DNA of 62,159 nt from Patescibacteria group bacterium (GCA_018813025.1 JAHJCL010000037.1:1-62159), one strand, 5' to 3'. Shown: positions 1-62,159, counted from the first letter of the stretch. Made by a program: numbers and translations. The notes: a model not told the origin generated them from the sequence alone.

Positions 1-14
1 ATACAATTAATAAC

Positions 15-1745
15 ATGAAAAATAGATTTAAAACCATTAAAATACTGTTCATTGGAATGGTTTTTCTTTTTTTGCCAATAGTTGCAAAAGCTGATTACGG
101 TGGACAAACCAATCGTTTTTTTATTGATTCCAGTTATGATTTAAATGGTAGACAAGAATTAGACGCTACTTTATTAAGGATAACTTCTAAAGTTTATTTT
201 TATATTGATGATGCTTGGTGGAACTCTTTAGGTCAGTCTGAAACCAGTATGCTTAAATTGGCAATCCAAAAATTAGGAGAGGAATTTGACGGAAAAATTT
301 ATCCGGAACTAACTGCGACTTTTGGTTCTGAATGGAAACCGGGCATTGATGGCGATGAGAAAATTACTGTTTTAATTCATCCGATGGTCAGCCAGGCCGG
401 AGGTTATTTTAATAGTGGCGATGAATATTCAACTGCTCTAAATCCTAAATCAAACAAGAGGGAGATGGTTTATTTCAACAGTCAATATTTAAATAGCGAT
501 TTAGCTAAGAGTTTTCTGGCTCATGAATTTGTCCATTTAATTACCTTTAACCAAAAGAATAGATTAAGAGGCGTACAAGAAGAAATTTGGCTTAATGAAG
601 CCAGAGCAGAATATGCCCCAACTTTACTTGGCTATGACAGCGTCGGGACTGACAGCAATTTAAATCGTAGAATTAGAGATTTTTTAAGAGATCCATCAGT
701 TTCTTTTGTTGATTGGGAAAACAAGAGAGAAACCTATGGGGCACTTAATCTTTTTACTCAATATTTAGTTGACCATTATGGAGCAGGAATTTTAATTAAT
801 TCTTTAAAGTCGTCTTTTACTGGAGTTAATAGCTTGAATTTTGCTCTATTAAATAAAGGTTTTTATCAGGATTTTGATCAGATTTTTAAAGATTGGTCTA
901 TCGCGGTTTTAATTAATGATTGTTCTATTGGTGATAAATATTGTTATCTTGGATCATCCCTTAAAAATTTCAGATTAATTCCTTCTATTAACTTTTTACC
1001 TTTAACCGGGGAAAGTAGATTAAGTCTAAGTGAAACAACTAAAAAATGGAGTGGCAATTGGTATAAGTTTATAGGGGGTTGGGGTAATTTAAAGATTGAA
1101 TTTGTCGGTAGTTCCGGTGTTAATTTCGAAGTTCCTTACGTATCTCAGGATTTAGCCGGCAACCAATCTTTAGGATTTTTCCAACTAGATGATTATCAAA
1201 AAGGAGAAGTTTACATCTCTGATTTCGGTCGTAATATAACTTCCGTAGTAATTATCCCGCTTATTCAAGATGACAACGTTAAAAACATTAAAACTCTTTA
1301 TCCCTTTTTCTGGCAGGCATCTACTGAAGAATCGCAAGCAGACCAAGGATCGTCTGGCCAATCCGGTTCTCAAAATATTCAAGATGTTTTAGATAAAATA
1401 TCTGTTTTAGAAAAGCAATTAGCCAGTTTAAGAGTTGAGCTGCAGATTCTTTTGAGTGCTGAAATGGATTCAGCCAAATCTTGTCAAAGCCTAAATCAAA
1501 ATCTTTCATTTGGTATTAGAAATAATTCAGTCAGTTGTTTGCAAGAGTTTTTAAAATCTCAAGGAGACGATATTTATCCTGAGAAATTAGTAACAGGATT
1601 TTTTGGCAATTTGACTCAACAGGCAATAATTCGTTTTCAAGAGAAATATGCCAGTGAAATATTAACTCCGCTTGGACTTGAGAAGGGGACTGGTTTTGTC
1701 GGACCCTCAACTAGGGTTAAAATTAACAGTATGCTTCAAAAATAA
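15..1745 (+). CDS. secreted gluzincin-type metallopeptidase with C-terminal peptidoglycan-binding domain
   Basis: 576-aa ORF. Hydrophobic N-terminus (ILFIGMVFLFLPIVAKA). HEFVH followed by WLNEARAEY, i.e. HExxH plus a downstream Glu with M1/MA-clan-like spacing. C-terminal PG_binding_1-like segment (LQEFLKSQG...FFGNLTQQAIIRFQEKY). Confidence 0.6.
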   Translation: MKNRFKTIKILFIGMVFLFLPIVAKADYGGQTNRFFIDSSYDLNGRQELDATLLRITSKVYFYIDDAWWNSLGQSETSMLKLAIQKLGEEFDGKIYPELTATFGSEWKPGIDGDEKITVLIHPMVSQAGGYFNSGDEYSTALNPKSNKREMVYFNSQYLNSDLAKSFLAHEFVHLITFNQKNRLRGVQEEIWLNEARAEYAPTLLGYDSVGTDSNLNRRIRDFLRDPSVSFVDWENKRETYGALNLFTQYLVDHYGAGILINSLKSSFTGVNSLNFALLNKGFYQDFDQIFKDWSIAVLINDCSIGDKYCYLGSSLKNFRLIPSINFLPLTGESRLSLSETTKKWSGNWYKFIGGWGNLKIEFVGSSGVNFEVPYVSQDLAGNQSLGFFQLDDYQKGEVYISDFGRNITSVVIIPLIQDDNVKNIKTLYPFFWQASTEESQADQGSSGQSGSQNIQDVLDKISVLEKQLASLRVELQILLSAEMDSAKSCQSLNQNLSFGIRNNSVSCLQEFLKSQGDDIYPEKLVTGFFGNLTQQAIIRFQEKYASEILTPLGLEKGTGFVGPSTRVKINSMLQK

Positions 1746-1751
1746 TAACTG

Positions 1752-1780
1752 TTGACAAAAACAAAATAATTTGCTAATAT
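1752..1780 (+). promoter_or_regulatory. sigma70-like promoter (TTGACA-17 nt-TAATAT)
   Basis: TTGACA at 1752..1757, 17-nt spacer, TAATAT at 1775..1780, read directly. Lies just after the stop of the first gene. Confidence 0.4.
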
Positions 1781-1816
1781 GACAGCATAGTGAGTGTGAT
1801 TCAACATTTGAGTATT

Positions 1817-1857
1817 GCAGCAGACCTTCCTTAAGCAAGGTCTGTTGCTTTTTTTTC
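1817..1857 (+). terminator. rho-independent terminator
   Basis: Stem of about 12 bp (gcagcagacctt / aaggtctgttgc) with an 8-nt loop, followed by tttttttt. Confidence 0.6.
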
Positions 1858-1957
1858 TTTCGAAACTTTGTTAAAATGAATTTGGCCGGAGCTAGCACTC
1901 ACTTTATTAAATGTTGGAGTTTTACTCTCCGGCCATCTCTATTCAATTAATTACCAA

Positions 1958-2860
1958 ATGCAAACAGAAAGACTAGAAAAAGAATTACCCGGTTTCAAGA
2001 AAAATATTGCTTTGTCTGATTACACAACTTTTAAAATAGGCGGTCCGGCAAAATATTTTTATACTGCCAAAAATCAAGAAGAATTTTTAAAAGCAATATC
2101 TCTGGCAAAAGAATTAAAATTGCCTTTTTTTGTTTTAGGAGGCGGTAGTAATATTTTAGTCAGTGATGACGGTTTTAACGGAATAGTGATTAGAAATCAA
2201 TGTTCTAATTTTAATATTAAAGACAACAGAATTCTTGTCGAAGCTGGAGTGCGTTTAGAAACCCTTGTTAGTATTTCAATGGAAAATCAATTAGCCGGAC
2301 TTGAGTGGGGGGCTGGTATTCCCGGAACAGTCGGCGGAGCAATCAGAGGCAATGCTGGAGCGTTTGGAGAAGCTATTGGCGATATTGTTCAAGAAGTAGA
2401 AATTTTCAATCTGAAAACAGAAGCAAAAGAGAAATTATCCAAATCCGATTGTCAATTCTTTTATAAAGAAAGCATTTTTAAAAAAGACAATAATCTGATA
2501 ATCCTTTCAGCTCAAATGGAATTTTTGAAAAATAATCCTGAAGAAGCTGAAATAAATAAACAAAAAATGATTAACTATTCGATTAATCGTCAGAAAACTC
2601 AACCATTAAAATTTCCATCAGCCGGTTGCGTTTTTAAGAATCCGCCCGATGTTTCTGCCGGACATTTGATTGATCAATGCGGTTTAAGAGGAAAAACAAT
2701 CAACAATGTCCAGATTTCTGAAAAGCACGCTAATTTCTTCATTAACTTAGGCCAAGGTCGGGCAGCTGACGTTAGAGAATTAATAGAAATAGCTAAAAAA
2801 ACAGTTAAGGATAAATTAAATATTCAATTAGAAGAAGAGATACAATATCTCGGATTCTGA
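1958..2860 (+). CDS. murB: UDP-N-acetylenolpyruvoylglucosamine reductase
   Basis: 300 aa. FAD-binding N-terminus (TTFKIGGPAKYF, VLGGGSNILV) and MurB C-terminal motifs (PSAGCVFKNP, SEKHANFFIN). Confidence 0.9.
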   Translation: MQTERLEKELPGFKKNIALSDYTTFKIGGPAKYFYTAKNQEEFLKAISLAKELKLPFFVLGGGSNILVSDDGFNGIVIRNQCSNFNIKDNRILVEAGVRLETLVSISMENQLAGLEWGAGIPGTVGGAIRGNAGAFGEAIGDIVQEVEIFNLKTEAKEKLSKSDCQFFYKESIFKKDNNLIILSAQMEFLKNNPEEAEINKQKMINYSINRQKTQPLKFPSAGCVFKNPPDVSAGHLIDQCGLRGKTINNVQISEKHANFFINLGQGRAADVRELIEIAKKTVKDKLNIQLEEEIQYLGF

Positions 2861-2867
2861 AATCTCA

Positions 2868-5354
2868 ATGTCATTTTTAGATAAAATTTTTGGCGATGCT
2901 AATGAAAAGTATCTTAAAAAGCTTCAGCCATTCGTTGAAAAAATCAATCAACTCGAAAAAGAGTTTGAATCTTTTTCTGATGAAAATTTAAAATTAAAAA
3001 CAGGGGAATTTAAAGAAAAATTAAAGAACGGAGAAACCTTGGAAGATGTTTTACCTGAATCTTTTGCTTTAGCGAGAGAAGCGTCTAAAAGAACTTTAGG
3101 TCAAAGACCTTATGATTCCCAGTTAATTGGAGGAATTGTTTTAGCTCAAGGCAAGATTGCTGAAATGAAAACTGGTGAAGGAAAAACATTAGCAGCAGTT
3201 ATGCCTATGTACCTAAATGCTCTAATCGGTCAAGGATGTCATTTAGTTACAGTTAATGATTATTTAGCCAGAAGAGATGCGGTTTGGATGGGCCAGATTT
3301 ATTATGCGTTAGGATTAAGTATTGGTTGTTTAAATCATGAGCAATCGTTTTTATATAATCCAAACTATAAAAAACTGGAAGAAGAAAAAGAAAAGATGAG
3401 AGATGAATTAGGAGCTTTTTATATTGTTGAAGATTTTTTAGAACCATGCTCAAGAAAAGATGCTTATTTAGCTGATGTAACTTATGGAACCAATAATGAG
3501 TTTGGTTTTGATTATTTAAGAGACAATATGGCTTATAATTTAAACCAAAAATCCCAAAGGGGTTTTAATTTTTGTATTGTTGATGAAATCGATTCTATTT
3601 TGATTGATGAAGCCAGAACTCCATTGATTATTTCTGCACCAGACCAGGAGGGATCAAAGTGGTATCAGGAATTTGCTCGAATTATTCCCCAAATAGATAA
3701 AGAAGGGGATTATGAGATTGATGAAAAAATGAAATCTGTTTCTTTAACCGAAAAAGGAGTTGAAAAAATCGAAAAGATTTTGGGGCTAGAAAATATTTAT
3801 GAAGACAAGGGAATTAAATATCTTCACTATTTAGAGCAAGCATTAAGAGCTCAGGCGATTAATCCATCTACCGGTCGTCCTTTTTTTGCAAAAGATTACG
3901 AGTATGTGGTTAAAGATAATAAAGTAATAATAGTTGATGAATTTACCGGACGATTAATGCCTGGTAGACGTTGGTCTAAAGGATTGCATCAGGCGGTTGA
4001 GGCCAAAGAAGGCGTACCGGTTAAAGAAGAATCACTTACTCTGGCTTCAATTACTTTCCAAAACTATTTCCGTCTTTATAAAAAATTGGCGGGTATGACT
4101 GGTACAGCTGTCACCTCTGCTGAAGAGTTTGATAAGGTTTATAAATTAGACGTCATTGTTATACCAACAAACAAACCCTTAGTTAGAAAATCATTACCGG
4201 ATAGAGTTTATAAAAATGAACCCGGAAAACTTAAGGCCTTAGTCAAAGAAATAAAAGAGAGAAATGATTTAGGCCAGCCACTTCTAATTGGAACTCGTTC
4301 AGTAGAAAAAAATGAAGAGATTTCCCAGCTTTTAAAATTAGAAGGAGTTAAGCATCAGGTTTTAAATGCTAAAAATCATCAAACTGAAGGAGAAACAATT
4401 GCTCAAGCCGGTAAATTGAAAGCAGTGACGGTAGCCACTAATATGGCCGGCCGTGGAGTTGATATTATTTTAGGCGGTAATCCGTCGAGCCCCGAGGAGG
4501 CTCAAAAAGTTAAGGAATTAGGAGGATTACATGTTATTGGAACTGAAAGACACGAAGCCCGAAGAATAGATGATCAACTGAGAGGAAGAACTGGCAGACA
4601 AGGTGATTCCGGATCTTCTCAATTTTTCCTTTCTTTAGAAGATGATCTAATGAGGATTTTTGGAGGTGATAGAGTGCAATCTTTAATGTCAGCTTTAAAT
4701 CTGCCTGATGATGAGCCAATTGAGGCCAATCTTATTTCTAGAATGGTTGAATCCGCCCAATCTAAAATAGAAGGATTTAATTTTGATTCAAGACAAAGAT
4801 TATTGGAGTATGATGATGTTTTAAATAAACACCGAGAAGTTATTTATAAAAAGAGAAGAGAAGTATTAGAAAAATACCAAGACATGGATTTTAAAAATCA
4901 GATTTTAGAAATGATTGAAAAAGCCGGATACACCCAGGATGATTACAAGAGAAAACAACAGGAAGTGGGAGAGAATAATATGCCTCAAATTCAAAAAGAA
5001 ATTGTCTTAAAGGTTATAGATACTCTTTGGATAGAACATCTGGAAAATATGGATCATTTAATAGGTTCGGTTAGATTAAGAGCTTACGGTAACCTTGACC
5101 CATTAGTAGAATACAAAAAAGAAGGACACGGGATGTTTCGTAAACTATTAGAAGCGATTGATGAATATGTTGCCAATACTATTATGAAGATTACTATCCG
5201 GAAACAACCTTCTAAAAATGTTTTTCCAGCAACTGTTTTATCAAGTGGTAATCCCGTCAATTCTCAAAAGACGAAAAGAAATGAGCCCTGTCCTTGCGGA
5301 GCAAAACATCCCGATGGCCGTCCGATAAAATACAAACACTGCCACGGGAAGTAA
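2868..5354 (+). CDS. secA: preprotein translocase ATPase SecA
   Basis: 828 aa. Motifs MKTGEGKTL, IVDEIDSILIDEARTPLIIS, TNMAGRGVDI, RGRTGRQGDSGSS. C-terminal Cys/His tail CPCGAKHPDGRPIKYKHCHGK. Confidence 0.95.
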   Translation: MSFLDKIFGDANEKYLKKLQPFVEKINQLEKEFESFSDENLKLKTGEFKEKLKNGETLEDVLPESFALAREASKRTLGQRPYDSQLIGGIVLAQGKIAEMKTGEGKTLAAVMPMYLNALIGQGCHLVTVNDYLARRDAVWMGQIYYALGLSIGCLNHEQSFLYNPNYKKLEEEKEKMRDELGAFYIVEDFLEPCSRKDAYLADVTYGTNNEFGFDYLRDNMAYNLNQKSQRGFNFCIVDEIDSILIDEARTPLIISAPDQEGSKWYQEFARIIPQIDKEGDYEIDEKMKSVSLTEKGVEKIEKILGLENIYEDKGIKYLHYLEQALRAQAINPSTGRPFFAKDYEYVVKDNKVIIVDEFTGRLMPGRRWSKGLHQAVEAKEGVPVKEESLTLASITFQNYFRLYKKLAGMTGTAVTSAEEFDKVYKLDVIVIPTNKPLVRKSLPDRVYKNEPGKLKALVKEIKERNDLGQPLLIGTRSVEKNEEISQLLKLEGVKHQVLNAKNHQTEGETIAQAGKLKAVTVATNMAGRGVDIILGGNPSSPEEAQKVKELGGLHVIGTERHEARRIDDQLRGRTGRQGDSGSSQFFLSLEDDLMRIFGGDRVQSLMSALNLPDDEPIEANLISRMVESAQSKIEGFNFDSRQRLLEYDDVLNKHREVIYKKRREVLEKYQDMDFKNQILEMIEKAGYTQDDYKRKQQEVGENNMPQIQKEIVLKVIDTLWIEHLENMDHLIGSVRLRAYGNLDPLVEYKKEGHGMFRKLLEAIDEYVANTIMKITIRKQPSKNVFPATVLSSGNPVNSQKTKRNEPCPCGAKHPDGRPIKYKHCHGK

Positions 5355-5386
5355 AATTTAGTTTTTAAAATTGTAAATAAAATAAT

Positions 5387-5539
5387 ATGGCAATAAAACC
5401 AAAATGCGACAAATGTAAAAAAGAGCTGAAAGAATTTGGCGGAATTTTATTTAGTCCGCCGAAAAAGAAAATGGTAGAAAAATTTCATTTATGCCGAAAA
5501 TGCTATCGTGAGATTTTGAGTAGTTTTGGTAAAAAATAA
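5387..5539 (+). CDS. small CxxC...CxxC zinc-ribbon-like protein (50 aa), absent from the ORF track
   Basis: ATG 5387 to TAA 5537..5539, translated by hand: MAIKPKCDKCKKELKEFGGILFSPPKKKMVEKFHLCRKCYREILSSFGKK. It fills an otherwise empty 190-nt gap. Two CxxC pairs lie 25 aa apart. Confidence 0.35.
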   Translation: MAIKPKCDKCKKELKEFGGILFSPPKKKMVEKFHLCRKCYREILSSFGKK

Positions 5540-5546
5540 CAAAGTC

Positions 5547-6056
5547 ATGGAAAATAAAGAAGAAATTATTGTTGCGGTAAGCGGTGGTTTTGACCCAATC
5601 CATATTGGTCATGCGAGAATGTTTAATGAGGCAAAGGCGTTGGGAGACAGGCTCGTTGTGATTTTAAATAATGACAATTGGCTTCGAAAGAAAAAAGGAT
5701 ATGTATTTATGACCGAAAATGAACGGAAAGAGGTTATAGAAGCCTTTAGAAGCGTTGATGAGGTGTATATTACCAAACATCTGGAAAATACAACTGATAT
5801 GAGTGTGTGTGATGCGTTGCGAACCGTGAGGCCAGATATATTTGCCAATGGTGGCGACCAAAAACAAGACAATATTCCGGAGGTTAGTGTGTGTAATGAG
5901 ATTGGCACAAAAATGATGTTTGGAATTGGTTATGGAGGAAAAATTCAATCAAGCTCGTGGCTTTTATTATCGCATATGGCCGAAGCGCCATGCCACTGCG
6001 GAGCGAAACATCCCGATGGTCGTCCGATAAAATATAAACATTGCCATGGAAAATGA
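5547..6056 (+). CDS. cytidylyltransferase-like nucleotidyltransferase (HIGH motif) with a SecA-type Cys/His tail
   Basis: VAVSGGFDPIHIGHARMF is the HxGH nucleotidyltransferase signature. The ATG at 5547 is preferred over the track's TTG at 5526. The last 21 aa (CHCGAKHPDGRPIKYKHCHGK) nearly copy the SecA C-terminus. Confidence 0.7.
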   Translation: MENKEEIIVAVSGGFDPIHIGHARMFNEAKALGDRLVVILNNDNWLRKKKGYVFMTENERKEVIEAFRSVDEVYITKHLENTTDMSVCDALRTVRPDIFANGGDQKQDNIPEVSVCNEIGTKMMFGIGYGGKIQSSSWLLLSHMAEAPCHCGAKHPDGRPIKYKHCHGK

Positions 6057-6456
6057 AACAAAAAAAGTAGGGGTTAGTCAAAAAGCGATAATTTTTAATT
6101 CCGATAATGAAATTTTAGCATTGAGGCGTTCCTCAACTCACCAATTTAAACCATTTACCTGGGATTTGCCGGGAGGAGATTTGGATTTCGGAGAAGAACC
6201 TTTAGTTGGTATATCTAGAGAAATTAAAGAAGAAACAGGTTTAGAAATAATTGATCTTACTCCTTTTGATGTTGATTCCAGAATTAATGGGAACAATGAA
6301 TTTTGGGTGACAATTGCCTATATTGCTTTTTCTGAATCGGTTAATGTTTATTTAAGTTATGAACATGACGAATTTAAATGGGTTACTTTAAAACAATTTT
6401 TAAAATTAGAATCTTCAGAAAAGCTGCATAATTTCGTAAAAAAGTTGGAGAAATAA
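6046..6456 (+). CDS. NUDIX hydrolase
   Basis: Nudix box GGDLDFGEEPLVGISREIKEETGL in a 136-aa ORF. Start overlaps the upstream stop. Confidence 0.85.
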   Translation: MENETKKVGVSQKAIIFNSDNEILALRRSSTHQFKPFTWDLPGGDLDFGEEPLVGISREIKEETGLEIIDLTPFDVDSRINGNNEFWVTIAYIAFSESVNVYLSYEHDEFKWVTLKQFLKLESSEKLHNFVKKLEK

Positions 6457-6457
6457 T

Positions 6458-7117
6458 ATGATATTTTTACCAACAATTTTAATTACTTTTATTGGATTTT
6501 TTTTATTTTTGCCATTTTTATTTTTAATGGCTTATTTCAATATAATTACTCTCGGGTTTGAGAAGTTAGGAATTTCTCCCAAATTCACTTCGCTTTTATT
6601 GTTTTTAATTTTAATTGGTTCTTGGATTAACATACCAATAACTAAAAAACAACTGATTTATCAGGAGAAGGTTAGTTTTTTTGGGCTTTTTAGAAAACCG
6701 GGAATAGGAGTTCAAGCAACTGCTATTAATTTGGGTGGGGGATTAATTCCTATTCTTTTGTCCTCTTATTTTTTATATAAAGCATGGCAGTCGGGTTTTT
6801 CTTTAATCCCAATTTTACAAGCCACTCTTTTAATGGTTATCATTGCCAAGTCATTAGCTAAAATTATTCCCGGTAAAGGTATTGTAATCTCCGCTTTTGT
6901 GCCTCCAATTTTTGCAGCTTTCTTAGCTTGGATTTTTATCCCTAATTTTATGGCCCCGGCGTCTTTTGTTATCGGTTCTCTAGGAACACTAATCGGAGCT
7001 GATTTATTAAATTTAAATCGAGCTCAAAAAATAAGTCCTGGTTTTTTATCTATTGGTGGCGGAGGAGTTTTCGATGCTATTTTTTTAATAGGTATTGTCT
7101 CAACCCTTTTATCTTAG
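6458..7117 (+). CDS. polytopic integral membrane protein, family not assigned
   Basis: 219 aa with several long hydrophobic segments and Gly-rich stretches (NLGGGLIP, SIGGGGVFD). No catalytic motif recognised. Confidence 0.5.
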   Translation: MIFLPTILITFIGFFLFLPFLFLMAYFNIITLGFEKLGISPKFTSLLLFLILIGSWINIPITKKQLIYQEKVSFFGLFRKPGIGVQATAINLGGGLIPILLSSYFLYKAWQSGFSLIPILQATLLMVIIAKSLAKIIPGKGIVISAFVPPIFAAFLAWIFIPNFMAPASFVIGSLGTLIGADLLNLNRAQKISPGFLSIGGGGVFDAIFLIGIVSTLLS

Positions 7118-7212
7118 TAAAAATGAATTTTTTTATGAAAAATTGATTTTTTTTGATGAACAAGATAAAATATCCAGATACTGGATTTAGATATTATAAT
7201 AATTAAAAATAT

Positions 7213-8550
7213 ATGTTGGAAAAACTAAAAATCAATAAAAAGAAAATCAGTTGGGGAATATTCATTTTTTTAATTTTGTCTTTAGTAGCTAGTGGTTTAT
7301 TATGGCCAACACAAATCAATGATAAAATTGATTTTTTAAAGGAAAAAATTAATCCTTATGTTAATAAAATTTCTCTATCTAATTTATATGATATTTATCA
7401 GAAGCCGTTTAAATTGGGCTGGGATTTTATCGGTGGTAGGCGTTTGATTTATCAGCCGGTTTTAGAGGATCCGGAACAACAGGTACCGGACGAGGCTTTA
7501 ATTGGAATTCAAAAAATAATTGAGCAGAGATTTGCTATATATGAGCAAAAAGCTCAAGTAAAAATAGATAAGAAAAATGTCGTGATTGAAGTTGGAGATA
7601 AAGAAGATATTGAGATGATAACCGAAATTATGAATCAGGAATTCTCGCTTGAATTCAGAGAAGAAGCTGAAAGCGAACTTTTTCAACCAACTGATTTAAC
7701 CGGAAAATATTTAGAGGCAGTTTCTTTTAGTATAGACCAAACAGACCAAAAACCTTTGATTTTACTTCGTTTTAATGAAGAAGGGGCAAAGATTCTTGAG
7801 GAATTAACTAGGAGGAATGAGGGCAAAAGATTAGGCGTATATGTTGATGGAGTTCCAGTATTTCCTTTACAAATCACAGAAGCGGTTTCCGGTGGAAGCG
7901 TTCAAATAAAAATGGACGCTCAAATAGATTCAGTTAAAGTTTTGACCCAAATGATGGGCGCCTCCTCCTTATCTCCATCTTTAAAAATGGTTTCGGAAAA
8001 GACTAGAACGAACCAGGAAGCCCAAGTATTAATAAGAAATATTGTCAAAGGATTTCTTTTTGGACTTCTGGCCATCTTTTGGTTGATGGTTATAATTTAT
8101 AAATTAACCGGATTGATATCATTTATTTTGGTCTTAATTTATACCTTGCTCTTTTTATTATTTTTTAAACTTTATCCGATAACTGTAGATTTTGGTTCAA
8201 TTTCAGGATTATTATTTTCTTTAATAATTATTCTAATAAGTTTGGGCTTAATTTCGAAAAGTTTTAAAAAGGAAATAAGAAAAGGTAAAAGTTACGGTAT
8301 AGCAGTTGAAGAAACACTTGCGACTTATAAGCAAATTATTGAGAAAATTAATTTTATCGCTCTGGCCTTACTCTTGATATTCTTCTTTGTCGCCAAGATA
8401 TTTTTAGTTGAAAGTATTTTTATTAACAACTTCGTTTCAATTGCCTTTTTAGGAATAATGGTTAATTTTATTTTCTTAGTTTTAGCGCTAAAGAAAATAT
8501 TACTGATGCTGGAAAATCCATTAGGCAAAATGAATTACCTCTGGAAATAG
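7213..8550 (+). CDS. SecD-like protein-export membrane protein
   Basis: N-terminal TM helix. Periplasmic-type domain with SecD-like blocks (LGWDFIGGRRLIY, LEFREE, LGVYVDGVPVFPLQI...SGGSVQI). C-terminal multi-TM bundle. No adjacent secF. Confidence 0.55.
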   Translation: MLEKLKINKKKISWGIFIFLILSLVASGLLWPTQINDKIDFLKEKINPYVNKISLSNLYDIYQKPFKLGWDFIGGRRLIYQPVLEDPEQQVPDEALIGIQKIIEQRFAIYEQKAQVKIDKKNVVIEVGDKEDIEMITEIMNQEFSLEFREEAESELFQPTDLTGKYLEAVSFSIDQTDQKPLILLRFNEEGAKILEELTRRNEGKRLGVYVDGVPVFPLQITEAVSGGSVQIKMDAQIDSVKVLTQMMGASSLSPSLKMVSEKTRTNQEAQVLIRNIVKGFLFGLLAIFWLMVIIYKLTGLISFILVLIYTLLFLLFFKLYPITVDFGSISGLLFSLIIILISLGLISKSFKKEIRKGKSYGIAVEETLATYKQIIEKINFIALALLLIFFFVAKIFLVESIFINNFVSIAFLGIMVNFIFLVLALKKILLMLENPLGKMNYLWK

Positions 8551-8619
8551 CTCATTTCGTTGACAATAATTGATAAAAATGTTTCAATAAGAGAACATAT
8601 TGAAAAAGATATTTAGACT

Positions 8620-9612
8620 ATGTCAATTAATTATCAAAAAATTTGTGCCGGTCTTCTTAAAGACTTTTCCCAAAGAACCAAAGACGTTATTGTTAGGCGT
8701 TTTGGCTTGGAAGTTGGAACTAAAGAAACATTAGAATCCATCGGTGCCGACTATGGCGTTACCAGAGAAAGAATTCGTCAGATTGAATCTGACGGTATTG
8801 TTGATATAAAAGCAAGAATTAAAAAAGAAAAAGATAGTTCTGTCTATCAAGCTTTTGGATATATTAAAGAATATCTTACTAATTCCGGTGGATTAAAAAA
8901 AGAAGAAATTTTACTTGATCAATCAAGCGAAGGGAAATTCACTCACCAGATTGCTTTCTTATTAAATTTATCAGATGATTTTAAAAGATTCTCCGAAACC
9001 GAAAATACTTATTCTTTTTGGACAATTAGTTCTGATTCCTGGGCCTCAGCTAAAAATGCAATAGAAAGTGCTTATAAAATGTTCACCAATAAAAAACAGT
9101 CTCTTAGTCTGAAAGAATGTAGTGATATTCTTAATATTAAACCCGAAATATTACTCTCTTATATTGAAATTTCCAAGAAAATTAGCCAAGGAAGTGATGG
9201 CAGATTTGGTTTGGAAGATTGGCCTGAAATTAATCCTCGAGTAATGAAAGACAAGGCATTTTTAGTTTTTCAAAAACAAAATAGACCTTTGCATTTCAGT
9301 CAAGTGGCTGAATTAATCGGCACAAACGCCTTAGTCCAAACTGTTCATAATGAACTGATTCGCGACCAAAGATTTGTTTTGGTAGGCCGAGGAATTTATG
9401 CTTTGGCTGATTGGGGATATAAGCCGGGAACCGTCAAAGAAGTTATTTCCGATATTTTAGCGCAATCCAGCAATCCTCTTTCTAAAGATGAAATTTTGAA
9501 AAAAGTTTCAGAACAGCGCATTGTCAAGACTAACACAGTCTTATTAAATTTAAGCAACAAACAACGTTTTTTAAGAAATTCACAAGGAAAATATCTTTTA
9601 AGAGATGCTTAA
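8620..9612 (+). CDS. sigma-70 region-4-like HTH protein with C-terminal winged-helix-like repeats
   Basis: RRFGL...ETLESIGADYGVTRERIRQIESDGI matches the sigma70 region 4 HTH pattern. Two later segments (PLHFSQVAELI...RFVLVGRGIYAL and PLSKDEILKKV...RFLRNSQGKYLL) look like HARE-HTH/winged-helix units. Confidence 0.55.
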   Translation: MSINYQKICAGLLKDFSQRTKDVIVRRFGLEVGTKETLESIGADYGVTRERIRQIESDGIVDIKARIKKEKDSSVYQAFGYIKEYLTNSGGLKKEEILLDQSSEGKFTHQIAFLLNLSDDFKRFSETENTYSFWTISSDSWASAKNAIESAYKMFTNKKQSLSLKECSDILNIKPEILLSYIEISKKISQGSDGRFGLEDWPEINPRVMKDKAFLVFQKQNRPLHFSQVAELIGTNALVQTVHNELIRDQRFVLVGRGIYALADWGYKPGTVKEVISDILAQSSNPLSKDEILKKVSEQRIVKTNTVLLNLSNKQRFLRNSQGKYLLRDA

Positions 9613-9856
9613 AATTCTTAATCAAGGAGTAGGTATTATTATTACATCAGCCATATTGTTTTTTTTGGCATTATGGTATTTTTGCATTGGCTGGGCTAAT
9701 GTTCATGGTAAAAAATCTCTGATTATCGGTTTTTTTGTGAGCAGTATATATACTTTTAGATTTTTAGTCAGAACTTTTTTAATTATTCTTCTTTTTTCTA
9801 TAATCTGGCAGCTTGGAGAATACTTTTTGCCTTCAATTAGCATTCCTCGCCTTTGA
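9605..9856 (+). CDS. small membrane protein (2-3 TM)
   Basis: 83 aa, almost entirely hydrophobic helices. Overlaps the upstream gene by 8 nt. Confidence 0.5.
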   Translation: MLKILNQGVGIIITSAILFFLALWYFCIGWANVHGKKSLIIGFFVSSIYTFRFLVRTFLIILLFSIIWQLGEYFLPSISIPRL

Positions 9857-9877
9857 GGTGTGTGATATACTAAAAGT

Positions 9878-11263
9878 ATGATTTTTGAAACTACCTACAT
9901 ATATTTTCAAAAGTGGGGATTGGTTTCGGCAATAGAACTCTTGCTAAATACCTGGGGATGGATTCTTCCACCGATTTTTTTCTTTTTAACTTTTAGATAT
10001 CTTTATAAATGGTGGATTAATTGGGAAGTGCGTTATCAGCAAAATGAATGGGTTTTATTAAGAATTATTCCGCCTAAAGAAGTTAAAAATACATTTAAGG
10101 CTATGCAAGATGTTTATAACATTCTTTTTGGAATTCGCGATGGTCCCAATTGGAGAGAGCAGTGGTGCGAGGGAATATTGCCTGTCGGTCCGTGGTTGTC
10201 TTGGGAAATAACCTGTATTGGAGGAAAAATAGCTTTTTATGTCAAATGTTTAGCACCCATAAGAGGTTTAATTGAAGATGCTCTTTATTCTCATTTTCCT
10301 GAAATAGAAATTCAATTAGCCGAAGATTATACTCAGAAAGTTCCTCAAGATGTTCCCAACAAAGATTGGGATATTTATACTGAAGACTATACTGTTCTTT
10401 GGGATCAGGCTTTGCCAATCAAAACCTATCCGTTTTTTGACGAGAGGCCGGAATCTCCTCAAACTGAAGATGTCAGAATAGACCCCTTAGATTCCATGTT
10501 AGAAGCAATGGCGAGAATGAATCCGGCTGAACAGCTTTGGTTTCAAATGGTAATAGTGCCGGTTTTACCAGGAGACACTCGCTTTGATTGTTTTGCTGAA
10601 GGAAAAGCTCTAATTAATAAAATAGCTCAAAGATCTTCAGAAAATGGTAATGGCGGTTTTTCAGTCCTAAAATCAATTATCAATTTTTTCTTATGGGGAG
10701 ACGTCGAAACGCCAAAAGAGGAGAAGCCGGCCGATATTTTATCAGCTCCGGAGTTAAGGTTGGTTTCAGGAGAAAGAGACAAAATTAAAGCAATAGAGAA
10801 CAAAATATCACAGCCAGGATTTAAGACCTGGATGAGAATTGTCTATTTATATAAAAGGAATGAACCTTATTTTAAAGGAAACTATAAGATTATCAGGACT
10901 TACTTCAATCATTTTATCCACTCTGATTGGAATGGTCCTGTTTTTTGGGGACCAACCAGATCCAGAATTCATTATTGGTTTGTTGACCGCAGATTGTATT
11001 TAAGAAAGAGAAAGAATTTCCGTAATTACATTTCTCGTCTTCCTTCTTTATTCCCAAGGACAATGGACGGAGAACCAATGTTTGAAAAGGGAATTGTTTC
11101 CCGAGTTCCGGGATTAAGAGGCACTGTGGTTTTGTGCAGTGAAGAATTGGCAACTATTTATCATTTCCCATACAAGATTTCATCTGTTATTGCTCCAGCA
11201 ATTTTGCCGATTGAAGCTAAAAAAGCCGGTCCTCCGGTTGGGCTGCCGACAGAAGAAAACTAA
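9878..11263 (+). CDS. membrane-anchored protein of unknown function, candidate partner of the downstream ATPase
   Basis: 461 aa. N-terminal hydrophobic hairpin (LVSAIELLLNTWGWILPPIFFFLTF), then a large soluble Trp/Arg-rich domain. No motif I can name. A 15-nt gap separates it from the ATPase gene. Confidence 0.55.
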   Translation: MIFETTYIYFQKWGLVSAIELLLNTWGWILPPIFFFLTFRYLYKWWINWEVRYQQNEWVLLRIIPPKEVKNTFKAMQDVYNILFGIRDGPNWREQWCEGILPVGPWLSWEITCIGGKIAFYVKCLAPIRGLIEDALYSHFPEIEIQLAEDYTQKVPQDVPNKDWDIYTEDYTVLWDQALPIKTYPFFDERPESPQTEDVRIDPLDSMLEAMARMNPAEQLWFQMVIVPVLPGDTRFDCFAEGKALINKIAQRSSENGNGGFSVLKSIINFFLWGDVETPKEEKPADILSAPELRLVSGERDKIKAIENKISQPGFKTWMRIVYLYKRNEPYFKGNYKIIRTYFNHFIHSDWNGPVFWGPTRSRIHYWFVDRRLYLRKRKNFRNYISRLPSLFPRTMDGEPMFEKGIVSRVPGLRGTVVLCSEELATIYHFPYKISSVIAPAILPIEAKKAGPPVGLPTEEN

Positions 11264-11278
11264 TAATTATTTTTTATA

Positions 11279-12937
11279 ATGGACATTTCAGATATTAATT
11301 TTTTTGGCGAAACAACCTTTCGCAATCAACAAAAGAAATTCGGCATTAAAACCGACGATCGGCGCCGTCATGTTTATGTGATTGGAAAAACAGGTATGGG
11401 TAAAACAGCTTTATTGGAAAATATGGCTATTCAGGATATTCAATCCGGCAAAGGTGTTGCTTTTATTGATCCTCACGGCGAAGCGGCTGAAAATTTATTA
11501 AATTTTATTCCTTCAGAAAGAGTTAATGATGTTGTTTATTTTAATCCATCTGACTTAGATTTTCCAATAGGATTTAATATTATGGAAAGAATCGACGCTG
11601 ATCAAAGGCATTTGATTACTTCTGGGTTAATGGGTGTTTTTAAGAAAATATGGCCTGACGTTTGGTCAGCCAGAATGGAATACATTTTAAGCAATTCCAT
11701 TTTAGCTTTATTGGAATATCCTGGCTCAACTCTTTTAAGCGTTAATAGAATGCTATCTGATCCGGATTTTCGTAAAAAAGTGGTTGATAAAGTCAGCGAT
11801 CCGATTGTCAAATCATTTTGGACTAAAGAATTCTCCCGCTATACTCAACGTTACGAAACCGAAGCAACCGCGGCTGTCCAAAACAAGGTTGGTCAATTTA
11901 TTTCCAATCCTCTAATGAGAAATATTATTGGCCAGACTCAATCCAGTATTAATATGCGCCGGATAATGGATGATGGTAAAATCTTAATACTTAATCTTTC
12001 TAAAGGAAAAATCGGCGAAGATAATTCGCTTTTATTAGGAGCTCTTTTAATTACTAAACTGCAATTAGCAGCCATGTCCAGAGTTGATACTCCTGAAGCA
12101 AAAAGAAAAGATTTTTTTCTATATGTTGATGAATTCCAAAATTTTGCTACAGAAGCATTTGTTAATATTCTTTCCGAAGCCAGAAAATATAGACTATCTT
12201 TAATTCTTGGTCATCAGTATATTGCTCAAATGGACGAAACAGTCAGAGATGCCGTCTTCGGAAATGTTGGTACACTGGTTACTTTTAGAGTCGGAGCAGA
12301 AGACGCTGATTATTTGGAAAAAGAATTTTCCCCGGAAATTTTTGCTACTGATTTTGTTAATCTGGCTAAATACAATGTTTATCTAAAATTAATGATTGAC
12401 GGTATTTCTTCCCGTCCTTTTTCAGCCCAAACATTAATCCCTTTCAAGACGCCTAAAGATTCCAATAAAGAAAAAATAATTAAAGTCTCGCGGGAAAGAT
12501 ACGGTACCCCTAAAGCTAATATTGAAGAAAAAATTATTTCCTGGATTGAGGAAATAAAAGAAACGCCGACAATTAAAAAAGAACAGCAATCTACAAATTC
12601 TTCAACTGTTCTTTATGATGCTCAGTGCTCTTTGTGCGGAAAATGGACTAAGGTTGTTTTTCCTCCTGACGGAACCAGACCGGTTTATTGCAAGCCTTGC
12701 TTAAAGAAAACCAGAGAAGCTAAAGAAGTCAAAGAAGCTCAAGAAAGGCAATCAGCTAGAGAGGTTAAAAAAGAGCCGATTATTGCTTCTTTAAAAGATA
12801 ATTGTCAGAATTCGGTTCCATTTTCTTTGTCGAAAAAAGAAGTGCCTTTGGAAAAGAAAAAAATAGAAAGAAAACAGGTTAATTTAAGTGAGTTGAAAAG
12901 TATTTTACAGGAATCTTTAAAGAATTTAAAAAAGTAA
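11279..12937 (+). CDS. VirD4/TraD/TraG-like (HerA-FtsK clade) P-loop ATPase with C-terminal CxxC-x17-CxxC zinc ribbon
   Basis: Walker A VIGKTGMGKT and Walker B FFLYVDEFQNF. No N-terminal TM helices. CSLCGKWTKVVFPPDGTRPVYCKPC at nt 12626..12700, followed by a K/E-rich tail. Confidence 0.7.
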   Translation: MDISDINFFGETTFRNQQKKFGIKTDDRRRHVYVIGKTGMGKTALLENMAIQDIQSGKGVAFIDPHGEAAENLLNFIPSERVNDVVYFNPSDLDFPIGFNIMERIDADQRHLITSGLMGVFKKIWPDVWSARMEYILSNSILALLEYPGSTLLSVNRMLSDPDFRKKVVDKVSDPIVKSFWTKEFSRYTQRYETEATAAVQNKVGQFISNPLMRNIIGQTQSSINMRRIMDDGKILILNLSKGKIGEDNSLLLGALLITKLQLAAMSRVDTPEAKRKDFFLYVDEFQNFATEAFVNILSEARKYRLSLILGHQYIAQMDETVRDAVFGNVGTLVTFRVGAEDADYLEKEFSPEIFATDFVNLAKYNVYLKLMIDGISSRPFSAQTLIPFKTPKDSNKEKIIKVSRERYGTPKANIEEKIISWIEEIKETPTIKKEQQSTNSSTVLYDAQCSLCGKWTKVVFPPDGTRPVYCKPCLKKTREAKEVKEAQERQSAREVKKEPIIASLKDNCQNSVPFSLSKKEVPLEKKKIERKQVNLSELKSILQESLKNLKK

Positions 12938-12950
12938 TTAAAGAAGTTAT

Positions 12951-14009
12951 ATGAAAGTCCTGAAGGATTTTGATTTAAAGAATAAAAAAGTTTTAGTTCG
13001 GTGCGATTTTAATGTTCCCCTTTCTTCACAAGGGGAAATTTTAAATGACTTCAGAATAAAGCAGAGTTTGTCGACCATTAATTATTTAAAAAAAAAGAAA
13101 GCTAAAATAATTCTTTTAAGCCACTTTGGTCGGCCCCAGCAAGATGAAGTTAATTTAAAGAAATACAGTTTAAAGCCAGTTGCTTTAAGATTATCTAAAT
13201 TATTAAAGACCCGTATTTTGTTTTTACCGGATTGTATCGGTGAAAAAATTAAAGAAGAGATTGGCAAAATGAAACCGGGCAAAATAATTCTTTTAGAAAA
13301 TTTAAGATTTCATAAAGAAGAAGAAGAAAACGATTCCGGTTTTGCTAAGAAATTAGCATCTTTAGGGGATGTTTATATTAATGACGCTTTTAGCGCTTGT
13401 CACCGAGCTCATGCCTCAATTGAAGCTATTACTAAATACATAACCCACGGAGCAGGAATTCTTTTGAAAGAAGAGTCAGATATTTTAACCGATTTACTCA
13501 ATAATCCTAAAAAGCCATTAGTAGCAATTATTGGGGGGAAAAAGATAGAGACTAAGATAAAGTTAATTGATAGTATTGCCGAAGTTGCTAATTGGATTTT
13601 AATTGGAGGATTATTGGAAAGGGAAATCAAAGCTAAAGAAATAGATTTTGAAGACCCCAAAAAAATTATCCTTGCTGTTGATAATTTGGATGGTTTTGAT
13701 ATCGGACCTAAAACAATAGAACTTTTTAAGAAAAAAATAAAAAAAGCTAAAACTATTTTTTTATCAGGTTCGTTAGGTAAAACTGAAGATAAAAAATATC
13801 AAAGAGGTTCGCAAGAAATAATTAAAGCAATTATTAAGAGTCGGGCTTTCTCAGTAGCCGGAGGAGGGGAAACAGTGGAATTTATTGATGAGATAGGTAA
13901 GCATTCCAAGTTTGGCTATATTTCTACTGGCGGTGGGGCAATGTTAGAACTTTTGTCTGGAAAAGAATTACCGGGAATTAAAGCTTTAGAAAATGAAAGC
14001 AGAAATTAA
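12951..14009 (+). CDS. pgk: phosphoglycerate kinase
   Basis: RCDFNVP, ILLSHFGRP, LLENLRFHKEEE, STGGGAMLE. 352 aa, which is short for the family. Confidence 0.9.
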   Translation: MKVLKDFDLKNKKVLVRCDFNVPLSSQGEILNDFRIKQSLSTINYLKKKKAKIILLSHFGRPQQDEVNLKKYSLKPVALRLSKLLKTRILFLPDCIGEKIKEEIGKMKPGKIILLENLRFHKEEEENDSGFAKKLASLGDVYINDAFSACHRAHASIEAITKYITHGAGILLKEESDILTDLLNNPKKPLVAIIGGKKIETKIKLIDSIAEVANWILIGGLLEREIKAKEIDFEDPKKIILAVDNLDGFDIGPKTIELFKKKIKKAKTIFLSGSLGKTEDKKYQRGSQEIIKAIIKSRAFSVAGGGETVEFIDEIGKHSKFGYISTGGGAMLELLSGKELPGIKALENESRN

Positions 14010-15138
14010 AAACTTAAAAAAAGTAGCTCAACGAATTTTAGAAGCTATTAAAAATAAAGAGAAAATAATTATTTACGGCGACTCTGATCCTGACGGAGTA
14101 GGATCAGTTATTATTTTAGAAGAAACAATAAAAGAGCTCGGCTTTAAGTCACCTAAAATTTATTTTCCTGACAGAGAAAAAGAAGGGTATGGATTGAACG
14201 AAAAAGCCCTTAAGTGTTTGAAGAAGTATAGTCCGGCTTTGTTGATTACTTTAGACTGCGGAATAGGTAATATTAGTGAAGTAGAAACAGCTAAAAAAAT
14301 GGGTTTTGAGGTGATTATTATTGATCATCATAAAGTTTTATCTCAAGTGCCAAAAGCGTCAATTATTTGCGCGCCAAAACAAAAAGGAGACAAGTATCCT
14401 TTTAAAGAATTGGCTAATGCAGGTTTAACTTATAAGCTTTCCAAGCTTCTTTTTTCATTAGCTAATCAACACTTCAATCCGGAAAGATTTTTAGAAATAG
14501 TAGTTTTAGCAACAATTTCCGATATGATGATTATTGAAGCCGACAACGAAAAATTTATTAAAGAAGGTTCATTAGCTTTGAATTTCACTCAAAGACCAGG
14601 ATTAATAGCCTTAATAGACATTACTAAATTTGAGAATTGGGATAGTCAAGAAATCCGTCAGAAACTTGTTTCTATTTTGAATGCCGGACAAACAATAAAA
14701 CACTTAAATGAAGCTTATGTTCTGTTGAGTGAAAAAAATCTCACTAAAGCTAAAAATATGGTGCAATTATTAGTAAAAAAATCTGAATATCGTAGGCAGG
14801 AAATAAAAAAAATATTTGAAGAAATAGAGAAAAGAATTGATAATTCAGATTTAATTGTTTTTGATGGAGATGCTAACTGGCCATTGATTTTATTGGGGCC
14901 ATCAGCGTCTAGAGCGTGTAACAAATATGGTAAGCCGGTATTTTTATTCCACAAAGGAGATAAAGAATGTCCTGGAGCGGTCAGGATGCCATCGGGAGTG
15001 GATGCAGTCAAAGCAATGACAAGTTGTGAAGATTTATTAAAAACTTATGGTGGTCACGCTCTGGCTGCCGGATTCAGAATTGAAACAAAGAACTTAGAAA
15101 ATTTTAAAAATTGTTTAATAAAATATTTTAAAAGATGA
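13993..15138 (+). CDS. DHH/DHHA1 phosphoesterase (short RecJ/NrnA-like)
   Basis: GDSDPDGVGS, IIIDHHK (DHH motif), GGHALAAGF (DHHA1 motif). 381 aa. Confidence 0.65.
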   Translation: MKAEIKNLKKVAQRILEAIKNKEKIIIYGDSDPDGVGSVIILEETIKELGFKSPKIYFPDREKEGYGLNEKALKCLKKYSPALLITLDCGIGNISEVETAKKMGFEVIIIDHHKVLSQVPKASIICAPKQKGDKYPFKELANAGLTYKLSKLLFSLANQHFNPERFLEIVVLATISDMMIIEADNEKFIKEGSLALNFTQRPGLIALIDITKFENWDSQEIRQKLVSILNAGQTIKHLNEAYVLLSEKNLTKAKNMVQLLVKKSEYRRQEIKKIFEEIEKRIDNSDLIVFDGDANWPLILLGPSASRACNKYGKPVFLFHKGDKECPGAVRMPSGVDAVKAMTSCEDLLKTYGGHALAAGFRIETKNLENFKNCLIKYFKR

Positions 15139-15578
15139 AAAAAATAACAATATATACTGACGGCGGTTCTCGTGGAAATCCCGGACCAGCCGCAGCCGGA
15201 ATAGTTTTTTTAAACGGAAAGGACCAAATCATCAAAGAATACGGTGAGTTTTTAGGCAATGGTTTAACTAATAATGAAGCTGAATACGGAGCGGTTATTT
15301 TTGCTTTAAAAAAGTTTAAACAACTTTTTGGTAAAAACATAGCTGAAACTTCAGAAATTGAATTGAAGTCAGATTCGGAATTATTAGTTAAACAACTTAA
15401 TGGAGAATATAAAATTTTGGATTCGAAAATTCAGAATTTATTTTTGACCGTCTGGAATCTAAAATTAGATTTTAAAAAAATAAAATTTAAATTGATTGTC
15501 CGTGAGAAAAATCAGGAGGCTGACAGGTTAGTTAATGAGGCATTAGATAGGGAGGTGCGCAATCAAAAACTTCTCTAA
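15135..15578 (+). CDS. rnhA: ribonuclease HI-like protein
   Basis: IYTDGGSRGNPGPAAAG, NNEAEY and SDSELLV match the RNase H fold catalytic-residue pattern. ATGA overlap with the upstream gene. Confidence 0.75.
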   Translation: MKKITIYTDGGSRGNPGPAAAGIVFLNGKDQIIKEYGEFLGNGLTNNEAEYGAVIFALKKFKQLFGKNIAETSEIELKSDSELLVKQLNGEYKILDSKIQNLFLTVWNLKLDFKKIKFKLIVREKNQEADRLVNEALDREVRNQKLL

Positions 15579-15626
15579 TTGATAGGCTAAGCCTATTATA
15601 AAAATTAGGTTGATTTGTTAATATAG

Positions 15627-15654
15627 TTGACTAAAGTTTAGGTTCTTGTATAAT
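15627..15654 (+). promoter_or_regulatory. promoter of RNase P RNA (TTGACT-16 nt-TATAAT)
   Basis: TTGACT at 15627..15632 and TATAAT at 15649..15654, preceded by TG. The RNA P1 stem starts about 5 nt downstream. Confidence 0.5.
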
Positions 15655-15658
15655 ATAG

Positions 15659-16056
15659 TTGCTCAAGCAGACAGGGCAATTGCCTCTTAATAGTTTACTA
15701 TAAAGGGGAGGAAAGTCCGAACACCATTTTCCCGTTTTACGGGATCAAAAAAGATAACGGCTAACAGCCGCCGGGAGAAATCCTCGAGGTGCGAACAGAG
15801 ACGTTCTGAAGCGAAAGCTAAAGAACACCCTTCAAAACTTTATGTAAAGGAGGGTGAGTTCCGAAAGTAATTTCGGAAATGAAACGGCTAAATCCTTATC
15901 GGGTGCAAGAGCAAACATTTAGACAATCTCCGGATTTGCCTAAATGACAAGTAGCTCGCATGATCCCGCAAGTAATTGCGGGACTAAGATAGATAATTGC
16001 CTCGTCCCATTTATACCGGGATTAGACAGAATTCGGCTTATTGTCTACTTGAGCAA
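15659..16056 (+). ncRNA. rnpB: RNase P RNA (bacterial type)
   Basis: Conserved GGAGGAAAGTCCGAACACC (P4 5' strand) and ACAGAATTCGGCTTA (P4 3' strand). The terminal P1 stem pairs ttgctcaagcagaca with tgtctacttgagcaa. Confidence 0.9.
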
Positions 16057-16057
16057 T

Positions 16058-16086
16058 AAAGAACACCATTATTGGTGTTCTTTTGT
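16058..16086 (+). terminator. rho-independent terminator after rnpB
   Basis: aaagaacacca / tggtgttcttt stem with a ttat loop, then a T-rich tract. Confidence 0.7.
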
Positions 16087-16103
16087 TATCGATTTATCAA
16101 AGA

Positions 16104-16132
16104 TTGATTAAAGAGAAGAATTGACTTAAAAT
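16104..16132 (+). promoter_or_regulatory. promoter (TTGATT-17 nt-TAAAAT) only 8 nt upstream of the murJ ATG
   Basis: TTGATT at 16104..16109, TAAAAT at 16127..16132, ATG at 16141. Confidence 0.4.
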
Positions 16133-16140
16133 AGCTTTAT

Positions 16141-17481
16141 ATGGCGAGTCTTTTAAATTTTCAAACAAGGACAATTACTCAAGGAGCAATTATTTTGGCT
16201 TTTTCAACTTTCCTTAGCCGTTTATTAGGTTTAGCTCGGGAATGGTTATTAGCTGATAAATTTGGAGCTGGTTTAGAGCTTGATATTTATTTGGCTGCCT
16301 TTAGGATTCCTGATTTTATTTTTAACATTTTCATTGTTGGAGGAGTTATTGTTTCTTTTCTGCCAATTTTTTCCCAGTATTACGAAACAGATAAAGAAAA
16401 AGCCTGGCACTTCACTTCTAATTTAATCAATGTTTTTTTACTTTTTTTAATTATAGTATCAATTATTCTTTTTATTTTTGCTCCTTGGATTTTAAAATTA
16501 ACCGCTCCCGGTTTTTCTCTAGAGGCTCAAAGAGAATGCGTTAATCTGACTCGTTTGATGCTTTTGAGCCCGATTTTTTTAGGATTATCTAATATTTTTT
16601 CCGGAATTTTAAACTATTTTAAAAAGTTTTTAGTTTTCGGTCTTTGTCCTATTTTATATAATTTAGGAATAATTTTAGGAATATTATTTTTAACTCCCCA
16701 ATTCGGAGTTTTTGGAATTTCTCTTGGCGTGGTTTTGGGAGCATTTTTACATTTTTTAGTTCAAGTTCCGTCAGTAGTTAATTCCGGATTCAGATATTGG
16801 TTCAGTTTAGACATTAAAGAACCAGGAATTATCCAAACATTTAAGTTAATGCTACCTCGAATTTTAGGTATAGCCAGTCAGCAAATTAATTTAATTTTCA
16901 TAACTGCACTGGCTTCAACTCTTAACCAAGGTTCAATTGCTATTTTCAACTTTGCCAACAATCTCCAATCTTTGCCTATTGGAATTATCGGTATTTCTTT
17001 TGCTACTGCCGCTTTTCCTGCGTTTGCCAAGCTTCAATCTAAGGAAGATAAACCCGAGCTTTTTAAAAAATTTAGGTCAATTTTTAATAAAATTATTCTT
17101 TTAATAATTCCTATCAGTCTTTTTATATTTATCTTCAGAGGTCAAATAGTTAATTTAATTTTGCAACACGGCCAATTTTCTCAAACATCAGCCCAATTGA
17201 CTGCAGCCGGGTTGGGATTGTTCTGTTTAAGTTTATGGGCTAGCACAACTATTCCCTTAATGTTAAGAGTATTTTTTGCTTTAAAAGATACTAAAACCCC
17301 GGCTTTTATTGCCGTTCTAACTGTTATCTTAAATATTACTTTAAGTCTTTTCTTTATTTCTTTATTAAAAGATAGTGGCGATATTAAGGTTTTGGGATTG
17401 GTTCTAGCTTTCGTCCTTTCAGATATTTTTCAGTTTTGTTTATCTTTCTTCTTTTTAAAGAAAAAATATGAAACAGTTTAG
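16141..17481 (+). CDS. murJ: lipid II flippase MurJ/MviN
   Basis: 446 aa, about 12-14 TM helices. N-terminal FLSRLLGLAREWLLADKFGAG is the typical MurJ signature. Confidence 0.85.
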   Translation: MASLLNFQTRTITQGAIILAFSTFLSRLLGLAREWLLADKFGAGLELDIYLAAFRIPDFIFNIFIVGGVIVSFLPIFSQYYETDKEKAWHFTSNLINVFLLFLIIVSIILFIFAPWILKLTAPGFSLEAQRECVNLTRLMLLSPIFLGLSNIFSGILNYFKKFLVFGLCPILYNLGIILGILFLTPQFGVFGISLGVVLGAFLHFLVQVPSVVNSGFRYWFSLDIKEPGIIQTFKLMLPRILGIASQQINLIFITALASTLNQGSIAIFNFANNLQSLPIGIIGISFATAAFPAFAKLQSKEDKPELFKKFRSIFNKIILLIIPISLFIFIFRGQIVNLILQHGQFSQTSAQLTAAGLGLFCLSLWASTTIPLMLRVFFALKDTKTPAFIAVLTVILNITLSLFFISLLKDSGDIKVLGLVLAFVLSDIFQFCLSFFFLKKKYETV

Positions 17482-19264
17482 AAACTTCGTAATAATAGCC
17501 CATATTGATCACGGAAAATCTACCTTAGCCGATAGGTTTTTAGAATTGACCAATACCGTTCCTAAAGAAAAAATGAAATCTTGTTTCTTGGATGCAATGG
17601 ATTTAGAACAAGAAAAAGGGATTACTATTAAAATGCAGCCGGTCAAAATGAATTACTCTTTGAACGGTCAGTCCTATATTTTAAATCTTATAGACACGCC
17701 TGGGCATGTTGATTTTACTTATGAAGTTTCCCGGTCATTGGTTGCCGTTGAAGGAGCGATTTTATTAGTTGATGCCACCAAAGGAATTCAGGCCCAGACA
17801 ATCTATAATCTTGAATTAGCTCAAAAACAGAATTTAAAAATTATACCAGCTATCAATAAAATTGATTTACCTCAATCTCAAGTCGAGCAATCTAGACAGG
17901 AATTGGCCCAATTATTGGGTATTACCAAAGAGGAAGTTTTTCTTATCTCGGGTAAAAAAGGAACTAACGTTGATAAATTATTAGAAGAGGTTATTAAAGT
18001 TCCTTCGCCTGGGGGTGATAAGGAAAAACCGTTTAAAGCTTTAATTTTTGATTCCAAATTCGATCCATTTAAAGGAATTTTGGCTTATATCAGAGTTTTT
18101 GACGGAGAAATCAAAAGAGGCGATAAATTCTATTTAATGGCTTCAAATGTTTTAGGAGATACAAAGGAAGTTGGATTTTTTAGCCCTGATTTAAAGCCGA
18201 TAGAAAGCTTGAGCGCAGGAGAAATTGGCTATTTAGCCACTGGGATTAAAGAGCCAGGAAAAATTCATGTTGGTGATACTATTATTGATGCTAAACTAAA
18301 AATCCAAAAAGCCGAATTACCAGTTCCTTTAGCTGGTTATAAAGAGCCACAGCCAGTTGTTTTCGCCAGTTTTTATCCGGAGAATACCGATGATTTCGAT
18401 CTTTTAAAAAAAGCTTTAGCTCAATTAAAACTTAATGACGCTTCCTTGAGTTTTGAACCGGAAGCTAAAAAGGCATTAGGTCGTGGTTTTCGTTGCGGAT
18501 TTTTAGGGTCATTACACATTGAAATTACTTCGGAAAGGTTGCGTCGTGAGTTTGGAATGCATTTGGTTATTTCTCAACCACAAGTTTCTTACAAAATCCT
18601 TAATCAAAAAAATGAAGAAGAAATAATTTATTCAGCCAGCGATTGGCCGGACCCAACATTTATTAAAGAGGTGCAAGAGCCATGGGTTAACATAGAAGTT
18701 ATTACTCCTCAAGAATATTTAGGATTGGTTTTAGATTTATTAACCCAAGCCGGTGGAATTTATTTAGAGACGAAATATTTATCATCAAATAGATTGCTTT
18801 TGAAATATGAAGTTCCTTTAAGAGAAATTGTTATTGATTTTTACGACCGACTAAAAGGATTGACGCAGGGGTTTGCTTCAATGAGCTATCAATTTATCGG
18901 TTACAAGAAAGGGGATTTAGTTAAATTAGAGATTTTTATTGCTGGCGATTCGGAAGAGGCATTTTCTAAAATAGTTCATGAAAACGATGCTGTTGAGGAA
19001 GGAAAGAAAATGACCAAAAAGTTAAAGGAAGTGATGCCTGCCCAATTATTTTCGGTTGCCTTGCAGGCAGTTGTTAAAAATAAAATTATTGCCAGGGAGA
19101 CGATTAAAGCCAAAAGAAAAGACGTGACAGCTCCTTTGTATGGAGGAGATATCACCAGAAAGAGAAAGCTTTGGGATAAGCAGAAAAAAGGTAAAAAAGA
19201 ATTGAAGGAAAAAGGAAGAGTTCAGGTTCCGCCTAAAGTATTTTTGGAAATGTTTAGAACTTGA
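17468..19264 (+). CDS. lepA: elongation factor 4
   Basis: AHIDHGKSTLADR, DTPGHVDF, NKIDL, and the LepA-specific C-terminus (...YGGDITRKRKLWDKQKKGKK). Confidence 0.95.
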   Translation: MKQFRNFVIIAHIDHGKSTLADRFLELTNTVPKEKMKSCFLDAMDLEQEKGITIKMQPVKMNYSLNGQSYILNLIDTPGHVDFTYEVSRSLVAVEGAILLVDATKGIQAQTIYNLELAQKQNLKIIPAINKIDLPQSQVEQSRQELAQLLGITKEEVFLISGKKGTNVDKLLEEVIKVPSPGGDKEKPFKALIFDSKFDPFKGILAYIRVFDGEIKRGDKFYLMASNVLGDTKEVGFFSPDLKPIESLSAGEIGYLATGIKEPGKIHVGDTIIDAKLKIQKAELPVPLAGYKEPQPVVFASFYPENTDDFDLLKKALAQLKLNDASLSFEPEAKKALGRGFRCGFLGSLHIEITSERLRREFGMHLVISQPQVSYKILNQKNEEEIIYSASDWPDPTFIKEVQEPWVNIEVITPQEYLGLVLDLLTQAGGIYLETKYLSSNRLLLKYEVPLREIVIDFYDRLKGLTQGFASMSYQFIGYKKGDLVKLEIFIAGDSEEAFSKIVHENDAVEEGKKMTKKLKEVMPAQLFSVALQAVVKNKIIARETIKAKRKDVTAPLYGGDITRKRKLWDKQKKGKKELKEKGRVQVPPKVFLEMFRT

Positions 19265-19416
19265 AATTAAGAATTAAGAGGACTAAAATAGAGGAGCAAT
19301 CATCATTAAAATAGTGCTGATGGCCACTAAAGATACTAAAAAAATCCAGAGAGCTTTAAAAAAAGGTTTTTGTGAAGAATGTTTCATAAATAGATTTATA
19401 TAATTATATAATCCTT

Positions 19417-19824
19417 ATGATAGCAAAAAAACAGAAAATAAAAAACTCTTCCCGTATTGATTTTTCTTTTATTTTTTTTATTATTTTGATTCTGGGTTCT
19501 TTAGCCTTTTTAATAATTTCTAATATTAGGATTACCCAAAAGAGGTCATTAATGATTGACGAAATTAAGGCATTAGAGGAGCAGATCCAAAAATTACAGG
19601 AAAGTAAAACTAATTTAGAAAGTAATATTTCTAAAGCGGATCAAGATACTTATTGGGAAGAGAAAGCCAGAGAACAAGGTTTTGTCAAAGACGGAGAGAA
19701 TCCAGTGGTTGTCTTACCACCCACAGATTCAAATGGAGAAGATAACCAAAAAAACAATCAAGGTTTTTTTCAAAGTCTGTTAGAAGATATTAATAATTTT
19801 TTTACGAAAGTAATTCAGCGGTAG
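19417..19824 (+). CDS. septum-formation-initiator-like (FtsB/DivIC-type) membrane coiled-coil protein
   Basis: 135 aa. One N-terminal TM helix, then a coiled coil (IDEIKALEEQIQKLQESKTNLE) and EEKAREQGFVKDGE. Confidence 0.5.
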   Translation: MIAKKQKIKNSSRIDFSFIFFIILILGSLAFLIISNIRITQKRSLMIDEIKALEEQIQKLQESKTNLESNISKADQDTYWEEKAREQGFVKDGENPVVVLPPTDSNGEDNQKNNQGFFQSLLEDINNFFTKVIQR

Positions 19825-19849
19825 AATAGCCCCTTACTTTTATTTTTTC

Positions 19850-19920
19850 GCGGGTATAGTTTAGTGGTAAAATATGTCCTTCCCAAGGATAGGTCACGGG
19901 TTCGACTCCCGTTACCCGCT
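19850..19920 (+). tRNA. tRNA-Gly (anticodon CCC)
   Basis: Hand-folded cloverleaf. Acceptor GCGGGTA/TACCCGC, anticodon loop TTCCCAA, T-loop GGTTCGACTCC. No encoded CCA. Confidence 0.85.
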
Positions 19921-20011
19921 CAAAGGTTACATAAAATCTCTGCTAAACGGAGTTCTTGGTTGTAAAACAGACTTTTTATGATAAAATTGAGTCAAAAGAA
20001 AATTATTTTTT

Positions 20012-20084
20012 GCCGGGGTAGCTCAACTGGCAGAGCGACAGTGTCGTAAACTGTAGGTTGGAGGTTCGATTCCTCTCCTCGGCT
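20012..20084 (+). tRNA. tRNA-Thr (anticodon CGT)
   Basis: Acceptor GCCGGGG/CCTCGGC, anticodon stem ACAGT/ACTGT with loop GTCGTAA, T-loop GGTTCGATTCC. Confidence 0.85.
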
Positions 20085-20107
20085 CAAGAGCTTCTAAAAA
20101 TTATTTT

Positions 20108-21197
20108 ATGAAAATTATTCAAGAGACAATCGAAGATTTACAAAATAGAATCCTCTTTTTAGGGGACTGTCTTTGAGTTAGATAAGAAAAGACAAAAAGA
20201 AAAAGAATTAGAACTAAAAGTCCAAGAAATTGATTTTTGGCAGAACAAAGAATCGGCAACACAGATTAGTTACGAATTAAGCCAGATTAAAGAGGAAATA
20301 GTCGATTTTGATAAACTGAAAAATGATTTAGACGATTTAATTGTTTTATCTGAAGAGTTAAAAGAAGAGGAATTGGAAAAAGAAATAGACAGGTTAGGAA
20401 AGAAATTGAATGAAAAAGAAATCCAAGTTTTCCTTTCAGGAAAATACGATAAAAAAAATGCACTTTTATCAATTTTTGCCGGAGTGGGTGGTCGCGATGC
20501 TCAAGATTGGACAACTATGCTTTTAAGAATGTATGAAAAATATTGTCAAAGAAATGGCTATAAGATTAAAATACTTGATCAATCATACGGTGAAGCTGGA
20601 GGTCCGGAAGGGAGAATCGGTTTAAAATCAGTAACTATGGAGATACAAGGAAAATTCGCTTACGGTTTTTTAAGAAAAGAAACAGGAGTTCATCGATTAG
20701 TAAGGATTTCTCCATTTTCTTCGCAAAGCCTGCGTCATACCTCATTTGCTTTAGTGGAGGTCTTGCCGGATATTTCCAATAAAGATGTTCCTGAAATTGA
20801 GATTAAGCCGGATGAGATTAAAGTAGACACTTATCGGTCTTCCGGACCTGGTGGACAGAATGTTAATGAAAGAGAAACAGCTATCAGAATCACCCATTTA
20901 CCAACCGGAATTGTAGTCAGTTGTCAGTCAGAAAGAATACAATTTGCGAATAGACAAAAAGTAATGAAAGTTTTAATTGCTAAATTATATCAATTAGAAC
21001 AAGTGAAAAAAAACAAAGAATTAAAACAGGTAAAAGGAGAGAAAATTGACGCCAGTTGGGGTAATCAGATTCGTTCTTACGTCCTCCATCCTTATCAAAT
21101 GGTTAAAGATTTAAGAACTAATGTTGAAACTTCTAACACTAATGGCGTTTTAGACGGAGAATTAGATGAATTTATTAAAGCTGAAATTAAACATTAA
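20108..21197 (+). CDS. prfB: peptide chain release factor 2, requires a programmed +1 frameshift at 20171..20176
   Basis: Frame 0 runs ATG 20108 ... CTT TGA (20171..20176). The +1 frame from 20175 runs into the track ORF 20373..21197. SPF (RISPFSSQ) and GGQ (SGPGGQNVN) motifs are present. A G-rich AGGGGA lies upstream of CTT TGA. Confidence 0.9.
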
Positions 21198-21200
21198 ATC

Positions 21201-21881
21201 GTGATAAAGTTCGAAAATATTACTAAAATTTATTCTCCGGAGGCGATTGCTTTAAAGGATGTTTCTTTTGAAATAGAAAAAAAAGAATTTATTTCAATCG
21301 TCGGAAAATCAGGGGCTGGTAAAACAACCCTTTTAAAATTATTTTTAGCCAGTGAGAAGCCGACACAAGGCAGGATTCTTTTTAATAATCAGGACATTTG
21401 TGATATTACACCGGAAGATATTTGTCAGCACAGAAAAAAGATTGGGGCAGTATTCCAGGATTATAAGTTGTTAGATTCAAAAACCGCTTACGAAAACGTT
21501 GTCTATATTATGGAAGTGTTGGGCAAAAGCGACGAAGAGATTTTAAGAGATGTTCCTAAGGTTTTAGATATTGTCGGTTTAACCGAGAGATCGCATCATT
21601 ATCCGAATGAACTTTCTGCCGGAGAGCGTCAAAGAACAGCCATTGCCCGCGCTTTAATTCATCGGCCGGAAGTAATTTTAGCCGATGAGCCAACTGGCAA
21701 CTTAGATCCCTATAATGCTTCTGATATTATTCATTTGTTATTGAAAATTAATGAAATGGGTACTACTATTATTTTAGCTACCCACAATAAAGAAATCGTT
21801 AATTCTTTAGGTAAAAGAGTAGTTACGTTAGACCAAGGAAAATTGGTCAGAGATGAAAAAAAAGGACGTTTTATTCTTTAA
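21201..21881 (+). CDS. ftsE: cell-division ABC transporter ATPase FtsE
   Basis: GKSGAGKTT, LSAGERQR and ILADEPTGNLD. GTG start. Followed by ftsX. Confidence 0.85.
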   Translation: MIKFENITKIYSPEAIALKDVSFEIEKKEFISIVGKSGAGKTTLLKLFLASEKPTQGRILFNNQDICDITPEDICQHRKKIGAVFQDYKLLDSKTAYENVVYIMEVLGKSDEEILRDVPKVLDIVGLTERSHHYPNELSAGERQRTAIARALIHRPEVILADEPTGNLDPYNASDIIHLLLKINEMGTTIILATHNKEIVNSLGKRVVTLDQGKLVRDEKKGRFIL

Positions 21882-21887
21882 TAAATT

Positions 21888-22796
21888 ATGATTACTTCTC
21901 TAAAAAGAATATTTAAATTAGGATGGAAAAGTTTATCTTATGATTGGGGAGTGACAGCCACAACTATTTTTGTTTTAGTTTTGACTGTTTCTTTAATAAC
22001 CTCGATTTTTCTTTTAAAAGGCGTGAGTCAGTTTCTAATTCAGAAAATAGAAGAAAAAATTGATATTTCAGTCTATTTCAAAGATGATATTGTTGAAAAC
22101 AAAATTATGGAAGTGAGGGATGAATTATTGGATATTTCCGATGCTGAGAATATTCAATACATTTCCAAAGACCAAGCTTTGCAAGATTTTACTGAAAGGC
22201 ATGAGCAAGAAGAAGTTTTAATGCAATCTTTGGCAGAGGTAGGAGTTAATCCTTTTTTGGCTTCTATCAATATCAAAGCAACTGACCCAACTGAATACGG
22301 ACAAATAGCTCAATTTTTGGAAACAGGAGATTTTGGTGATTCAATCCAGAAAGTTGATTATTACGAGAAAAAGCCGGTAATAGAAAGAATTTTTAATTTG
22401 GCTGATTCTTTCAAACGGGTTGGAATTGGTTTGTCTATTTTGTTGGTCTTTTTCTCATTTTTAGTTGTTTTAAACACTACCAGATTGGCAATTTATAATC
22501 TTAGAGAAGAAATTCAGGTTCAAAGATTGGTTGGTGCTTCCAATTGGTTTATCAGGGGACCGTTTTTAGTTCAAGGTATGATTGCCGGTGCTGTTTCCGC
22601 TCTTATTGCTTTTGTTATTTTTATCTCAGGATGTTGGCTTTTAAGCCCCAATGTCAGCAATTTATTTTCTGATTTAAATGTTTGGGAATACTTTACTGGT
22701 AATCTTTTAAGTATTATTTTAATTCAATTGGGAGCTGGTATATTTTTAGGTCTTATTTCCAGCTTTATTGCGATTAGAAAACATTTGAAAGTTTAA
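21888..22796 (+). CDS. ftsX: cell-division permease-like protein FtsX
   Basis: 302 aa. TM1, an extracytoplasmic domain and 3 C-terminal TM helices, placed directly after ftsE. Confidence 0.8.
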   Translation: MITSLKRIFKLGWKSLSYDWGVTATTIFVLVLTVSLITSIFLLKGVSQFLIQKIEEKIDISVYFKDDIVENKIMEVRDELLDISDAENIQYISKDQALQDFTERHEQEEVLMQSLAEVGVNPFLASINIKATDPTEYGQIAQFLETGDFGDSIQKVDYYEKKPVIERIFNLADSFKRVGIGLSILLVFFSFLVVLNTTRLAIYNLREEIQVQRLVGASNWFIRGPFLVQGMIAGAVSALIAFVIFISGCWLLSPNVSNLFSDLNVWEYFTGNLLSIILIQLGAGIFLGLISSFIAIRKHLKV

Positions 22797-22811
22797 TCTA
22801 ACGCTAACCAT

Positions 22812-22882
22812 TGCGGGATCGTCTAATGGTAGGACACATCCCTCTGAAGGATGTTATCTTGGTTCGAGTCCAGGTCCCGCAA
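22812..22882 (+). tRNA. tRNA-Gln (anticodon CTG)
   Basis: Acceptor TGCGGGA/TCCCGCA (a U1:A72 pair, as in tRNA-Gln), anticodon stem CATCC/GGATG with loop CTCTGAA, T-loop TTCGAGT. Confidence 0.8.
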
Positions 22883-22992
22883 CTAATATAATTTTTACTG
22901 GTTCTTTCCGTAAAAATAGATATATTGTGTTGTTTGGATTCGAACGCAGAGCCGCGTTAAAATACAGGTATAATTAATAAGAACTTATTTAC

Positions 22993-24138
22993 ATGGCGCA
23001 AATAAAAAAAATAGGGGATCAAACGAAACCGGAATATATTATTGAAGTTTATGATAATAAAATAGGTATGGAAGGTTTTTTAGTAATTGATAATACGGTT
23101 TTAGGTCCCGGCAAGGGTGGAATAAGAATGACCTCCGATGTCACCGTAGAAGAAGTGGCTCGATTGGCTAAAATAATGACATGGAAAAACGCTTTAGCTG
23201 GCATTCCTTTTGGCGGAGCTAAGGCCGGCATTAAATGGAAAGGAGGGTCAAATAATCTTAAAAAACAATTTATACAGAGTTTTGCCCGTGCCATAAAACC
23301 ATTTCTTCTTAAAAAATATATTGCCGCTCCGGATATTAATACCGGAGAAAAAGAAATGCAATGGTTTGTTGAGGCGACTGGTATGTTTAGATCTGCTACT
23401 GGAAAACCAGCCAATATTTGTATGGAATATAAAAAATGTAAAAAGTGTGGCATTCCTCACGAATTTGGGAGTACTGGCTTTGGCGTTGTCCAGGCCGCTA
23501 AAGTAGCCGCAAAAATAATCGGTCTGGATATAAAAAATGCTACAGTTTCTATTCATGGTTTCGGGAATGTTGGAACTTTCGCTTATAAGTTTTTAACCGA
23601 GATGGGAGCAAAAGTTGTGGCTTTGGCCGATAAGAATACTTCTATTTATTTAAAAGATTCTCTTGAAGAAGAAATTATTAAAAAATTAATCAAGAATAAG
23701 AAAGATTTAAGTCATTATTCCGGTAAAGCCAAAAAGATTAAACCGGAAGATTTTTGGAAAATTCCGGTAGATATTATGATTCCGGCTTCTGTGACGGATG
23801 TTATTAATGATAATAATAAGAAATACATAAAGGCAAAGATAATTGTTGAAGCAGCCAATATTCCCATGGAAGAGCGTGTTGAAGATGAGCTTTTAAGTAA
23901 AGGTATATTAATAGTGCCTGACTGTATAGCTAACGCAGGAGGAGTTATTTCTTCTTACTCTGAACATTGTGGTCATAATATAAAAAAGATGTTTAATACA
24001 GTAGAAAAAAAAATAAAAAAGACAACTGAAATCGTTTTGCAAGAAAGTTTAAGAAAAAAAAGAAATCCTCGCCATATAGCCATGGAAATTGCTAAAAAGA
24101 AAATCCAAACTAATGCGAATAAAAAAAGTCGCGTGTAG
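22993..24138 (+). CDS. gdh: Glu/Leu/Phe/Val-family amino-acid dehydrogenase (glutamate dehydrogenase-like)
   Basis: GPGKGGIRM, GGAKAGI, and the Rossmann motif HGFGNVG. 381 aa. Confidence 0.8.
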   Translation: MAQIKKIGDQTKPEYIIEVYDNKIGMEGFLVIDNTVLGPGKGGIRMTSDVTVEEVARLAKIMTWKNALAGIPFGGAKAGIKWKGGSNNLKKQFIQSFARAIKPFLLKKYIAAPDINTGEKEMQWFVEATGMFRSATGKPANICMEYKKCKKCGIPHEFGSTGFGVVQAAKVAAKIIGLDIKNATVSIHGFGNVGTFAYKFLTEMGAKVVALADKNTSIYLKDSLEEEIIKKLIKNKKDLSHYSGKAKKIKPEDFWKIPVDIMIPASVTDVINDNNKKYIKAKIIVEAANIPMEERVEDELLSKGILIVPDCIANAGGVISSYSEHCGHNIKKMFNTVEKKIKKTTEIVLQESLRKKRNPRHIAMEIAKKKIQTNANKKSRV

Positions 24139-24158
24139 AAAATGACGTCGAAGATACT

Positions 24159-24407
24159 ATGAAATTTTATATTTATATCGTTGAATGCGCAGATCAATCA
24201 TTATATGTCGGATGTACTAATGATTTATTGAAACGGCTCAAACAACACAATGAATCGAAAGGGGGAGCGCATTATACTAAAATTCGTAGGCCGGTAATAT
24301 TAAGATATTCGGAAGAATTTAAAATATTAAAAGAGGCGCGTGGACGCGAGACAGAAATTAAAGGCTGGCGTCGAGAAAAAAAGTTATATTTAATTAATTC
24401 AAAATAG
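24159..24407 (+). CDS. free-standing GIY-YIG nuclease-domain protein
   Basis: FYIYIVECADQSLYVGCTNDLLKRLKQHN ... RETEIKGW, the GIY-x10-YVG, Arg and Glu pattern. 82 aa. Confidence 0.8.
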   Translation: MKFYIYIVECADQSLYVGCTNDLLKRLKQHNESKGGAHYTKIRRPVILRYSEEFKILKEARGRETEIKGWRREKKLYLINSK

Positions 24408-24478
24408 TCAGTAGGGCGAATATACGAGGGCGGGTCCAAGTTCCTCAACACTAAATATTACTAGACTAGATCTAACTA

Positions 24479-24506
24479 TTGACGGGGGAATTGGGTTTGC
24501 TATACT
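24479..24506 (+). promoter_or_regulatory. promoter (TTGACG-16 nt-TATACT) of the Rrf2/Fe-S operon
   Basis: TTGACG at 24479..24484 and TATACT at 24501..24506, read directly. Confidence 0.45.
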
Positions 24507-24531
24507 AAAACCGACAATATTAGTCGGTTTT
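24507..24531 (+). promoter_or_regulatory. perfect 9-bp inverted repeat (AAAACCGAC-n7-GTCGGTTTT), candidate Rrf2 operator
   Basis: The repeat lies between the -10 element and the ATG at 24533 of the Rrf2 gene. Confidence 0.4.
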
Positions 24532-24532
24532 T

Positions 24533-24937
24533 ATGATTAAAATATCTACCAAATCTCAATATGGGCTTAGGGCAATGGTTTATTTAGCTAAATTTCCAAA
24601 ACAAATATCTTCCATAAAAACAATTTCTAAAAGTGAAGATATTCCTTTTGATTATTTGGAAAAGATAATTTCAAAATTGGAAAAATCAAGTTTGATTAAA
24701 TCTAAAAAAGGAGTTCAAGGCGGATATTTTCTAGCCAAAAACCCATCAAAAATTAGGATAGGGGAGATTGTCAGAGTGTTGGAAGGAGATATTGTTCTGG
24801 TAAAATGTATTTCCGGTCAAAAAGGATGTAAATGCACAAGAGAAAGAGAATGCCTTACCAAAAGCTTTTGGAAGAAAATCCAGGATTCTTTGAATTCGGC
24901 TTTGGATTCGCTTACTTTAGAGGATTTGATTAAATAA
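24533..24937 (+). CDS. Rrf2-family (IscR-like) transcriptional regulator
   Basis: STKSQYGLRAMVYLA N-terminal wHTH signature. Cys cluster CISGQKGCKCTRERECL. Confidence 0.85.
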   Translation: MIKISTKSQYGLRAMVYLAKFPKQISSIKTISKSEDIPFDYLEKIISKLEKSSLIKSKKGVQGGYFLAKNPSKIRIGEIVRVLEGDIVLVKCISGQKGCKCTRERECLTKSFWKKIQDSLNSALDSLTLEDLIK

Positions 24938-24946
24938 CAAAATATT

Positions 24947-26113
24947 ATGTCTAAAAATATATATTTAGATTATGCTTCAACCACACCAGTTGATCCTCGC
25001 GTGGTCAAGGCAATGCTTCCTTTCTTTTCTAAAAAATTCGGTAATACTATGTCTTTGCATAGCTTCGGCCAAGAAGCTCAACAAGTTTTAGAAGAAAGCA
25101 GAATAGTAGTTGCTGATTTAATGAAAGCCGAGCCAAACGAAATTGTTTTTACCGGTTCAGCTACGGAAAGCAATAATCTGGCTTTAAAAGGAATTGCTTT
25201 TGCTAATAAATCTAAAGGAAAACATATTATTATTTCTTCCATTGAACATGACTGTATAATAGAAAGTTCTAAGTGGTTGGAGAAACAGGGGTTTGAAATA
25301 ACCAAACTTCCGGTTGACCAATATGGTCTTATTAATCCGGAAGACATTAAAAAATCTATAAAAAAAGAAACAATTTTAGTTTCAATAATTCACGGTTCAA
25401 ATGAAATAGGAACAATTCAACCAATTGAACAAATCGGAAAAATCTGTAGAGAAAAGGGAGTCTGTTTTCATACAGATGCTTCTCAAAGTTTTGGGAAGAT
25501 TCCTATTGATGTTAAGAAAATGAATATTGATTTATTATCTGCCTCTTCTCATAAAATGTATGGACCTAAGGGAATAGCTTGTTTGTTTGTAAAAGAAGGA
25601 ACGAAAATAGAGCCGATTTTACACGGTGGCGGACAGGAATTAAGATTAAGATCTTCCACCATTAATGTCAGCGGTATTGTTGGTTTTGCTCAAGCTTGTC
25701 GGATTTGCCAAAAAGAAATACAGAAAGAAGGTAAAAAAATGATTAAATTAAGAGATAAATTAATAAGCGTAGTTTTAAAGAAAATACCCAATTCTTATTT
25801 AAACGGTCATCCTAAAAAAAGATTACCCAATAACGCCAATTTCCGATTTGATTTTATAGAAGGGGAGTCAATAGTTATACAACTTGATTTATTGGGAATT
25901 GCTGTTTCAACCGGTTCGGCCTGTTCTTCAGCCAAACTGGAGCCAAGTCATGTGCTTTTGGCAACAGGTTTAAAACACGAACAAGCCCATGGTTCTTTAA
26001 GGGTGAGTTTGGGAAGATGGACAACTAAAAAAGATATTAATTATTTTCTAAAGGTTTTGCCTCTGATTATTAAAAAATTAAGGAAAATTTCTCCTTTTAA
26101 AAAAAATGACTAA
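24947..26113 (+). CDS. iscS: cysteine desulfurase (NifS/IscS type)
   Basis: IYLDYASTTP, SSHKMYGPKGIA (PLP lysine), GSACSS (active-site Cys loop). Confidence 0.9.
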   Translation: MSKNIYLDYASTTPVDPRVVKAMLPFFSKKFGNTMSLHSFGQEAQQVLEESRIVVADLMKAEPNEIVFTGSATESNNLALKGIAFANKSKGKHIIISSIEHDCIIESSKWLEKQGFEITKLPVDQYGLINPEDIKKSIKKETILVSIIHGSNEIGTIQPIEQIGKICREKGVCFHTDASQSFGKIPIDVKKMNIDLLSASSHKMYGPKGIACLFVKEGTKIEPILHGGGQELRLRSSTINVSGIVGFAQACRICQKEIQKEGKKMIKLRDKLISVVLKKIPNSYLNGHPKKRLPNNANFRFDFIEGESIVIQLDLLGIAVSTGSACSSAKLEPSHVLLATGLKHEQAHGSLRVSLGRWTTKKDINYFLKVLPLIIKKLRKISPFKKND

Positions 26114-26531
26114 AATTATTTCTAAGGCGGGTTCTTATAATCAAAAAGTGGTTAAATGTTTTAAAAATCCTAAAAATTACGGGCAAATAAAAAATCCTGA
26201 CGGTGTCGGTGAGGTTGGCAATCCGGTTTGCGGGGATGTAATGAAACTTTATATTAAGGTTGCTAAAAATAAAAAAGGGGAGGAGATTGTTAAAGATATT
26301 AAATTTGAAACTTTTGGTTGTGTTGCCGCAATCGCCACCAGCAGTATTCTTACTCAGATAGCCAAAGGTAAAACCCTAAAAGAGGCATTAAAAATTGATA
26401 ATAAAAAAATTATTAAATCATTGGGCGGACTTCCTCCGATTAAAGTTCATTGTTCTGTCTTAGCAGCTAACGCTTTAAAGAAAGCAATCGGAGATTATTA
26501 TTCTCGTAATGATTCTAAAAAAAATGAATAA
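26106..26531 (+). CDS. iscU: U-type Fe-S cluster scaffold (IscU/NifU N-terminal type)
   Basis: GNPVCGDVMKLYI, FGCVAAIATSS and HCSVLA, the three conserved Cys ligands. Confidence 0.9.
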   Translation: MTKIISKAGSYNQKVVKCFKNPKNYGQIKNPDGVGEVGNPVCGDVMKLYIKVAKNKKGEEIVKDIKFETFGCVAAIATSSILTQIAKGKTLKEALKIDNKKIIKSLGGLPPIKVHCSVLAANALKKAIGDYYSRNDSKKNE

Positions 26532-27156
26532 TTCAAATGTTTCAAAAGATTGTTGCGAACCAAAATCTTCCAAGCCGGAAAAAGCAGGACTTTTGACCGG
26601 AATTTTGTATGGAATTTTACCTCACACTTTTTGTATTGCTTTTATTATTTTTTCAATCATTGGAGCAACAACAGCCAGTTTGTTTTTCAAGAAAATATTG
26701 CTTATTCCCTACTTATTTAATCTTTTAATAGGAATGTCTTTAGTTTTTGCCACCATTTCCGCTGTAATTTATTTAAAAAGGAATAATTTTTTATCTTTGG
26801 TCGGGATGAAGAAAAAATGGAGATATCTCCTAGTCCTTTACACTCTAACCATTTCTGTTAATTGGTTGTTTTTCAATTTCATATTTCCAGCAACCGCCAA
26901 TTTTAATCAAAATAAACAAGGTGTTGTTAGCAATATAGAGACATCCTCAATAACGATTAAAGTTGCTATTCCTTGCCCCGGACATGCGCCGCTTATCAGT
27001 GATGAATTAAAAAAAGTAGAAGGAGTTTTAAGTATTAGATTTAATACTCCAGACTTATTTAATATTAGTTATAATACCAATCAGCCAGTCGCAGATAAAA
27101 TTCTTACCTTAGATGTATTCAACACTTACAAAGCGTCAATTATAACTAATTGGTAG
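26509..27156 (+). CDS. membrane protein with N-terminal CC motif and C-terminal degenerate HMA-like domain
   Basis: KDCCEPKS, 4 predicted TM helices (one with HTFC), and a C-terminal beta-alpha-beta-like [31 protein letters not shown]. Overlaps iscU and abuts copA. The ATG at 26524 is an alternative start. Confidence 0.45.
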
Positions 27157-27158
27157 TT

Positions 27159-29393
27159 ATGTTTAAAAAAACAACAATAAAAATTTTGGGAATGGACTGC
27201 GCTTCATGCGCGGCTATTATTGAAAATGCTCTTCAAAAAGAGGAAGGGATTAAATCCGCCAATGTTAATTTTGCTACCAAAAAACTTTATTTGGAATTTG
27301 ACTCTATTAAGATAAGTATTACCAGAATTAAAAAAATCATTGAAGGATTGGGGTATAAAACAACGGAAGAAACAGTTGAGGAAGAAATGCATGACCATCA
27401 TAAAAAAGCAAAGACACAAGAAGTCAGTAAATTAAAACAACGGTTTATTTTTGCTTTAATTTTTAGCCTTCCTATTATTTATATGGTGATGGGCGAAATG
27501 ATTGGATTGTCAATGCCAACAATCTTTGAAAATTATGGGACTATTATCCAGCTTGTTTTTGCGACGACAGTTATCGCTTCTTGTTTTAATATCTGGACAT
27601 CTGGCTTTAAAAAATTATTACACTTGTCTCCAAATATGGATACTCTAATTTTTATTGGAACAGCAGTTGCTTATTTTTATAGTTTAACCATCTCAGTTTT
27701 GATGTTTTCGGGAACAAAAATCGAAGCGCATCTTTATTATGAGAGTGCGGCTTTGATTTTAGTTTTCATTTCTTTGGGTAAATATCTGGAAGCGATGACT
27801 AAAGGAAAAACAAGTGAAGCTATTAAAAAATTGATTGGTCTCCAACCAAAAGAAGCCACTATTGTCAAAGACGGCGAAATGATAAAAATTCCCATTACTG
27901 AAGTAAAAGTAGGGAATATTATTTTAGTTAAGCCCGGCGAGAAAATTCCAGTAGACGGAATTGTCATTGACGGCTATTCCGGAGTTGATGAAAAAGCGAT
28001 TACCGGAGAAAGCATTCCAGTGGAAAAGAAAAAAGGCGATGAAGTAATCGGCGCGACCATTAACAAAACAGGCGTTTTAAAATTTAAAGCAACCCGAGTC
28101 GGTAAAGACACGATGTTGGCTCAGATTATAAAAATAGTTGAGGAAGCAATGGGTTCTAAAGCGCCAATTCAACTTTTGGCTGATAAAGTTTCTTTTTATT
28201 TTGTTCCGTCCGTAATTGGTATTGCTATTTTGTCTTTTGCTATTTGGCTTTTATTGGGCCAACCCCTTACTTTTGCTTTATCAGTTTTTGTCGCTGTTTT
28301 AATTATCGCCTGCCCTTGTGCTTTAGGTCTGGCAACACCAACCGCTGTGATGATGGGTACTGGTTTAGCGGCCCAAAATGGCATTTTAATTAAAAGCGGT
28401 AAGGCTTTGGAAATTGCCAGAGATGTAAATATCGTTATCTTTGACAAGACTGGGACATTAACTCGAGGCGAGCCAAGCGTTACTGATATCATTCAAGTTA
28501 AAAATAAAATTAGTGAAAAATCTATTTTGCAAATCTCCGCGTCGGTGGAAAAAAATTCTGAACACCCTTTAGCCCAAGCAATTATTAATAAGGCGAAAGA
28601 GGAAAAAGTTAATTTATCAGAAGTAAAAAATTTTCAAGCCATACCCGGTTACGGCGTTTCAGCTGACTTGGAAAATAAAAAAATACTTTTCGGGACAAGA
28701 AAACTGATGGATGATAATAAAATTGATCCGAACTCTATAGAAGAAAAAATGATTACCTTAGAAAATCAAGGTAAAACAGCAATAATTTTAGCACAAGATA
28801 AGGATATTATTGGCATTATTGCGGTGGCTGACACTCTTAAAGATTATTCAAAAGAAGCAGTTGAGATGCTTCATAGAATGGGGAAAAAGGTTGCGATAAT
28901 CACAGGAGATAATAAAAGAGTTGGACAAGCCATTGCCCAACAGGTTGGTATAGACAGAGTCTTGGCCGAGGTATTGCCACAAGAAAAATCAGCTGAGATT
29001 AAAAAATTACAAAGTGAAGGAAATGTCGTGGCGATGGTGGGCGATGGTATTAATGATGCGCCAGCTTTGGCTCAATCTGATTTAGGTATTGCTTTGGGTT
29101 CTGGTACGGATGTGGCAATGGAAACCGGGGAAATAGTTTTAATTAAAGACGATTTAAGAGATTTGATAACGGCAATTGATTTAAGTAAATATACTTTAAA
29201 AAAAATCAAACAAAATCTTTTCTGGGCTTTCTTTTATAATATTATAGGTATTCCTGTGGCCGCCGGAATTTTATATCCATTTACTGGTTGGCTTTTAAGT
29301 CCGACGATTGCCGCAGCTGCTATGGCTTTTTCTTCAATAAGTGTCATTTCAAATTCTCTTTTAATGAAAAGATATAAATCTACTAAAATTTGA
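27159..29393 (+). CDS. copA: copper-translocating P1B-type ATPase
   Basis: N-terminal HMA (GMDCASCA), TM CPC motif ([12 protein letters not shown]), [15 protein letters not shown]. The ATG at 27159 is preferred over the track's TTG at 27150. Confidence 0.9.
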
Positions 29394-29431
29394 ACCTTTC
29401 GGCAAAGGCGATTTTTTGTTAGGATAAAACA

Positions 29432-30079
29432 ATGACTTTAGATTTAGAAAAACTTAACAAAGAGCAAAAAGAAGCGGTTATGCACGGAGATGGTCCGCTT
29501 TTAATTGTGGCTGGAGCTGGAACCGGAAAAACAACGGTTATTACCCAAAGGATTGTTTATTTAATTGAAAAAGAAAAAGCCACAACAGAAGAAATTTTAG
29601 CTGTTACCTTTACTGAGAAAGCAGCTGAAGAAATGGAAGAAAGAATTGATAAACTTTTATCCTACGGCTATGTTGATTTATGGGTTTCAACTTTTCATTC
29701 TTTTTGCGAAAGAGTGTTAAGGGACCATGCTTTAGACATCGGTCTTCCGGCTGATTTTAAAATTTTAGACCAGACAGCCAGTTGGCTTTTAATACGCCAA
29801 AATTTAGACAAATTTAATCTTAATTATTATAAACCGTTAGGTAATCCGACTAAGTTTATTCAGGCTTTGATTTCTCATTTTTCTCATTGCAAAGACCAGG
29901 AAGTTTATCCGGAACGTTATTTGGAATATGCTGACAAATTAAAGACCAATTTAAGCGATTTACCCGAAAATCAGGAATCAGAAAGATTAAAAGAAGTTGC
30001 CAATGCTTATCATATTTATCAAAATCTGCTTTTAGAAAACAGCTCTTTAGATTTTGGCGATTTAATAACTATTGTTTAA
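29432..30079 (+). CDS. UvrD/PcrA-like helicase, N-terminal fragment (frame broken near 30067)
   Basis: LNKEQKEAV, Walker A AGAGTGKT, TFHSFC. Ends ...LDFGDLITIV*, but the helicase continues in the -1 frame. Confidence 0.85.
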   Translation: MTLDLEKLNKEQKEAVMHGDGPLLIVAGAGTGKTTVITQRIVYLIEKEKATTEEILAVTFTEKAAEEMEERIDKLLSYGYVDLWVSTFHSFCERVLRDHALDIGLPADFKILDQTASWLLIRQNLDKFNLNYYKPLGNPTKFIQALISHFSHCKDQEVYPERYLEYADKLKTNLSDLPENQESERLKEVANAYHIYQNLLLENSSLDFGDLITIV

Positions 30080-30099
30080 AGTTATTTAAGCAAAGACCG

Positions 30100-33000
30100 T
30101 TGATTTTAAAAAAATACCAAGAAAAATTTAAATATATTTTAGTTGATGAATTTCAAGATACCAATTGGGCCCAATATGAACTAATAAAGGTTTTAGCGCA
30201 GCCGAATAATAATCTGACTGTCTGCGCTGACGATGATCAATGTTTGCCGGGTAATTCCGAAATAGAGGTTTTTGAAAAAGGGAAGATAATAAACAAGAAG
30301 ATAAAAAACATTAAAATTGGTAGTGATGTATTGACAGCAATTGGAAAGGGTCATGTAGGGGTTGCGAAAGTAAAAAATGTTTTTATCAGAAACAAGGAGG
30401 CAAAAATATTAACTGTTAAAACAGAAAATGGTTATTCGGTAAGCGTGACAGATAATCATAAAATGTTTTGTTGCGTTCCAAGAACTGCTCAACAAGGTTA
30501 TCATTATGTTTATTTAATGTTTAGAAAGAATTTGGGGTGGAGAATAGGGGTAACCGATGATTTAATTCTGCGGCTTAGATTAGAACGTTCAGCAGATAAG
30601 ATTTTAGCGATAAGAGCTTTTAATAGCGATTCTGAAGCCAGATATCATGAAACATTATGGTCATTGAAGTATGGAATACCTACAAGCTGCTTTAAGAGCA
30701 GAGAAAATATTGTGATTAAAGAAGATGTATTGGTTAAATTATATAAAGAAATTGATGTTGAAAATAATATACAGAGATTAGCTCAAGATTTAAATATTGA
30801 GATAGACTCGCCCCATTATTGCCTAGATGCTGTTAATCGTGGAAGAAGCGTTAGGATAATTATCAATTTACAAATGTGTTATAGGAATTATCGAAGCAAA
30901 GACCATGTTAGAAGCGGTAAAACTTTACTTCTGAATGGCTTAATAAGACATAGGCTTTATTTAGAAACATCAGATAAGCAAATTATTAAGAAGCTGGAAA
31001 CAGCAGGATATATTCTTCATAAAGCGAAGAAGGGAATGAAATTAAACATAGAGGGAGATAATATAAAATATCTTGAAGAAAAGGCAAGAGTAATAGAAAA
31101 AATTACAGGCGGATTTATAGAATATAAATTTAATGTTGCAAGTAAGTATAGTAAGGCTTCAAACAATACGCGAAATTATATGTCTTTGATTATGCCTGCA
31201 AAAAATTTAGTTTTAGGGCATTATCTTCCAGTAAAAAAAGGCGCCGAAATAATTTACGATAAAATAATTTCAATCAAAGAAGTTGATAAAAAAATAAAAG
31301 TATATGATTTGGAAATTAATAGAACACATAATTTTATAGCTAACGGAATAGTGGTCCACAATTCTATCTATAGGTGGAGAGGAGCATCTTATAGCAATAT
31401 TATTCAATTTAAAAAAGATTTTCCTGATGCCAAACAAGTGTCATTGGTAAGAAATTATCGTTCTACTCAAAATATTTTGGATTTATCCTATAAATTTATA
31501 AAAGCCAATGATCCTGACCGTTTGGAATATATTAATAAAATTAATAAAAAGCTTATTGCTGAAACCAAAGAACAAGGAATCGTTGAACACATTCACGCTA
31601 AAACTATAGATGAAGAGGTTTTAAAAACAATTAATAAAATTTTAGAAATTCTTAAAAAAGATAAAGAAGCCAGTTATAACGATTTTGTTATTTTAGTTAG
31701 AGCCAATGACGCAGCTAATGCTTTTACTAGGGCGTTAGAAAGGGCTGGGCTTCCTCATCAGTTTTTAGCTTCAAGGGGGCTTTATTCAAAACCAATTATT
31801 TTAAATATCATCGCCTATTTTAATCTTCTGGATAATTATCATGAAAGCCCGGCGGTTTATAGAATTTTAAATCTGCCGTTTTTGGAAATTTTATATGAAG
31901 ATATAGTTAAGCTCACCCAATACAGTCATTACAAAACTAAGTCTCTTTATGAAGCCATAGGAGAGATTTCTTTGATTTCGGGAATTTCTTTAAAAACCCA
32001 AGAGAAAATAACTTTTATAATGAGCTTAATTCAAAAGCATAGCGCTATGGCTCGTGGGAAAGCAGTGTCAGAAATTCTAGTTGCCTTTTTGGAGGATTCC
32101 GGCTATTTAAAATATTTGACTGACAAAGAAGACAAGGAGCAAATTGATCTACTTAATCAGTTTTATAAAAGAATTAAAGCCTTTGAAGAAACAACGATTG
32201 AGCCGACTTTAAGAAATTTTATGGAAGAAATAAATTTTGAATTAGAATCTGGTGAACAAGGAAAACTTGAATTTGACCCGGAACAGGGACCAGACATGAT
32301 TAAAGTTATGACGATTCATGGAGCTAAGGGTTTGGAGTTTAAATATGTTTTTTTAGCAAATATGGTTGATAAAAGATTTCATACTATTGAAAGAAAAGAT
32401 TTGATTGAATTACCCGATGAATTGATAAAAGACATTAAACCAACCGGCGATATTCATTTACAGGAAGAAAGAAGAATTTGCTATTTGGCTATGACTAGAG
32501 CAAAAAAAGAACTTTATTTCACGTCAGCTCAAGATTACGGCGGACTTAGAAAAAAGAGAATATCCCGTTTTTTAATTGAAATGGGTTATGTTGATACCGC
32601 ACAATATGGAATTAAGGAAAAAGGAGTATTGGCTAAGAATAATTCTTCAGAAAAATTAAAATCCAAAATAGATATAGGTCATTTACCAAATCATTTTTCC
32701 TTTTCCCAATTAGCGGCTTTTTCCAAATGTCCGCTTCAATATAAGTTCGGGTTTATTCTAAAAGTTCCAATCAGAGGGAAAGCTGTTTTCTCTTTTGGAA
32801 AAACAATGCACGCTACTTTACAGGATTTTTTAAAGCAAGTTAATGAAGAAGGTAAAACTAAACAGAGCGATTTGTTTGGCTTTCAAAATAAGAAAAAATT
32901 ATCATCTGTAAAAACTCCGGAAGGGCTTGCTAGTTTCGACAATTTAATTGAAATTTATGAGAAGAATTGGATTGACGAGTGGTATGAAAGTAAAAAACAA

Positions 33001-33492
33001 AAAGAAGAATACTATAAATTAGGCAAAAGAATTATTAAAGATTTTTATGCCGAATTTCTAAAGAATCCGCCCAAAATTTTAAAGATTAATAATGTTTTAG
33101 CTTTAGAAATGCCATTTAATTTGAAAATCGGCGATTATACCTTATTCGGAGTTATTGACAGGATCGATGATTTAAAAGACGGAGTGGCAATTATTGATTA
33201 CAAAACAGGAAAAACGAAAGATAAATTAGAAGTGAGTGACAAAGATCAATTATTAATTTATCAAATAGCTGCTGAAGAAGTTTTGAAAATCAAGCCTAAA
33301 GAATTGAGTTATTATTATTTGGAAAATGGACATAGAGCCACTTTTTTAGGAGATGAGAAAGAAAAAACTCAACAGAAAGAAAAAATAATCAAAGAAATCG
33401 AAGAAATAAAAAAGAGTAATTTTAAAGCAACTCCGGGTTGGCAATGTTCTTATTGTGATTTTAAAGATATTTGTGATTCTGCTCAAAGATAA
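30100..33492 (+). CDS. UvrD/PcrA-like helicase with C-terminal PD-(D/E)xK, Cas4/AddB-like Fe-S nuclease domain; contains an intein
   Basis: [11 protein letters not shown], DDDQ|intein|[27 protein letters not shown]. Nuclease: FSKCPL..., DRID...IIDYKTGK, and [10 protein letters not shown]. This reading frame is already open from about 30001, and the sensible junction with the upstream fragment is at 30067. Confidence 0.85.
   Translation: [1130 protein letters not shown]
30241..31362 (+). mobile_element. intein (374 aa) inserted in helicase motif III
   Basis: Starts Cys ([10 protein letters not shown], block A). Contains TDNHKMF (block B, TxxH). Ends [21 protein letters not shown], followed by Ser+1 (SIYRWRGA). 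Removing it restores ...[15 protein letters not shown]. Confidence 0.85.
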
Positions 33493-34709
33493 TGGAAACA
33501 GATAAGTTGATTATGAATATGGAAAATAATAAAAAGATTTTTTCTGTTTCTGAATTCATTAAGCTTTTAAATATAGGACTAAAGAGGTCTCAAGCTAAAA
33601 TTATTGGAGAGGTGAGTGAGGCAAAAATCGGTCCAACCGGTCACGTCTATTTTTCTTTAAAAGACGAGGTTGATGGAAGTGTAATGAATTGTATAATTTG
33701 GAAATATAACTACGGCCTTTACGGTATTAAATTAGAAGTCGGAATTAAAATTATAGCTTCGGGTAATCCTGAAATATATGCTCCATCAGGTCGATTATCT
33801 TTTATAGCTCAAACGATCGAATTGGCCGGAGAAGGGGCTTTAAAAAAAGAATACGAACAGTTAAAGAAAAAATTAACCGAAGAGGGAATTTTTGCTGAAG
33901 AGAAAAAAAGACCTATTCCGGTTTATGCTCAAAAAATTGGGTTAATCACGTCAAAACAAGGAGCTGTTTTGTCTGATTTTTTAAATAATATCGGGAAGTA
34001 TAATTTTCAAATCAAAATGATTGATTCCAGGGTTGAAGGTCAGGATGCAGTGACCGATCTTTTGGCATCTATTAAAACATTTAAAAAACAAGATATAGAT
34101 GTTTTAATAATAATGAGAGGGGGAGGATCTTTAGAATCAATGATGGCTTTTAATAATGAATTATTAGTCAGAGAAGTGGCTAATTTTCCAGTTCCGGTTA
34201 TTGCGGCAATCGGTCATGACAAAGATGTTCCGTTAGTTGCTTTGGCAGCTGATTTGGCAGTTTCTACACCTACTGCGGCAGCTCCCGTTATCAATAAGTC
34301 CTGGAATGAAGCCAAGTGGCTATTAGAAAGATACCAAAGAGATATTATTAATAAATATGAGGAAATTTTAAATAATGCAAGTTCTCTGATAAGCCGAATA
34401 CTTGATAGCGCCCGCAATGCTTTATTGAATATCGGCCGTGAATTGAAAAATTTATTAAATAAATCTTTATCCGGATTCGAAGAATTATTATTAAGAGTTG
34501 ACCAAAAATTAAAGTATGCTGAGAAATTAATCAATTTAAATAATCCCGAGCGTCAGCTTCTTCTTGGTTACAGTATTGCCATGATAAACGGAAAAATAGT
34601 CAGGAAAACAAAAGATTTTAAAATAGGGGATAATATAAACTTAAGGGTCTCTGACGGAGTAATTATTTCTCAAGTTGATAAAATAAATAATAATAAAAAA
34701 AATGGCTAA
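33492..34709 (+). CDS. xseA: exodeoxyribonuclease VII large subunit
   Basis: OB-fold N-terminus (FSVSEF...IIGEVSE...GHVYFSLKD), IGLITSKQGAV, and RGGGS. Followed by xseB. Confidence 0.85.
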   Translation: METDKLIMNMENNKKIFSVSEFIKLLNIGLKRSQAKIIGEVSEAKIGPTGHVYFSLKDEVDGSVMNCIIWKYNYGLYGIKLEVGIKIIASGNPEIYAPSGRLSFIAQTIELAGEGALKKEYEQLKKKLTEEGIFAEEKKRPIPVYAQKIGLITSKQGAVLSDFLNNIGKYNFQIKMIDSRVEGQDAVTDLLASIKTFKKQDIDVLIIMRGGGSLESMMAFNNELLVREVANFPVPVIAAIGHDKDVPLVALAADLAVSTPTAAAPVINKSWNEAKWLLERYQRDIINKYEEILNNASSLISRILDSARNALLNIGRELKNLLNKSLSGFEELLLRVDQKLKYAEKLINLNNPERQLLLGYSIAMINGKIVRKTKDFKIGDNINLRVSDGVIISQVDKINNNKKNG

Positions 34710-34932
34710 AGAAAAAATAAATTCAAAAAATCTAAATAATAACTTAAAGCGTTTATCGGAAATTAGCGAATGGTTTGATAATCAGGATGAAATAGATGTT
34801 GAAGAGGGATTGAATAAAGTTAAAGAGGCGGTTAAGTTGATTAAAGTAAGCCAGGAAAGATTAAAAGGAATCAAAAACGAATTCGAGGAAATTAAAAAAG
34901 AAATAGGAGTAGAAGATATTTTAGAGTCATAA
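34702..34932 (+). CDS. xseB: exodeoxyribonuclease VII small subunit
   Basis: 76-aa helical protein (LKRLSEISEWFDNQDEIDVEEGLNKVKEA) overlapping the xseA stop by 8 nt. Confidence 0.75.
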   Translation: MAKEKINSKNLNNNLKRLSEISEWFDNQDEIDVEEGLNKVKEAVKLIKVSQERLKGIKNEFEEIKKEIGVEDILES

Positions 34933-34936
34933 TCAT

Positions 34937-35605
34937 ATGGATTTGAAAGTATTATATGAAGATAATCATTTAATCGCAGTTTTTAAGCCAACTGGAATTT
35001 TGACTCAAAGAGATAAAAGCAACGATTCGTCCTTAATGGAAGAAGTCAAAGAGTATTTGAGAGAAAAATATCAAAAACCCGGTAATGTTTTTTTGGGGCT
35101 TTTACACCGATTAGACAGGCCGGTTTCAGGAATTGTTCTTTTTGCCAAAACCAGTAAAGGCGCTTCCAGACTATCTGAGCAAATCAGAAATCACCAAACA
35201 ATAAAAACATACCAAGTTATTGTTATTGGTAAGCCCAAAAACAATCAAGCTACTCTGATAGATTATTTAAAAAAAGATAAAGAGAGGAACAGGGTTGTTT
35301 TGTCTAAAGATCCGAAAAGGGGTTTTGAAAAAGCAGAGTTAGAATACGAAACAATTAATTCCAATAAAAAATATTCATTATTAAAAATTAATCTTAAGAC
35401 TGGTAAGCCACATCAAATTAGGTCTCAATTAGCTTCAATCGGCTGTCCAGTTGTCGGCGATGTAAAATACGGAGCTAAAACCACTTTAGCCGACAAAAGT
35501 ATTATGCTCTGCGCAACTGATTTGGAATTCAAATTAGCCACCAAGCAAGATGTTTATAAAATTTCCATAACTATCCCCAAGAAGTGGAAAAATATGTTAA
35601 AATAA
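34937..35605 (+). CDS. RluA-family pseudouridine synthase
   Basis: HRLDRPVSGIVLFAKT (catalytic Asp motif) and KPHQIRSQL. Confidence 0.85.
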   Translation: MDLKVLYEDNHLIAVFKPTGILTQRDKSNDSSLMEEVKEYLREKYQKPGNVFLGLLHRLDRPVSGIVLFAKTSKGASRLSEQIRNHQTIKTYQVIVIGKPKNNQATLIDYLKKDKERNRVVLSKDPKRGFEKAELEYETINSNKKYSLLKINLKTGKPHQIRSQLASIGCPVVGDVKYGAKTTLADKSIMLCATDLEFKLATKQDVYKISITIPKKWKNMLK

Positions 35606-35657
35606 TTGAATTCGAAAATAGTTTGCTTAAAAATTACTAGTAATTTATACTAAATTA

Positions 35658-37055
35658 ATGGTCAAAAACAAAACAAAAAAAATAGCCAGTAAAGCTCCTG
35701 TAAAGATAAGGCCTCCTCAATTAAAAAAGATAAAAATCAGAGTGATTGGTTTAGGCGGAGGTGGAAGTTCAATTGTTTCGGAATTAGCCTCTCGTATGAA
35801 AAGAATAAGTTTTGTCGTAGCTGATACCGACAGCCGGGCTTTAAGAGTTGCCAGTAAAAAAACGCTTCATTTTCAGTTTGGCATGGAGTTAACTAAAGGA
35901 TTAGGAACTGGTATGAATCCGGAATTAGGCCGAGAAGCGGCAATAGCTGATAAAGAAAAAATAAAAAAATTATTAACTGGATATGATTTCTGCGTTATCG
36001 TTACTTCATTAGGTGGCGGAGTCGGGTCGGGTGCAGTTCCTATTTTTTCTAAAATATCTAAAGAATTGGGTAATGTCACTTACGGTATTTTTACTCTGCC
36101 TTTCAAGTTTGAAGGTGAAAAGAAAATGGAGATTGCCCGACAATCTTTATCTAAACTAAAATCAAAGGTAGATATTTTTTCAGTTATTCCCAATGAAAGA
36201 ATTTTTCAGATAATTGATAAAAAGACACCGTTGAAAAGCGCATTGTCAATTATTAATAATAGTTTGGCCGAAGGGTTAGAAGGTTTAATTGATATGATTT
36301 ACACTCCCGGGTTGATAAATATTGATTTTGCTGATTTTAAGACAATTTTGTCTGACCAGACTGTTAGTCGAAGAAGAACCAGTGGTAAATTAGCTTATTT
36401 AAATACAGTGGCAATTTCCCATAAAAAAGACAACACCAAAGATTTAATTGAAAAGATTCTTTATAATCCTTTGTATCCTTATACTATTAATGGTGCTAAT
36501 GGAATCCTTTTAAATATTGGTGGAGAAAAGGATCTTACTTTAACCGAAGTTAATAGGGTATTAAAAACTATTTCCGGATTATCAAATAAAGAAGCTAAAA
36601 TAATATTTGGAATTGCCCAAGACAAAAAATATTCGGGAGTGATTAAAACAACACTGATGGCAGTAGGTTGTAAGAATAAGATGTTTCCGTCAGCCAGAAC
36701 TCCCCGAGCATTAGTTAAAAAAAACAAAGTGCTACCAATTATCAGTCCAGAAAGTAAATCCGAAGAAAAAGAAGTTGAAAAACCGATTCAAAAAAAGATA
36801 GTTGTAAAAATAAAGAAAAATCCAAAAAAGAAAAAGAATATCGAAAAAAATAAAAAAATTAACATACCATCTAAGAAGAAAGAAACTCCTATTCAGAAAA
36901 GCAGAATAAAAATTCCTGTTATTGTTAAACAAATAGAAGACGTTAAAGTCAGGAAAAATGCTTTACAAATCAGAAAGGAAATGGAAGAAGAAGAAAAGGA
37001 AATATTAGAAAAAGAAAAATTTTGGGAAACTCCAGCTTTTTTAAGAAGAAAATAA
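35658..37055 (+). CDS. ftsZ: cell-division GTPase FtsZ with long Lys-rich C-terminal extension
   Basis: GLGGGGSS, GLGTGMNPELGREAA, and SLGGGVGSGAVP (tubulin signature). C-terminal K-rich linker and terminal FLRRK. Confidence 0.85.
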   Translation: MVKNKTKKIASKAPVKIRPPQLKKIKIRVIGLGGGGSSIVSELASRMKRISFVVADTDSRALRVASKKTLHFQFGMELTKGLGTGMNPELGREAAIADKEKIKKLLTGYDFCVIVTSLGGGVGSGAVPIFSKISKELGNVTYGIFTLPFKFEGEKKMEIARQSLSKLKSKVDIFSVIPNERIFQIIDKKTPLKSALSIINNSLAEGLEGLIDMIYTPGLINIDFADFKTILSDQTVSRRRTSGKLAYLNTVAISHKKDNTKDLIEKILYNPLYPYTINGANGILLNIGGEKDLTLTEVNRVLKTISGLSNKEAKIIFGIAQDKKYSGVIKTTLMAVGCKNKMFPSARTPRALVKKNKVLPIISPESKSEEKEVEKPIQKKIVVKIKKNPKKKKNIEKNKKINIPSKKKETPIQKSRIKIPVIVKQIEDVKVRKNALQIRKEMEEEEKEILEKEKFWETPAFLRRK

Positions 37056-37161
37056 GAACCTTTCGCTTCGCTTAAGAACCTTGTTTTCTTACTTCGTTTA
37101 AAAATAAGCAAGCTTGATTTCTCGCTACGCTCGAAATTAAAAATTGAATAGATTGATTACT

Positions 37162-37192
37162 CCAATGGGAGATATTCCCATTGGTTTGTTTT
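37162..37192 (+). terminator. rho-independent terminator downstream of ftsZ
   Basis: ccaatggga / tcccattgg 9-bp stem with a 5-nt loop, then tttgtttt. Confidence 0.6.
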
Positions 37193-37246
37193 AAAATCAA
37201 AAAATTTTGTGTTAAAATAGCAGAATAACCAACAAATATTAAATAT

Positions 37247-38119
37247 ATGATTCAAGTAGATCAAAAAATTCTTAAGAAACTTTTTCCTTTAAGACCGGAA
37301 GGTGTCTACTTTCATAAATATAGTTTCGGATTTTTATTGGTAATCGGAGGAGGGGAATTCTATTCCGGTCCTCCAGCCCTTTCAACTATGGCGGCTTTGG
37401 CTTCAGGGGTAGATAGAGTTGAAGTTTTAGCTCCTAAAAGAGCAGCTGACCTTATAGCTTCTTTTTCGCCTAATTTTATTACTTTTCCATTGGAAGGAAT
37501 AAGGTTGGAGAAAAAGCATTTATCAACTCTTTTAACGTTTACTAAATCAGCTCAAGAAGTGGCTAAAGGCAACGCAGCTGTTCTAATCGGAGGAGGAATG
37601 GGCAGGTCAGAAGAGACCAAAGAAGCTATCTTCGAATATCTTACCCAAATAGATATTCCGACTGTCATTGATGCTTCAGCTATATTTGCATTAGAAAAAG
37701 ACCCGGAAATTATCAAAGATAAGCCATTTTTGATTACTCCTCATAGCTTTGAATTCTTTACCTTAACTAAAAAAGATATTCGCAATCTTTCTCACGAAGA
37801 AAAAATTAAAATAGTCCAACAAGAAGCAGCTCGATTGAAAACTACTATTTTATTGAAAGATAAACCGGATATTATTTCTAACGGTCAAGAAGTGGCTTTA
37901 AATAAATTCGGAAGTCCTTATATGTCAGTTGGTGGAACTGGTGACACTCTAGCTGGAATTTGCGGAGCATTACTATCGCGTCAGATTAATCCTTTTGAGG
38001 CTGCCCAAGCCGCCGCTTTTATTAATGGTAAAGCCGGTGAATTGGCTGCGGAAGACTTAAAAGAAAGTTTATTAGCGACTGATTTAATTAACAAAATCAG
38101 TAAGGTTCTACATTTATGA
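37247..38119 (+). CDS. nnrD: NAD(P)H-hydrate dehydratase (YjeF C-terminal/carbohydrate-kinase fold)
   Basis: HKYSFG..LVIGGG, ITPHSFEF, GGTGDTLAG. Confidence 0.75.
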   Translation: MIQVDQKILKKLFPLRPEGVYFHKYSFGFLLVIGGGEFYSGPPALSTMAALASGVDRVEVLAPKRAADLIASFSPNFITFPLEGIRLEKKHLSTLLTFTKSAQEVAKGNAAVLIGGGMGRSEETKEAIFEYLTQIDIPTVIDASAIFALEKDPEIIKDKPFLITPHSFEFFTLTKKDIRNLSHEEKIKIVQQEAARLKTTILLKDKPDIISNGQEVALNKFGSPYMSVGGTGDTLAGICGALLSRQINPFEAAQAAAFINGKAGELAAEDLKESLLATDLINKISKVLHL

Positions 38120-39036
38120 TTTACGATTTAATTATTATTGGCGGCGGTCCGGCCGGAATAACTGCCGGAATTTATGCAATGCGTCAGAGGTTAAACGCTC
38201 TTTTAATCACTAAAAATTTTGGTGGACAGATTAATAAAAAAGCAGTAGCAATTGGAAATTATCCTGGATTTGATAAAATTTCCGGAGCAGAACTGATTAA
38301 AAAGTTTAAAAATCATTTAAAAAAAACAGGCATTAAGATTGAGAAAAGTAAGGTAAATAAGGTAGAAAAAGACGGAGATGTTTTTTTGATTTTTATTGAA
38401 GGCGGTCAGAGTTTTAAATCCAAGGCGGTTATTATTGCTTCGGGATCAGATCCCAGACCACTGGAAGTAGCCGGAGAAAAAGAATTTTTAGGTAAAGGAG
38501 TCAGCTATTGTCCTTTGTGCGACGGCCCATTGTTTAAGAATAAAAATGTAGCTATTATTGGCAGTGGTAATTCTGCTTTTGAAACAGCTATTTTTTTGAG
38601 CAATATCGTCAATAAAATTTATATTTTAGAATGCGGCCCCCAGGTTAAAACATTTATTGATAATCAGGAAATTATTAAAAAAACCAATAAAGCCAAGGTT
38701 ATTGTTAATGCCGCTCTTAAAGAAATTCAAGGAGATAATTTTGTTAAATCAATAATTTATCAGGATAAAGAAACAGCTAAGGAAAAAATATTGAAAGTTG
38801 ATGGTGTTTTTGTGGAAATAGGGTATTTGCCAGCCACCTATTTTGTTAAGGATTTGGTTGATTTTAGTGAGAGAGATGAAATATTAACCGATCCTAATAA
38901 TTCTCAAACAAGAACATTGGGGCTTTTTGCTGCCGGTGATGTTAATGTCGGTAAGTATAAGCAAATTATTACTGCTTGCGCTGAAGGAGCAACTGCTGCT
39001 TTATCGGCTTTTGAATATTTAAAAAAACAGAAATGA
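38116..39036 (+). CDS. trxB: thioredoxin-disulfide reductase
   Basis: IIGGGPAG, redox-active CPLCDG, GSGNSA, AAGDV. Confidence 0.85.
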   Translation: MIYDLIIIGGGPAGITAGIYAMRQRLNALLITKNFGGQINKKAVAIGNYPGFDKISGAELIKKFKNHLKKTGIKIEKSKVNKVEKDGDVFLIFIEGGQSFKSKAVIIASGSDPRPLEVAGEKEFLGKGVSYCPLCDGPLFKNKNVAIIGSGNSAFETAIFLSNIVNKIYILECGPQVKTFIDNQEIIKKTNKAKVIVNAALKEIQGDNFVKSIIYQDKETAKEKILKVDGVFVEIGYLPATYFVKDLVDFSERDEILTDPNNSQTRTLGLFAAGDVNVGKYKQIITACAEGATAALSAFEYLKKQK

Positions 39037-40232
39037 TAATAAAGAAGATTAAAAACATAAAAGCCAGAGAGATATTAGATTCAAGAGGAATACCTACGAT
39101 TGAGGTTGATTTGGCTGTTGATAATGATTTTTTTAGAGCAGCGGTACCGTCCGGTTCTTCAACCGGAAGATATGAAGCTTTTGAATTAAGAGATAAAGAT
39201 AAAAACAGATATAGAGGTAATGGAGTTCGGCAAGCTGTCCAAAATGTAAATAAGATTTTAGCTCCGAAACTTAAGGGAATGAAGGTAATTGAACAGGAAA
39301 AGATAGATAATTTAATGGTTGAAATTGATGGGACTGAGAATAAATCTAAATTAGGCGCTAATGCTATTTTGGGCGTATCAATGGCAATCTGTAGAGCTGG
39401 AGCTTTAACGCAAAAAATGCCATTATGGAAATGGATTTCCAAACTAACTGGGACTAAGCCCAGTTTACCTCAACCTTGTTTTAATATTATTAATGGCGGA
39501 AAACACGCTGGCAATGACTTAGATTTTCAGGAATTTATGATTGTGCCGGGATTAGGTAATTTTTCTAAAAATCTGCAAGCAGGAGTGGAAATTTATCACA
39601 CTTTAGAAGAAATTTTGAAGAAAGAATATGGTAAAAGCGCCGTTAATTTAGGTTATGAGGGAGGATTCAGTCCATCATTAAAATTTCCCATCCAAGCTTT
39701 AAATTTAATTTTATTAGCTGTTAAAAGAGCCGGGTATAATAAAAAAGTAAAAATAGCTATCGATGTTGCCGCTTCTGAAATTAAATCCAAAAAATACGAT
39801 ATTGATTTTTATTCAGATTTAGTTAAACAATACCCGATAATATTTTTAGAAGACCCTTTTTCCGAGGATGATTGGAATGATTTTTCCAATATTACTAAAA
39901 GACTTGGTAGAAAAACAATAATTGTCGGTGACGACCTTTTGGTTACCAATCCCAAAAATATAATTAAAGCCCAGGAAGAAAAGGCCTGTAATGGTTTATT
40001 ATTAAAAGTTAATCAAATAGGCACTCTCACTGAAGCTTTTCAAGCTTTTAATTTAGTTAAAGCTTTTAATTGGAAAGTTGTTGTTTCTCATCGTTCCGGA
40101 GAAACAGATGATAATTTTATATCTGATTTAGCCGTCGGTTTAGGAGCTGATTTTATTAAAGCTGGAGCCCCGGCCAGAGGCGAAAGAGTCGCCAAGTACA
40201 ATCAATTATTAAGAATTGAAGAAAATTTTTAA
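39033..40232 (+). CDS. eno: enolase
   Basis: AREILDSRGIPTIEVD, SGSSTG, IVGDDL, LLLKVNQIGT, SHRSGET. Confidence 0.9.
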   Translation: MIIKKIKNIKAREILDSRGIPTIEVDLAVDNDFFRAAVPSGSSTGRYEAFELRDKDKNRYRGNGVRQAVQNVNKILAPKLKGMKVIEQEKIDNLMVEIDGTENKSKLGANAILGVSMAICRAGALTQKMPLWKWISKLTGTKPSLPQPCFNIINGGKHAGNDLDFQEFMIVPGLGNFSKNLQAGVEIYHTLEEILKKEYGKSAVNLGYEGGFSPSLKFPIQALNLILLAVKRAGYNKKVKIAIDVAASEIKSKKYDIDFYSDLVKQYPIIFLEDPFSEDDWNDFSNITKRLGRKTIIVGDDLLVTNPKNIIKAQEEKACNGLLLKVNQIGTLTEAFQAFNLVKAFNWKVVVSHRSGETDDNFISDLAVGLGADFIKAGAPARGERVAKYNQLLRIEENF

Positions 40233-40236
40233 ATTA

Positions 40237-40842
40237 ATGCCTAAACTATTTTTATTAAGGCACTTAAAATCACAATGGAATTTAGAGAATCGTTTTACGG
40301 GTTGGACTGATGTTCCTTTGAGTAAAGAGGGAATTGAAAGCGCAAAAAATGTGTCTGAAAAGATTTCCGGTGCGGGTATAGATAAAGTTTATACATCGCC
40401 GTTAATCAGAAACAAAGAATCAGTTTTTTTGATTCTAAAAAATCTTAACAAAGAAAATTTGCCGATTATTATTAATAAAGCATTAAATGAAAGAAATTAT
40501 GGCAAATTACAGGGTTTAAATAAAGATGAAGTTAAAAAACAATATGGCAATGAGCAAGTTAAAGCATGGAGAAGAAGTTGGGATCAAGCTCCGTTAGAAG
40601 GAGAAAGTTTAAAAGACGTTTTTGAAAGGGTAATTCCATTCTTTCAGGAATATATTGAAAATGATTTAAGAAGCGGAAAGAATATTTTAGTTGTTTCCAG
40701 TCACAATTCATTGAGAGCAATAGTTAAATATATGGAAGATATTTCAGACGAGGAGATTATTAATTTAGAAATTCCTTATGCTGGATTAATTATTTACGAC
40801 CTTGATAAGGATTTAAAGATTATCAAGAAAAAAACCGTTTAA
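40237..40842 (+). CDS. gpmA: histidine-phosphatase-type phosphoglycerate mutase
   Basis: LLRHLKSQWNLENRFTGWTDVPLS and SSHNSLRAI. The ATG at 40237 is preferred over the track's TTG at 40216. Confidence 0.75.
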   Translation: MPKLFLLRHLKSQWNLENRFTGWTDVPLSKEGIESAKNVSEKISGAGIDKVYTSPLIRNKESVFLILKNLNKENLPIIINKALNERNYGKLQGLNKDEVKKQYGNEQVKAWRRSWDQAPLEGESLKDVFERVIPFFQEYIENDLRSGKNILVVSSHNSLRAIVKYMEDISDEEIINLEIPYAGLIIYDLDKDLKIIKKKTV

Positions 40843-40907
40843 TTTTTCTTTACAAAATAGTTCATTTAATCTAAAATGAAAAATATATTACATAATTTAA
40901 GAAAGAT

Positions 40908-41558
40908 ATGATTTCAATAAATAAAAAATGTCTCGCGATTGTTCTGGTTATTCTGGCAATTTTAATAATTGCTGTTGCAGCTATTAATTTAGATAAAATT
41001 AAAAGCATGTTAGCAACAGAAAAAAAGATGCCGATTCAAGAAGCAGCTAATTTAGCCGTTGATTATATTAATAATAATTTACTAGCTGAAGGAGCTAGTG
41101 CTTCTTTAATGAACGTAGCTGAAGAAAGCGGATTATATAGAATTCATATTAAAATTAGCGACCAGGAATACGACTCTTACATCAGCCAAGATGGTCTTAT
41201 ATTATTTCCACAGAACTGGGTTAAATTAGAATCTCAAAAAGAAGAATTACCAAATGAGGAATCTCCGGTGGTAGAGGATGCCTCTTTAGAAATTTTGGCC
41301 AAATGTCTGACTGAAAAAGGTTTTAAGTTTTATGGTTCATCTTCCTGCAGTTGGTGTAATAAAGAAAAAGATCTTTTTGGCAATGCTGCTCAATATTTAC
41401 CCTATATTGAATGCGTCGGTTCTGATGGGCAATTAGCTCAAGCTTGTATAGATGCCAAAATTGAAAGCTTTCCGACCTGGGAATCGCCGGATGGAACTAA
41501 ATCTCCAGGGTTTAGAACTCTTGAGGAACTATCTCAATCGTCTGGTTGTTCGCTTTAA
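40908..41558 (+). CDS. membrane-anchored thioredoxin-fold protein (CSWC)
   Basis: N-terminal TM helix. C-terminal FYGSSSCSWCNKEKDLFG plus further Cys residues (YIEC, QAC). Confidence 0.45.
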   Translation: MISINKKCLAIVLVILAILIIAVAAINLDKIKSMLATEKKMPIQEAANLAVDYINNNLLAEGASASLMNVAEESGLYRIHIKISDQEYDSYISQDGLILFPQNWVKLESQKEELPNEESPVVEDASLEILAKCLTEKGFKFYGSSSCSWCNKEKDLFGNAAQYLPYIECVGSDGQLAQACIDAKIESFPTWESPDGTKSPGFRTLEELSQSSGCSL

Positions 41559-41563
41559 ATTTT

Positions 41564-41806
41564 ATGAAAAATACAGTTAAAGTTTTTTCCAGCCCCTTCT
41601 GTGTTTATTGTTCTGTTTTAAAACAATTTTTAACAGAGCATAATATTGGATTTGAGGAATTTGATGTTTCTCAAGATGCCAAAGCTCGAGATGAGATGAT
41701 TGAAAAGTCAAAACAAATGGCTATACCAGTTGTTGAAATAAACGGCGAAATAATCATTGGCTTTGACAAAAATAAAATCGTGGAACTTTTAGGCATGAAA
41801 GAATAA
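41564..41806 (+). CDS. glutaredoxin/NrdH-like small redoxin
   Basis: VKVFSSPFCVYCSVLKQFL (CxxC) ... IPVVEINGEIIIGFD. The ATG at 41564 is preferred over the track start at 41546. Confidence 0.75.
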   Translation: MKNTVKVFSSPFCVYCSVLKQFLTEHNIGFEEFDVSQDAKARDEMIEKSKQMAIPVVEINGEIIIGFDKNKIVELLGMKE

Positions 41807-41818
41807 TTTTATTTAAAT

Positions 41819-42832
41819 ATGGCAATTAAAATCGCAATCAATGGATTTGGCCGTATTGGCCGGGCTACTTTTAAAAGTATTCTCAAAAATCATCCCCACT
41901 TAGAAGTGGTGGCTATTAATGATTTAACCTCCCCCGGAGTTTTAGCTCATCTTTTAAAATATGATTCAATTTATGGGGCTTATGAAAAAGTGGTAAAGTT
42001 TGACCAAGAAAATTTAATAATCAATGGCCAAAAAATTAAAGTTTTAAGTGAAGAAAATCCCGCTGAATTGCCTTGGAAATCATTAAAAATAGACATTGTT
42101 TTGGAATGTACCGGAGTTTTTAGAGATTTGAAAGGGGCTCAACAACATATTAAAGCCGGTGCTAAAAAAGTTATAATTTCTGCTCCAGCTAAGGGAGATA
42201 ATATTCCTTGTTTTGTTTTGGGTGCTAATGAAGAAAAATATAATCCTGAAAAAGACAATATTGTTGACATGGGTTCCTGTACCTCAAATTGCTTGACTCC
42301 AATTGTTGAAATTTTGGATAGAGAATTGGGAATAATTTCCGGTTCAATGACTACTGTTCATAGCTATACCAATGACCAGAAAATATTGGATTTGCCTCAT
42401 AAAGATTTGCGTAGAGCCAGAGCAGCCGGAATGAATATTATTCTAACCAGTACCGGAGCAATAACAGCTGTTGAAAGAATTTACCCTCATTTAAAAGGAA
42501 AATTAAACGGATTGGCAATAAGAGTTCCGACTCCAGTTGTTTCAGTTATTGATTTAGTTTGTAATGTTAAAAAAGAGACCAACGCTCAAGAAGTCAATTA
42601 TTTTTTTAAAAAAGCTAGTGGAACAGTAGAGTATCGCAATATTTTGGGAATCGAAGATGCTTTACTAGTTTCAACCGATTATGTGGGTAATACTTATTCA
42701 GCAATAGTTGATGCCGAAAGCACTAAAGTTATTAATAATAATTTAGTAAAAGTTCTAGCTTGGTATGATAACGAATGGGCTTATTCTTGCCGTTTGGCTG
42801 AATTCGCTGAATTTATCGGCAGAAAGCTATAA
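41819..42832 (+). CDS. gap: glyceraldehyde-3-phosphate dehydrogenase
   Basis: INGFGRIGR, SCTSNCL (catalytic Cys), WYDNEWAY. Confidence 0.95.
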   Translation: MAIKIAINGFGRIGRATFKSILKNHPHLEVVAINDLTSPGVLAHLLKYDSIYGAYEKVVKFDQENLIINGQKIKVLSEENPAELPWKSLKIDIVLECTGVFRDLKGAQQHIKAGAKKVIISAPAKGDNIPCFVLGANEEKYNPEKDNIVDMGSCTSNCLTPIVEILDRELGIISGSMTTVHSYTNDQKILDLPHKDLRRARAAGMNIILTSTGAITAVERIYPHLKGKLNGLAIRVPTPVVSVIDLVCNVKKETNAQEVNYFFKKASGTVEYRNILGIEDALLVSTDYVGNTYSAIVDAESTKVINNNLVKVLAWYDNEWAYSCRLAEFAEFIGRKL

Positions 42833-42858
42833 TCTTGTTTTTAAAAGTTAATTTTAAT

Positions 42859-42891
42859 GGGTGAGAGTTGTTCGCCCCTTTTTAATTTTTT
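42859..42891 (+). terminator. rho-independent terminator after gap
   Basis: gggtga / tcgccc stem with a 7-nt loop, followed by ctttttaatttttt. Confidence 0.5.
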
Positions 42892-42936
42892 CAAGGACAA
42901 GGTATAATAAAAAAAAGTATTAATTACAAAAAGGTT

Positions 42937-44877
42937 ATGAGAAAAAAAGCTAAAGTAGTGAAAAAAGGAGAACTATATTTTCCCAACCAAGAATTCAAAA
43001 AGAGAGCTTTAATAAAAGACAAAGCAGTTTACAGAAAAGCTGCTAAAAATCCGGTTAAATTCTGGGAGGATTTAGCTAAAGAAGTAAACTGGTACAAAAA
43101 GTGGAAAAAAGGTTTTGTCCACAAACCTCCCTACTTTCAATGGTTTGTTGGAGGCAAGATTAATATTACTGAAACTGCCCTAGAAAGGAATCTAAAGACC
43201 AGAAGAAACAAGCTAGCTTTAATTTGGGAACCTGAACCCGTTACAGAAAGGGCCAGATATTTTACATACTATGATCTCTTTAGAGAGGTGAACAGGTTTG
43301 CTAATGCTTTAAAGAAATTAGGAGTGAAAAAAGGAGACAGGGTGGGTGTTTATTTACCCATGGTTCCAGAAGCTATCATTTCCATGTTAGCTTGTGCCAG
43401 AATTGGAGCTGTTCACGTAGTTGTCTTCTCAGCTTTTAGTTCAAAAGCCTTACAAATTAGATTACAAGACACTAAAGCTAAAGTTTTAATCACAGCAGAT
43501 GGTTATTACAGAAGAGGAGAGGTTATTCATTTGAAACAAAATGCTGATAAGGGCTTAAAAGATACTGATGTGAAAAAGGTGGTAGTGGTGAAAAGAGTTG
43601 ATAATGAGGCAAAGATGAGAAAGGGAAGAGATCTTTGGTGGCATGATTTAGTTAAAAATGAAAGTGATTGGTGTGAATCTGCTGTTATGGATAGTGAAGA
43701 TCTTTTATTCATTTTGTATACCAGTGGCAGCACAGGAAAGCCAAAGGGTTGTTGTCATGTTTGTGGTGGTTATACTGTACAGGCCAATTTTACTGCCAAA
43801 TGGATTTTTGACCTAAAAGAAGATGATATTTTCTGGTCTACAGCTGATGTTGGATGGATTACAGGTCATACCTATGGTTGTTATGGTCCCTTACTTTGTG
43901 GAAGCACTTTCATCATTTTTGAAGGAGCTCCTGATTGGCCAACTCCTGATAGGTGGTGTGATATTATTGAAAAGTATGGTGTGACCACTTTTTATACTGC
44001 CCCTACCGCCATTAGAATGTTTGAAAAATATGGTATAGATTTAATTAGAAGACACAAGTTAGAAACCCTGCAAGTTTTAGGTTCTGTTGGTGAACCAATT
44101 GATGAAGCAGCTTGGAAGATGTTCTTTAAAGAGGTTGGAAAAGAAAGATGTCTTTTAGTTGATACTTGGTGGCAGACAGAAACAGGTGGTATTTTAATTA
44201 CTTCTTTACCAGGGGTTGGTCCTTTTAAGCCTACTTTTGCAGGTTTACCTTTCCCTGGAGTAAAAGCTGACATTTTAGATGAAAAAGGAAGGTCTTTGCC
44301 AGCCAATAAAGAAGGAAACTTGGTTATTTTACCTCCTTTTACTCCTGGGCTCTTGAGAACGGTTTACAAAAATCCTAAAAAGTTTTTGAAAACCTATTGG
44401 GCTGATTACGGTAAAAAAATATATTTTACTAATGATAGTGCCCTTAAAGATAAAAATGGTCTAATTAGGATTGTAGGAAGAGTGGATGATGTCATTAAGG
44501 TAGCAGGGCACAGATTAACCACAGGAGAATTAGAAAGTGCCATTGCTTTGCACAAAGATATTATAGAATGTGCTGTGGTGGGGAGAGCTCATGATATTAA
44601 GGGGGAGGTGCCCGTAGCTTTTGTGGTTTCTAAGAAAAAGAAACCCGTCAAGAAGCTTGAAAAAGAAGTTATTGGTCTGGTTAGGCAAGAAATAGGCCCC
44701 ATTGCTTCTCCTTCTAAAGTTTACTTTGTTAGAGATTTACCTAAAACAAGATCCGGAAAGATAATGAGGAGGATTTTAAGAAAATTATTTACTGGAGAAG
44801 GATTGGGAGACCTCAGCACCCTAGCTAACCCAGAGAGTGTTGATAATGTTAGGAAAATAATTCAAAAGTCAAAATGA
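42937..44877 (+). CDS. acs: acetyl-CoA synthetase (AMP-forming)
   Basis: YTSGSTGKPKG, WWQTETGG, and LPKTRSGKIMRR. 646 aa. Confidence 0.9.
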   Translation: MRKKAKVVKKGELYFPNQEFKKRALIKDKAVYRKAAKNPVKFWEDLAKEVNWYKKWKKGFVHKPPYFQWFVGGKINITETALERNLKTRRNKLALIWEPEPVTERARYFTYYDLFREVNRFANALKKLGVKKGDRVGVYLPMVPEAIISMLACARIGAVHVVVFSAFSSKALQIRLQDTKAKVLITADGYYRRGEVIHLKQNADKGLKDTDVKKVVVVKRVDNEAKMRKGRDLWWHDLVKNESDWCESAVMDSEDLLFILYTSGSTGKPKGCCHVCGGYTVQANFTAKWIFDLKEDDIFWSTADVGWITGHTYGCYGPLLCGSTFIIFEGAPDWPTPDRWCDIIEKYGVTTFYTAPTAIRMFEKYGIDLIRRHKLETLQVLGSVGEPIDEAAWKMFFKEVGKERCLLVDTWWQTETGGILITSLPGVGPFKPTFAGLPFPGVKADILDEKGRSLPANKEGNLVILPPFTPGLLRTVYKNPKKFLKTYWADYGKKIYFTNDSALKDKNGLIRIVGRVDDVIKVAGHRLTTGELESAIALHKDIIECAVVGRAHDIKGEVPVAFVVSKKKKPVKKLEKEVIGLVRQEIGPIASPSKVYFVRDLPKTRSGKIMRRILRKLFTGEGLGDLSTLANPESVDNVRKIIQKSK

Positions 44878-45458
44878 AAACGAGAATTCCTATTGAGGTG
44901 TCAGCTAGACACATTCATTTATCAAAAAAAGATTTAGAAAAACTGTTTGGTAAAGGATACAAGATAAAAGTCTTGAGAAAGCTTTATCAACCTGGAGAAT
45001 TTGCAGCCACAGAGACAATTGAACTTCAGGTAAATTCTAATAGATTTCCCAAATTGAGAGTGACTGGTCCTTTAAGAAAAGAAACTCAGATTGAGCTGTC
45101 TCAAACAGATGCCATTTTCTTGGGAATGAATGTTCCCATAAGAAAATCAGGCGATTTTAAAGGAACACCAGGAGCTTTTTTAATTGGTCCTAAGGGTAAA
45201 GTAAAGATAAAAAGAGGCATCATTAATGCCTGGCGCCATATTCATTGTAATCTTCAAGAAGCTAAGAAATTGGGTATAAAAAATGGGGATTTGGTTTCTG
45301 TGAAAACCAAAGGAACAGGCTCTGTTACTTTTCATAATGTTATGGTCAGGGTTGGAGAAAACTACAAGCTTTCTATGCATCTTGATGCTGATGAAGGGAA
45401 TGCAGCCCGTATCACCCAAAAAGGAGAAGGAATTTTATTAAACCAAAAAGAAAAATGA
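44874..45458 (+). CDS. pduL: PduL-type phosphate acyltransferase
   Basis: IPIEVSARHIHLSKKDLEKLFG and a second HIH-containing half (INAWRHIHCN), the characteristic duplicated PduL architecture. ATGA overlaps on both sides. Confidence 0.75.
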   Translation: MKTRIPIEVSARHIHLSKKDLEKLFGKGYKIKVLRKLYQPGEFAATETIELQVNSNRFPKLRVTGPLRKETQIELSQTDAIFLGMNVPIRKSGDFKGTPGAFLIGPKGKVKIKRGIINAWRHIHCNLQEAKKLGIKNGDLVSVKTKGTGSVTFHNVMVRVGENYKLSMHLDADEGNAARITQKGEGILLNQKEK

Positions 45459-46489
45459 TTTTGGTTCTAAATTGTGGCAGTCAATCAATAAAATGGAAGT
45501 TATTCGATAAGAATTTAAAATTAAAAGAAGAAGGAAAAAGAGAAGTTCCAAATTCTAAAGATTTTCAAAAGATTTTAACTAAAGAATTAAATCAATTAAA
45601 AGAAAGTTATTCTGGTAAGATTAAAAGAATAGGTCATCGGGTAGTTCATGGTGGTGAGAAATTCAGAAGACCTACCAAGATTACTAAAAGAGTTTTAAGG
45701 GAATTAGATAAATTTAAAAAATTAGCTCCTTTACATAATCCTTTTAACATTTTAGGTATTAAGATTTCAGAAAGAGTTTTTCCTGGGATTTTACAGTTTG
45801 CTGTTTTTGATACTGAATTTTTTGCTGATTTACCCCAAAAAGTCTTTACCTATCCTTTACCTGAAAAGATAAGGAAAAATTATGGATTTAGAAAGTTTGG
45901 TTTTCATGGCATTTCCCATGAATATGTGGCAAAAGAAGGATCTCAAAGAATTAAAAAACCTTTTGGAAAATTAAAGATTATCACTTGTCATTTAGGAGGT
46001 GGAGCCAGCATTAGTGCTATCAAATATGGTAAGGCAATTGATACTTCAATGGGATTTACTCCTTTGGAGGGTTTGGTGATGATGACACGCTCAGGAGATA
46101 TTGATCCTGGAATTGTTTTAGATCTTGCCAAAAAGTTTTCTGTTAAAAGAGCAGATAAGATTTTAAATTTTCAATCAGGAGTTAAGGGTATTTCAGGAAT
46201 CAAAAGCATGCTCGAGGTTTTAAAAAGAGTTAAAAGGGGAGATAAAAGAGCAAAATTGGCTTTAGAAATCTTTGTTTATCGTATTCAGAAATATTTAGGA
46301 GCCTATTTTGTAATTTTAGGTGGGTGTGATTTGTTGGTTTTTACAGGAGCTATTGGGGCAGGCTCTCAAAAGATTAGAAATATGGTTTATAATAACTTGA
46401 ATTTTTTAAAAAAGATAAAAATTCTAGCTATTGAGACAAACGAGGAATTAGCAATAGCCAGAAAAATTAAAACTTTAAAAAAAGCATAA
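45455..46489 (+). CDS. ackA: acetate kinase (short form)
   Basis: ILVLNCGSQSIKWKLF, GHRVVHGG, FHGISH, CHLGGGAS. 344 aa. Confidence 0.85.
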   Translation: MILVLNCGSQSIKWKLFDKNLKLKEEGKREVPNSKDFQKILTKELNQLKESYSGKIKRIGHRVVHGGEKFRRPTKITKRVLRELDKFKKLAPLHNPFNILGIKISERVFPGILQFAVFDTEFFADLPQKVFTYPLPEKIRKNYGFRKFGFHGISHEYVAKEGSQRIKKPFGKLKIITCHLGGGASISAIKYGKAIDTSMGFTPLEGLVMMTRSGDIDPGIVLDLAKKFSVKRADKILNFQSGVKGISGIKSMLEVLKRVKRGDKRAKLALEIFVYRIQKYLGAYFVILGGCDLLVFTGAIGAGSQKIRNMVYNNLNFLKKIKILAIETNEELAIARKIKTLKKA

Positions 46490-46563
46490 AAGAAATTGAT
46501 TTAAATCCAGTGATTGCAAGTAAAAAAGGCGCTTGGGCTATGAAAAGTTTAATAAAATAAAAA

Positions 46564-48942
46564 ATGGAAGGAAAAAATAAAAAAAACATTTTTTGGTTTA
46601 AGGAAATTTCAATAGAAGATGTAGATTTGGTTGGTGGTAAAAATGCTTCTTTAGGAGAAATGTTTTCCCAATTAACTAAAAAAGGAATTAATGTTCCTAA
46701 TGGTTTTGCTCTGACAACTAATTTTTATTGGGAATTTTTAAAAGCCAATAATTTGAATAAAGCACTTAAAATAATTTTTAAAAATTTTAATCCCAAGAGC
46801 ATAAAGAGCATTCAAGGAACTGGTAAAAAGTGTCGAGAGGCGATTGCTAAGGGAGAATTTCCTGATAATTTAAAACAAGAAGTTTCAAAAGCATATTTAG
46901 AATTATCTTCGAAGTATGGAAATAATACTGATGTGGCGGTGCGAAGTTCCGGTGTTGCTGAAGACAGGCCTAATGCCTCTTTTGCCGGACAATTCGAAAC
47001 TTATTTAAATATTAAAGGAGAAAAAGAATTATTAAAAGCAGTTAAAAAGAGCATTGTTTCAACTTTTACTGACAGAGCTATTGCTTATAGGGAAGAAAAG
47101 AAAATAGGACAGATGGAATTTGGACTTTCGGTTGGTGTTCAAAAAATGGTGAGGTCTGACTTAGCTTCTTCCGGAGTAATATTTACTTTAGACACGGAAA
47201 CAGGTTTTTCAAATGTTGTTTTAATCAATTCCATCTGGGGGATAGGTGAAATGATTGTCAAAGGTAAAATTACGCCTGACCAATTTTATGTTTTTAAACC
47301 AACACTTGAGCAGGGATACAAATCAATTATTGTCAGGAATCTGGGCAGAAAAGACAGAAAATATATTTATTCCAAAGGACAAGGTATTAAAGAGGTTAAG
47401 ATTCCTGTTAATAAGCAAAATCAATTCAGTTTAAATGATGAAGAGGTAATTAAACTTGCTCAGTGGGCTTGTTTGATTGAAAAACATTACAACAAACCTC
47501 AAGATATCGAATGGGCTAAAGACGGACAAACCGGTCAATTATTTATTGTTCAATCAAGGCCGGAAACAATTTATGCCCCTCAAATAGGTAATTTTTATAA
47601 AGAATATAATGTTAAAACCGATAAAAAGCCTTTGATCACAGGAATTGCCGTCGGAGCTAAAATAGGGATTGGTAAAGTAAAAAGAATTCTTGATATTTCC
47701 GATATTTCTGATTTTAAAAAAGGTGATGTTTTGGTAACTAAAATGACTGACCCGGATTGGGTACCGGTTATGCGTTTAGCTTCGGCTATTATTACCAATG
47801 AAGGAGGTAAGACAGCTCATGCAGCAATAGTCAGCCGAGAATTGGGAGTTCCTTGTATTGTCGGGACTAAGGATGCAACTAAAATTTTAAAAGACAACCA
47901 AATAATTACAGCTGATTGCACTCAAGGTTCAGTCGGCAGAGTCTTTGCCGGTAATATTCCATTTACAACGAAAACTTATAATTTAGATAAAATCCCTAAT
48001 TTAAAAACTAAGATAATGATAAATATCGGTGCGCCAGACATTGCCTTCCAAACATCTTTTCTTCCCAATGATGGTGTTGGATTGGCCCGAATGGAGTTTA
48101 TCTTAGCTGAAAAAATCAGGATTCATCCATTGGCACTTTATCATTTTGACAAGATAAAAGACAAGAAGGTAAAAAGAGAAATCGCAGAAGCTACCTTGGG
48201 ATATACCGACAAAAAAGAATATTTTATTAATAAGCTTTCCGAGGGGATTTCTCAAATTGCAGCTGCTTTTTGGCCAAAACCGGTTATCGTACGTCTCTCT
48301 GATTTTAAGACGAATGAATACAGTTCTTTAATCGGAGGAAAAGAATTTGAACCGGAAGAATCTAATCCTATGATTGGATGGCGGGGAGCTTCAAGGTACT
48401 ATGATGAAAAATTTAAGCCAGCATTTGAAATGGAGTGTAAGGCCTTAAAAAGAGCCAGAGATATTTTCGGTCTGGATAATATCTGGCCGATGGTACCTTT
48501 TTGCCGGACTGTTGATGAAGGGGAAAAAGTCATAGCTTTAATGAAAAAACAAGGGCTTGAACGGGGAAAGAAAGGATTAAAAATTATTGTTATGTGCGAA
48601 ATTCCGGCAAACGTAATTTTAATAGAAGAATTTCTGGATATTTTTGATGGAATGAGTATAGGATCTAACGATCTGACTCAATTAACTTTAGGGTTGGACA
48701 GGGATTCGGCTTTGCTTTCCAAAATCGGAGACGAAAGAAATGAGGCTGTAATGCAATCAATAAAAAAAGTTATAAAAGTTTGTTTACAAAAGAAAAAATA
48801 TGTCGGAATTTGCGGTCAAGCACCATCTGATTTTCCGGAGTTTGCCCAATTTTTAGTTCAGGAGGGGATTGAATCAATTTCTTTAAATCCCGACACGGTT
48901 ATTAAGACGATTATTAATTTAGCCAAAATTAAAAATGTTTGA
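46564..48942 (+). CDS. ppsA: phosphoenolpyruvate synthase
   Basis: VGGKNASLGEM, GGKTAHAAIVSRELGVPCIVG (phospho-His domain), GSNDLTQL. 792 aa. Confidence 0.9.
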   Translation: MEGKNKKNIFWFKEISIEDVDLVGGKNASLGEMFSQLTKKGINVPNGFALTTNFYWEFLKANNLNKALKIIFKNFNPKSIKSIQGTGKKCREAIAKGEFPDNLKQEVSKAYLELSSKYGNNTDVAVRSSGVAEDRPNASFAGQFETYLNIKGEKELLKAVKKSIVSTFTDRAIAYREEKKIGQMEFGLSVGVQKMVRSDLASSGVIFTLDTETGFSNVVLINSIWGIGEMIVKGKITPDQFYVFKPTLEQGYKSIIVRNLGRKDRKYIYSKGQGIKEVKIPVNKQNQFSLNDEEVIKLAQWACLIEKHYNKPQDIEWAKDGQTGQLFIVQSRPETIYAPQIGNFYKEYNVKTDKKPLITGIAVGAKIGIGKVKRILDISDISDFKKGDVLVTKMTDPDWVPVMRLASAIITNEGGKTAHAAIVSRELGVPCIVGTKDATKILKDNQIITADCTQGSVGRVFAGNIPFTTKTYNLDKIPNLKTKIMINIGAPDIAFQTSFLPNDGVGLARMEFILAEKIRIHPLALYHFDKIKDKKVKREIAEATLGYTDKKEYFINKLSEGISQIAAAFWPKPVIVRLSDFKTNEYSSLIGGKEFEPEESNPMIGWRGASRYYDEKFKPAFEMECKALKRARDIFGLDNIWPMVPFCRTVDEGEKVIALMKKQGLERGKKGLKIIVMCEIPANVILIEEFLDIFDGMSIGSNDLTQLTLGLDRDSALLSKIGDERNEAVMQSIKKVIKVCLQKKKYVGICGQAPSDFPEFAQFLVQEGIESISLNPDTVIKTIINLAKIKNV

Positions 48943-49930
48943 CATTACTACCTTTGGTTCAGCCACCAGAGATAACTTTTTAAAATTAAAAAAGGAAAGC
49001 CATCAGATTATAAAGAGCGGGAAATTTCTAACTGGCGAGGGACTTTGTTTTTCTTTAGGTTCTAAAATTGAGATAGATGACATGGTGATTTCAACCGGTG
49101 GCGGAGGAGCCAATACAGCTGTTACTTTTGCTCTCCAAGGATTCAAAGTAGCTTATGTAGGTAAAATTGGAGACGACAAAAGGGGGGAGGCAATAATGGA
49201 AGATTTAGAAAAGTTTGGTGTTAATACTCGTTTTATTATTAAAGATAAAGTTATTCCCAGTGCTTACTCGGTTATTCTTTCATCCGGAGTCAGTCAAACA
49301 AGTATTTTAGTTTACCGAGGCGCATGCCACTTTTTGAAAAAAAATGATATCCCTATTAATAAATTGAAATCCCGTTGGTTTTATTTAGCTCCCCTTAAGG
49401 GAAAGTTGCTTGATTCTTTCGGCTTTCTGGTTAACTATGCCAAGAAAAACAATATTAAAATAATGGCTAATATTGGAAAAGACCAAATTGGTCTGGATAA
49501 AAGAAAACTTAAATTGATTTTATCTAAAATTGATATTTTAAGTTTAAATCAAGAAGAAGCTTCTCTTTTGACCGGAGTTCCTTTTCAACAAGAAAAGGCC
49601 TTATTTAAGAAATTAGATAAAATAATTAAGGGGATAGCAATTATGACTAAAGGGAAGAAGGGTGTAGTGGTTTCGGATGGAAAATATATGTGGTCAGCGC
49701 CATCTTTTTCAGTGCCAGTTCAGGATGCTACCGGAGCCGGTGATGCTTTCAGTTCAGGATTTTTATCAGGCTTAATTAAAACCGATAATGTTTCTTTTGC
49801 TATTAAATTAGGTTTGGCTAATAGTATTTCTTGCATTGGTGAAATAGGAGCGAAAAATGGATTACTTAAAGGAATTAAGAGTCCATATCTTAAAAAGATA
49901 AGGGTTAAAAAAATTAAACTATGGAGTTGA
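48935..49930 (+). CDS. PfkB-family sugar/sugar-phosphate kinase
   Basis: GGGGANTAV and DATGAGDAF (PfkB signature 2). Substrate cannot be inferred. Confidence 0.75.
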   Translation: MFDITTFGSATRDNFLKLKKESHQIIKSGKFLTGEGLCFSLGSKIEIDDMVISTGGGGANTAVTFALQGFKVAYVGKIGDDKRGEAIMEDLEKFGVNTRFIIKDKVIPSAYSVILSSGVSQTSILVYRGACHFLKKNDIPINKLKSRWFYLAPLKGKLLDSFGFLVNYAKKNNIKIMANIGKDQIGLDKRKLKLILSKIDILSLNQEEASLLTGVPFQQEKALFKKLDKIIKGIAIMTKGKKGVVVSDGKYMWSAPSFSVPVQDATGAGDAFSSGFLSGLIKTDNVSFAIKLGLANSISCIGEIGAKNGLLKGIKSPYLKKIRVKKIKLWS

Positions 49931-50724
49931 TAGATTATTTTAAAAAAGCCCAAAAAGAAAATTGGGCAATCGGTCAATTTAATTTTACAACCGACGAACA
50001 ATTAAAGGGTATTATTGATGCTGCCAAAAAACTCAATTCGCCGATTATTTTAGGCACATCTGAAGGAGAAAGCCAATTTTTGGGACTAAAGAAGATAAAA
50101 GTTTTAGTTGACGCATTTAGAGATGAATCAGATATTCCTATTTTTTTAAACCTTGACCACGGTAAGAATTTAGATTACATTAGAGAGGCAATTAAAATCG
50201 GTTATAATTGTGTTCATTTTGACGGTTCTGACCTTTGCTTGGAAGATAATATTAAAAAAACAAAAAATATCGTTAAACTGGCTTTTAAGAAAGGAGTTTT
50301 AGTTGAAGGCGAGGTTGGAATAATTGGTGGCAAATTGACTGACCCAAAAGAAGCAAAAGAATTTGTTCAAAAAACAAGAGTTGACATATTAGCCGTGAAT
50401 ATTGGAACAGTGCATGGGGGGAAAGCTAAGATTGATTTTAAAAGATTGGCTGAAATCAAAAAAGCAGTTAATGATACTCCATTAGTTCTTCACGGCGGTT
50501 CGGGAGTGAATAGTACCGATATCAAAAAAGCCATTGAATTAGGAATTGTAAAAATTAATATCAATACTGAATTAAGGTTGGCTTGGAGAAAAAATATGGA
50601 AGAAATTTTAAAAAAAGATAAGAATGAAATTAAACCTTATAAAATTCTTACACCATTAAGCGAACAAATTAAAAAAGTCGTTGAAAATAAAATTAAATTA
50701 TTTGGAAGTGAAAATAAAGCTTAA
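49921..50724 (+). CDS. fba: class II ketose-bisphosphate (fructose-1,6-bisphosphate) aldolase
   Basis: NLDHGK, VEGEVG, GTVHG, LHGGSG. Confidence 0.75.
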   Translation: MELIDYFKKAQKENWAIGQFNFTTDEQLKGIIDAAKKLNSPIILGTSEGESQFLGLKKIKVLVDAFRDESDIPIFLNLDHGKNLDYIREAIKIGYNCVHFDGSDLCLEDNIKKTKNIVKLAFKKGVLVEGEVGIIGGKLTDPKEAKEFVQKTRVDILAVNIGTVHGGKAKIDFKRLAEIKKAVNDTPLVLHGGSGVNSTDIKKAIELGIVKININTELRLAWRKNMEEILKKDKNEIKPYKILTPLSEQIKKVVENKIKLFGSENKA

Positions 50725-50729
50725 TCTAT

Positions 50730-50951
50730 ATGAAAATTATTCACGAACTTGAAAAATGTATTGGTTGCGGTTCTTGTGTAGCTGTTTGTCCTGCTAATTG
50801 GGAAATTGGCGAGGATGGTAAGGCTCACATATTAGGAGAGAAGAACAACATAGTTAACGGGAACGAAGAATTAGAGACCGAGCAAATCGGTTGCAATCAA
50901 GATGCAGCTGATATCTGCCCGGTTCAATGTATTAAAATTATTAAGAAATAA
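50730..50951 (+). CDS. small ferredoxin
   Basis: CIGCGSCVAVCP plus a distal ICPVQC. 73 aa. Confidence 0.7.
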   Translation: MKIIHELEKCIGCGSCVAVCPANWEIGEDGKAHILGEKNNIVNGNEELETEQIGCNQDAADICPVQCIKIIKK

Positions 50952-50952
50952 T

Positions 50953-51609
50953 ATGATTTCATTATCATCTAAAATAAGAGAAATATCCGGTAAAGGATTA
51001 GAAAAACTGAGAAACGAAGGAGAGATACCTGCTGTTTTGTACGGATCCGAAACCAAAAATACCTCCCTAAGCGTTAGTTCAAAAGATTTTCAAAAAGTTT
51101 ATCAGGACGCCGGAGAAAATACTATGATTGAATTGGGGGTGAATGATAAGAAATTCGTGGTTTTTATTCATCAAGTTCAACACGATGTTGTTACTGGAAA
51201 ACCTATTCATGTTGATTTTTTCCAACCCTCGTTAACTGAAGAAATTGAATTAAATATTCCTCTGGTTTTTGAAGGTGAAAGCGAAGCCGTTGATACTCTT
51301 GGCGGAACTTTGGTTAAGCATCTTTTTGAATTAGAGGTTAAATCATTACCGCAAAACATTCCTGGTGAGATAAAGGTAGATATCACTAAATTAAAAACTC
51401 TTGAGGATGAAATTTTTGTCAAAGATTTAAAAATACCCGTTAATGTTAAGGTTATTAGAGAACCAGACGAAATTATAGCTACTATTTCATCAGTGGCCGA
51501 GGTGGAAGAAGAATTAGAGAAGCCTCTTGAAGAAAAAGTTGAAGACGTAGAAAAAATAGAAAAGAAACAGAAGGAAAAAGAAGGGGAGACCAACGAAACA
51601 GAAAAATAA
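50953..51609 (+). CDS. rplY: ribosomal protein L25/Ctc with acidic C-terminal tail
   Basis: REISGKGLEKLRNEGEIPAVLYG ... HVDF. The ATG at 50953 is preferred over the track's upstream start at 50902, which overlaps the ferredoxin gene. Confidence 0.8.
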   Translation: MISLSSKIREISGKGLEKLRNEGEIPAVLYGSETKNTSLSVSSKDFQKVYQDAGENTMIELGVNDKKFVVFIHQVQHDVVTGKPIHVDFFQPSLTEEIELNIPLVFEGESEAVDTLGGTLVKHLFELEVKSLPQNIPGEIKVDITKLKTLEDEIFVKDLKIPVNVKVIREPDEIIATISSVAEVEEELEKPLEEKVEDVEKIEKKQKEKEGETNETEK

Positions 51610-51618
51610 ATAAATACA

Positions 51619-52962
51619 ATGTTTCTAAGTATTGTCAAAAAGTTTTTTTTATCTCTGGTAATATTGTCTTTTATTTTGCCTGCTTTCAATGTTTTAGCCC
51701 AAACTCCTAATGAAGAAAGGGAGAGTTTAGAACAGGAATTAAAAGCGCTAGAAGATGAAATTGCTGCTATTGATAAAGATATTCAGAAGACAGATAAAGA
51801 GAAAAAAACTTTAGAAAATCAGGTTTATCTACTTAGGAACAAAATCGCCAAACTTGACCTTCAAATTTCTCAAGGGAATATAATGATAAAGGATTTAGGG
51901 GTTCAGGTTGTCCAAAGTGAAAAATCAATTGAAGAAACATCTCTTCAAATCAAAGAATCAAGAAAATATTTAGCTCAAAATCTACAGCTTATTTATGAAG
52001 CTGATAGTAAATCTATAATAGAAGTATTTTTATCAGAAAAGAAAATTTCTGATTTTTTTAGTGATTTAGTTGCTTTAGAATCATTGATTTCTAAAAATCA
52101 GGAAATGCTGATTAATATCGAGAATTTAAAAAGACAATTAGAAACAGAAAAAGAATCATTAGACAATGAAAAGCAGGGTTTGGAAGGATTAATTATTATC
52201 CAGAGCATACAAAGGAAAGAATCAAGTAGTATTAAAAAAGAGACAGATCAACTTTTGAAATTAACTGAGGCTGAGTATCAAAAATCTCTTCAGGAAAAAC
52301 AAGTCACTGAAAAGAAAGCAGCTGAAATCAGGTCCAGAATTTTTGAATTAATCGGGATTCCCGAAGCTCCAACTTTCGGAGAGGCATATGAAATAGCTAA
52401 ATTTGTTTCTAATATTACTAATGTCAGACCGGCTCTTTTATTGGCTGTTTTAACTCAAGAATCTAATATTGGTAAGAATGTTGGACAGTGTTATTTGAAA
52501 AATACATCTACTGGGTCTGGAATCAATATTAAAACCGGCCAAGTTGTTGCTAATATAATGAAGCCATCCAGAGACATTGGTCCTTTTTTAACCATTACTC
52601 AAGAATTAGGTAGAGATCCTTACAATACTCCGGTATCCTGTCCTATGAGTTACGGTTACGGAGGAGCGATGGGCCCGGCCCAATTTATTCCTTCTACCTG
52701 GATTCATTACAGCGATCAAGTCTCTTCAATCATTGGTTCCGCTGCCGACCCTTGGAACATTAAAGATGCTTTTTTTGCTGCTGCTTTATATTTAGCTGAT
52801 TACGGAGCAACTAAACAGGATAGTAATAGTGAATGGAAAGCAGCTATGATTTATTTTTCAGGCACAAGTAAAAGAACCGAATATAACGGTTATGGATTTT
52901 ACGGCGATTCGGTTATGAAAATCGTCGAAAGATATGAGGAGGATATTAAAAATATTGAATAG
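51619..52962 (+). CDS. secreted coiled-coil protein with C-terminal lytic-transglycosylase-like domain
   Basis: Signal/anchor, then about 230 aa of coiled coil, then LLAVLTQESNIG (catalytic Glu-Ser context) and GAMGPAQFIPSTW (MltB/SLT_2-like). Confidence 0.6.
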   Translation: MFLSIVKKFFLSLVILSFILPAFNVLAQTPNEERESLEQELKALEDEIAAIDKDIQKTDKEKKTLENQVYLLRNKIAKLDLQISQGNIMIKDLGVQVVQSEKSIEETSLQIKESRKYLAQNLQLIYEADSKSIIEVFLSEKKISDFFSDLVALESLISKNQEMLINIENLKRQLETEKESLDNEKQGLEGLIIIQSIQRKESSSIKKETDQLLKLTEAEYQKSLQEKQVTEKKAAEIRSRIFELIGIPEAPTFGEAYEIAKFVSNITNVRPALLLAVLTQESNIGKNVGQCYLKNTSTGSGINIKTGQVVANIMKPSRDIGPFLTITQELGRDPYNTPVSCPMSYGYGGAMGPAQFIPSTWIHYSDQVSSIIGSAADPWNIKDAFFAAALYLADYGATKQDSNSEWKAAMIYFSGTSKRTEYNGYGFYGDSVMKIVERYEEDIKNIE

Positions 52963-52967
52963 TAAAA

Positions 52968-53714
52968 TTAATCTTTTAACTCAGTAATATTTTCAAAAGC
53001 TTTAGTTATTTTAGAAAAATTTCCTTCCATAATTTCCTCTAAGTTATGCCAGCTTTTTTGTATTCTATGGTCGGTAATTCTGTTCTGGGGGTAATTATAT
53101 GTTCTTATTTTATCTGATCTTTTAGCCCATTTAACTTGAGTCCGTCTGGCTTCGTCTAATTTTTCAAAACTTTGTTTTTCTTTTAATTTAGTCAGTCTAG
53201 CTTGCAAAATAATCAGGGCGTTTTCTTTATTTTTAAACTGGTCTCTTTCTGTTTGGGAAGCAACAACCAATCCGCTTGGTATGTGAGTAATTCTAACTGC
53301 TGTTTCTCTTTTATTGACATTTTGTCCGCCAGGACCGGATGAACGGAAAAAATCAACTCTTAATTCGTCTGATCTGATATTGTTGACTTCAGATATTTTT
53401 GGTTTAGCGAAAACAGCAACCGTGATAGTTGAAGTATGAACCCTGTCTTTTTTTTCGGTTTTAGGAATTCTTTGGACCCGATGAACTCCGCCTTCGTGTT
53501 GCATTTCTTTAAAAGCGTTAGGTCCGGACAATTCAAAAATTACTTCTTTAATTCCACCAATATCAGTTGGTTTAGATTCGAGAATTTTTTGTCCCCAGCC
53601 TTTAATAATAGAATATTTAGAATAGGCTCTAAATAAATCATTAGCAAAAAGAGCGGATTCTTCTCCGCCGGTTCCAGCTCTTATCTCAATGATTACATTT
53701 TCTGTATTTTCCAT
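52968..53714 (-). CDS. prfA: peptide chain release factor 1 lacking the N-terminal domain 1
   Basis: 248 aa. IEIRAGTGGEESALFANDLF starts at residue 9. PKT (PxT) tripeptide and SGPGGQNVN are present. Only 23 nt separate it from the upstream rpmE. Confidence 0.8.
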   Translation of the reverse strand: MENTENVIIEIRAGTGGEESALFANDLFRAYSKYSIIKGWGQKILESKPTDIGGIKEVIFELSGPNAFKEMQHEGGVHRVQRIPKTEKKDRVHTSTITVAVFAKPKISEVNNIRSDELRVDFFRSSGPGGQNVNKRETAVRITHIPSGLVVASQTERDQFKNKENALIILQARLTKLKEKQSFEKLDEARRTQVKWAKRSDKIRTYNYPQNRITDHRIQKSWHNLEEIMEGNFSKITKAFENITELKD

Positions 53715-53737
53715 ATCATTACAGAAATTATTTGAGA

Positions 53738-53950
53738 TTATTTCTTTTTACTTTTAGCAACCCTTTCCTTGAATTTTTGGACCTGACCCAAGGCATCAAC
53801 TATTTTGGATTTTCCGGTATAAAAGGGATGACAATTAGAGCAGATTTCAATATCAAGAAGCTCTCTAGTTGAACCTACGGTGAAAACATTACCGCAAGCG
53901 CAATTTACCTGAGCTTTAGGATAATAAGTTGGATGGATGTCTTTTTTCAT
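53738..53950 (-). CDS. rpmE: ribosomal protein L31 (Cys-containing type)
   Basis: [10 protein letters not shown]...CACGN...[11 protein letters not shown]. Confidence 0.9.
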
Positions 53951-54015
53951 ATTTTTAGATAATTTAAATGATAATCACATATTAACAAACCTAAGAGATA
54001 AATCAAGAGATATTA

Positions 54016-54044
54016 TTGACCTTCTAAAAAAAAATTGCTATGCT
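54016..54044 (+). promoter_or_regulatory. promoter (TTGACC-17 nt-TATGCT) 8 nt upstream of the rpsB ATG
   Basis: TTGACC at 54016..54021, TATGCT at 54039..54044, ATG at 54053. Confidence 0.4.
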
Positions 54045-54052
54045 AATCGCAT

Positions 54053-54835
54053 ATGATAACTAAAAAGATTATTAACCAATCGGATGAACCGGTTGTTGAA
54101 GAAGTTAAACTTAATCCTCAATTTGGAGAGATGATTGCGGCCGGTTTACATTTTGGCAGCTCTATTTCCAGAATTAATCCTAAAATGAAACAGTATTTAA
54201 CTTGTGTTAGAAATGGCGTACATATTATTGATGTTGAAAAGACCGCTGAAAAATTACAAGAAGCTTTAACTCAGATTCAAAAACTTATTTCTGAAAAAAA
54301 GGTTATTCTTTTAGTTGGCACCAGCGTTCAGGCTAAAGAATTGGTAAAAAATACTGCTATTGAATGCGGATTGCCTTATATTAATAGTCGTTGGTTGGGG
54401 GGAACTATCAGCAATTTTGAAGTTATTAAAAAAAGGATACAGCACTTTAAAGACTTGGAAGAAAAGAAGAAAACCGGCGAGTTGGATAAATATACCAAAA
54501 ATGAGAAAGCTAAGTTTGATAAAGAGTTGACTATTCTTGGTAATAGATTCAGTGGAATTAGGAATTTATCTAAATTGCCTGATGCTGTTATAGTTGTTAA
54601 TACTAAAACCAATCATTTGGCAGTAAAAGAAGCTCGTCCTAAAAATATTAAAATTTTTGCCATTGTTGATACTGATAGTGACCCGAGTGTTATTGATTAT
54701 CCTATTCCGGCTAATGATGACGCTATCTCTTCCATTAAATATATCCTTGATAAAATTAAAGAGGTTATTTTAAACACTAAGCCAATTGAAAAAGAGGTTT
54801 TGGCAACAGAAAATCAAGAAGAAAAAAAAGCTTAA
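54053..54835 (+). CDS. rpsB: ribosomal protein S2
   Basis: MIAAGLHFGSS, GTSVQAK and VDTDSDPS. The start is uncertain; an internal Met at about 54131 would give a canonical N-terminus. Confidence 0.85.
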   Translation: MITKKIINQSDEPVVEEVKLNPQFGEMIAAGLHFGSSISRINPKMKQYLTCVRNGVHIIDVEKTAEKLQEALTQIQKLISEKKVILLVGTSVQAKELVKNTAIECGLPYINSRWLGGTISNFEVIKKRIQHFKDLEEKKKTGELDKYTKNEKAKFDKELTILGNRFSGIRNLSKLPDAVIVVNTKTNHLAVKEARPKNIKIFAIVDTDSDPSVIDYPIPANDDAISSIKYILDKIKEVILNTKPIEKEVLATENQEEKKA

Positions 54836-54847
54836 TTTTTTTGAATT

Positions 54848-55432
54848 ATGTCATCAATTGATAAAATTAAACAATTACGCGAAGAGACTGGAGTTTCTAT
54901 AACCGAATGTAAGAAAGTTTTAGAAGAAGCCGACGGGGATATTGAAAAAGCCAAAGAACTTTTGAGAAAAAAGGGTAAAGAGTTGGCTGGAAAAAAGTCA
55001 GACAGAATAGTTAAAACAGGGATTATTGATAGCTATATACATCTTAATAAAAAAGTAGGAGTAATTTTAGATATCCGCTGTGAATCTGATTTTGTTGCTA
55101 AATCAGGAGATTTTCAAACATTAGCTCATGAAATTTGTTTACAGATAGCGGCTATGAATCCGCTTGTGGTTAAAGAAGAGGATATCCCTGATGATATTTT
55201 AAAAAAAGAAAAAGAGATTTATTTGACCCAGTTAAAAGAATTGGGTAAACCTAAAGAGATTGTTGATAAAATTATTGAAGGTAAGGTTGAGAAATATCAG
55301 AAAGAAAATTCTTTAATGTCGCAGGCTTGGATTAAAGATAACGCCAAAACAGTTAAAGATTTGATTCAAGAATATATTGTCAAGCTGGGAGAAAATATTA
55401 TCATTAATAAATTTTCTAGGTACGAAATTTAA
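54848..55432 (+). CDS. tsf: elongation factor Ts (short form)
   Basis: IKQLREETGVSITECKKVLEEADGDIEKAKELLRKKG (UBA-like N-domain) and ESDFVAK. Confidence 0.9.
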   Translation: MSSIDKIKQLREETGVSITECKKVLEEADGDIEKAKELLRKKGKELAGKKSDRIVKTGIIDSYIHLNKKVGVILDIRCESDFVAKSGDFQTLAHEICLQIAAMNPLVVKEEDIPDDILKKEKEIYLTQLKELGKPKEIVDKIIEGKVEKYQKENSLMSQAWIKDNAKTVKDLIQEYIVKLGENIIINKFSRYEI

Positions 55433-55447
55433 TAATTCGAAATTTAT

Positions 55448-55798
55448 ATGGCCATATTAATTGCATTTTTTGTTTTTATTATGAGCTTATTGGGAGCATT
55501 GATTGTTGTTTATCAAAAGATTCCTATTTTAGTAAATATTTCAGTTATTGAGGAAAAAGGGAGTAGCCAAAAATGGTTATTGAGAATTAAAAACAAAATT
55601 AAGGATATTAATTTTGTTAAGAATTTTTCTTACGAAATTTTTTTACAAAAGATACTATCCCGGGTTAAGGTTTTAACTCTTAAAGCTGATAATAAAACCT
55701 CTAATTGGCTTCAGGATTTAAGAGAAAAATACAAAAAAAAGAAAGTTTTGGAAGAAGACGGTTATTGGGATAAAATAAAAGAAAAAGATATTAAATAG
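55448..55798 (+). CDS. hypothetical membrane-anchored protein
   Basis: 116 aa. One N-terminal TM helix and a basic C-terminus. No motif recognised. Confidence 0.4.
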   Translation: MAILIAFFVFIMSLLGALIVVYQKIPILVNISVIEEKGSSQKWLLRIKNKIKDINFVKNFSYEIFLQKILSRVKVLTLKADNKTSNWLQDLREKYKKKKVLEEDGYWDKIKEKDIK

Positions 55799-55814
55799 AA
55801 TAAGAAACCCCGGC

Positions 55815-55886
55815 GCCGAGGTAGCTCAATGGCAGAGCAATGGTTTTGTAAACCATAGGTTGGAGGTCCGACTCCTCTCCTCGGCT
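55815..55886 (+). tRNA. tRNA-Thr (anticodon TGT)
   Basis: Acceptor GCCGAGG/CCTCGGC, anticodon stem ATGGT/ACCAT with loop TTTGTAA, T-loop GGTCCGACTCC. Confidence 0.85.
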
Positions 55887-55933
55887 CATATTTGAAATGA
55901 AGCATTGTCTTGAAGTAAGGAATAAGTTTTATC

Positions 55934-55962
55934 TTGACAAAGCTTTCAATAGGAATTAAAAT
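55934..55962 (+). promoter_or_regulatory. 16S rRNA promoter (TTGACA-17 nt-TAAAAT)
   Basis: TTGACA at 55934..55939 and TAAAAT at 55957..55962, about 95 nt upstream of the mature 16S 5' end. Confidence 0.55.
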
Positions 55963-56030
55963 TGAAATGCAAATACGGAAAGAACATTGTTAATTGAATA
56001 GTTTTTTGTTTATTCTTTAGTTTTAATTTT

Positions 56031-56046
56031 TTAGAGTTGTTCCGTA
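56031..56046 (+). other. 5' strand of the 16S processing stem
   Basis: ttagagttgttccgta is the exact reverse complement of 58626..58641. Confidence 0.7.
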
Positions 56047-56915
56047 ACTATTTTTTTTGAGAGTTTGATCCTAGCTCAGGATGAACGCTGGCGGTGTGGA
56101 TAAGGCATGCAAGTCAAACGGTCCTTCGCTTCACACTATGTGTGAAGCCACGGAACTGCAGGCAGTCTTAATTAGATTTAAGATAGTTTGTTATTCCAGA
56201 GCTTCGTGCTTAGCGCGAAGCGTAGGATAGTGGCGAACGGGTTAGTAACACGTAGATAACGAACCCCAAAGACGGGCATAACTCCGCGAAAGCGGAGCTA
56301 ATTCCCGATAATCCCTGAGGATTTAAGTCCGAAGGGTAAAGGAAGCTTTGCAACTACTTTGGGATCGGTCTGCGCCCCATCAGTTTGTTGGTAAGGTAAC
56401 GGCTTACCAAGACTATGACGGGTAGGGGGTGTGAGAGCATATTCCCCAACACTAGCACTGATACACGGGCTAGACTCCTACGGGAGGCAGCAGTCGAGAA
56501 TATTGAACAATGGGCGAAAGCCTGATTCAGCGACACCGCGTGCTTGAAGAAGCCCTTCGGGGTGTAAAGAGCTTTTCTAGAGGAAGAATTCCGCTTTTAG
56601 CGGAATGACGGTACTTTAGGAATAAGAGGAGGCTAATCACGTGCCAGCAGCAGCGGTAATACGTGATCCTCGAGCGTTATCCGGATTCATTGGGCGTAAA
56701 GGGTCTGTAGGTGGACTGGAAGGTCTCGTGTTAAAGTCCTCGAGCTTAACTTGAGGAATGCATTAGAAACCACCAGACTAGAGGGCGCTATGGGTTAATA
56801 GAACGGTCGGTGTAGGGGTGAAATCCGTTGATATCGACCGGAATACCAAAAGCGAAGGCATTTAACTGGGGCGACCCTGACACTGAGAGACGAAAGCTAG
56901 GGCAGAAAAAAGGAT

Positions 56916-57811
56916 TGACATGGGTACCAAACTTTTAGTAAAGTTTATTAAAGTTTGAGTTAGTCCTCTTTGATAGTAATGTCAGAAGAACAACTTGGCT
57001 ATATCGGTGAAAATCCATTTAATATGGGAAACACCGAGGGAAGTTAAAGGAAATTTGTATTTGTTTTTAGGCAAATGAATATAAAACATCGAGAGATTAA
57101 AAAAGATTTTTATCTTTCTAAAAGACAAAAAGAAATTCTTGTAGGAATTATTTTGGGGGATGGAAATTTAACTAAACACGGCAAGTATTTTCGACTATTT
57201 GTTAAACACGCAGCAACGCAAGTTGCTTTAGCAAAATGGAAAAGAAAAGAATTTAACAGCATCACCAAAATGGACCTGAATTTTTTTAAGCAGCAAGTTA
57301 AGGGAAAGACATACAGTTTTTGTCAGTTTATAACACTGACCCATCTTGAATTTGATGCTTACAGAAAGATGTTTTATAAAAAGAAAAAGAAAATTGTTCC
57401 TGTGAATATTAACAAAGTTTTGAATAGCGCATTATCTTTAGCGGTATGGATTATGGATGATGGTGCAAAAGATAATGCAGGAATGACTATTCAAACTCAC
57501 AGTTTTTCTTCGAAAGAAGTTAAGAGATTGCAAAATTGCTTTAAAAAGAATTTTAAAATCTTAGTTAGTATTAGAAGGAATAAGGGAAAAGATATTCTTT
57601 ATATACCAAAAGATCAAGTTCAAAATTTATATCAGCTTGTAAGAGAATATTTATTGCCTGAATATAAATACAAATTTCCTTTAACCCCGTAGAGACTACA
57701 CGCCGAGCTCCCGCATTTTGCGGGATGATGATATAGTCCGAACTTATCAGTAATGATAAGAACTAGGTAGAAATATCCTAGTCATTACCAAAAGGTAATA
57801 GTAACAAAATG
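56916..57811 (+). mobile_element. group I intron in 16S rRNA (E. coli position about 788), boundaries +/- a few nt
   Basis: The exon sequence GGAT|TAGATACCC is split by about 896 nt. The insert follows a U and ends in G. It contains GATATAGTC, which resembles the J8/7-P7 core as I recall it from the Tetrahymena intron, and it carries a LAGLIDADG ORF. Confidence 0.75.
57075..57692 (+). CDS. double-motif LAGLIDADG homing endonuclease (intron-encoded)
   Basis: LVGIILGDGNL (motif 1) and LAVWIMDDGAK (motif 2) lie about 100 aa apart. 205 aa. Confidence 0.85.
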   Translation: MNIKHREIKKDFYLSKRQKEILVGIILGDGNLTKHGKYFRLFVKHAATQVALAKWKRKEFNSITKMDLNFFKQQVKGKTYSFCQFITLTHLEFDAYRKMFYKKKKKIVPVNINKVLNSALSLAVWIMDDGAKDNAGMTIQTHSFSSKEVKRLQNCFKKNFKILVSIRRNKGKDILYIPKDQVQNLYQLVREYLLPEYKYKFPLTP

Positions 57812-57912
57812 TAGATACCCTTGTATTCCTAGCTGTAAACGATGAACACTAGCTATTTGAAGTGTCGACCCTTCAAGTGGCGAAGCTAACGCGTTAAGTG
57901 TTCCGCCTGGGA

Positions 57913-57944
<32 letters not shown>

Positions 57945-62159: not shown

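What the first reader, a model, noticed from the sequence alone, without database searches (positions are those of the whole stretch)
9605..12937. Orphan membrane-partner plus VirD4/TraD-like ATPase cassette with a CxxC-x17-CxxC zinc ribbon: candidate undescribed translocation system
Three tightly packed + strand genes follow the HTH protein at 8620, with an 8-nt overlap and then gaps of 21 and 15 nt, so they look co-transcribed.
- 9605..9856 encodes an 83-aa protein with 2-3 TM helices.
- 9878..11263 encodes a 461-aa protein with an N-terminal hydrophobic hairpin and no motif I can name.
- 11279..12937 encodes a 552-aa P-loop ATPase with Walker A VIGKTGMGKT and Walker B FFLYVDEFQNF.

The ATPase looks like a TraD/TraG/VirD4 coupling protein (HerA-FtsK clade). 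It lacks the N-terminal TM helices that normally anchor such proteins, so the anchor may be supplied in trans by the two upstream membrane proteins.

Its tail carries CSLCGKWTKVVFPPDGTRPVYCKPC (nt 12626..12700), exactly CxxC-x17-CxxC, followed by a K/E-rich segment.

No relaxase, VirB4, VirB6, pilin, integrase or other conjugation or phage gene is recognisable in the 62 kb. The flanks are housekeeping (a secD-like gene and pgk).

Small TM proteins plus one hexameric-type translocase ATPase recalls the archaeal Ced DNA-import system. This is an analogy only. For an episymbiotic, auxotrophic CPR cell, a dedicated DNA, nucleotide or protein import/export motor would be biologically important.
Basis: partly seen in the sequence, partly recalled or inferred. 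Interest (0 to 1): 0.7.

Follow-up and report, generated by a model that had tools for sequence, protein, structure and literature searches.

The report
Split coupling-protein motor of Patescibacteria
Two adjacent genes encode the two halves of a conjugation-type "coupling protein" ATPase, kept on the chromosome beside a DNA/RNA-binding protein in at least 518 species of ultrasmall Patescibacteria, which makes it a candidate for the missing substrate-feeding motor of their secretion machinery.

Summary
Every sequence fact in the finding checks out: ORF coordinates, spacing, Walker motifs, CxxC-x17-CxxC at 12626-12700, and no T4SS genes in 62 kb. The cassette is not an orphan, though.

- **ATPase:** it has over 8000 Patescibacteria homologues. 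It belongs to the VirD4-like "T4CP" genes already counted in 2,918 of 3,035 Patescibacteria genomes, mostly far from virB4.
- **461-aa protein:** this is Pfam DUF8128, and it is the ATPase's own detached N-terminal half. The two are one polypeptide in Bacillus phages (phage G gp156, SPO1 gp27.4; phrog_5156) and on an actinobacterial plasmid. A Bacillus plasmid carries the same split pair in the coupling-protein slot, beside a Replic_Relax relaxase, TcpC and VirB4. The DUF8128 fold resembles the VirB4 N-terminal domain.
- **Linkage:** across 80 species loci, DUF8128→ATPase adjacency holds in 69 of 73 informative loci. A σ-region-4 plus four-winged-helix protein sits upstream in 70 of 74.
- **83-aa membrane ORF:** real, but confined to about 15 loci.
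- **Zinc ribbon:** present in 49 of 73 ATPase ORFs.

Best reading: a split, membrane-anchored coupling-protein-type motor with a nucleic-acid-binding partner, probably serving the separately encoded Patescibacteria T4SS. An autonomous translocase is not excluded. It is a new variant of a known kind.

The parts
8620..9612 (+). 330-aa nucleic-acid-binding protein with an N-terminal sigma-70 region-4 HTH followed by about four tandem winged-helix units, one of them HARE-HTH. It has no catalytic domain and is the conserved upstream member of the module.
   Evidence: Pfam Sigma70_r4 1.6e-11 and HARE-HTH 5e-8. AF2 model pLDDT 91. Foldseek matches sigmaA region 4 (40-46% identity, rmsd about 1 A) and the SelB C-terminal WH1-4 (E=1e-5). 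Over 6,785 homologues. Lies within 900 nt upstream of DUF8128 in 70 of 74 informative loci. No relation to Replic_Relax relaxases.
9605..9856 (+). 83-aa small membrane protein with two strong TM segments. A lineage-specific accessory gene.
   Evidence: Hydropathy. A positional homologue of 69-83 aa with 2-3 TM segments is present between the HTH gene and DUF8128 in about 15 of 80 loci, and absent where the genes abut. The alignment shows an invariant Trp and a 'VS..Y[ST]F' motif. No Pfam, NCBIfam, PHROG or PADLOC hit.
9878..11263 (+). 461-aa DUF8128 (PF26449) protein: the detached N-terminal module of the motor, made of a membrane anchor plus a cytoplasmic alpha/beta domain with a VirB4-N-terminal-domain-like fold.
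   Evidence: 61% identical to PF26449-annotated proteins. 2,471 clusters at 50% identity in 1.84 billion proteins. Matches phrog_5156 profile positions 21-284. hhalign to the phage G gp156 N-half gives 92.8-93.8%. Foldseek gives gp156 2.4e-15 and gp155 1.8e-6, and TrwK/VirB4 2.8e-4 at prob 0.99. A Bacillus plasmid 272-aa homologue scores 96.1%.
9917..10024 (+). Trp-rich hydrophobic N-terminal segment of DUF8128 (aa 14-49), the presumed membrane anchor.
   Evidence: Consensus WWWFFLPxIL...YxWWIRWEVWY is conserved in 30 homologues. Maximum KD 1.52. AF2 models one long helix at aa 15-55. A weak hhalign match to TrwM/VirB3 over the TM region (prob 27%) may be compositional.
11279..12937 (+). 552-aa coupling-protein-type P-loop ATPase (HerA-FtsK superfamily, TrwB/VirD4-like) without a TM domain. 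This is the motor half.
   Evidence: Pfam TrwB_AAD_bind 3.5e-9, T4SS-DNA_transf 1.5e-6, TraG-D_C 8e-6 and DUF87 5e-5. TrwB BLASTP 5e-9 aligns aa 26-320 to TrwB 119-392. Matches phrog_5156 positions 394-821 at 3.7e-63. Over 8000 homologues at about 66-89% identity. Median 63.5% identity across 73 species loci.
11384..11407 (+). Walker A motif, GKTGMGKT.
   Evidence: Regex on the translation.
12113..12133 (+). Walker B motif, FFLYVDE.
   Evidence: Regex on the translation. Aligns with the TrwB Walker B region.
12626..12700 (+). CxxC-x17-CxxC treble-clef zinc ribbon.
   Evidence: PF23477 1.7e-10 and TIGR04272 1e-10. Present in 49 of 73 ATPase ORFs in relatives. Members of this domain family bind zinc experimentally (PMC12704099).
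12701..12934 (+). K/E-rich C-terminal tail, probably disordered or coiled. A candidate docking or nucleic-acid-contact segment.
   Evidence: Sequence. No family assignment. The function is inferred only.

Best explanation
Genes 9878-11263 and 11279-12937 encode the two halves of one coupling-protein-type (VirD4/TrwB-like) membrane motor.

The DUF8128 protein supplies a Trp-rich membrane anchor and a cytoplasmic alpha/beta domain whose fold resembles the N-terminal domain of VirB4. The 552-aa protein supplies an intact P-loop motor, followed by a zinc-binding CxxC-x17-CxxC ribbon and a K/E-rich tail.

In Bacillus phages and on an actinobacterial plasmid the two halves are a single polypeptide of 810-910 aa. 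On Bacillus (and probably haloarchaeal) plasmids they form the same split pair. In those elements the unit occupies the coupling-protein position, next to a Replic_Relax relaxase and VirB4, TcpC (VirB8-like) and VirB3-like genes.

In Patescibacteria the pair has become a chromosomal core module that appears vertically inherited and has no relaxase. It is almost always preceded by a non-enzymatic nucleic-acid-binding protein (sigma region 4 plus four winged helices). In the window's sub-lineage a small 2-TM protein is also present.

Proposed mechanism:
1. DUF8128 tethers and organises a ring of the ATPase at the cytoplasmic membrane.
2. The HTH protein and the zinc-ribbon tail engage a nucleic-acid or nucleoprotein substrate.
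3. ATP hydrolysis delivers the substrate to a membrane channel. The most likely channel is the separately encoded T4SS of Patescibacteria, which derives from monoderm conjugation machinery and whose gene clusters lack a coupling protein.

Shown here: the homologies, the split/fusion relationship and the conserved linkage. Inferred: ring formation, the DUF8128-ATPase contact, the substrate, the partnership with the T4SS and the involvement of the HTH protein.
For: **ATPase identity.** Pfam T4CP families score above their gathering thresholds. TrwB BLASTP gives 5e-9, while TrwK/VirB4 is not significant. PDB sequence hits are TrwB and DotL.

**Two halves of one protein.**
- phrog_5156 (824 profile positions) is matched by DUF8128 at 21-284 and by the ATPase at 394-821.
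- Phage G gp156 (825 aa), SPO1 gp27.4 (906 aa) and CP-51 gp91 (911 aa) carry the ATPase match from about aa 380-420.
- Their N-halves match the DUF8128 profile: hhalign 92.8-93.8% for gp156, and hmmsearch 3e-11, 6e-7 and 6e-5.
- Foldseek gives gp156 2.4e-15 and phage JL 1.3e-14.

**Conjugation context outside Patescibacteria.**
- B. subtilis plasmid CP121709.1 carries, in order, a DUF8128-like 272-aa protein (hhalign 96.1%), the ATPase, Replic_Relax, TcpC and VirB4/AAA_10.
- The Embleya plasmid carries PrgI, an ATP-binding protein, a fused 812-aa protein with an N-terminal TM segment, and Replic_Relax.
- SPO1 and 0305phi8-36 have a 'DNA translocation operon' (PMC3357382).

**VirB4-N-terminal-like fold.** The only two PDB Foldseek matches at E<=0.001 are TrwK/VirB4, and six more VirB4 chains follow. 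No ATPase-domain-only structure appears among the hits. The fold also matches phage G gp155, a VirB4-type ATPase (Pfam).

**Linkage.** At least 518 GTDB species encode a relative. DUF8128->ATPase is adjacent on the same strand in 69 of 73 informative loci, and the HTH gene is upstream in 70 of 74. The downstream PGK block is lost in 28 of 59 loci, yet the ATPase stays about 63% identical. No other family recurs except SecDF.

**Fit with the literature.** Patescibacteria T4SS clusters lack recognisable coupling proteins (PMC10633639). VirD4-like genes are nearly universal but unlinked to virB4 (PMC12102498).
Against: - VirD4-like genes are more widespread than VirB4 (2,918 against 2,417 of 3,035 genomes), and only 148 of 5,713 lie near virB4.
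- The t4cp homologue of S. epibionticum was not essential although its T4SS is (PMC12102498). I did not test whether that gene belongs to this DUF8128-linked family.
- No T4SS gene lies in the 62-kb window or recurs in the 80 loci.
- The ATPase is conserved at housekeeping level: median 63.5% identity, against 46% for PGK. It sits among Sec, glycolysis and division genes, which suits an autonomous core function as well.
- The DUF8128-VirB4 relationship is at fold level only. TMq is 0.33 and rmsd 8-10 A, and there is no profile-sequence support against TrwK, TrsE, TrsD or gp155.
- The DUF8128 hydrophobic segment is just below the classical TM threshold, and the phage fusions lack an N-terminal TM segment.
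- Four of 73 informative loci lack the adjacent ATPase.
- A 53%-identical ATPase stands alone on another contig.
- The zinc ribbon is missing from about a third of orthologues.
- The HTH protein's sigma-region-4 domain could mean it is simply an RNA-polymerase-associated factor kept nearby by synteny.
Confidence: 0.55

Rival explanations
1. The module is an autonomous housekeeping DNA translocase, independent of any T4SS. A membrane-anchored ring, directed by the sequence-reading HTH/winged-helix protein, pumps chromosomal DNA during division or repair, playing an FtsK/SpoIIIE-like role with the anchor, the motor and the DNA-recognition module on separate polypeptides.
For: - The ATPase is more conserved than PGK or DHH and comparable to SecA.
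- Its neighbours are always core genes: SecA/SecDF, PGK, MurJ, LepA, DivIC, and FtsZ elsewhere in the window.
- VirD4-like genes occur in more genomes than VirB4 and are unlinked to it.
- The partner has a sigma-4 domain plus winged helices, comparable in principle to the FtsK gamma winged helix (the comparison rests on general knowledge).
Against: - There is no Pfam FtsK_SpoIIIE hit. All family matches are to coupling proteins.
- Every non-Patescibacteria relative examined lies in a conjugation or mobilisation-type module with a relaxase.
- FtsK is mentioned for Saccharibacteria in transcriptome papers, so at least some Patescibacteria keep a canonical FtsK.
- No localisation or phenotype data exist.
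Confidence: 0.2
2. The module is a nucleic-acid import motor. It pulls host-derived DNA or RNA into the auxotrophic cell, alone or through the T4SS-like pilus channel. This would be analogous to CedD in the archaeal Ced DNA-import system.
For: - CedD is a VirD4-like ATPase shown to be essential for DNA import, and some orthologues lack a TM domain (PMC11823120).
- A cultivated Patescibacterium takes up host RNA by an unresolved route, and tubular T4SS-like structures are present (bioRxiv 10.64898/2026.06.21.733656).
- The partner's winged-helix array resembles the SelB domains that bind an RNA hairpin.
- A zinc ribbon and a basic/acidic tail sit on the motor.
Against: - The CedD model matches only the P-loop region, at 33.5 bits against a cut-off of 600.
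- No CedA/CedB-like, ComEC or nuclease genes are linked.
- The direction of transport cannot be read from sequence.
- Deleting comEC is not lethal in S. epibionticum. That argues against DNA uptake through ComEC being essential, but says nothing on this motor.
Confidence: 0.15
3. The cassette is a remnant of an integrated conjugative element or prophage, with no function for the cell itself.
For: The closest non-Patescibacteria relatives are on plasmids and phages. The ATPase also hits the PADLOC mad8 model at 2.8e-15.
Against: - G+C in the region (0.31-0.37) is within the window's range of 0.31-0.40.
- No integrase, relaxase, repeats or phage genes are present.
- The chromosomal position is the same across at least 80 species, with identity falling in step with neighbouring core genes.
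- Purifying selection on the ATPase is strong.
- No other MADS or defence genes are adjacent.
Confidence: 0.03
4. Only DUF8128 and the ATPase work together. The HTH protein is a general RNA-polymerase-associated or transcription factor, and the 83-aa protein is an unrelated small membrane protein. Both are neighbours by conserved gene order alone.
For: - The N-terminal domain is 40-46% identical to primary-sigma region 4, which binds the -35 element and the beta flap. A HARE-HTH domain also occurs in RNA polymerase delta.
- The whole region is one long same-strand array with extensive synteny.
- The 83-aa ORF is present in only about 15 of 80 loci.
- In L014, L023 and L027 other genes are inserted between the HTH gene and DUF8128.
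Against: - HTH adjacency (70 of 74) persists where SecD upstream and PGK downstream are no longer detected.
- The genes often abut or overlap.
- In plasmid Dtr operons, a DNA-binding accessory gene typically precedes the coupling-protein gene (general knowledge; trwA-trwB order in R388).
Confidence: 0.3

Closest known systems
Type IV coupling proteins (VirD4 / TrwB / TraD / TraG; Pfam TrwB_AAD_bind, T4SS-DNA_transf, TraG-D_C)
   Same: P-loop motor of the same family, with scores above the gathering thresholds. It aligns to TrwB 119-392, including the Walker A and B motifs.
   Different: - There is no N-terminal TM domain in the same polypeptide. A separately encoded module of about 400 aa (DUF8128) takes its place.
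- It has a C-terminal zinc ribbon.
- It is chromosomal, appears vertically inherited, and has no relaxase or T4SS genes nearby.
Phage 'coupling ATPase' of the proposed DNA translocation operon: 0305phi8-36 orf201, SPO1 gp27.4, CP-51 gp91, phage G gp156 (phrog_5156)
   Same: Both halves are homologous and collinear. DUF8128 corresponds to the N-half and the window ATPase to the C-half.
   Different: - The phage proteins are single polypeptides without an N-terminal TM segment or a zinc ribbon.
- They sit next to a Replic_Relax relaxase and an actin-like partition gene.
- The operon was dispensable in the laboratory and its function is untested (PMC3357382).
Gram-positive and actinobacterial conjugation modules with a Replic_Relax relaxase (B. 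subtilis plasmid CP121709.1; Embleya plasmid NZ_CP108778.1)
   Same: The same two-part motor is present. The Bacillus plasmid has the split form: a 272-aa DUF8128-like protein plus a 412-aa ATPase. The Embleya plasmid has an 812-aa fusion with an N-terminal TM segment.
   Different: Those modules include a relaxase, TcpC (VirB8-like), VirB3-like and VirB4 genes. The window has none of these and has the sigma-4/winged-helix protein instead.
VirB4 (TrwK) with VirB3, and the TrsD-TrsE arrangement of pSK41/pGO1
   Same: - Overall architecture of an N-terminal alpha/beta domain plus a TrwB-like motor.
- The DUF8128 fold matches full-length TrwK structures and phage G gp155.
- TrsD-TrsE is a precedent for a separately encoded protein, related to the VirB4 N-terminal portion, next to its ATPase.
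   Different: - There is no sequence-profile similarity to TrwK, TrsE or TrsD.
- By sequence the motor half is T4CP-like, not VirB4-like, and there is no AAA_10 or CagE_TrbE_VirB hit.
Archaeal Ced DNA-import system (CedA/A1/A2/CedB/CedD)
   Same: It also combines small TM proteins with HerA-FtsK-type ATPases. CedD is VirD4-like, and some orthologues lack a TM domain.
   Different: The CedD model is matched only at the P-loop (33.5 bits against 600). There are no CedA or CedB equivalents. The resemblance is an analogy of parts, not membership.

Membership tests
Type IV coupling protein (VirD4/TrwB/TraD/TraG) | TrwB-type P-loop nucleotide-binding domain with Walker A and B motifs | tested here: met
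   Pfam TrwB_AAD_bind 36.5 bits (GA 20.5), T4SS-DNA_transf 27.8 (GA 20.1) and TraG-D_C 26.2 (GA 22). BLASTP to TrwB 5e-9. Motifs.
Type IV coupling protein (VirD4/TrwB/TraD/TraG) | N-terminal transmembrane domain in the same polypeptide | tested here: not met
   No hydrophobic segment reaches KD 1.6 in the 552-aa protein. The alignment starts at TrwB residue 119. The anchor is presumably supplied by DUF8128.
Type IV coupling protein (VirD4/TrwB/TraD/TraG) | All-alpha domain inserted in the NBD | tested here: inconclusive
   The low-identity alignment runs through the corresponding TrwB region, and the Pfam TrwB_AAD_bind match spans aa 25-338. No structure of the ATPase was predicted.
Type IV coupling protein (VirD4/TrwB/TraD/TraG) | Genetic association with a relaxase and/or a VirB4-containing T4SS | tested here: not met
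   None in the 62-kb window and none recurrent in 80 loci. The whole genome could not be inspected.
Type IV coupling protein (VirD4/TrwB/TraD/TraG) | Hexameric ring and substrate-coupling activity | not testable with these tools
   Needs multimer modelling or biochemistry.
phrog_5156 / SPO1 gp27.4-type phage ATPase | DUF8128-like N-half followed by a T4CP-like ATPase C-half | tested here: met
   Profile positions 21-284 (1.4e-5) and 394-821 (3.7e-63) are matched by the two window proteins in order. hhalign and Foldseek agree.
phrog_5156 / SPO1 gp27.4-type phage ATPase | Single polypeptide, adjacent to a Replic_Relax relaxase | tested here: not met
   Two genes separated by 15 nt. The upstream HTH protein is unrelated to Replic_Relax.
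VirB4 | VirB4 N-terminal domain (Pfam CagE_TrbE_VirB) plus an AAA_10-type C-terminal ATPase | tested here: not met
   No such Pfam hits for the ATPase or for any of 30 DUF8128 members. BLASTP and hhalign to TrwK are not significant. Only a fold-level resemblance of DUF8128 to TrwK was found.
DUF8128 (Pfam PF26449) | Full-length homology to family members | tested here: met
   The window protein is 56-63% identical over 95-100% of its length to proteins carrying the precomputed PF26449 hit. The model itself is absent from the local Pfam copy, and no hit is on record for the window protein itself.
CxxC-x17-CxxC domain (TIGR04272 / PF23477 zf_Tbcl_2) | Four Cys with the family spacing and a profile match above the cut-off | tested here: met
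   TIGR04272 41.2 bits (cut-off 36) and PF23477 40.8 bits (GA 27) at aa 445-479. Zinc binding has been shown for other members only.
Ced system ATPase CedD | NCBIfam NF053655 equivalog score | tested here: not met
   33.5 bits against a cut-off of 600. The match is limited to aa 9-81.
FtsK/SpoIIIE | FtsK_SpoIIIE motor domain and gamma winged helix in one protein | tested here: not met
   No FtsK_SpoIIIE hit at E<=0.1 in Pfam or NCBIfam.

The most novel reading that the evidence does not exclude
The HTH-DUF8128-ATPase trio is the long-sought nucleic-acid feeding motor of Patescibacteria. In this reading it is a membrane-anchored, coupling-protein-derived ring that, guided by the winged-helix protein and the zinc-ribbon tail, pulls host-derived RNA or DNA into the cell. 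It would do so through the relaxase-less T4SS or on its own, running a conjugation-type motor in the import direction, as CedD does in archaea.
Probability: 0.15. Interest if true: 0.9.

Novelty: new variant of a known kind. Interest (0 to 1): 0.55.

Why it matters
Patescibacteria depend on host cells. Their T4SS is essential in the one species tested, yet its gene clusters lack a coupling protein and a relaxase. What it transports, and how substrates are selected, is not known. How these cells take up host nucleic acid is explicitly unresolved.

This module supplies three concrete, testable candidates:
- a motor, the ATPase;
- its membrane-organising half, DUF8128, which until now was a domain of unknown function;
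- a nucleic-acid-binding partner.

The analysis also proposes a function for a Pfam DUF with about 2,500 sequence clusters. It links that DUF to the uncharacterised N-terminal halves of phage and Gram-positive plasmid "coupling ATPases". And it suggests that a VirB4-like N-domain is shared more widely among T4SS ATPases than sequence comparison shows.

Tried and rejected
- **Sequence-level link between DUF8128 and VirB4:** not found. Tried an hmmsearch of the DUF8128 profile against all PDB sequences (0 hits at E<=10). Also tried hhalign against TrwK, TrsE, TrsD, TrsK, TrwB and gp155, and a Pfam scan of 30 members at E<=10.
- **VirB3 match:** only a weak match over the TM region to TrwM/VirB3 (prob 27%). 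I treat it as possibly compositional.
- **DUF8128 against annotated phages by tblastn:** no match. Profile methods were needed.
- **IMG/VR scans:** gave one unfused, unlinked ATPase (L091) and one trivial hit.
- **HTH protein as a degenerate relaxase:** rejected by hhalign against three Replic_Relax proteins and by its fold.
- **Defence-system reading:** PADLOC gives mad8 2.8e-15 for the ATPase and MzaA for the HTH protein. Rejected because these are generic P-loop and sigma-region-4 similarities, no other system genes are present, and the context is housekeeping.
- **Terminase reading (phrog_2666, 4.6e-11):** rejected as P-loop-only similarity.
- **Mobile-element remnant:** rejected on composition and synteny.
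- **Promoter and terminator scans:** uninformative.
- **Whole-genome T4SS inventory of this MAG:** could not be done, because only the 62-kb window and ±10-kb loci are reachable.

Full report
**1. Observation**

The 8-nt overlap and the 21- and 15-nt gaps are correct, and pgk starts 13 nt after the ATPase stop. Walker A (GKTGMGKT, aa 36-43), Walker B (FFLYVDE, aa 279-285) and the CxxC-x17-CxxC at nt 12626-12700 are all present.

The 83-aa product has two strongly hydrophobic segments, and the ATPase has none. The 461-aa protein has a Trp-rich hydrophobic N-terminus that peaks at KD 1.52. AlphaFold models that stretch as one long helix, aa 15-55.

The window is a Patescibacteria (CPR) contig, JAHJGP010000023.1 of GCA_018824385.1. 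It carries an intron-bearing 16S rRNA and RNase P RNA. The rest encodes housekeeping functions only: SecA, a SecD-like protein, PGK, MurJ, LepA, FtsZ, FtsX, glycolysis enzymes and ribosomal proteins. There is no relaxase, VirB4, VirB6, pilin, integrase or phage gene. G+C is unremarkable.

**2. The ATPase**

It scores above the Pfam gathering thresholds for the coupling-protein families TrwB_AAD_bind, T4SS-DNA_transf and TraG-D_C, and for DUF87. It aligns to TrwB residues 119-392 (BLASTP 5e-9) but not significantly to TrwK/VirB4. So it is T4CP-like and lacks roughly the first 95 residues of TrwB, which include the TM domain.

The CxxC-x17-CxxC is a catalogued domain (PF23477, TIGR04272), and archaeal members bind zinc (PMC12704099).

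The family is very large. More than 8000 homologues were found, and the top 120 are 66-100% identical. Wherever a source gives a name, they are Patescibacteria proteins called [quoted passage not shown] or "CxxC-x17-CxxC domain-containing protein".

The literature already records 5,713 VirD4-like T4CP homologues in 2,918 of 3,035 Patescibacteria genomes. Only 148 lie near virB4, and the authors remark that the gene may have been exapted for other functions (PMC12102498). VirB4 itself occurs in 2,417 of those genomes. The ATPase is therefore not an orphan.

**3. The 461-aa protein**

It has no hit in the local Pfam or NCBIfam libraries. Its homologues, however, carry the precomputed label PF26449 = DUF8128. 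A profile search of 1.84 billion representative proteins finds 2,471 clusters. No paper mentions DUF8128.

The important result came from PHROGs. One 824-position family, phrog_5156, is matched by DUF8128 over positions 21-284 and by the ATPase over positions 394-821. The members I examined are long single proteins of Bacillus phages: phage G gp156 (825 aa), SPO1 gp27.4 (906 aa) and CP-51 gp91 (911 aa). In each, the ATPase match begins around residue 380-420.

Their N-terminal halves are homologous to DUF8128:
- hhalign gives 92.8-93.8% for gp156;
- hmmsearch gives 3e-11, 6e-7 and 6e-5 for gp156, gp27.4 and gp91;
- structurally, the DUF8128 model (pLDDT 75, pTM 0.73) matches gp156 at E=2.4e-15 and phage JL's homologue at 1.3e-14.

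The two window genes are therefore the two halves of one protein. The split falls about 35 residues before Walker A.

**4. The fold of DUF8128**

Against the PDB, only two matches reach E<=0.001. Both are full-length TrwK/VirB4 of R388 (prob 0.99), and six more VirB4 chains follow. No ATPase-domain-only structure (TrwB, VirB4 C-terminal domain, FtsK, HerA) appears, which points to the VirB4 N-terminal domain.

Among predicted viral structures the model also matches phage G gp155 (E=1.8e-6). That protein is a VirB4-type ATPase whose P-loop_TraG and AAA_10 domains start near residue 330.

TM-scores are modest (about 0.3), and no sequence-profile method supports the link. I hold this as a fold-level inference with moderate confidence. 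TrsD-TrsE in pSK41 is a precedent for a separately encoded protein, related to the VirB4 N-terminal portion, next to its ATPase.

**5. Context outside Patescibacteria**

The ATPase has homologues on 380 plasmids, from Streptomyces, Bacillus, Staphylococcus, Clostridium, haloarchaea and Sulfolobus.

- **B. subtilis plasmid CP121709.1.** A 272-aa DUF8128-like protein (hhalign 96.1%, E=3.4e-9) directly precedes a 412-aa ATPase. A Replic_Relax relaxase, TcpC (VirB8-like) and a VirB4/AAA_10 ATPase follow.
- **Embleya plasmid.** An 812-aa fusion has an N-terminal TM segment, weak collinear DUF8128 matches and the ATPase (E=4e-63). It lies between PrgI and ATP-binding-protein genes and a Replic_Relax relaxase.
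- **Natrinema plasmid.** A 395-aa protein with weak collinear DUF8128 matches precedes the ATPase gene.
- **SPO1.** The fusion lies between an actin-like partition gene plus small hydrophobic proteins and a Replic_Relax gene.

Pathria et al. 2012 called the 0305phi8-36/SPO1 set a "DNA translocation operon". They named the ATPase a coupling protein whose N-terminal domain was of unknown nature, and the operon was dispensable in the laboratory (PMC3357382). So the ancestral setting of this two-part motor is the coupling-protein slot of monoderm, archaeal and phage DNA-transfer modules.

**6. Linkage in Patescibacteria**

A scan of GTDB species genomes found at least 518 species with a DUF8128 relative, and I analysed the best 80 loci (27-65% identity).

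- The ATPase follows DUF8128 on the same strand in 69 of 73 informative loci. The exceptions are L015, L017, L065 and L085.
- The 330-aa HTH gene lies within 900 nt upstream in 70 of 74 informative loci.
- The downstream PGK-DHH-RNaseH block is present in only 31 of 59 loci, so the trio outlasts its surroundings.
- Unbiased clustering of all ORFs finds no other recurrent family except SecD/F (56 loci) and assorted core genes. No VirB6-like, relaxase or nuclease family recurs.
- The ATPase is strikingly conserved: median 63.5% identity, against 32.7% for DUF8128, 39% for the HTH protein, 46% for PGK and 61% for SecA.
- The zinc ribbon occurs in 49 of 73 ATPase ORFs.
- The 83-aa ORF has positional homologues of 69-83 aa with 2-3 TM segments in about 15 loci. 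They share an invariant Trp and a 'VS..Y[ST]F' motif, so the gene is real but lineage-specific.
- A 53%-identical ATPase without a zinc ribbon stands alone on another contig. That fits the roughly two T4CP-like genes per genome reported in the literature.

**7. The HTH protein**

The model is high-confidence (pLDDT 91). It shows a sigma region-4 domain, 40-46% identical to primary-sigma region 4 with an rmsd of about 1 A. About four winged helices follow, resembling the SelB C-terminal array. No catalytic fold is present, and the protein is unrelated to Replic_Relax. The family has more than 6,785 homologues.

It could be a substrate or DNA adaptor for the motor, much as accessory DNA-binding proteins precede coupling-protein genes in Dtr operons. 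It could equally be an RNA-polymerase-associated factor kept nearby by synteny. I cannot separate these two readings.

**8. Mechanism and rivals**

Best-supported reading: a split, membrane-anchored coupling-protein-type motor. DUF8128 provides the anchor and a VirB4-N-terminal-like organiser, and the 552-aa protein provides the P-loop motor with its zinc-ribbon tail. A nucleic-acid-binding partner accompanies them.

The motor most probably serves the separately encoded Patescibacteria T4SS. That T4SS derives from monoderm conjugation machinery, and its clusters lack coupling and relaxase proteins (PMC12102498; PMC10633639).

Several points count against the T4SS link:
- the gene is more widespread than virB4 and unlinked to it;
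- a t4cp homologue was dispensable in S. epibionticum, although I did not verify that it belongs to this family;
- the conservation and the gene context look like those of a housekeeping gene.

The rivals are an autonomous FtsK-like DNA translocase, a nucleic-acid import motor, and the view that only DUF8128 and the ATPase are functionally linked. The import reading draws on CedD (PMC11823120) and on host-RNA uptake, whose route is unresolved. A mobile-element remnant is essentially excluded.

**9. Novelty**

Already known:
- the ATPase family, catalogued as T4CP homologues;
- DUF8128, as a DUF;
- the zinc-ribbon domain;
- the phage "coupling ATPase".

As far as the searched literature shows, these points are new:
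- DUF8128 is the detached N-terminal half of this motor;
- its fold is VirB4-N-terminal-like;
- the same two-part unit fills the coupling-protein slot in Bacillus, actinobacterial and haloarchaeal plasmids and in phages;
- in Patescibacteria it forms a conserved chromosomal trio with a sigma-4/winged-helix protein.

This is a new variant of a known kind.

Noticed in passing
window 56053-58541 (16S rRNA); ORF 57075-57692: The 16S rRNA gene spans 2,489 nt, so it carries an insertion of about 950 nt. The insertion encodes a LAGLIDADG_2 homing endonuclease (Pfam 4.7e-37). An intron-bearing 16S is typical of CPR bacteria.
   Followed up: partly
window ~29432-33492: The UvrD/PcrA-like helicase-nuclease gene is annotated as one 1,353-aa product in the MAG. 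It carries Hint and Intein_splicing domains, so it contains an intein.
   Followed up: no
window 58851-62159 (runs off the end): A very large ORF of at least 1,103 aa (1,567 aa in the MAG annotation). It has an N-terminal HTH_17 domain and PT repeats and is otherwise unannotated.
   Followed up: no
window 7213-8550: The SecD-like gene has only a SecDF_P1_head hit, and no separate SecF gene follows. Relatives (L003, L005, L007) have SecD plus SecF before the HTH gene.
   Followed up: no
L091 5956-7704 (IMGVR_UViG_3300009666_001272): A 53%-identical ATPase without a zinc ribbon stands alone. It follows an unidentified 469-aa ORF and a hydrophobic 325-aa ORF, with no DUF8128 or HTH gene. This probably represents the second T4CP-like paralogue class of Patescibacteria.
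   Followed up: partly
L093 1196-2845 (Bacillus phage G gp155) and 2861-5338 (gp156): Phage G encodes a VirB4-type ATPase (gp155) and a T4CP-type ATPase (gp156) side by side, each preceded by a DUF8128-like fold. That amounts to a minimal pair of conjugation ATPases in a jumbo phage.
   Followed up: partly
L097 5983-7170 (Sulfitobacter mediterraneus plasmid NZ_CP081110.1): The closest non-Patescibacteria homologue of the ATPase (40% identity, 2e-91) is a stand-alone 395-aa gene on an alphaproteobacterial plasmid, among transposases and a recombinase. This may reflect horizontal transfer.
   Followed up: no
L026 7287-9770: The ATPase ORF reads in frame into PGK (827 aa, no zinc ribbon). This is either a gene fusion or an assembly or frameshift artefact.
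   Followed up: no
L015, L017, L065, L085 (GTDB loci): DUF8128 is not followed by the ATPase. In L015 PGK follows it directly. It is unknown whether the ATPase lies elsewhere in these genomes.
   Followed up: partly
L054, L057, L058, L078, L082 record titles: Contigs with the typical Patescibacteria HTH-DUF8128-ATPase block are deposited under the names Bdellovibrionales, Pacearchaeota or Bathyarchaeia. Many others are titled 'uncultured Candidatus Saccharibacteria'. These are probably mis-binned or mislabelled MAG contigs.
   Followed up: no
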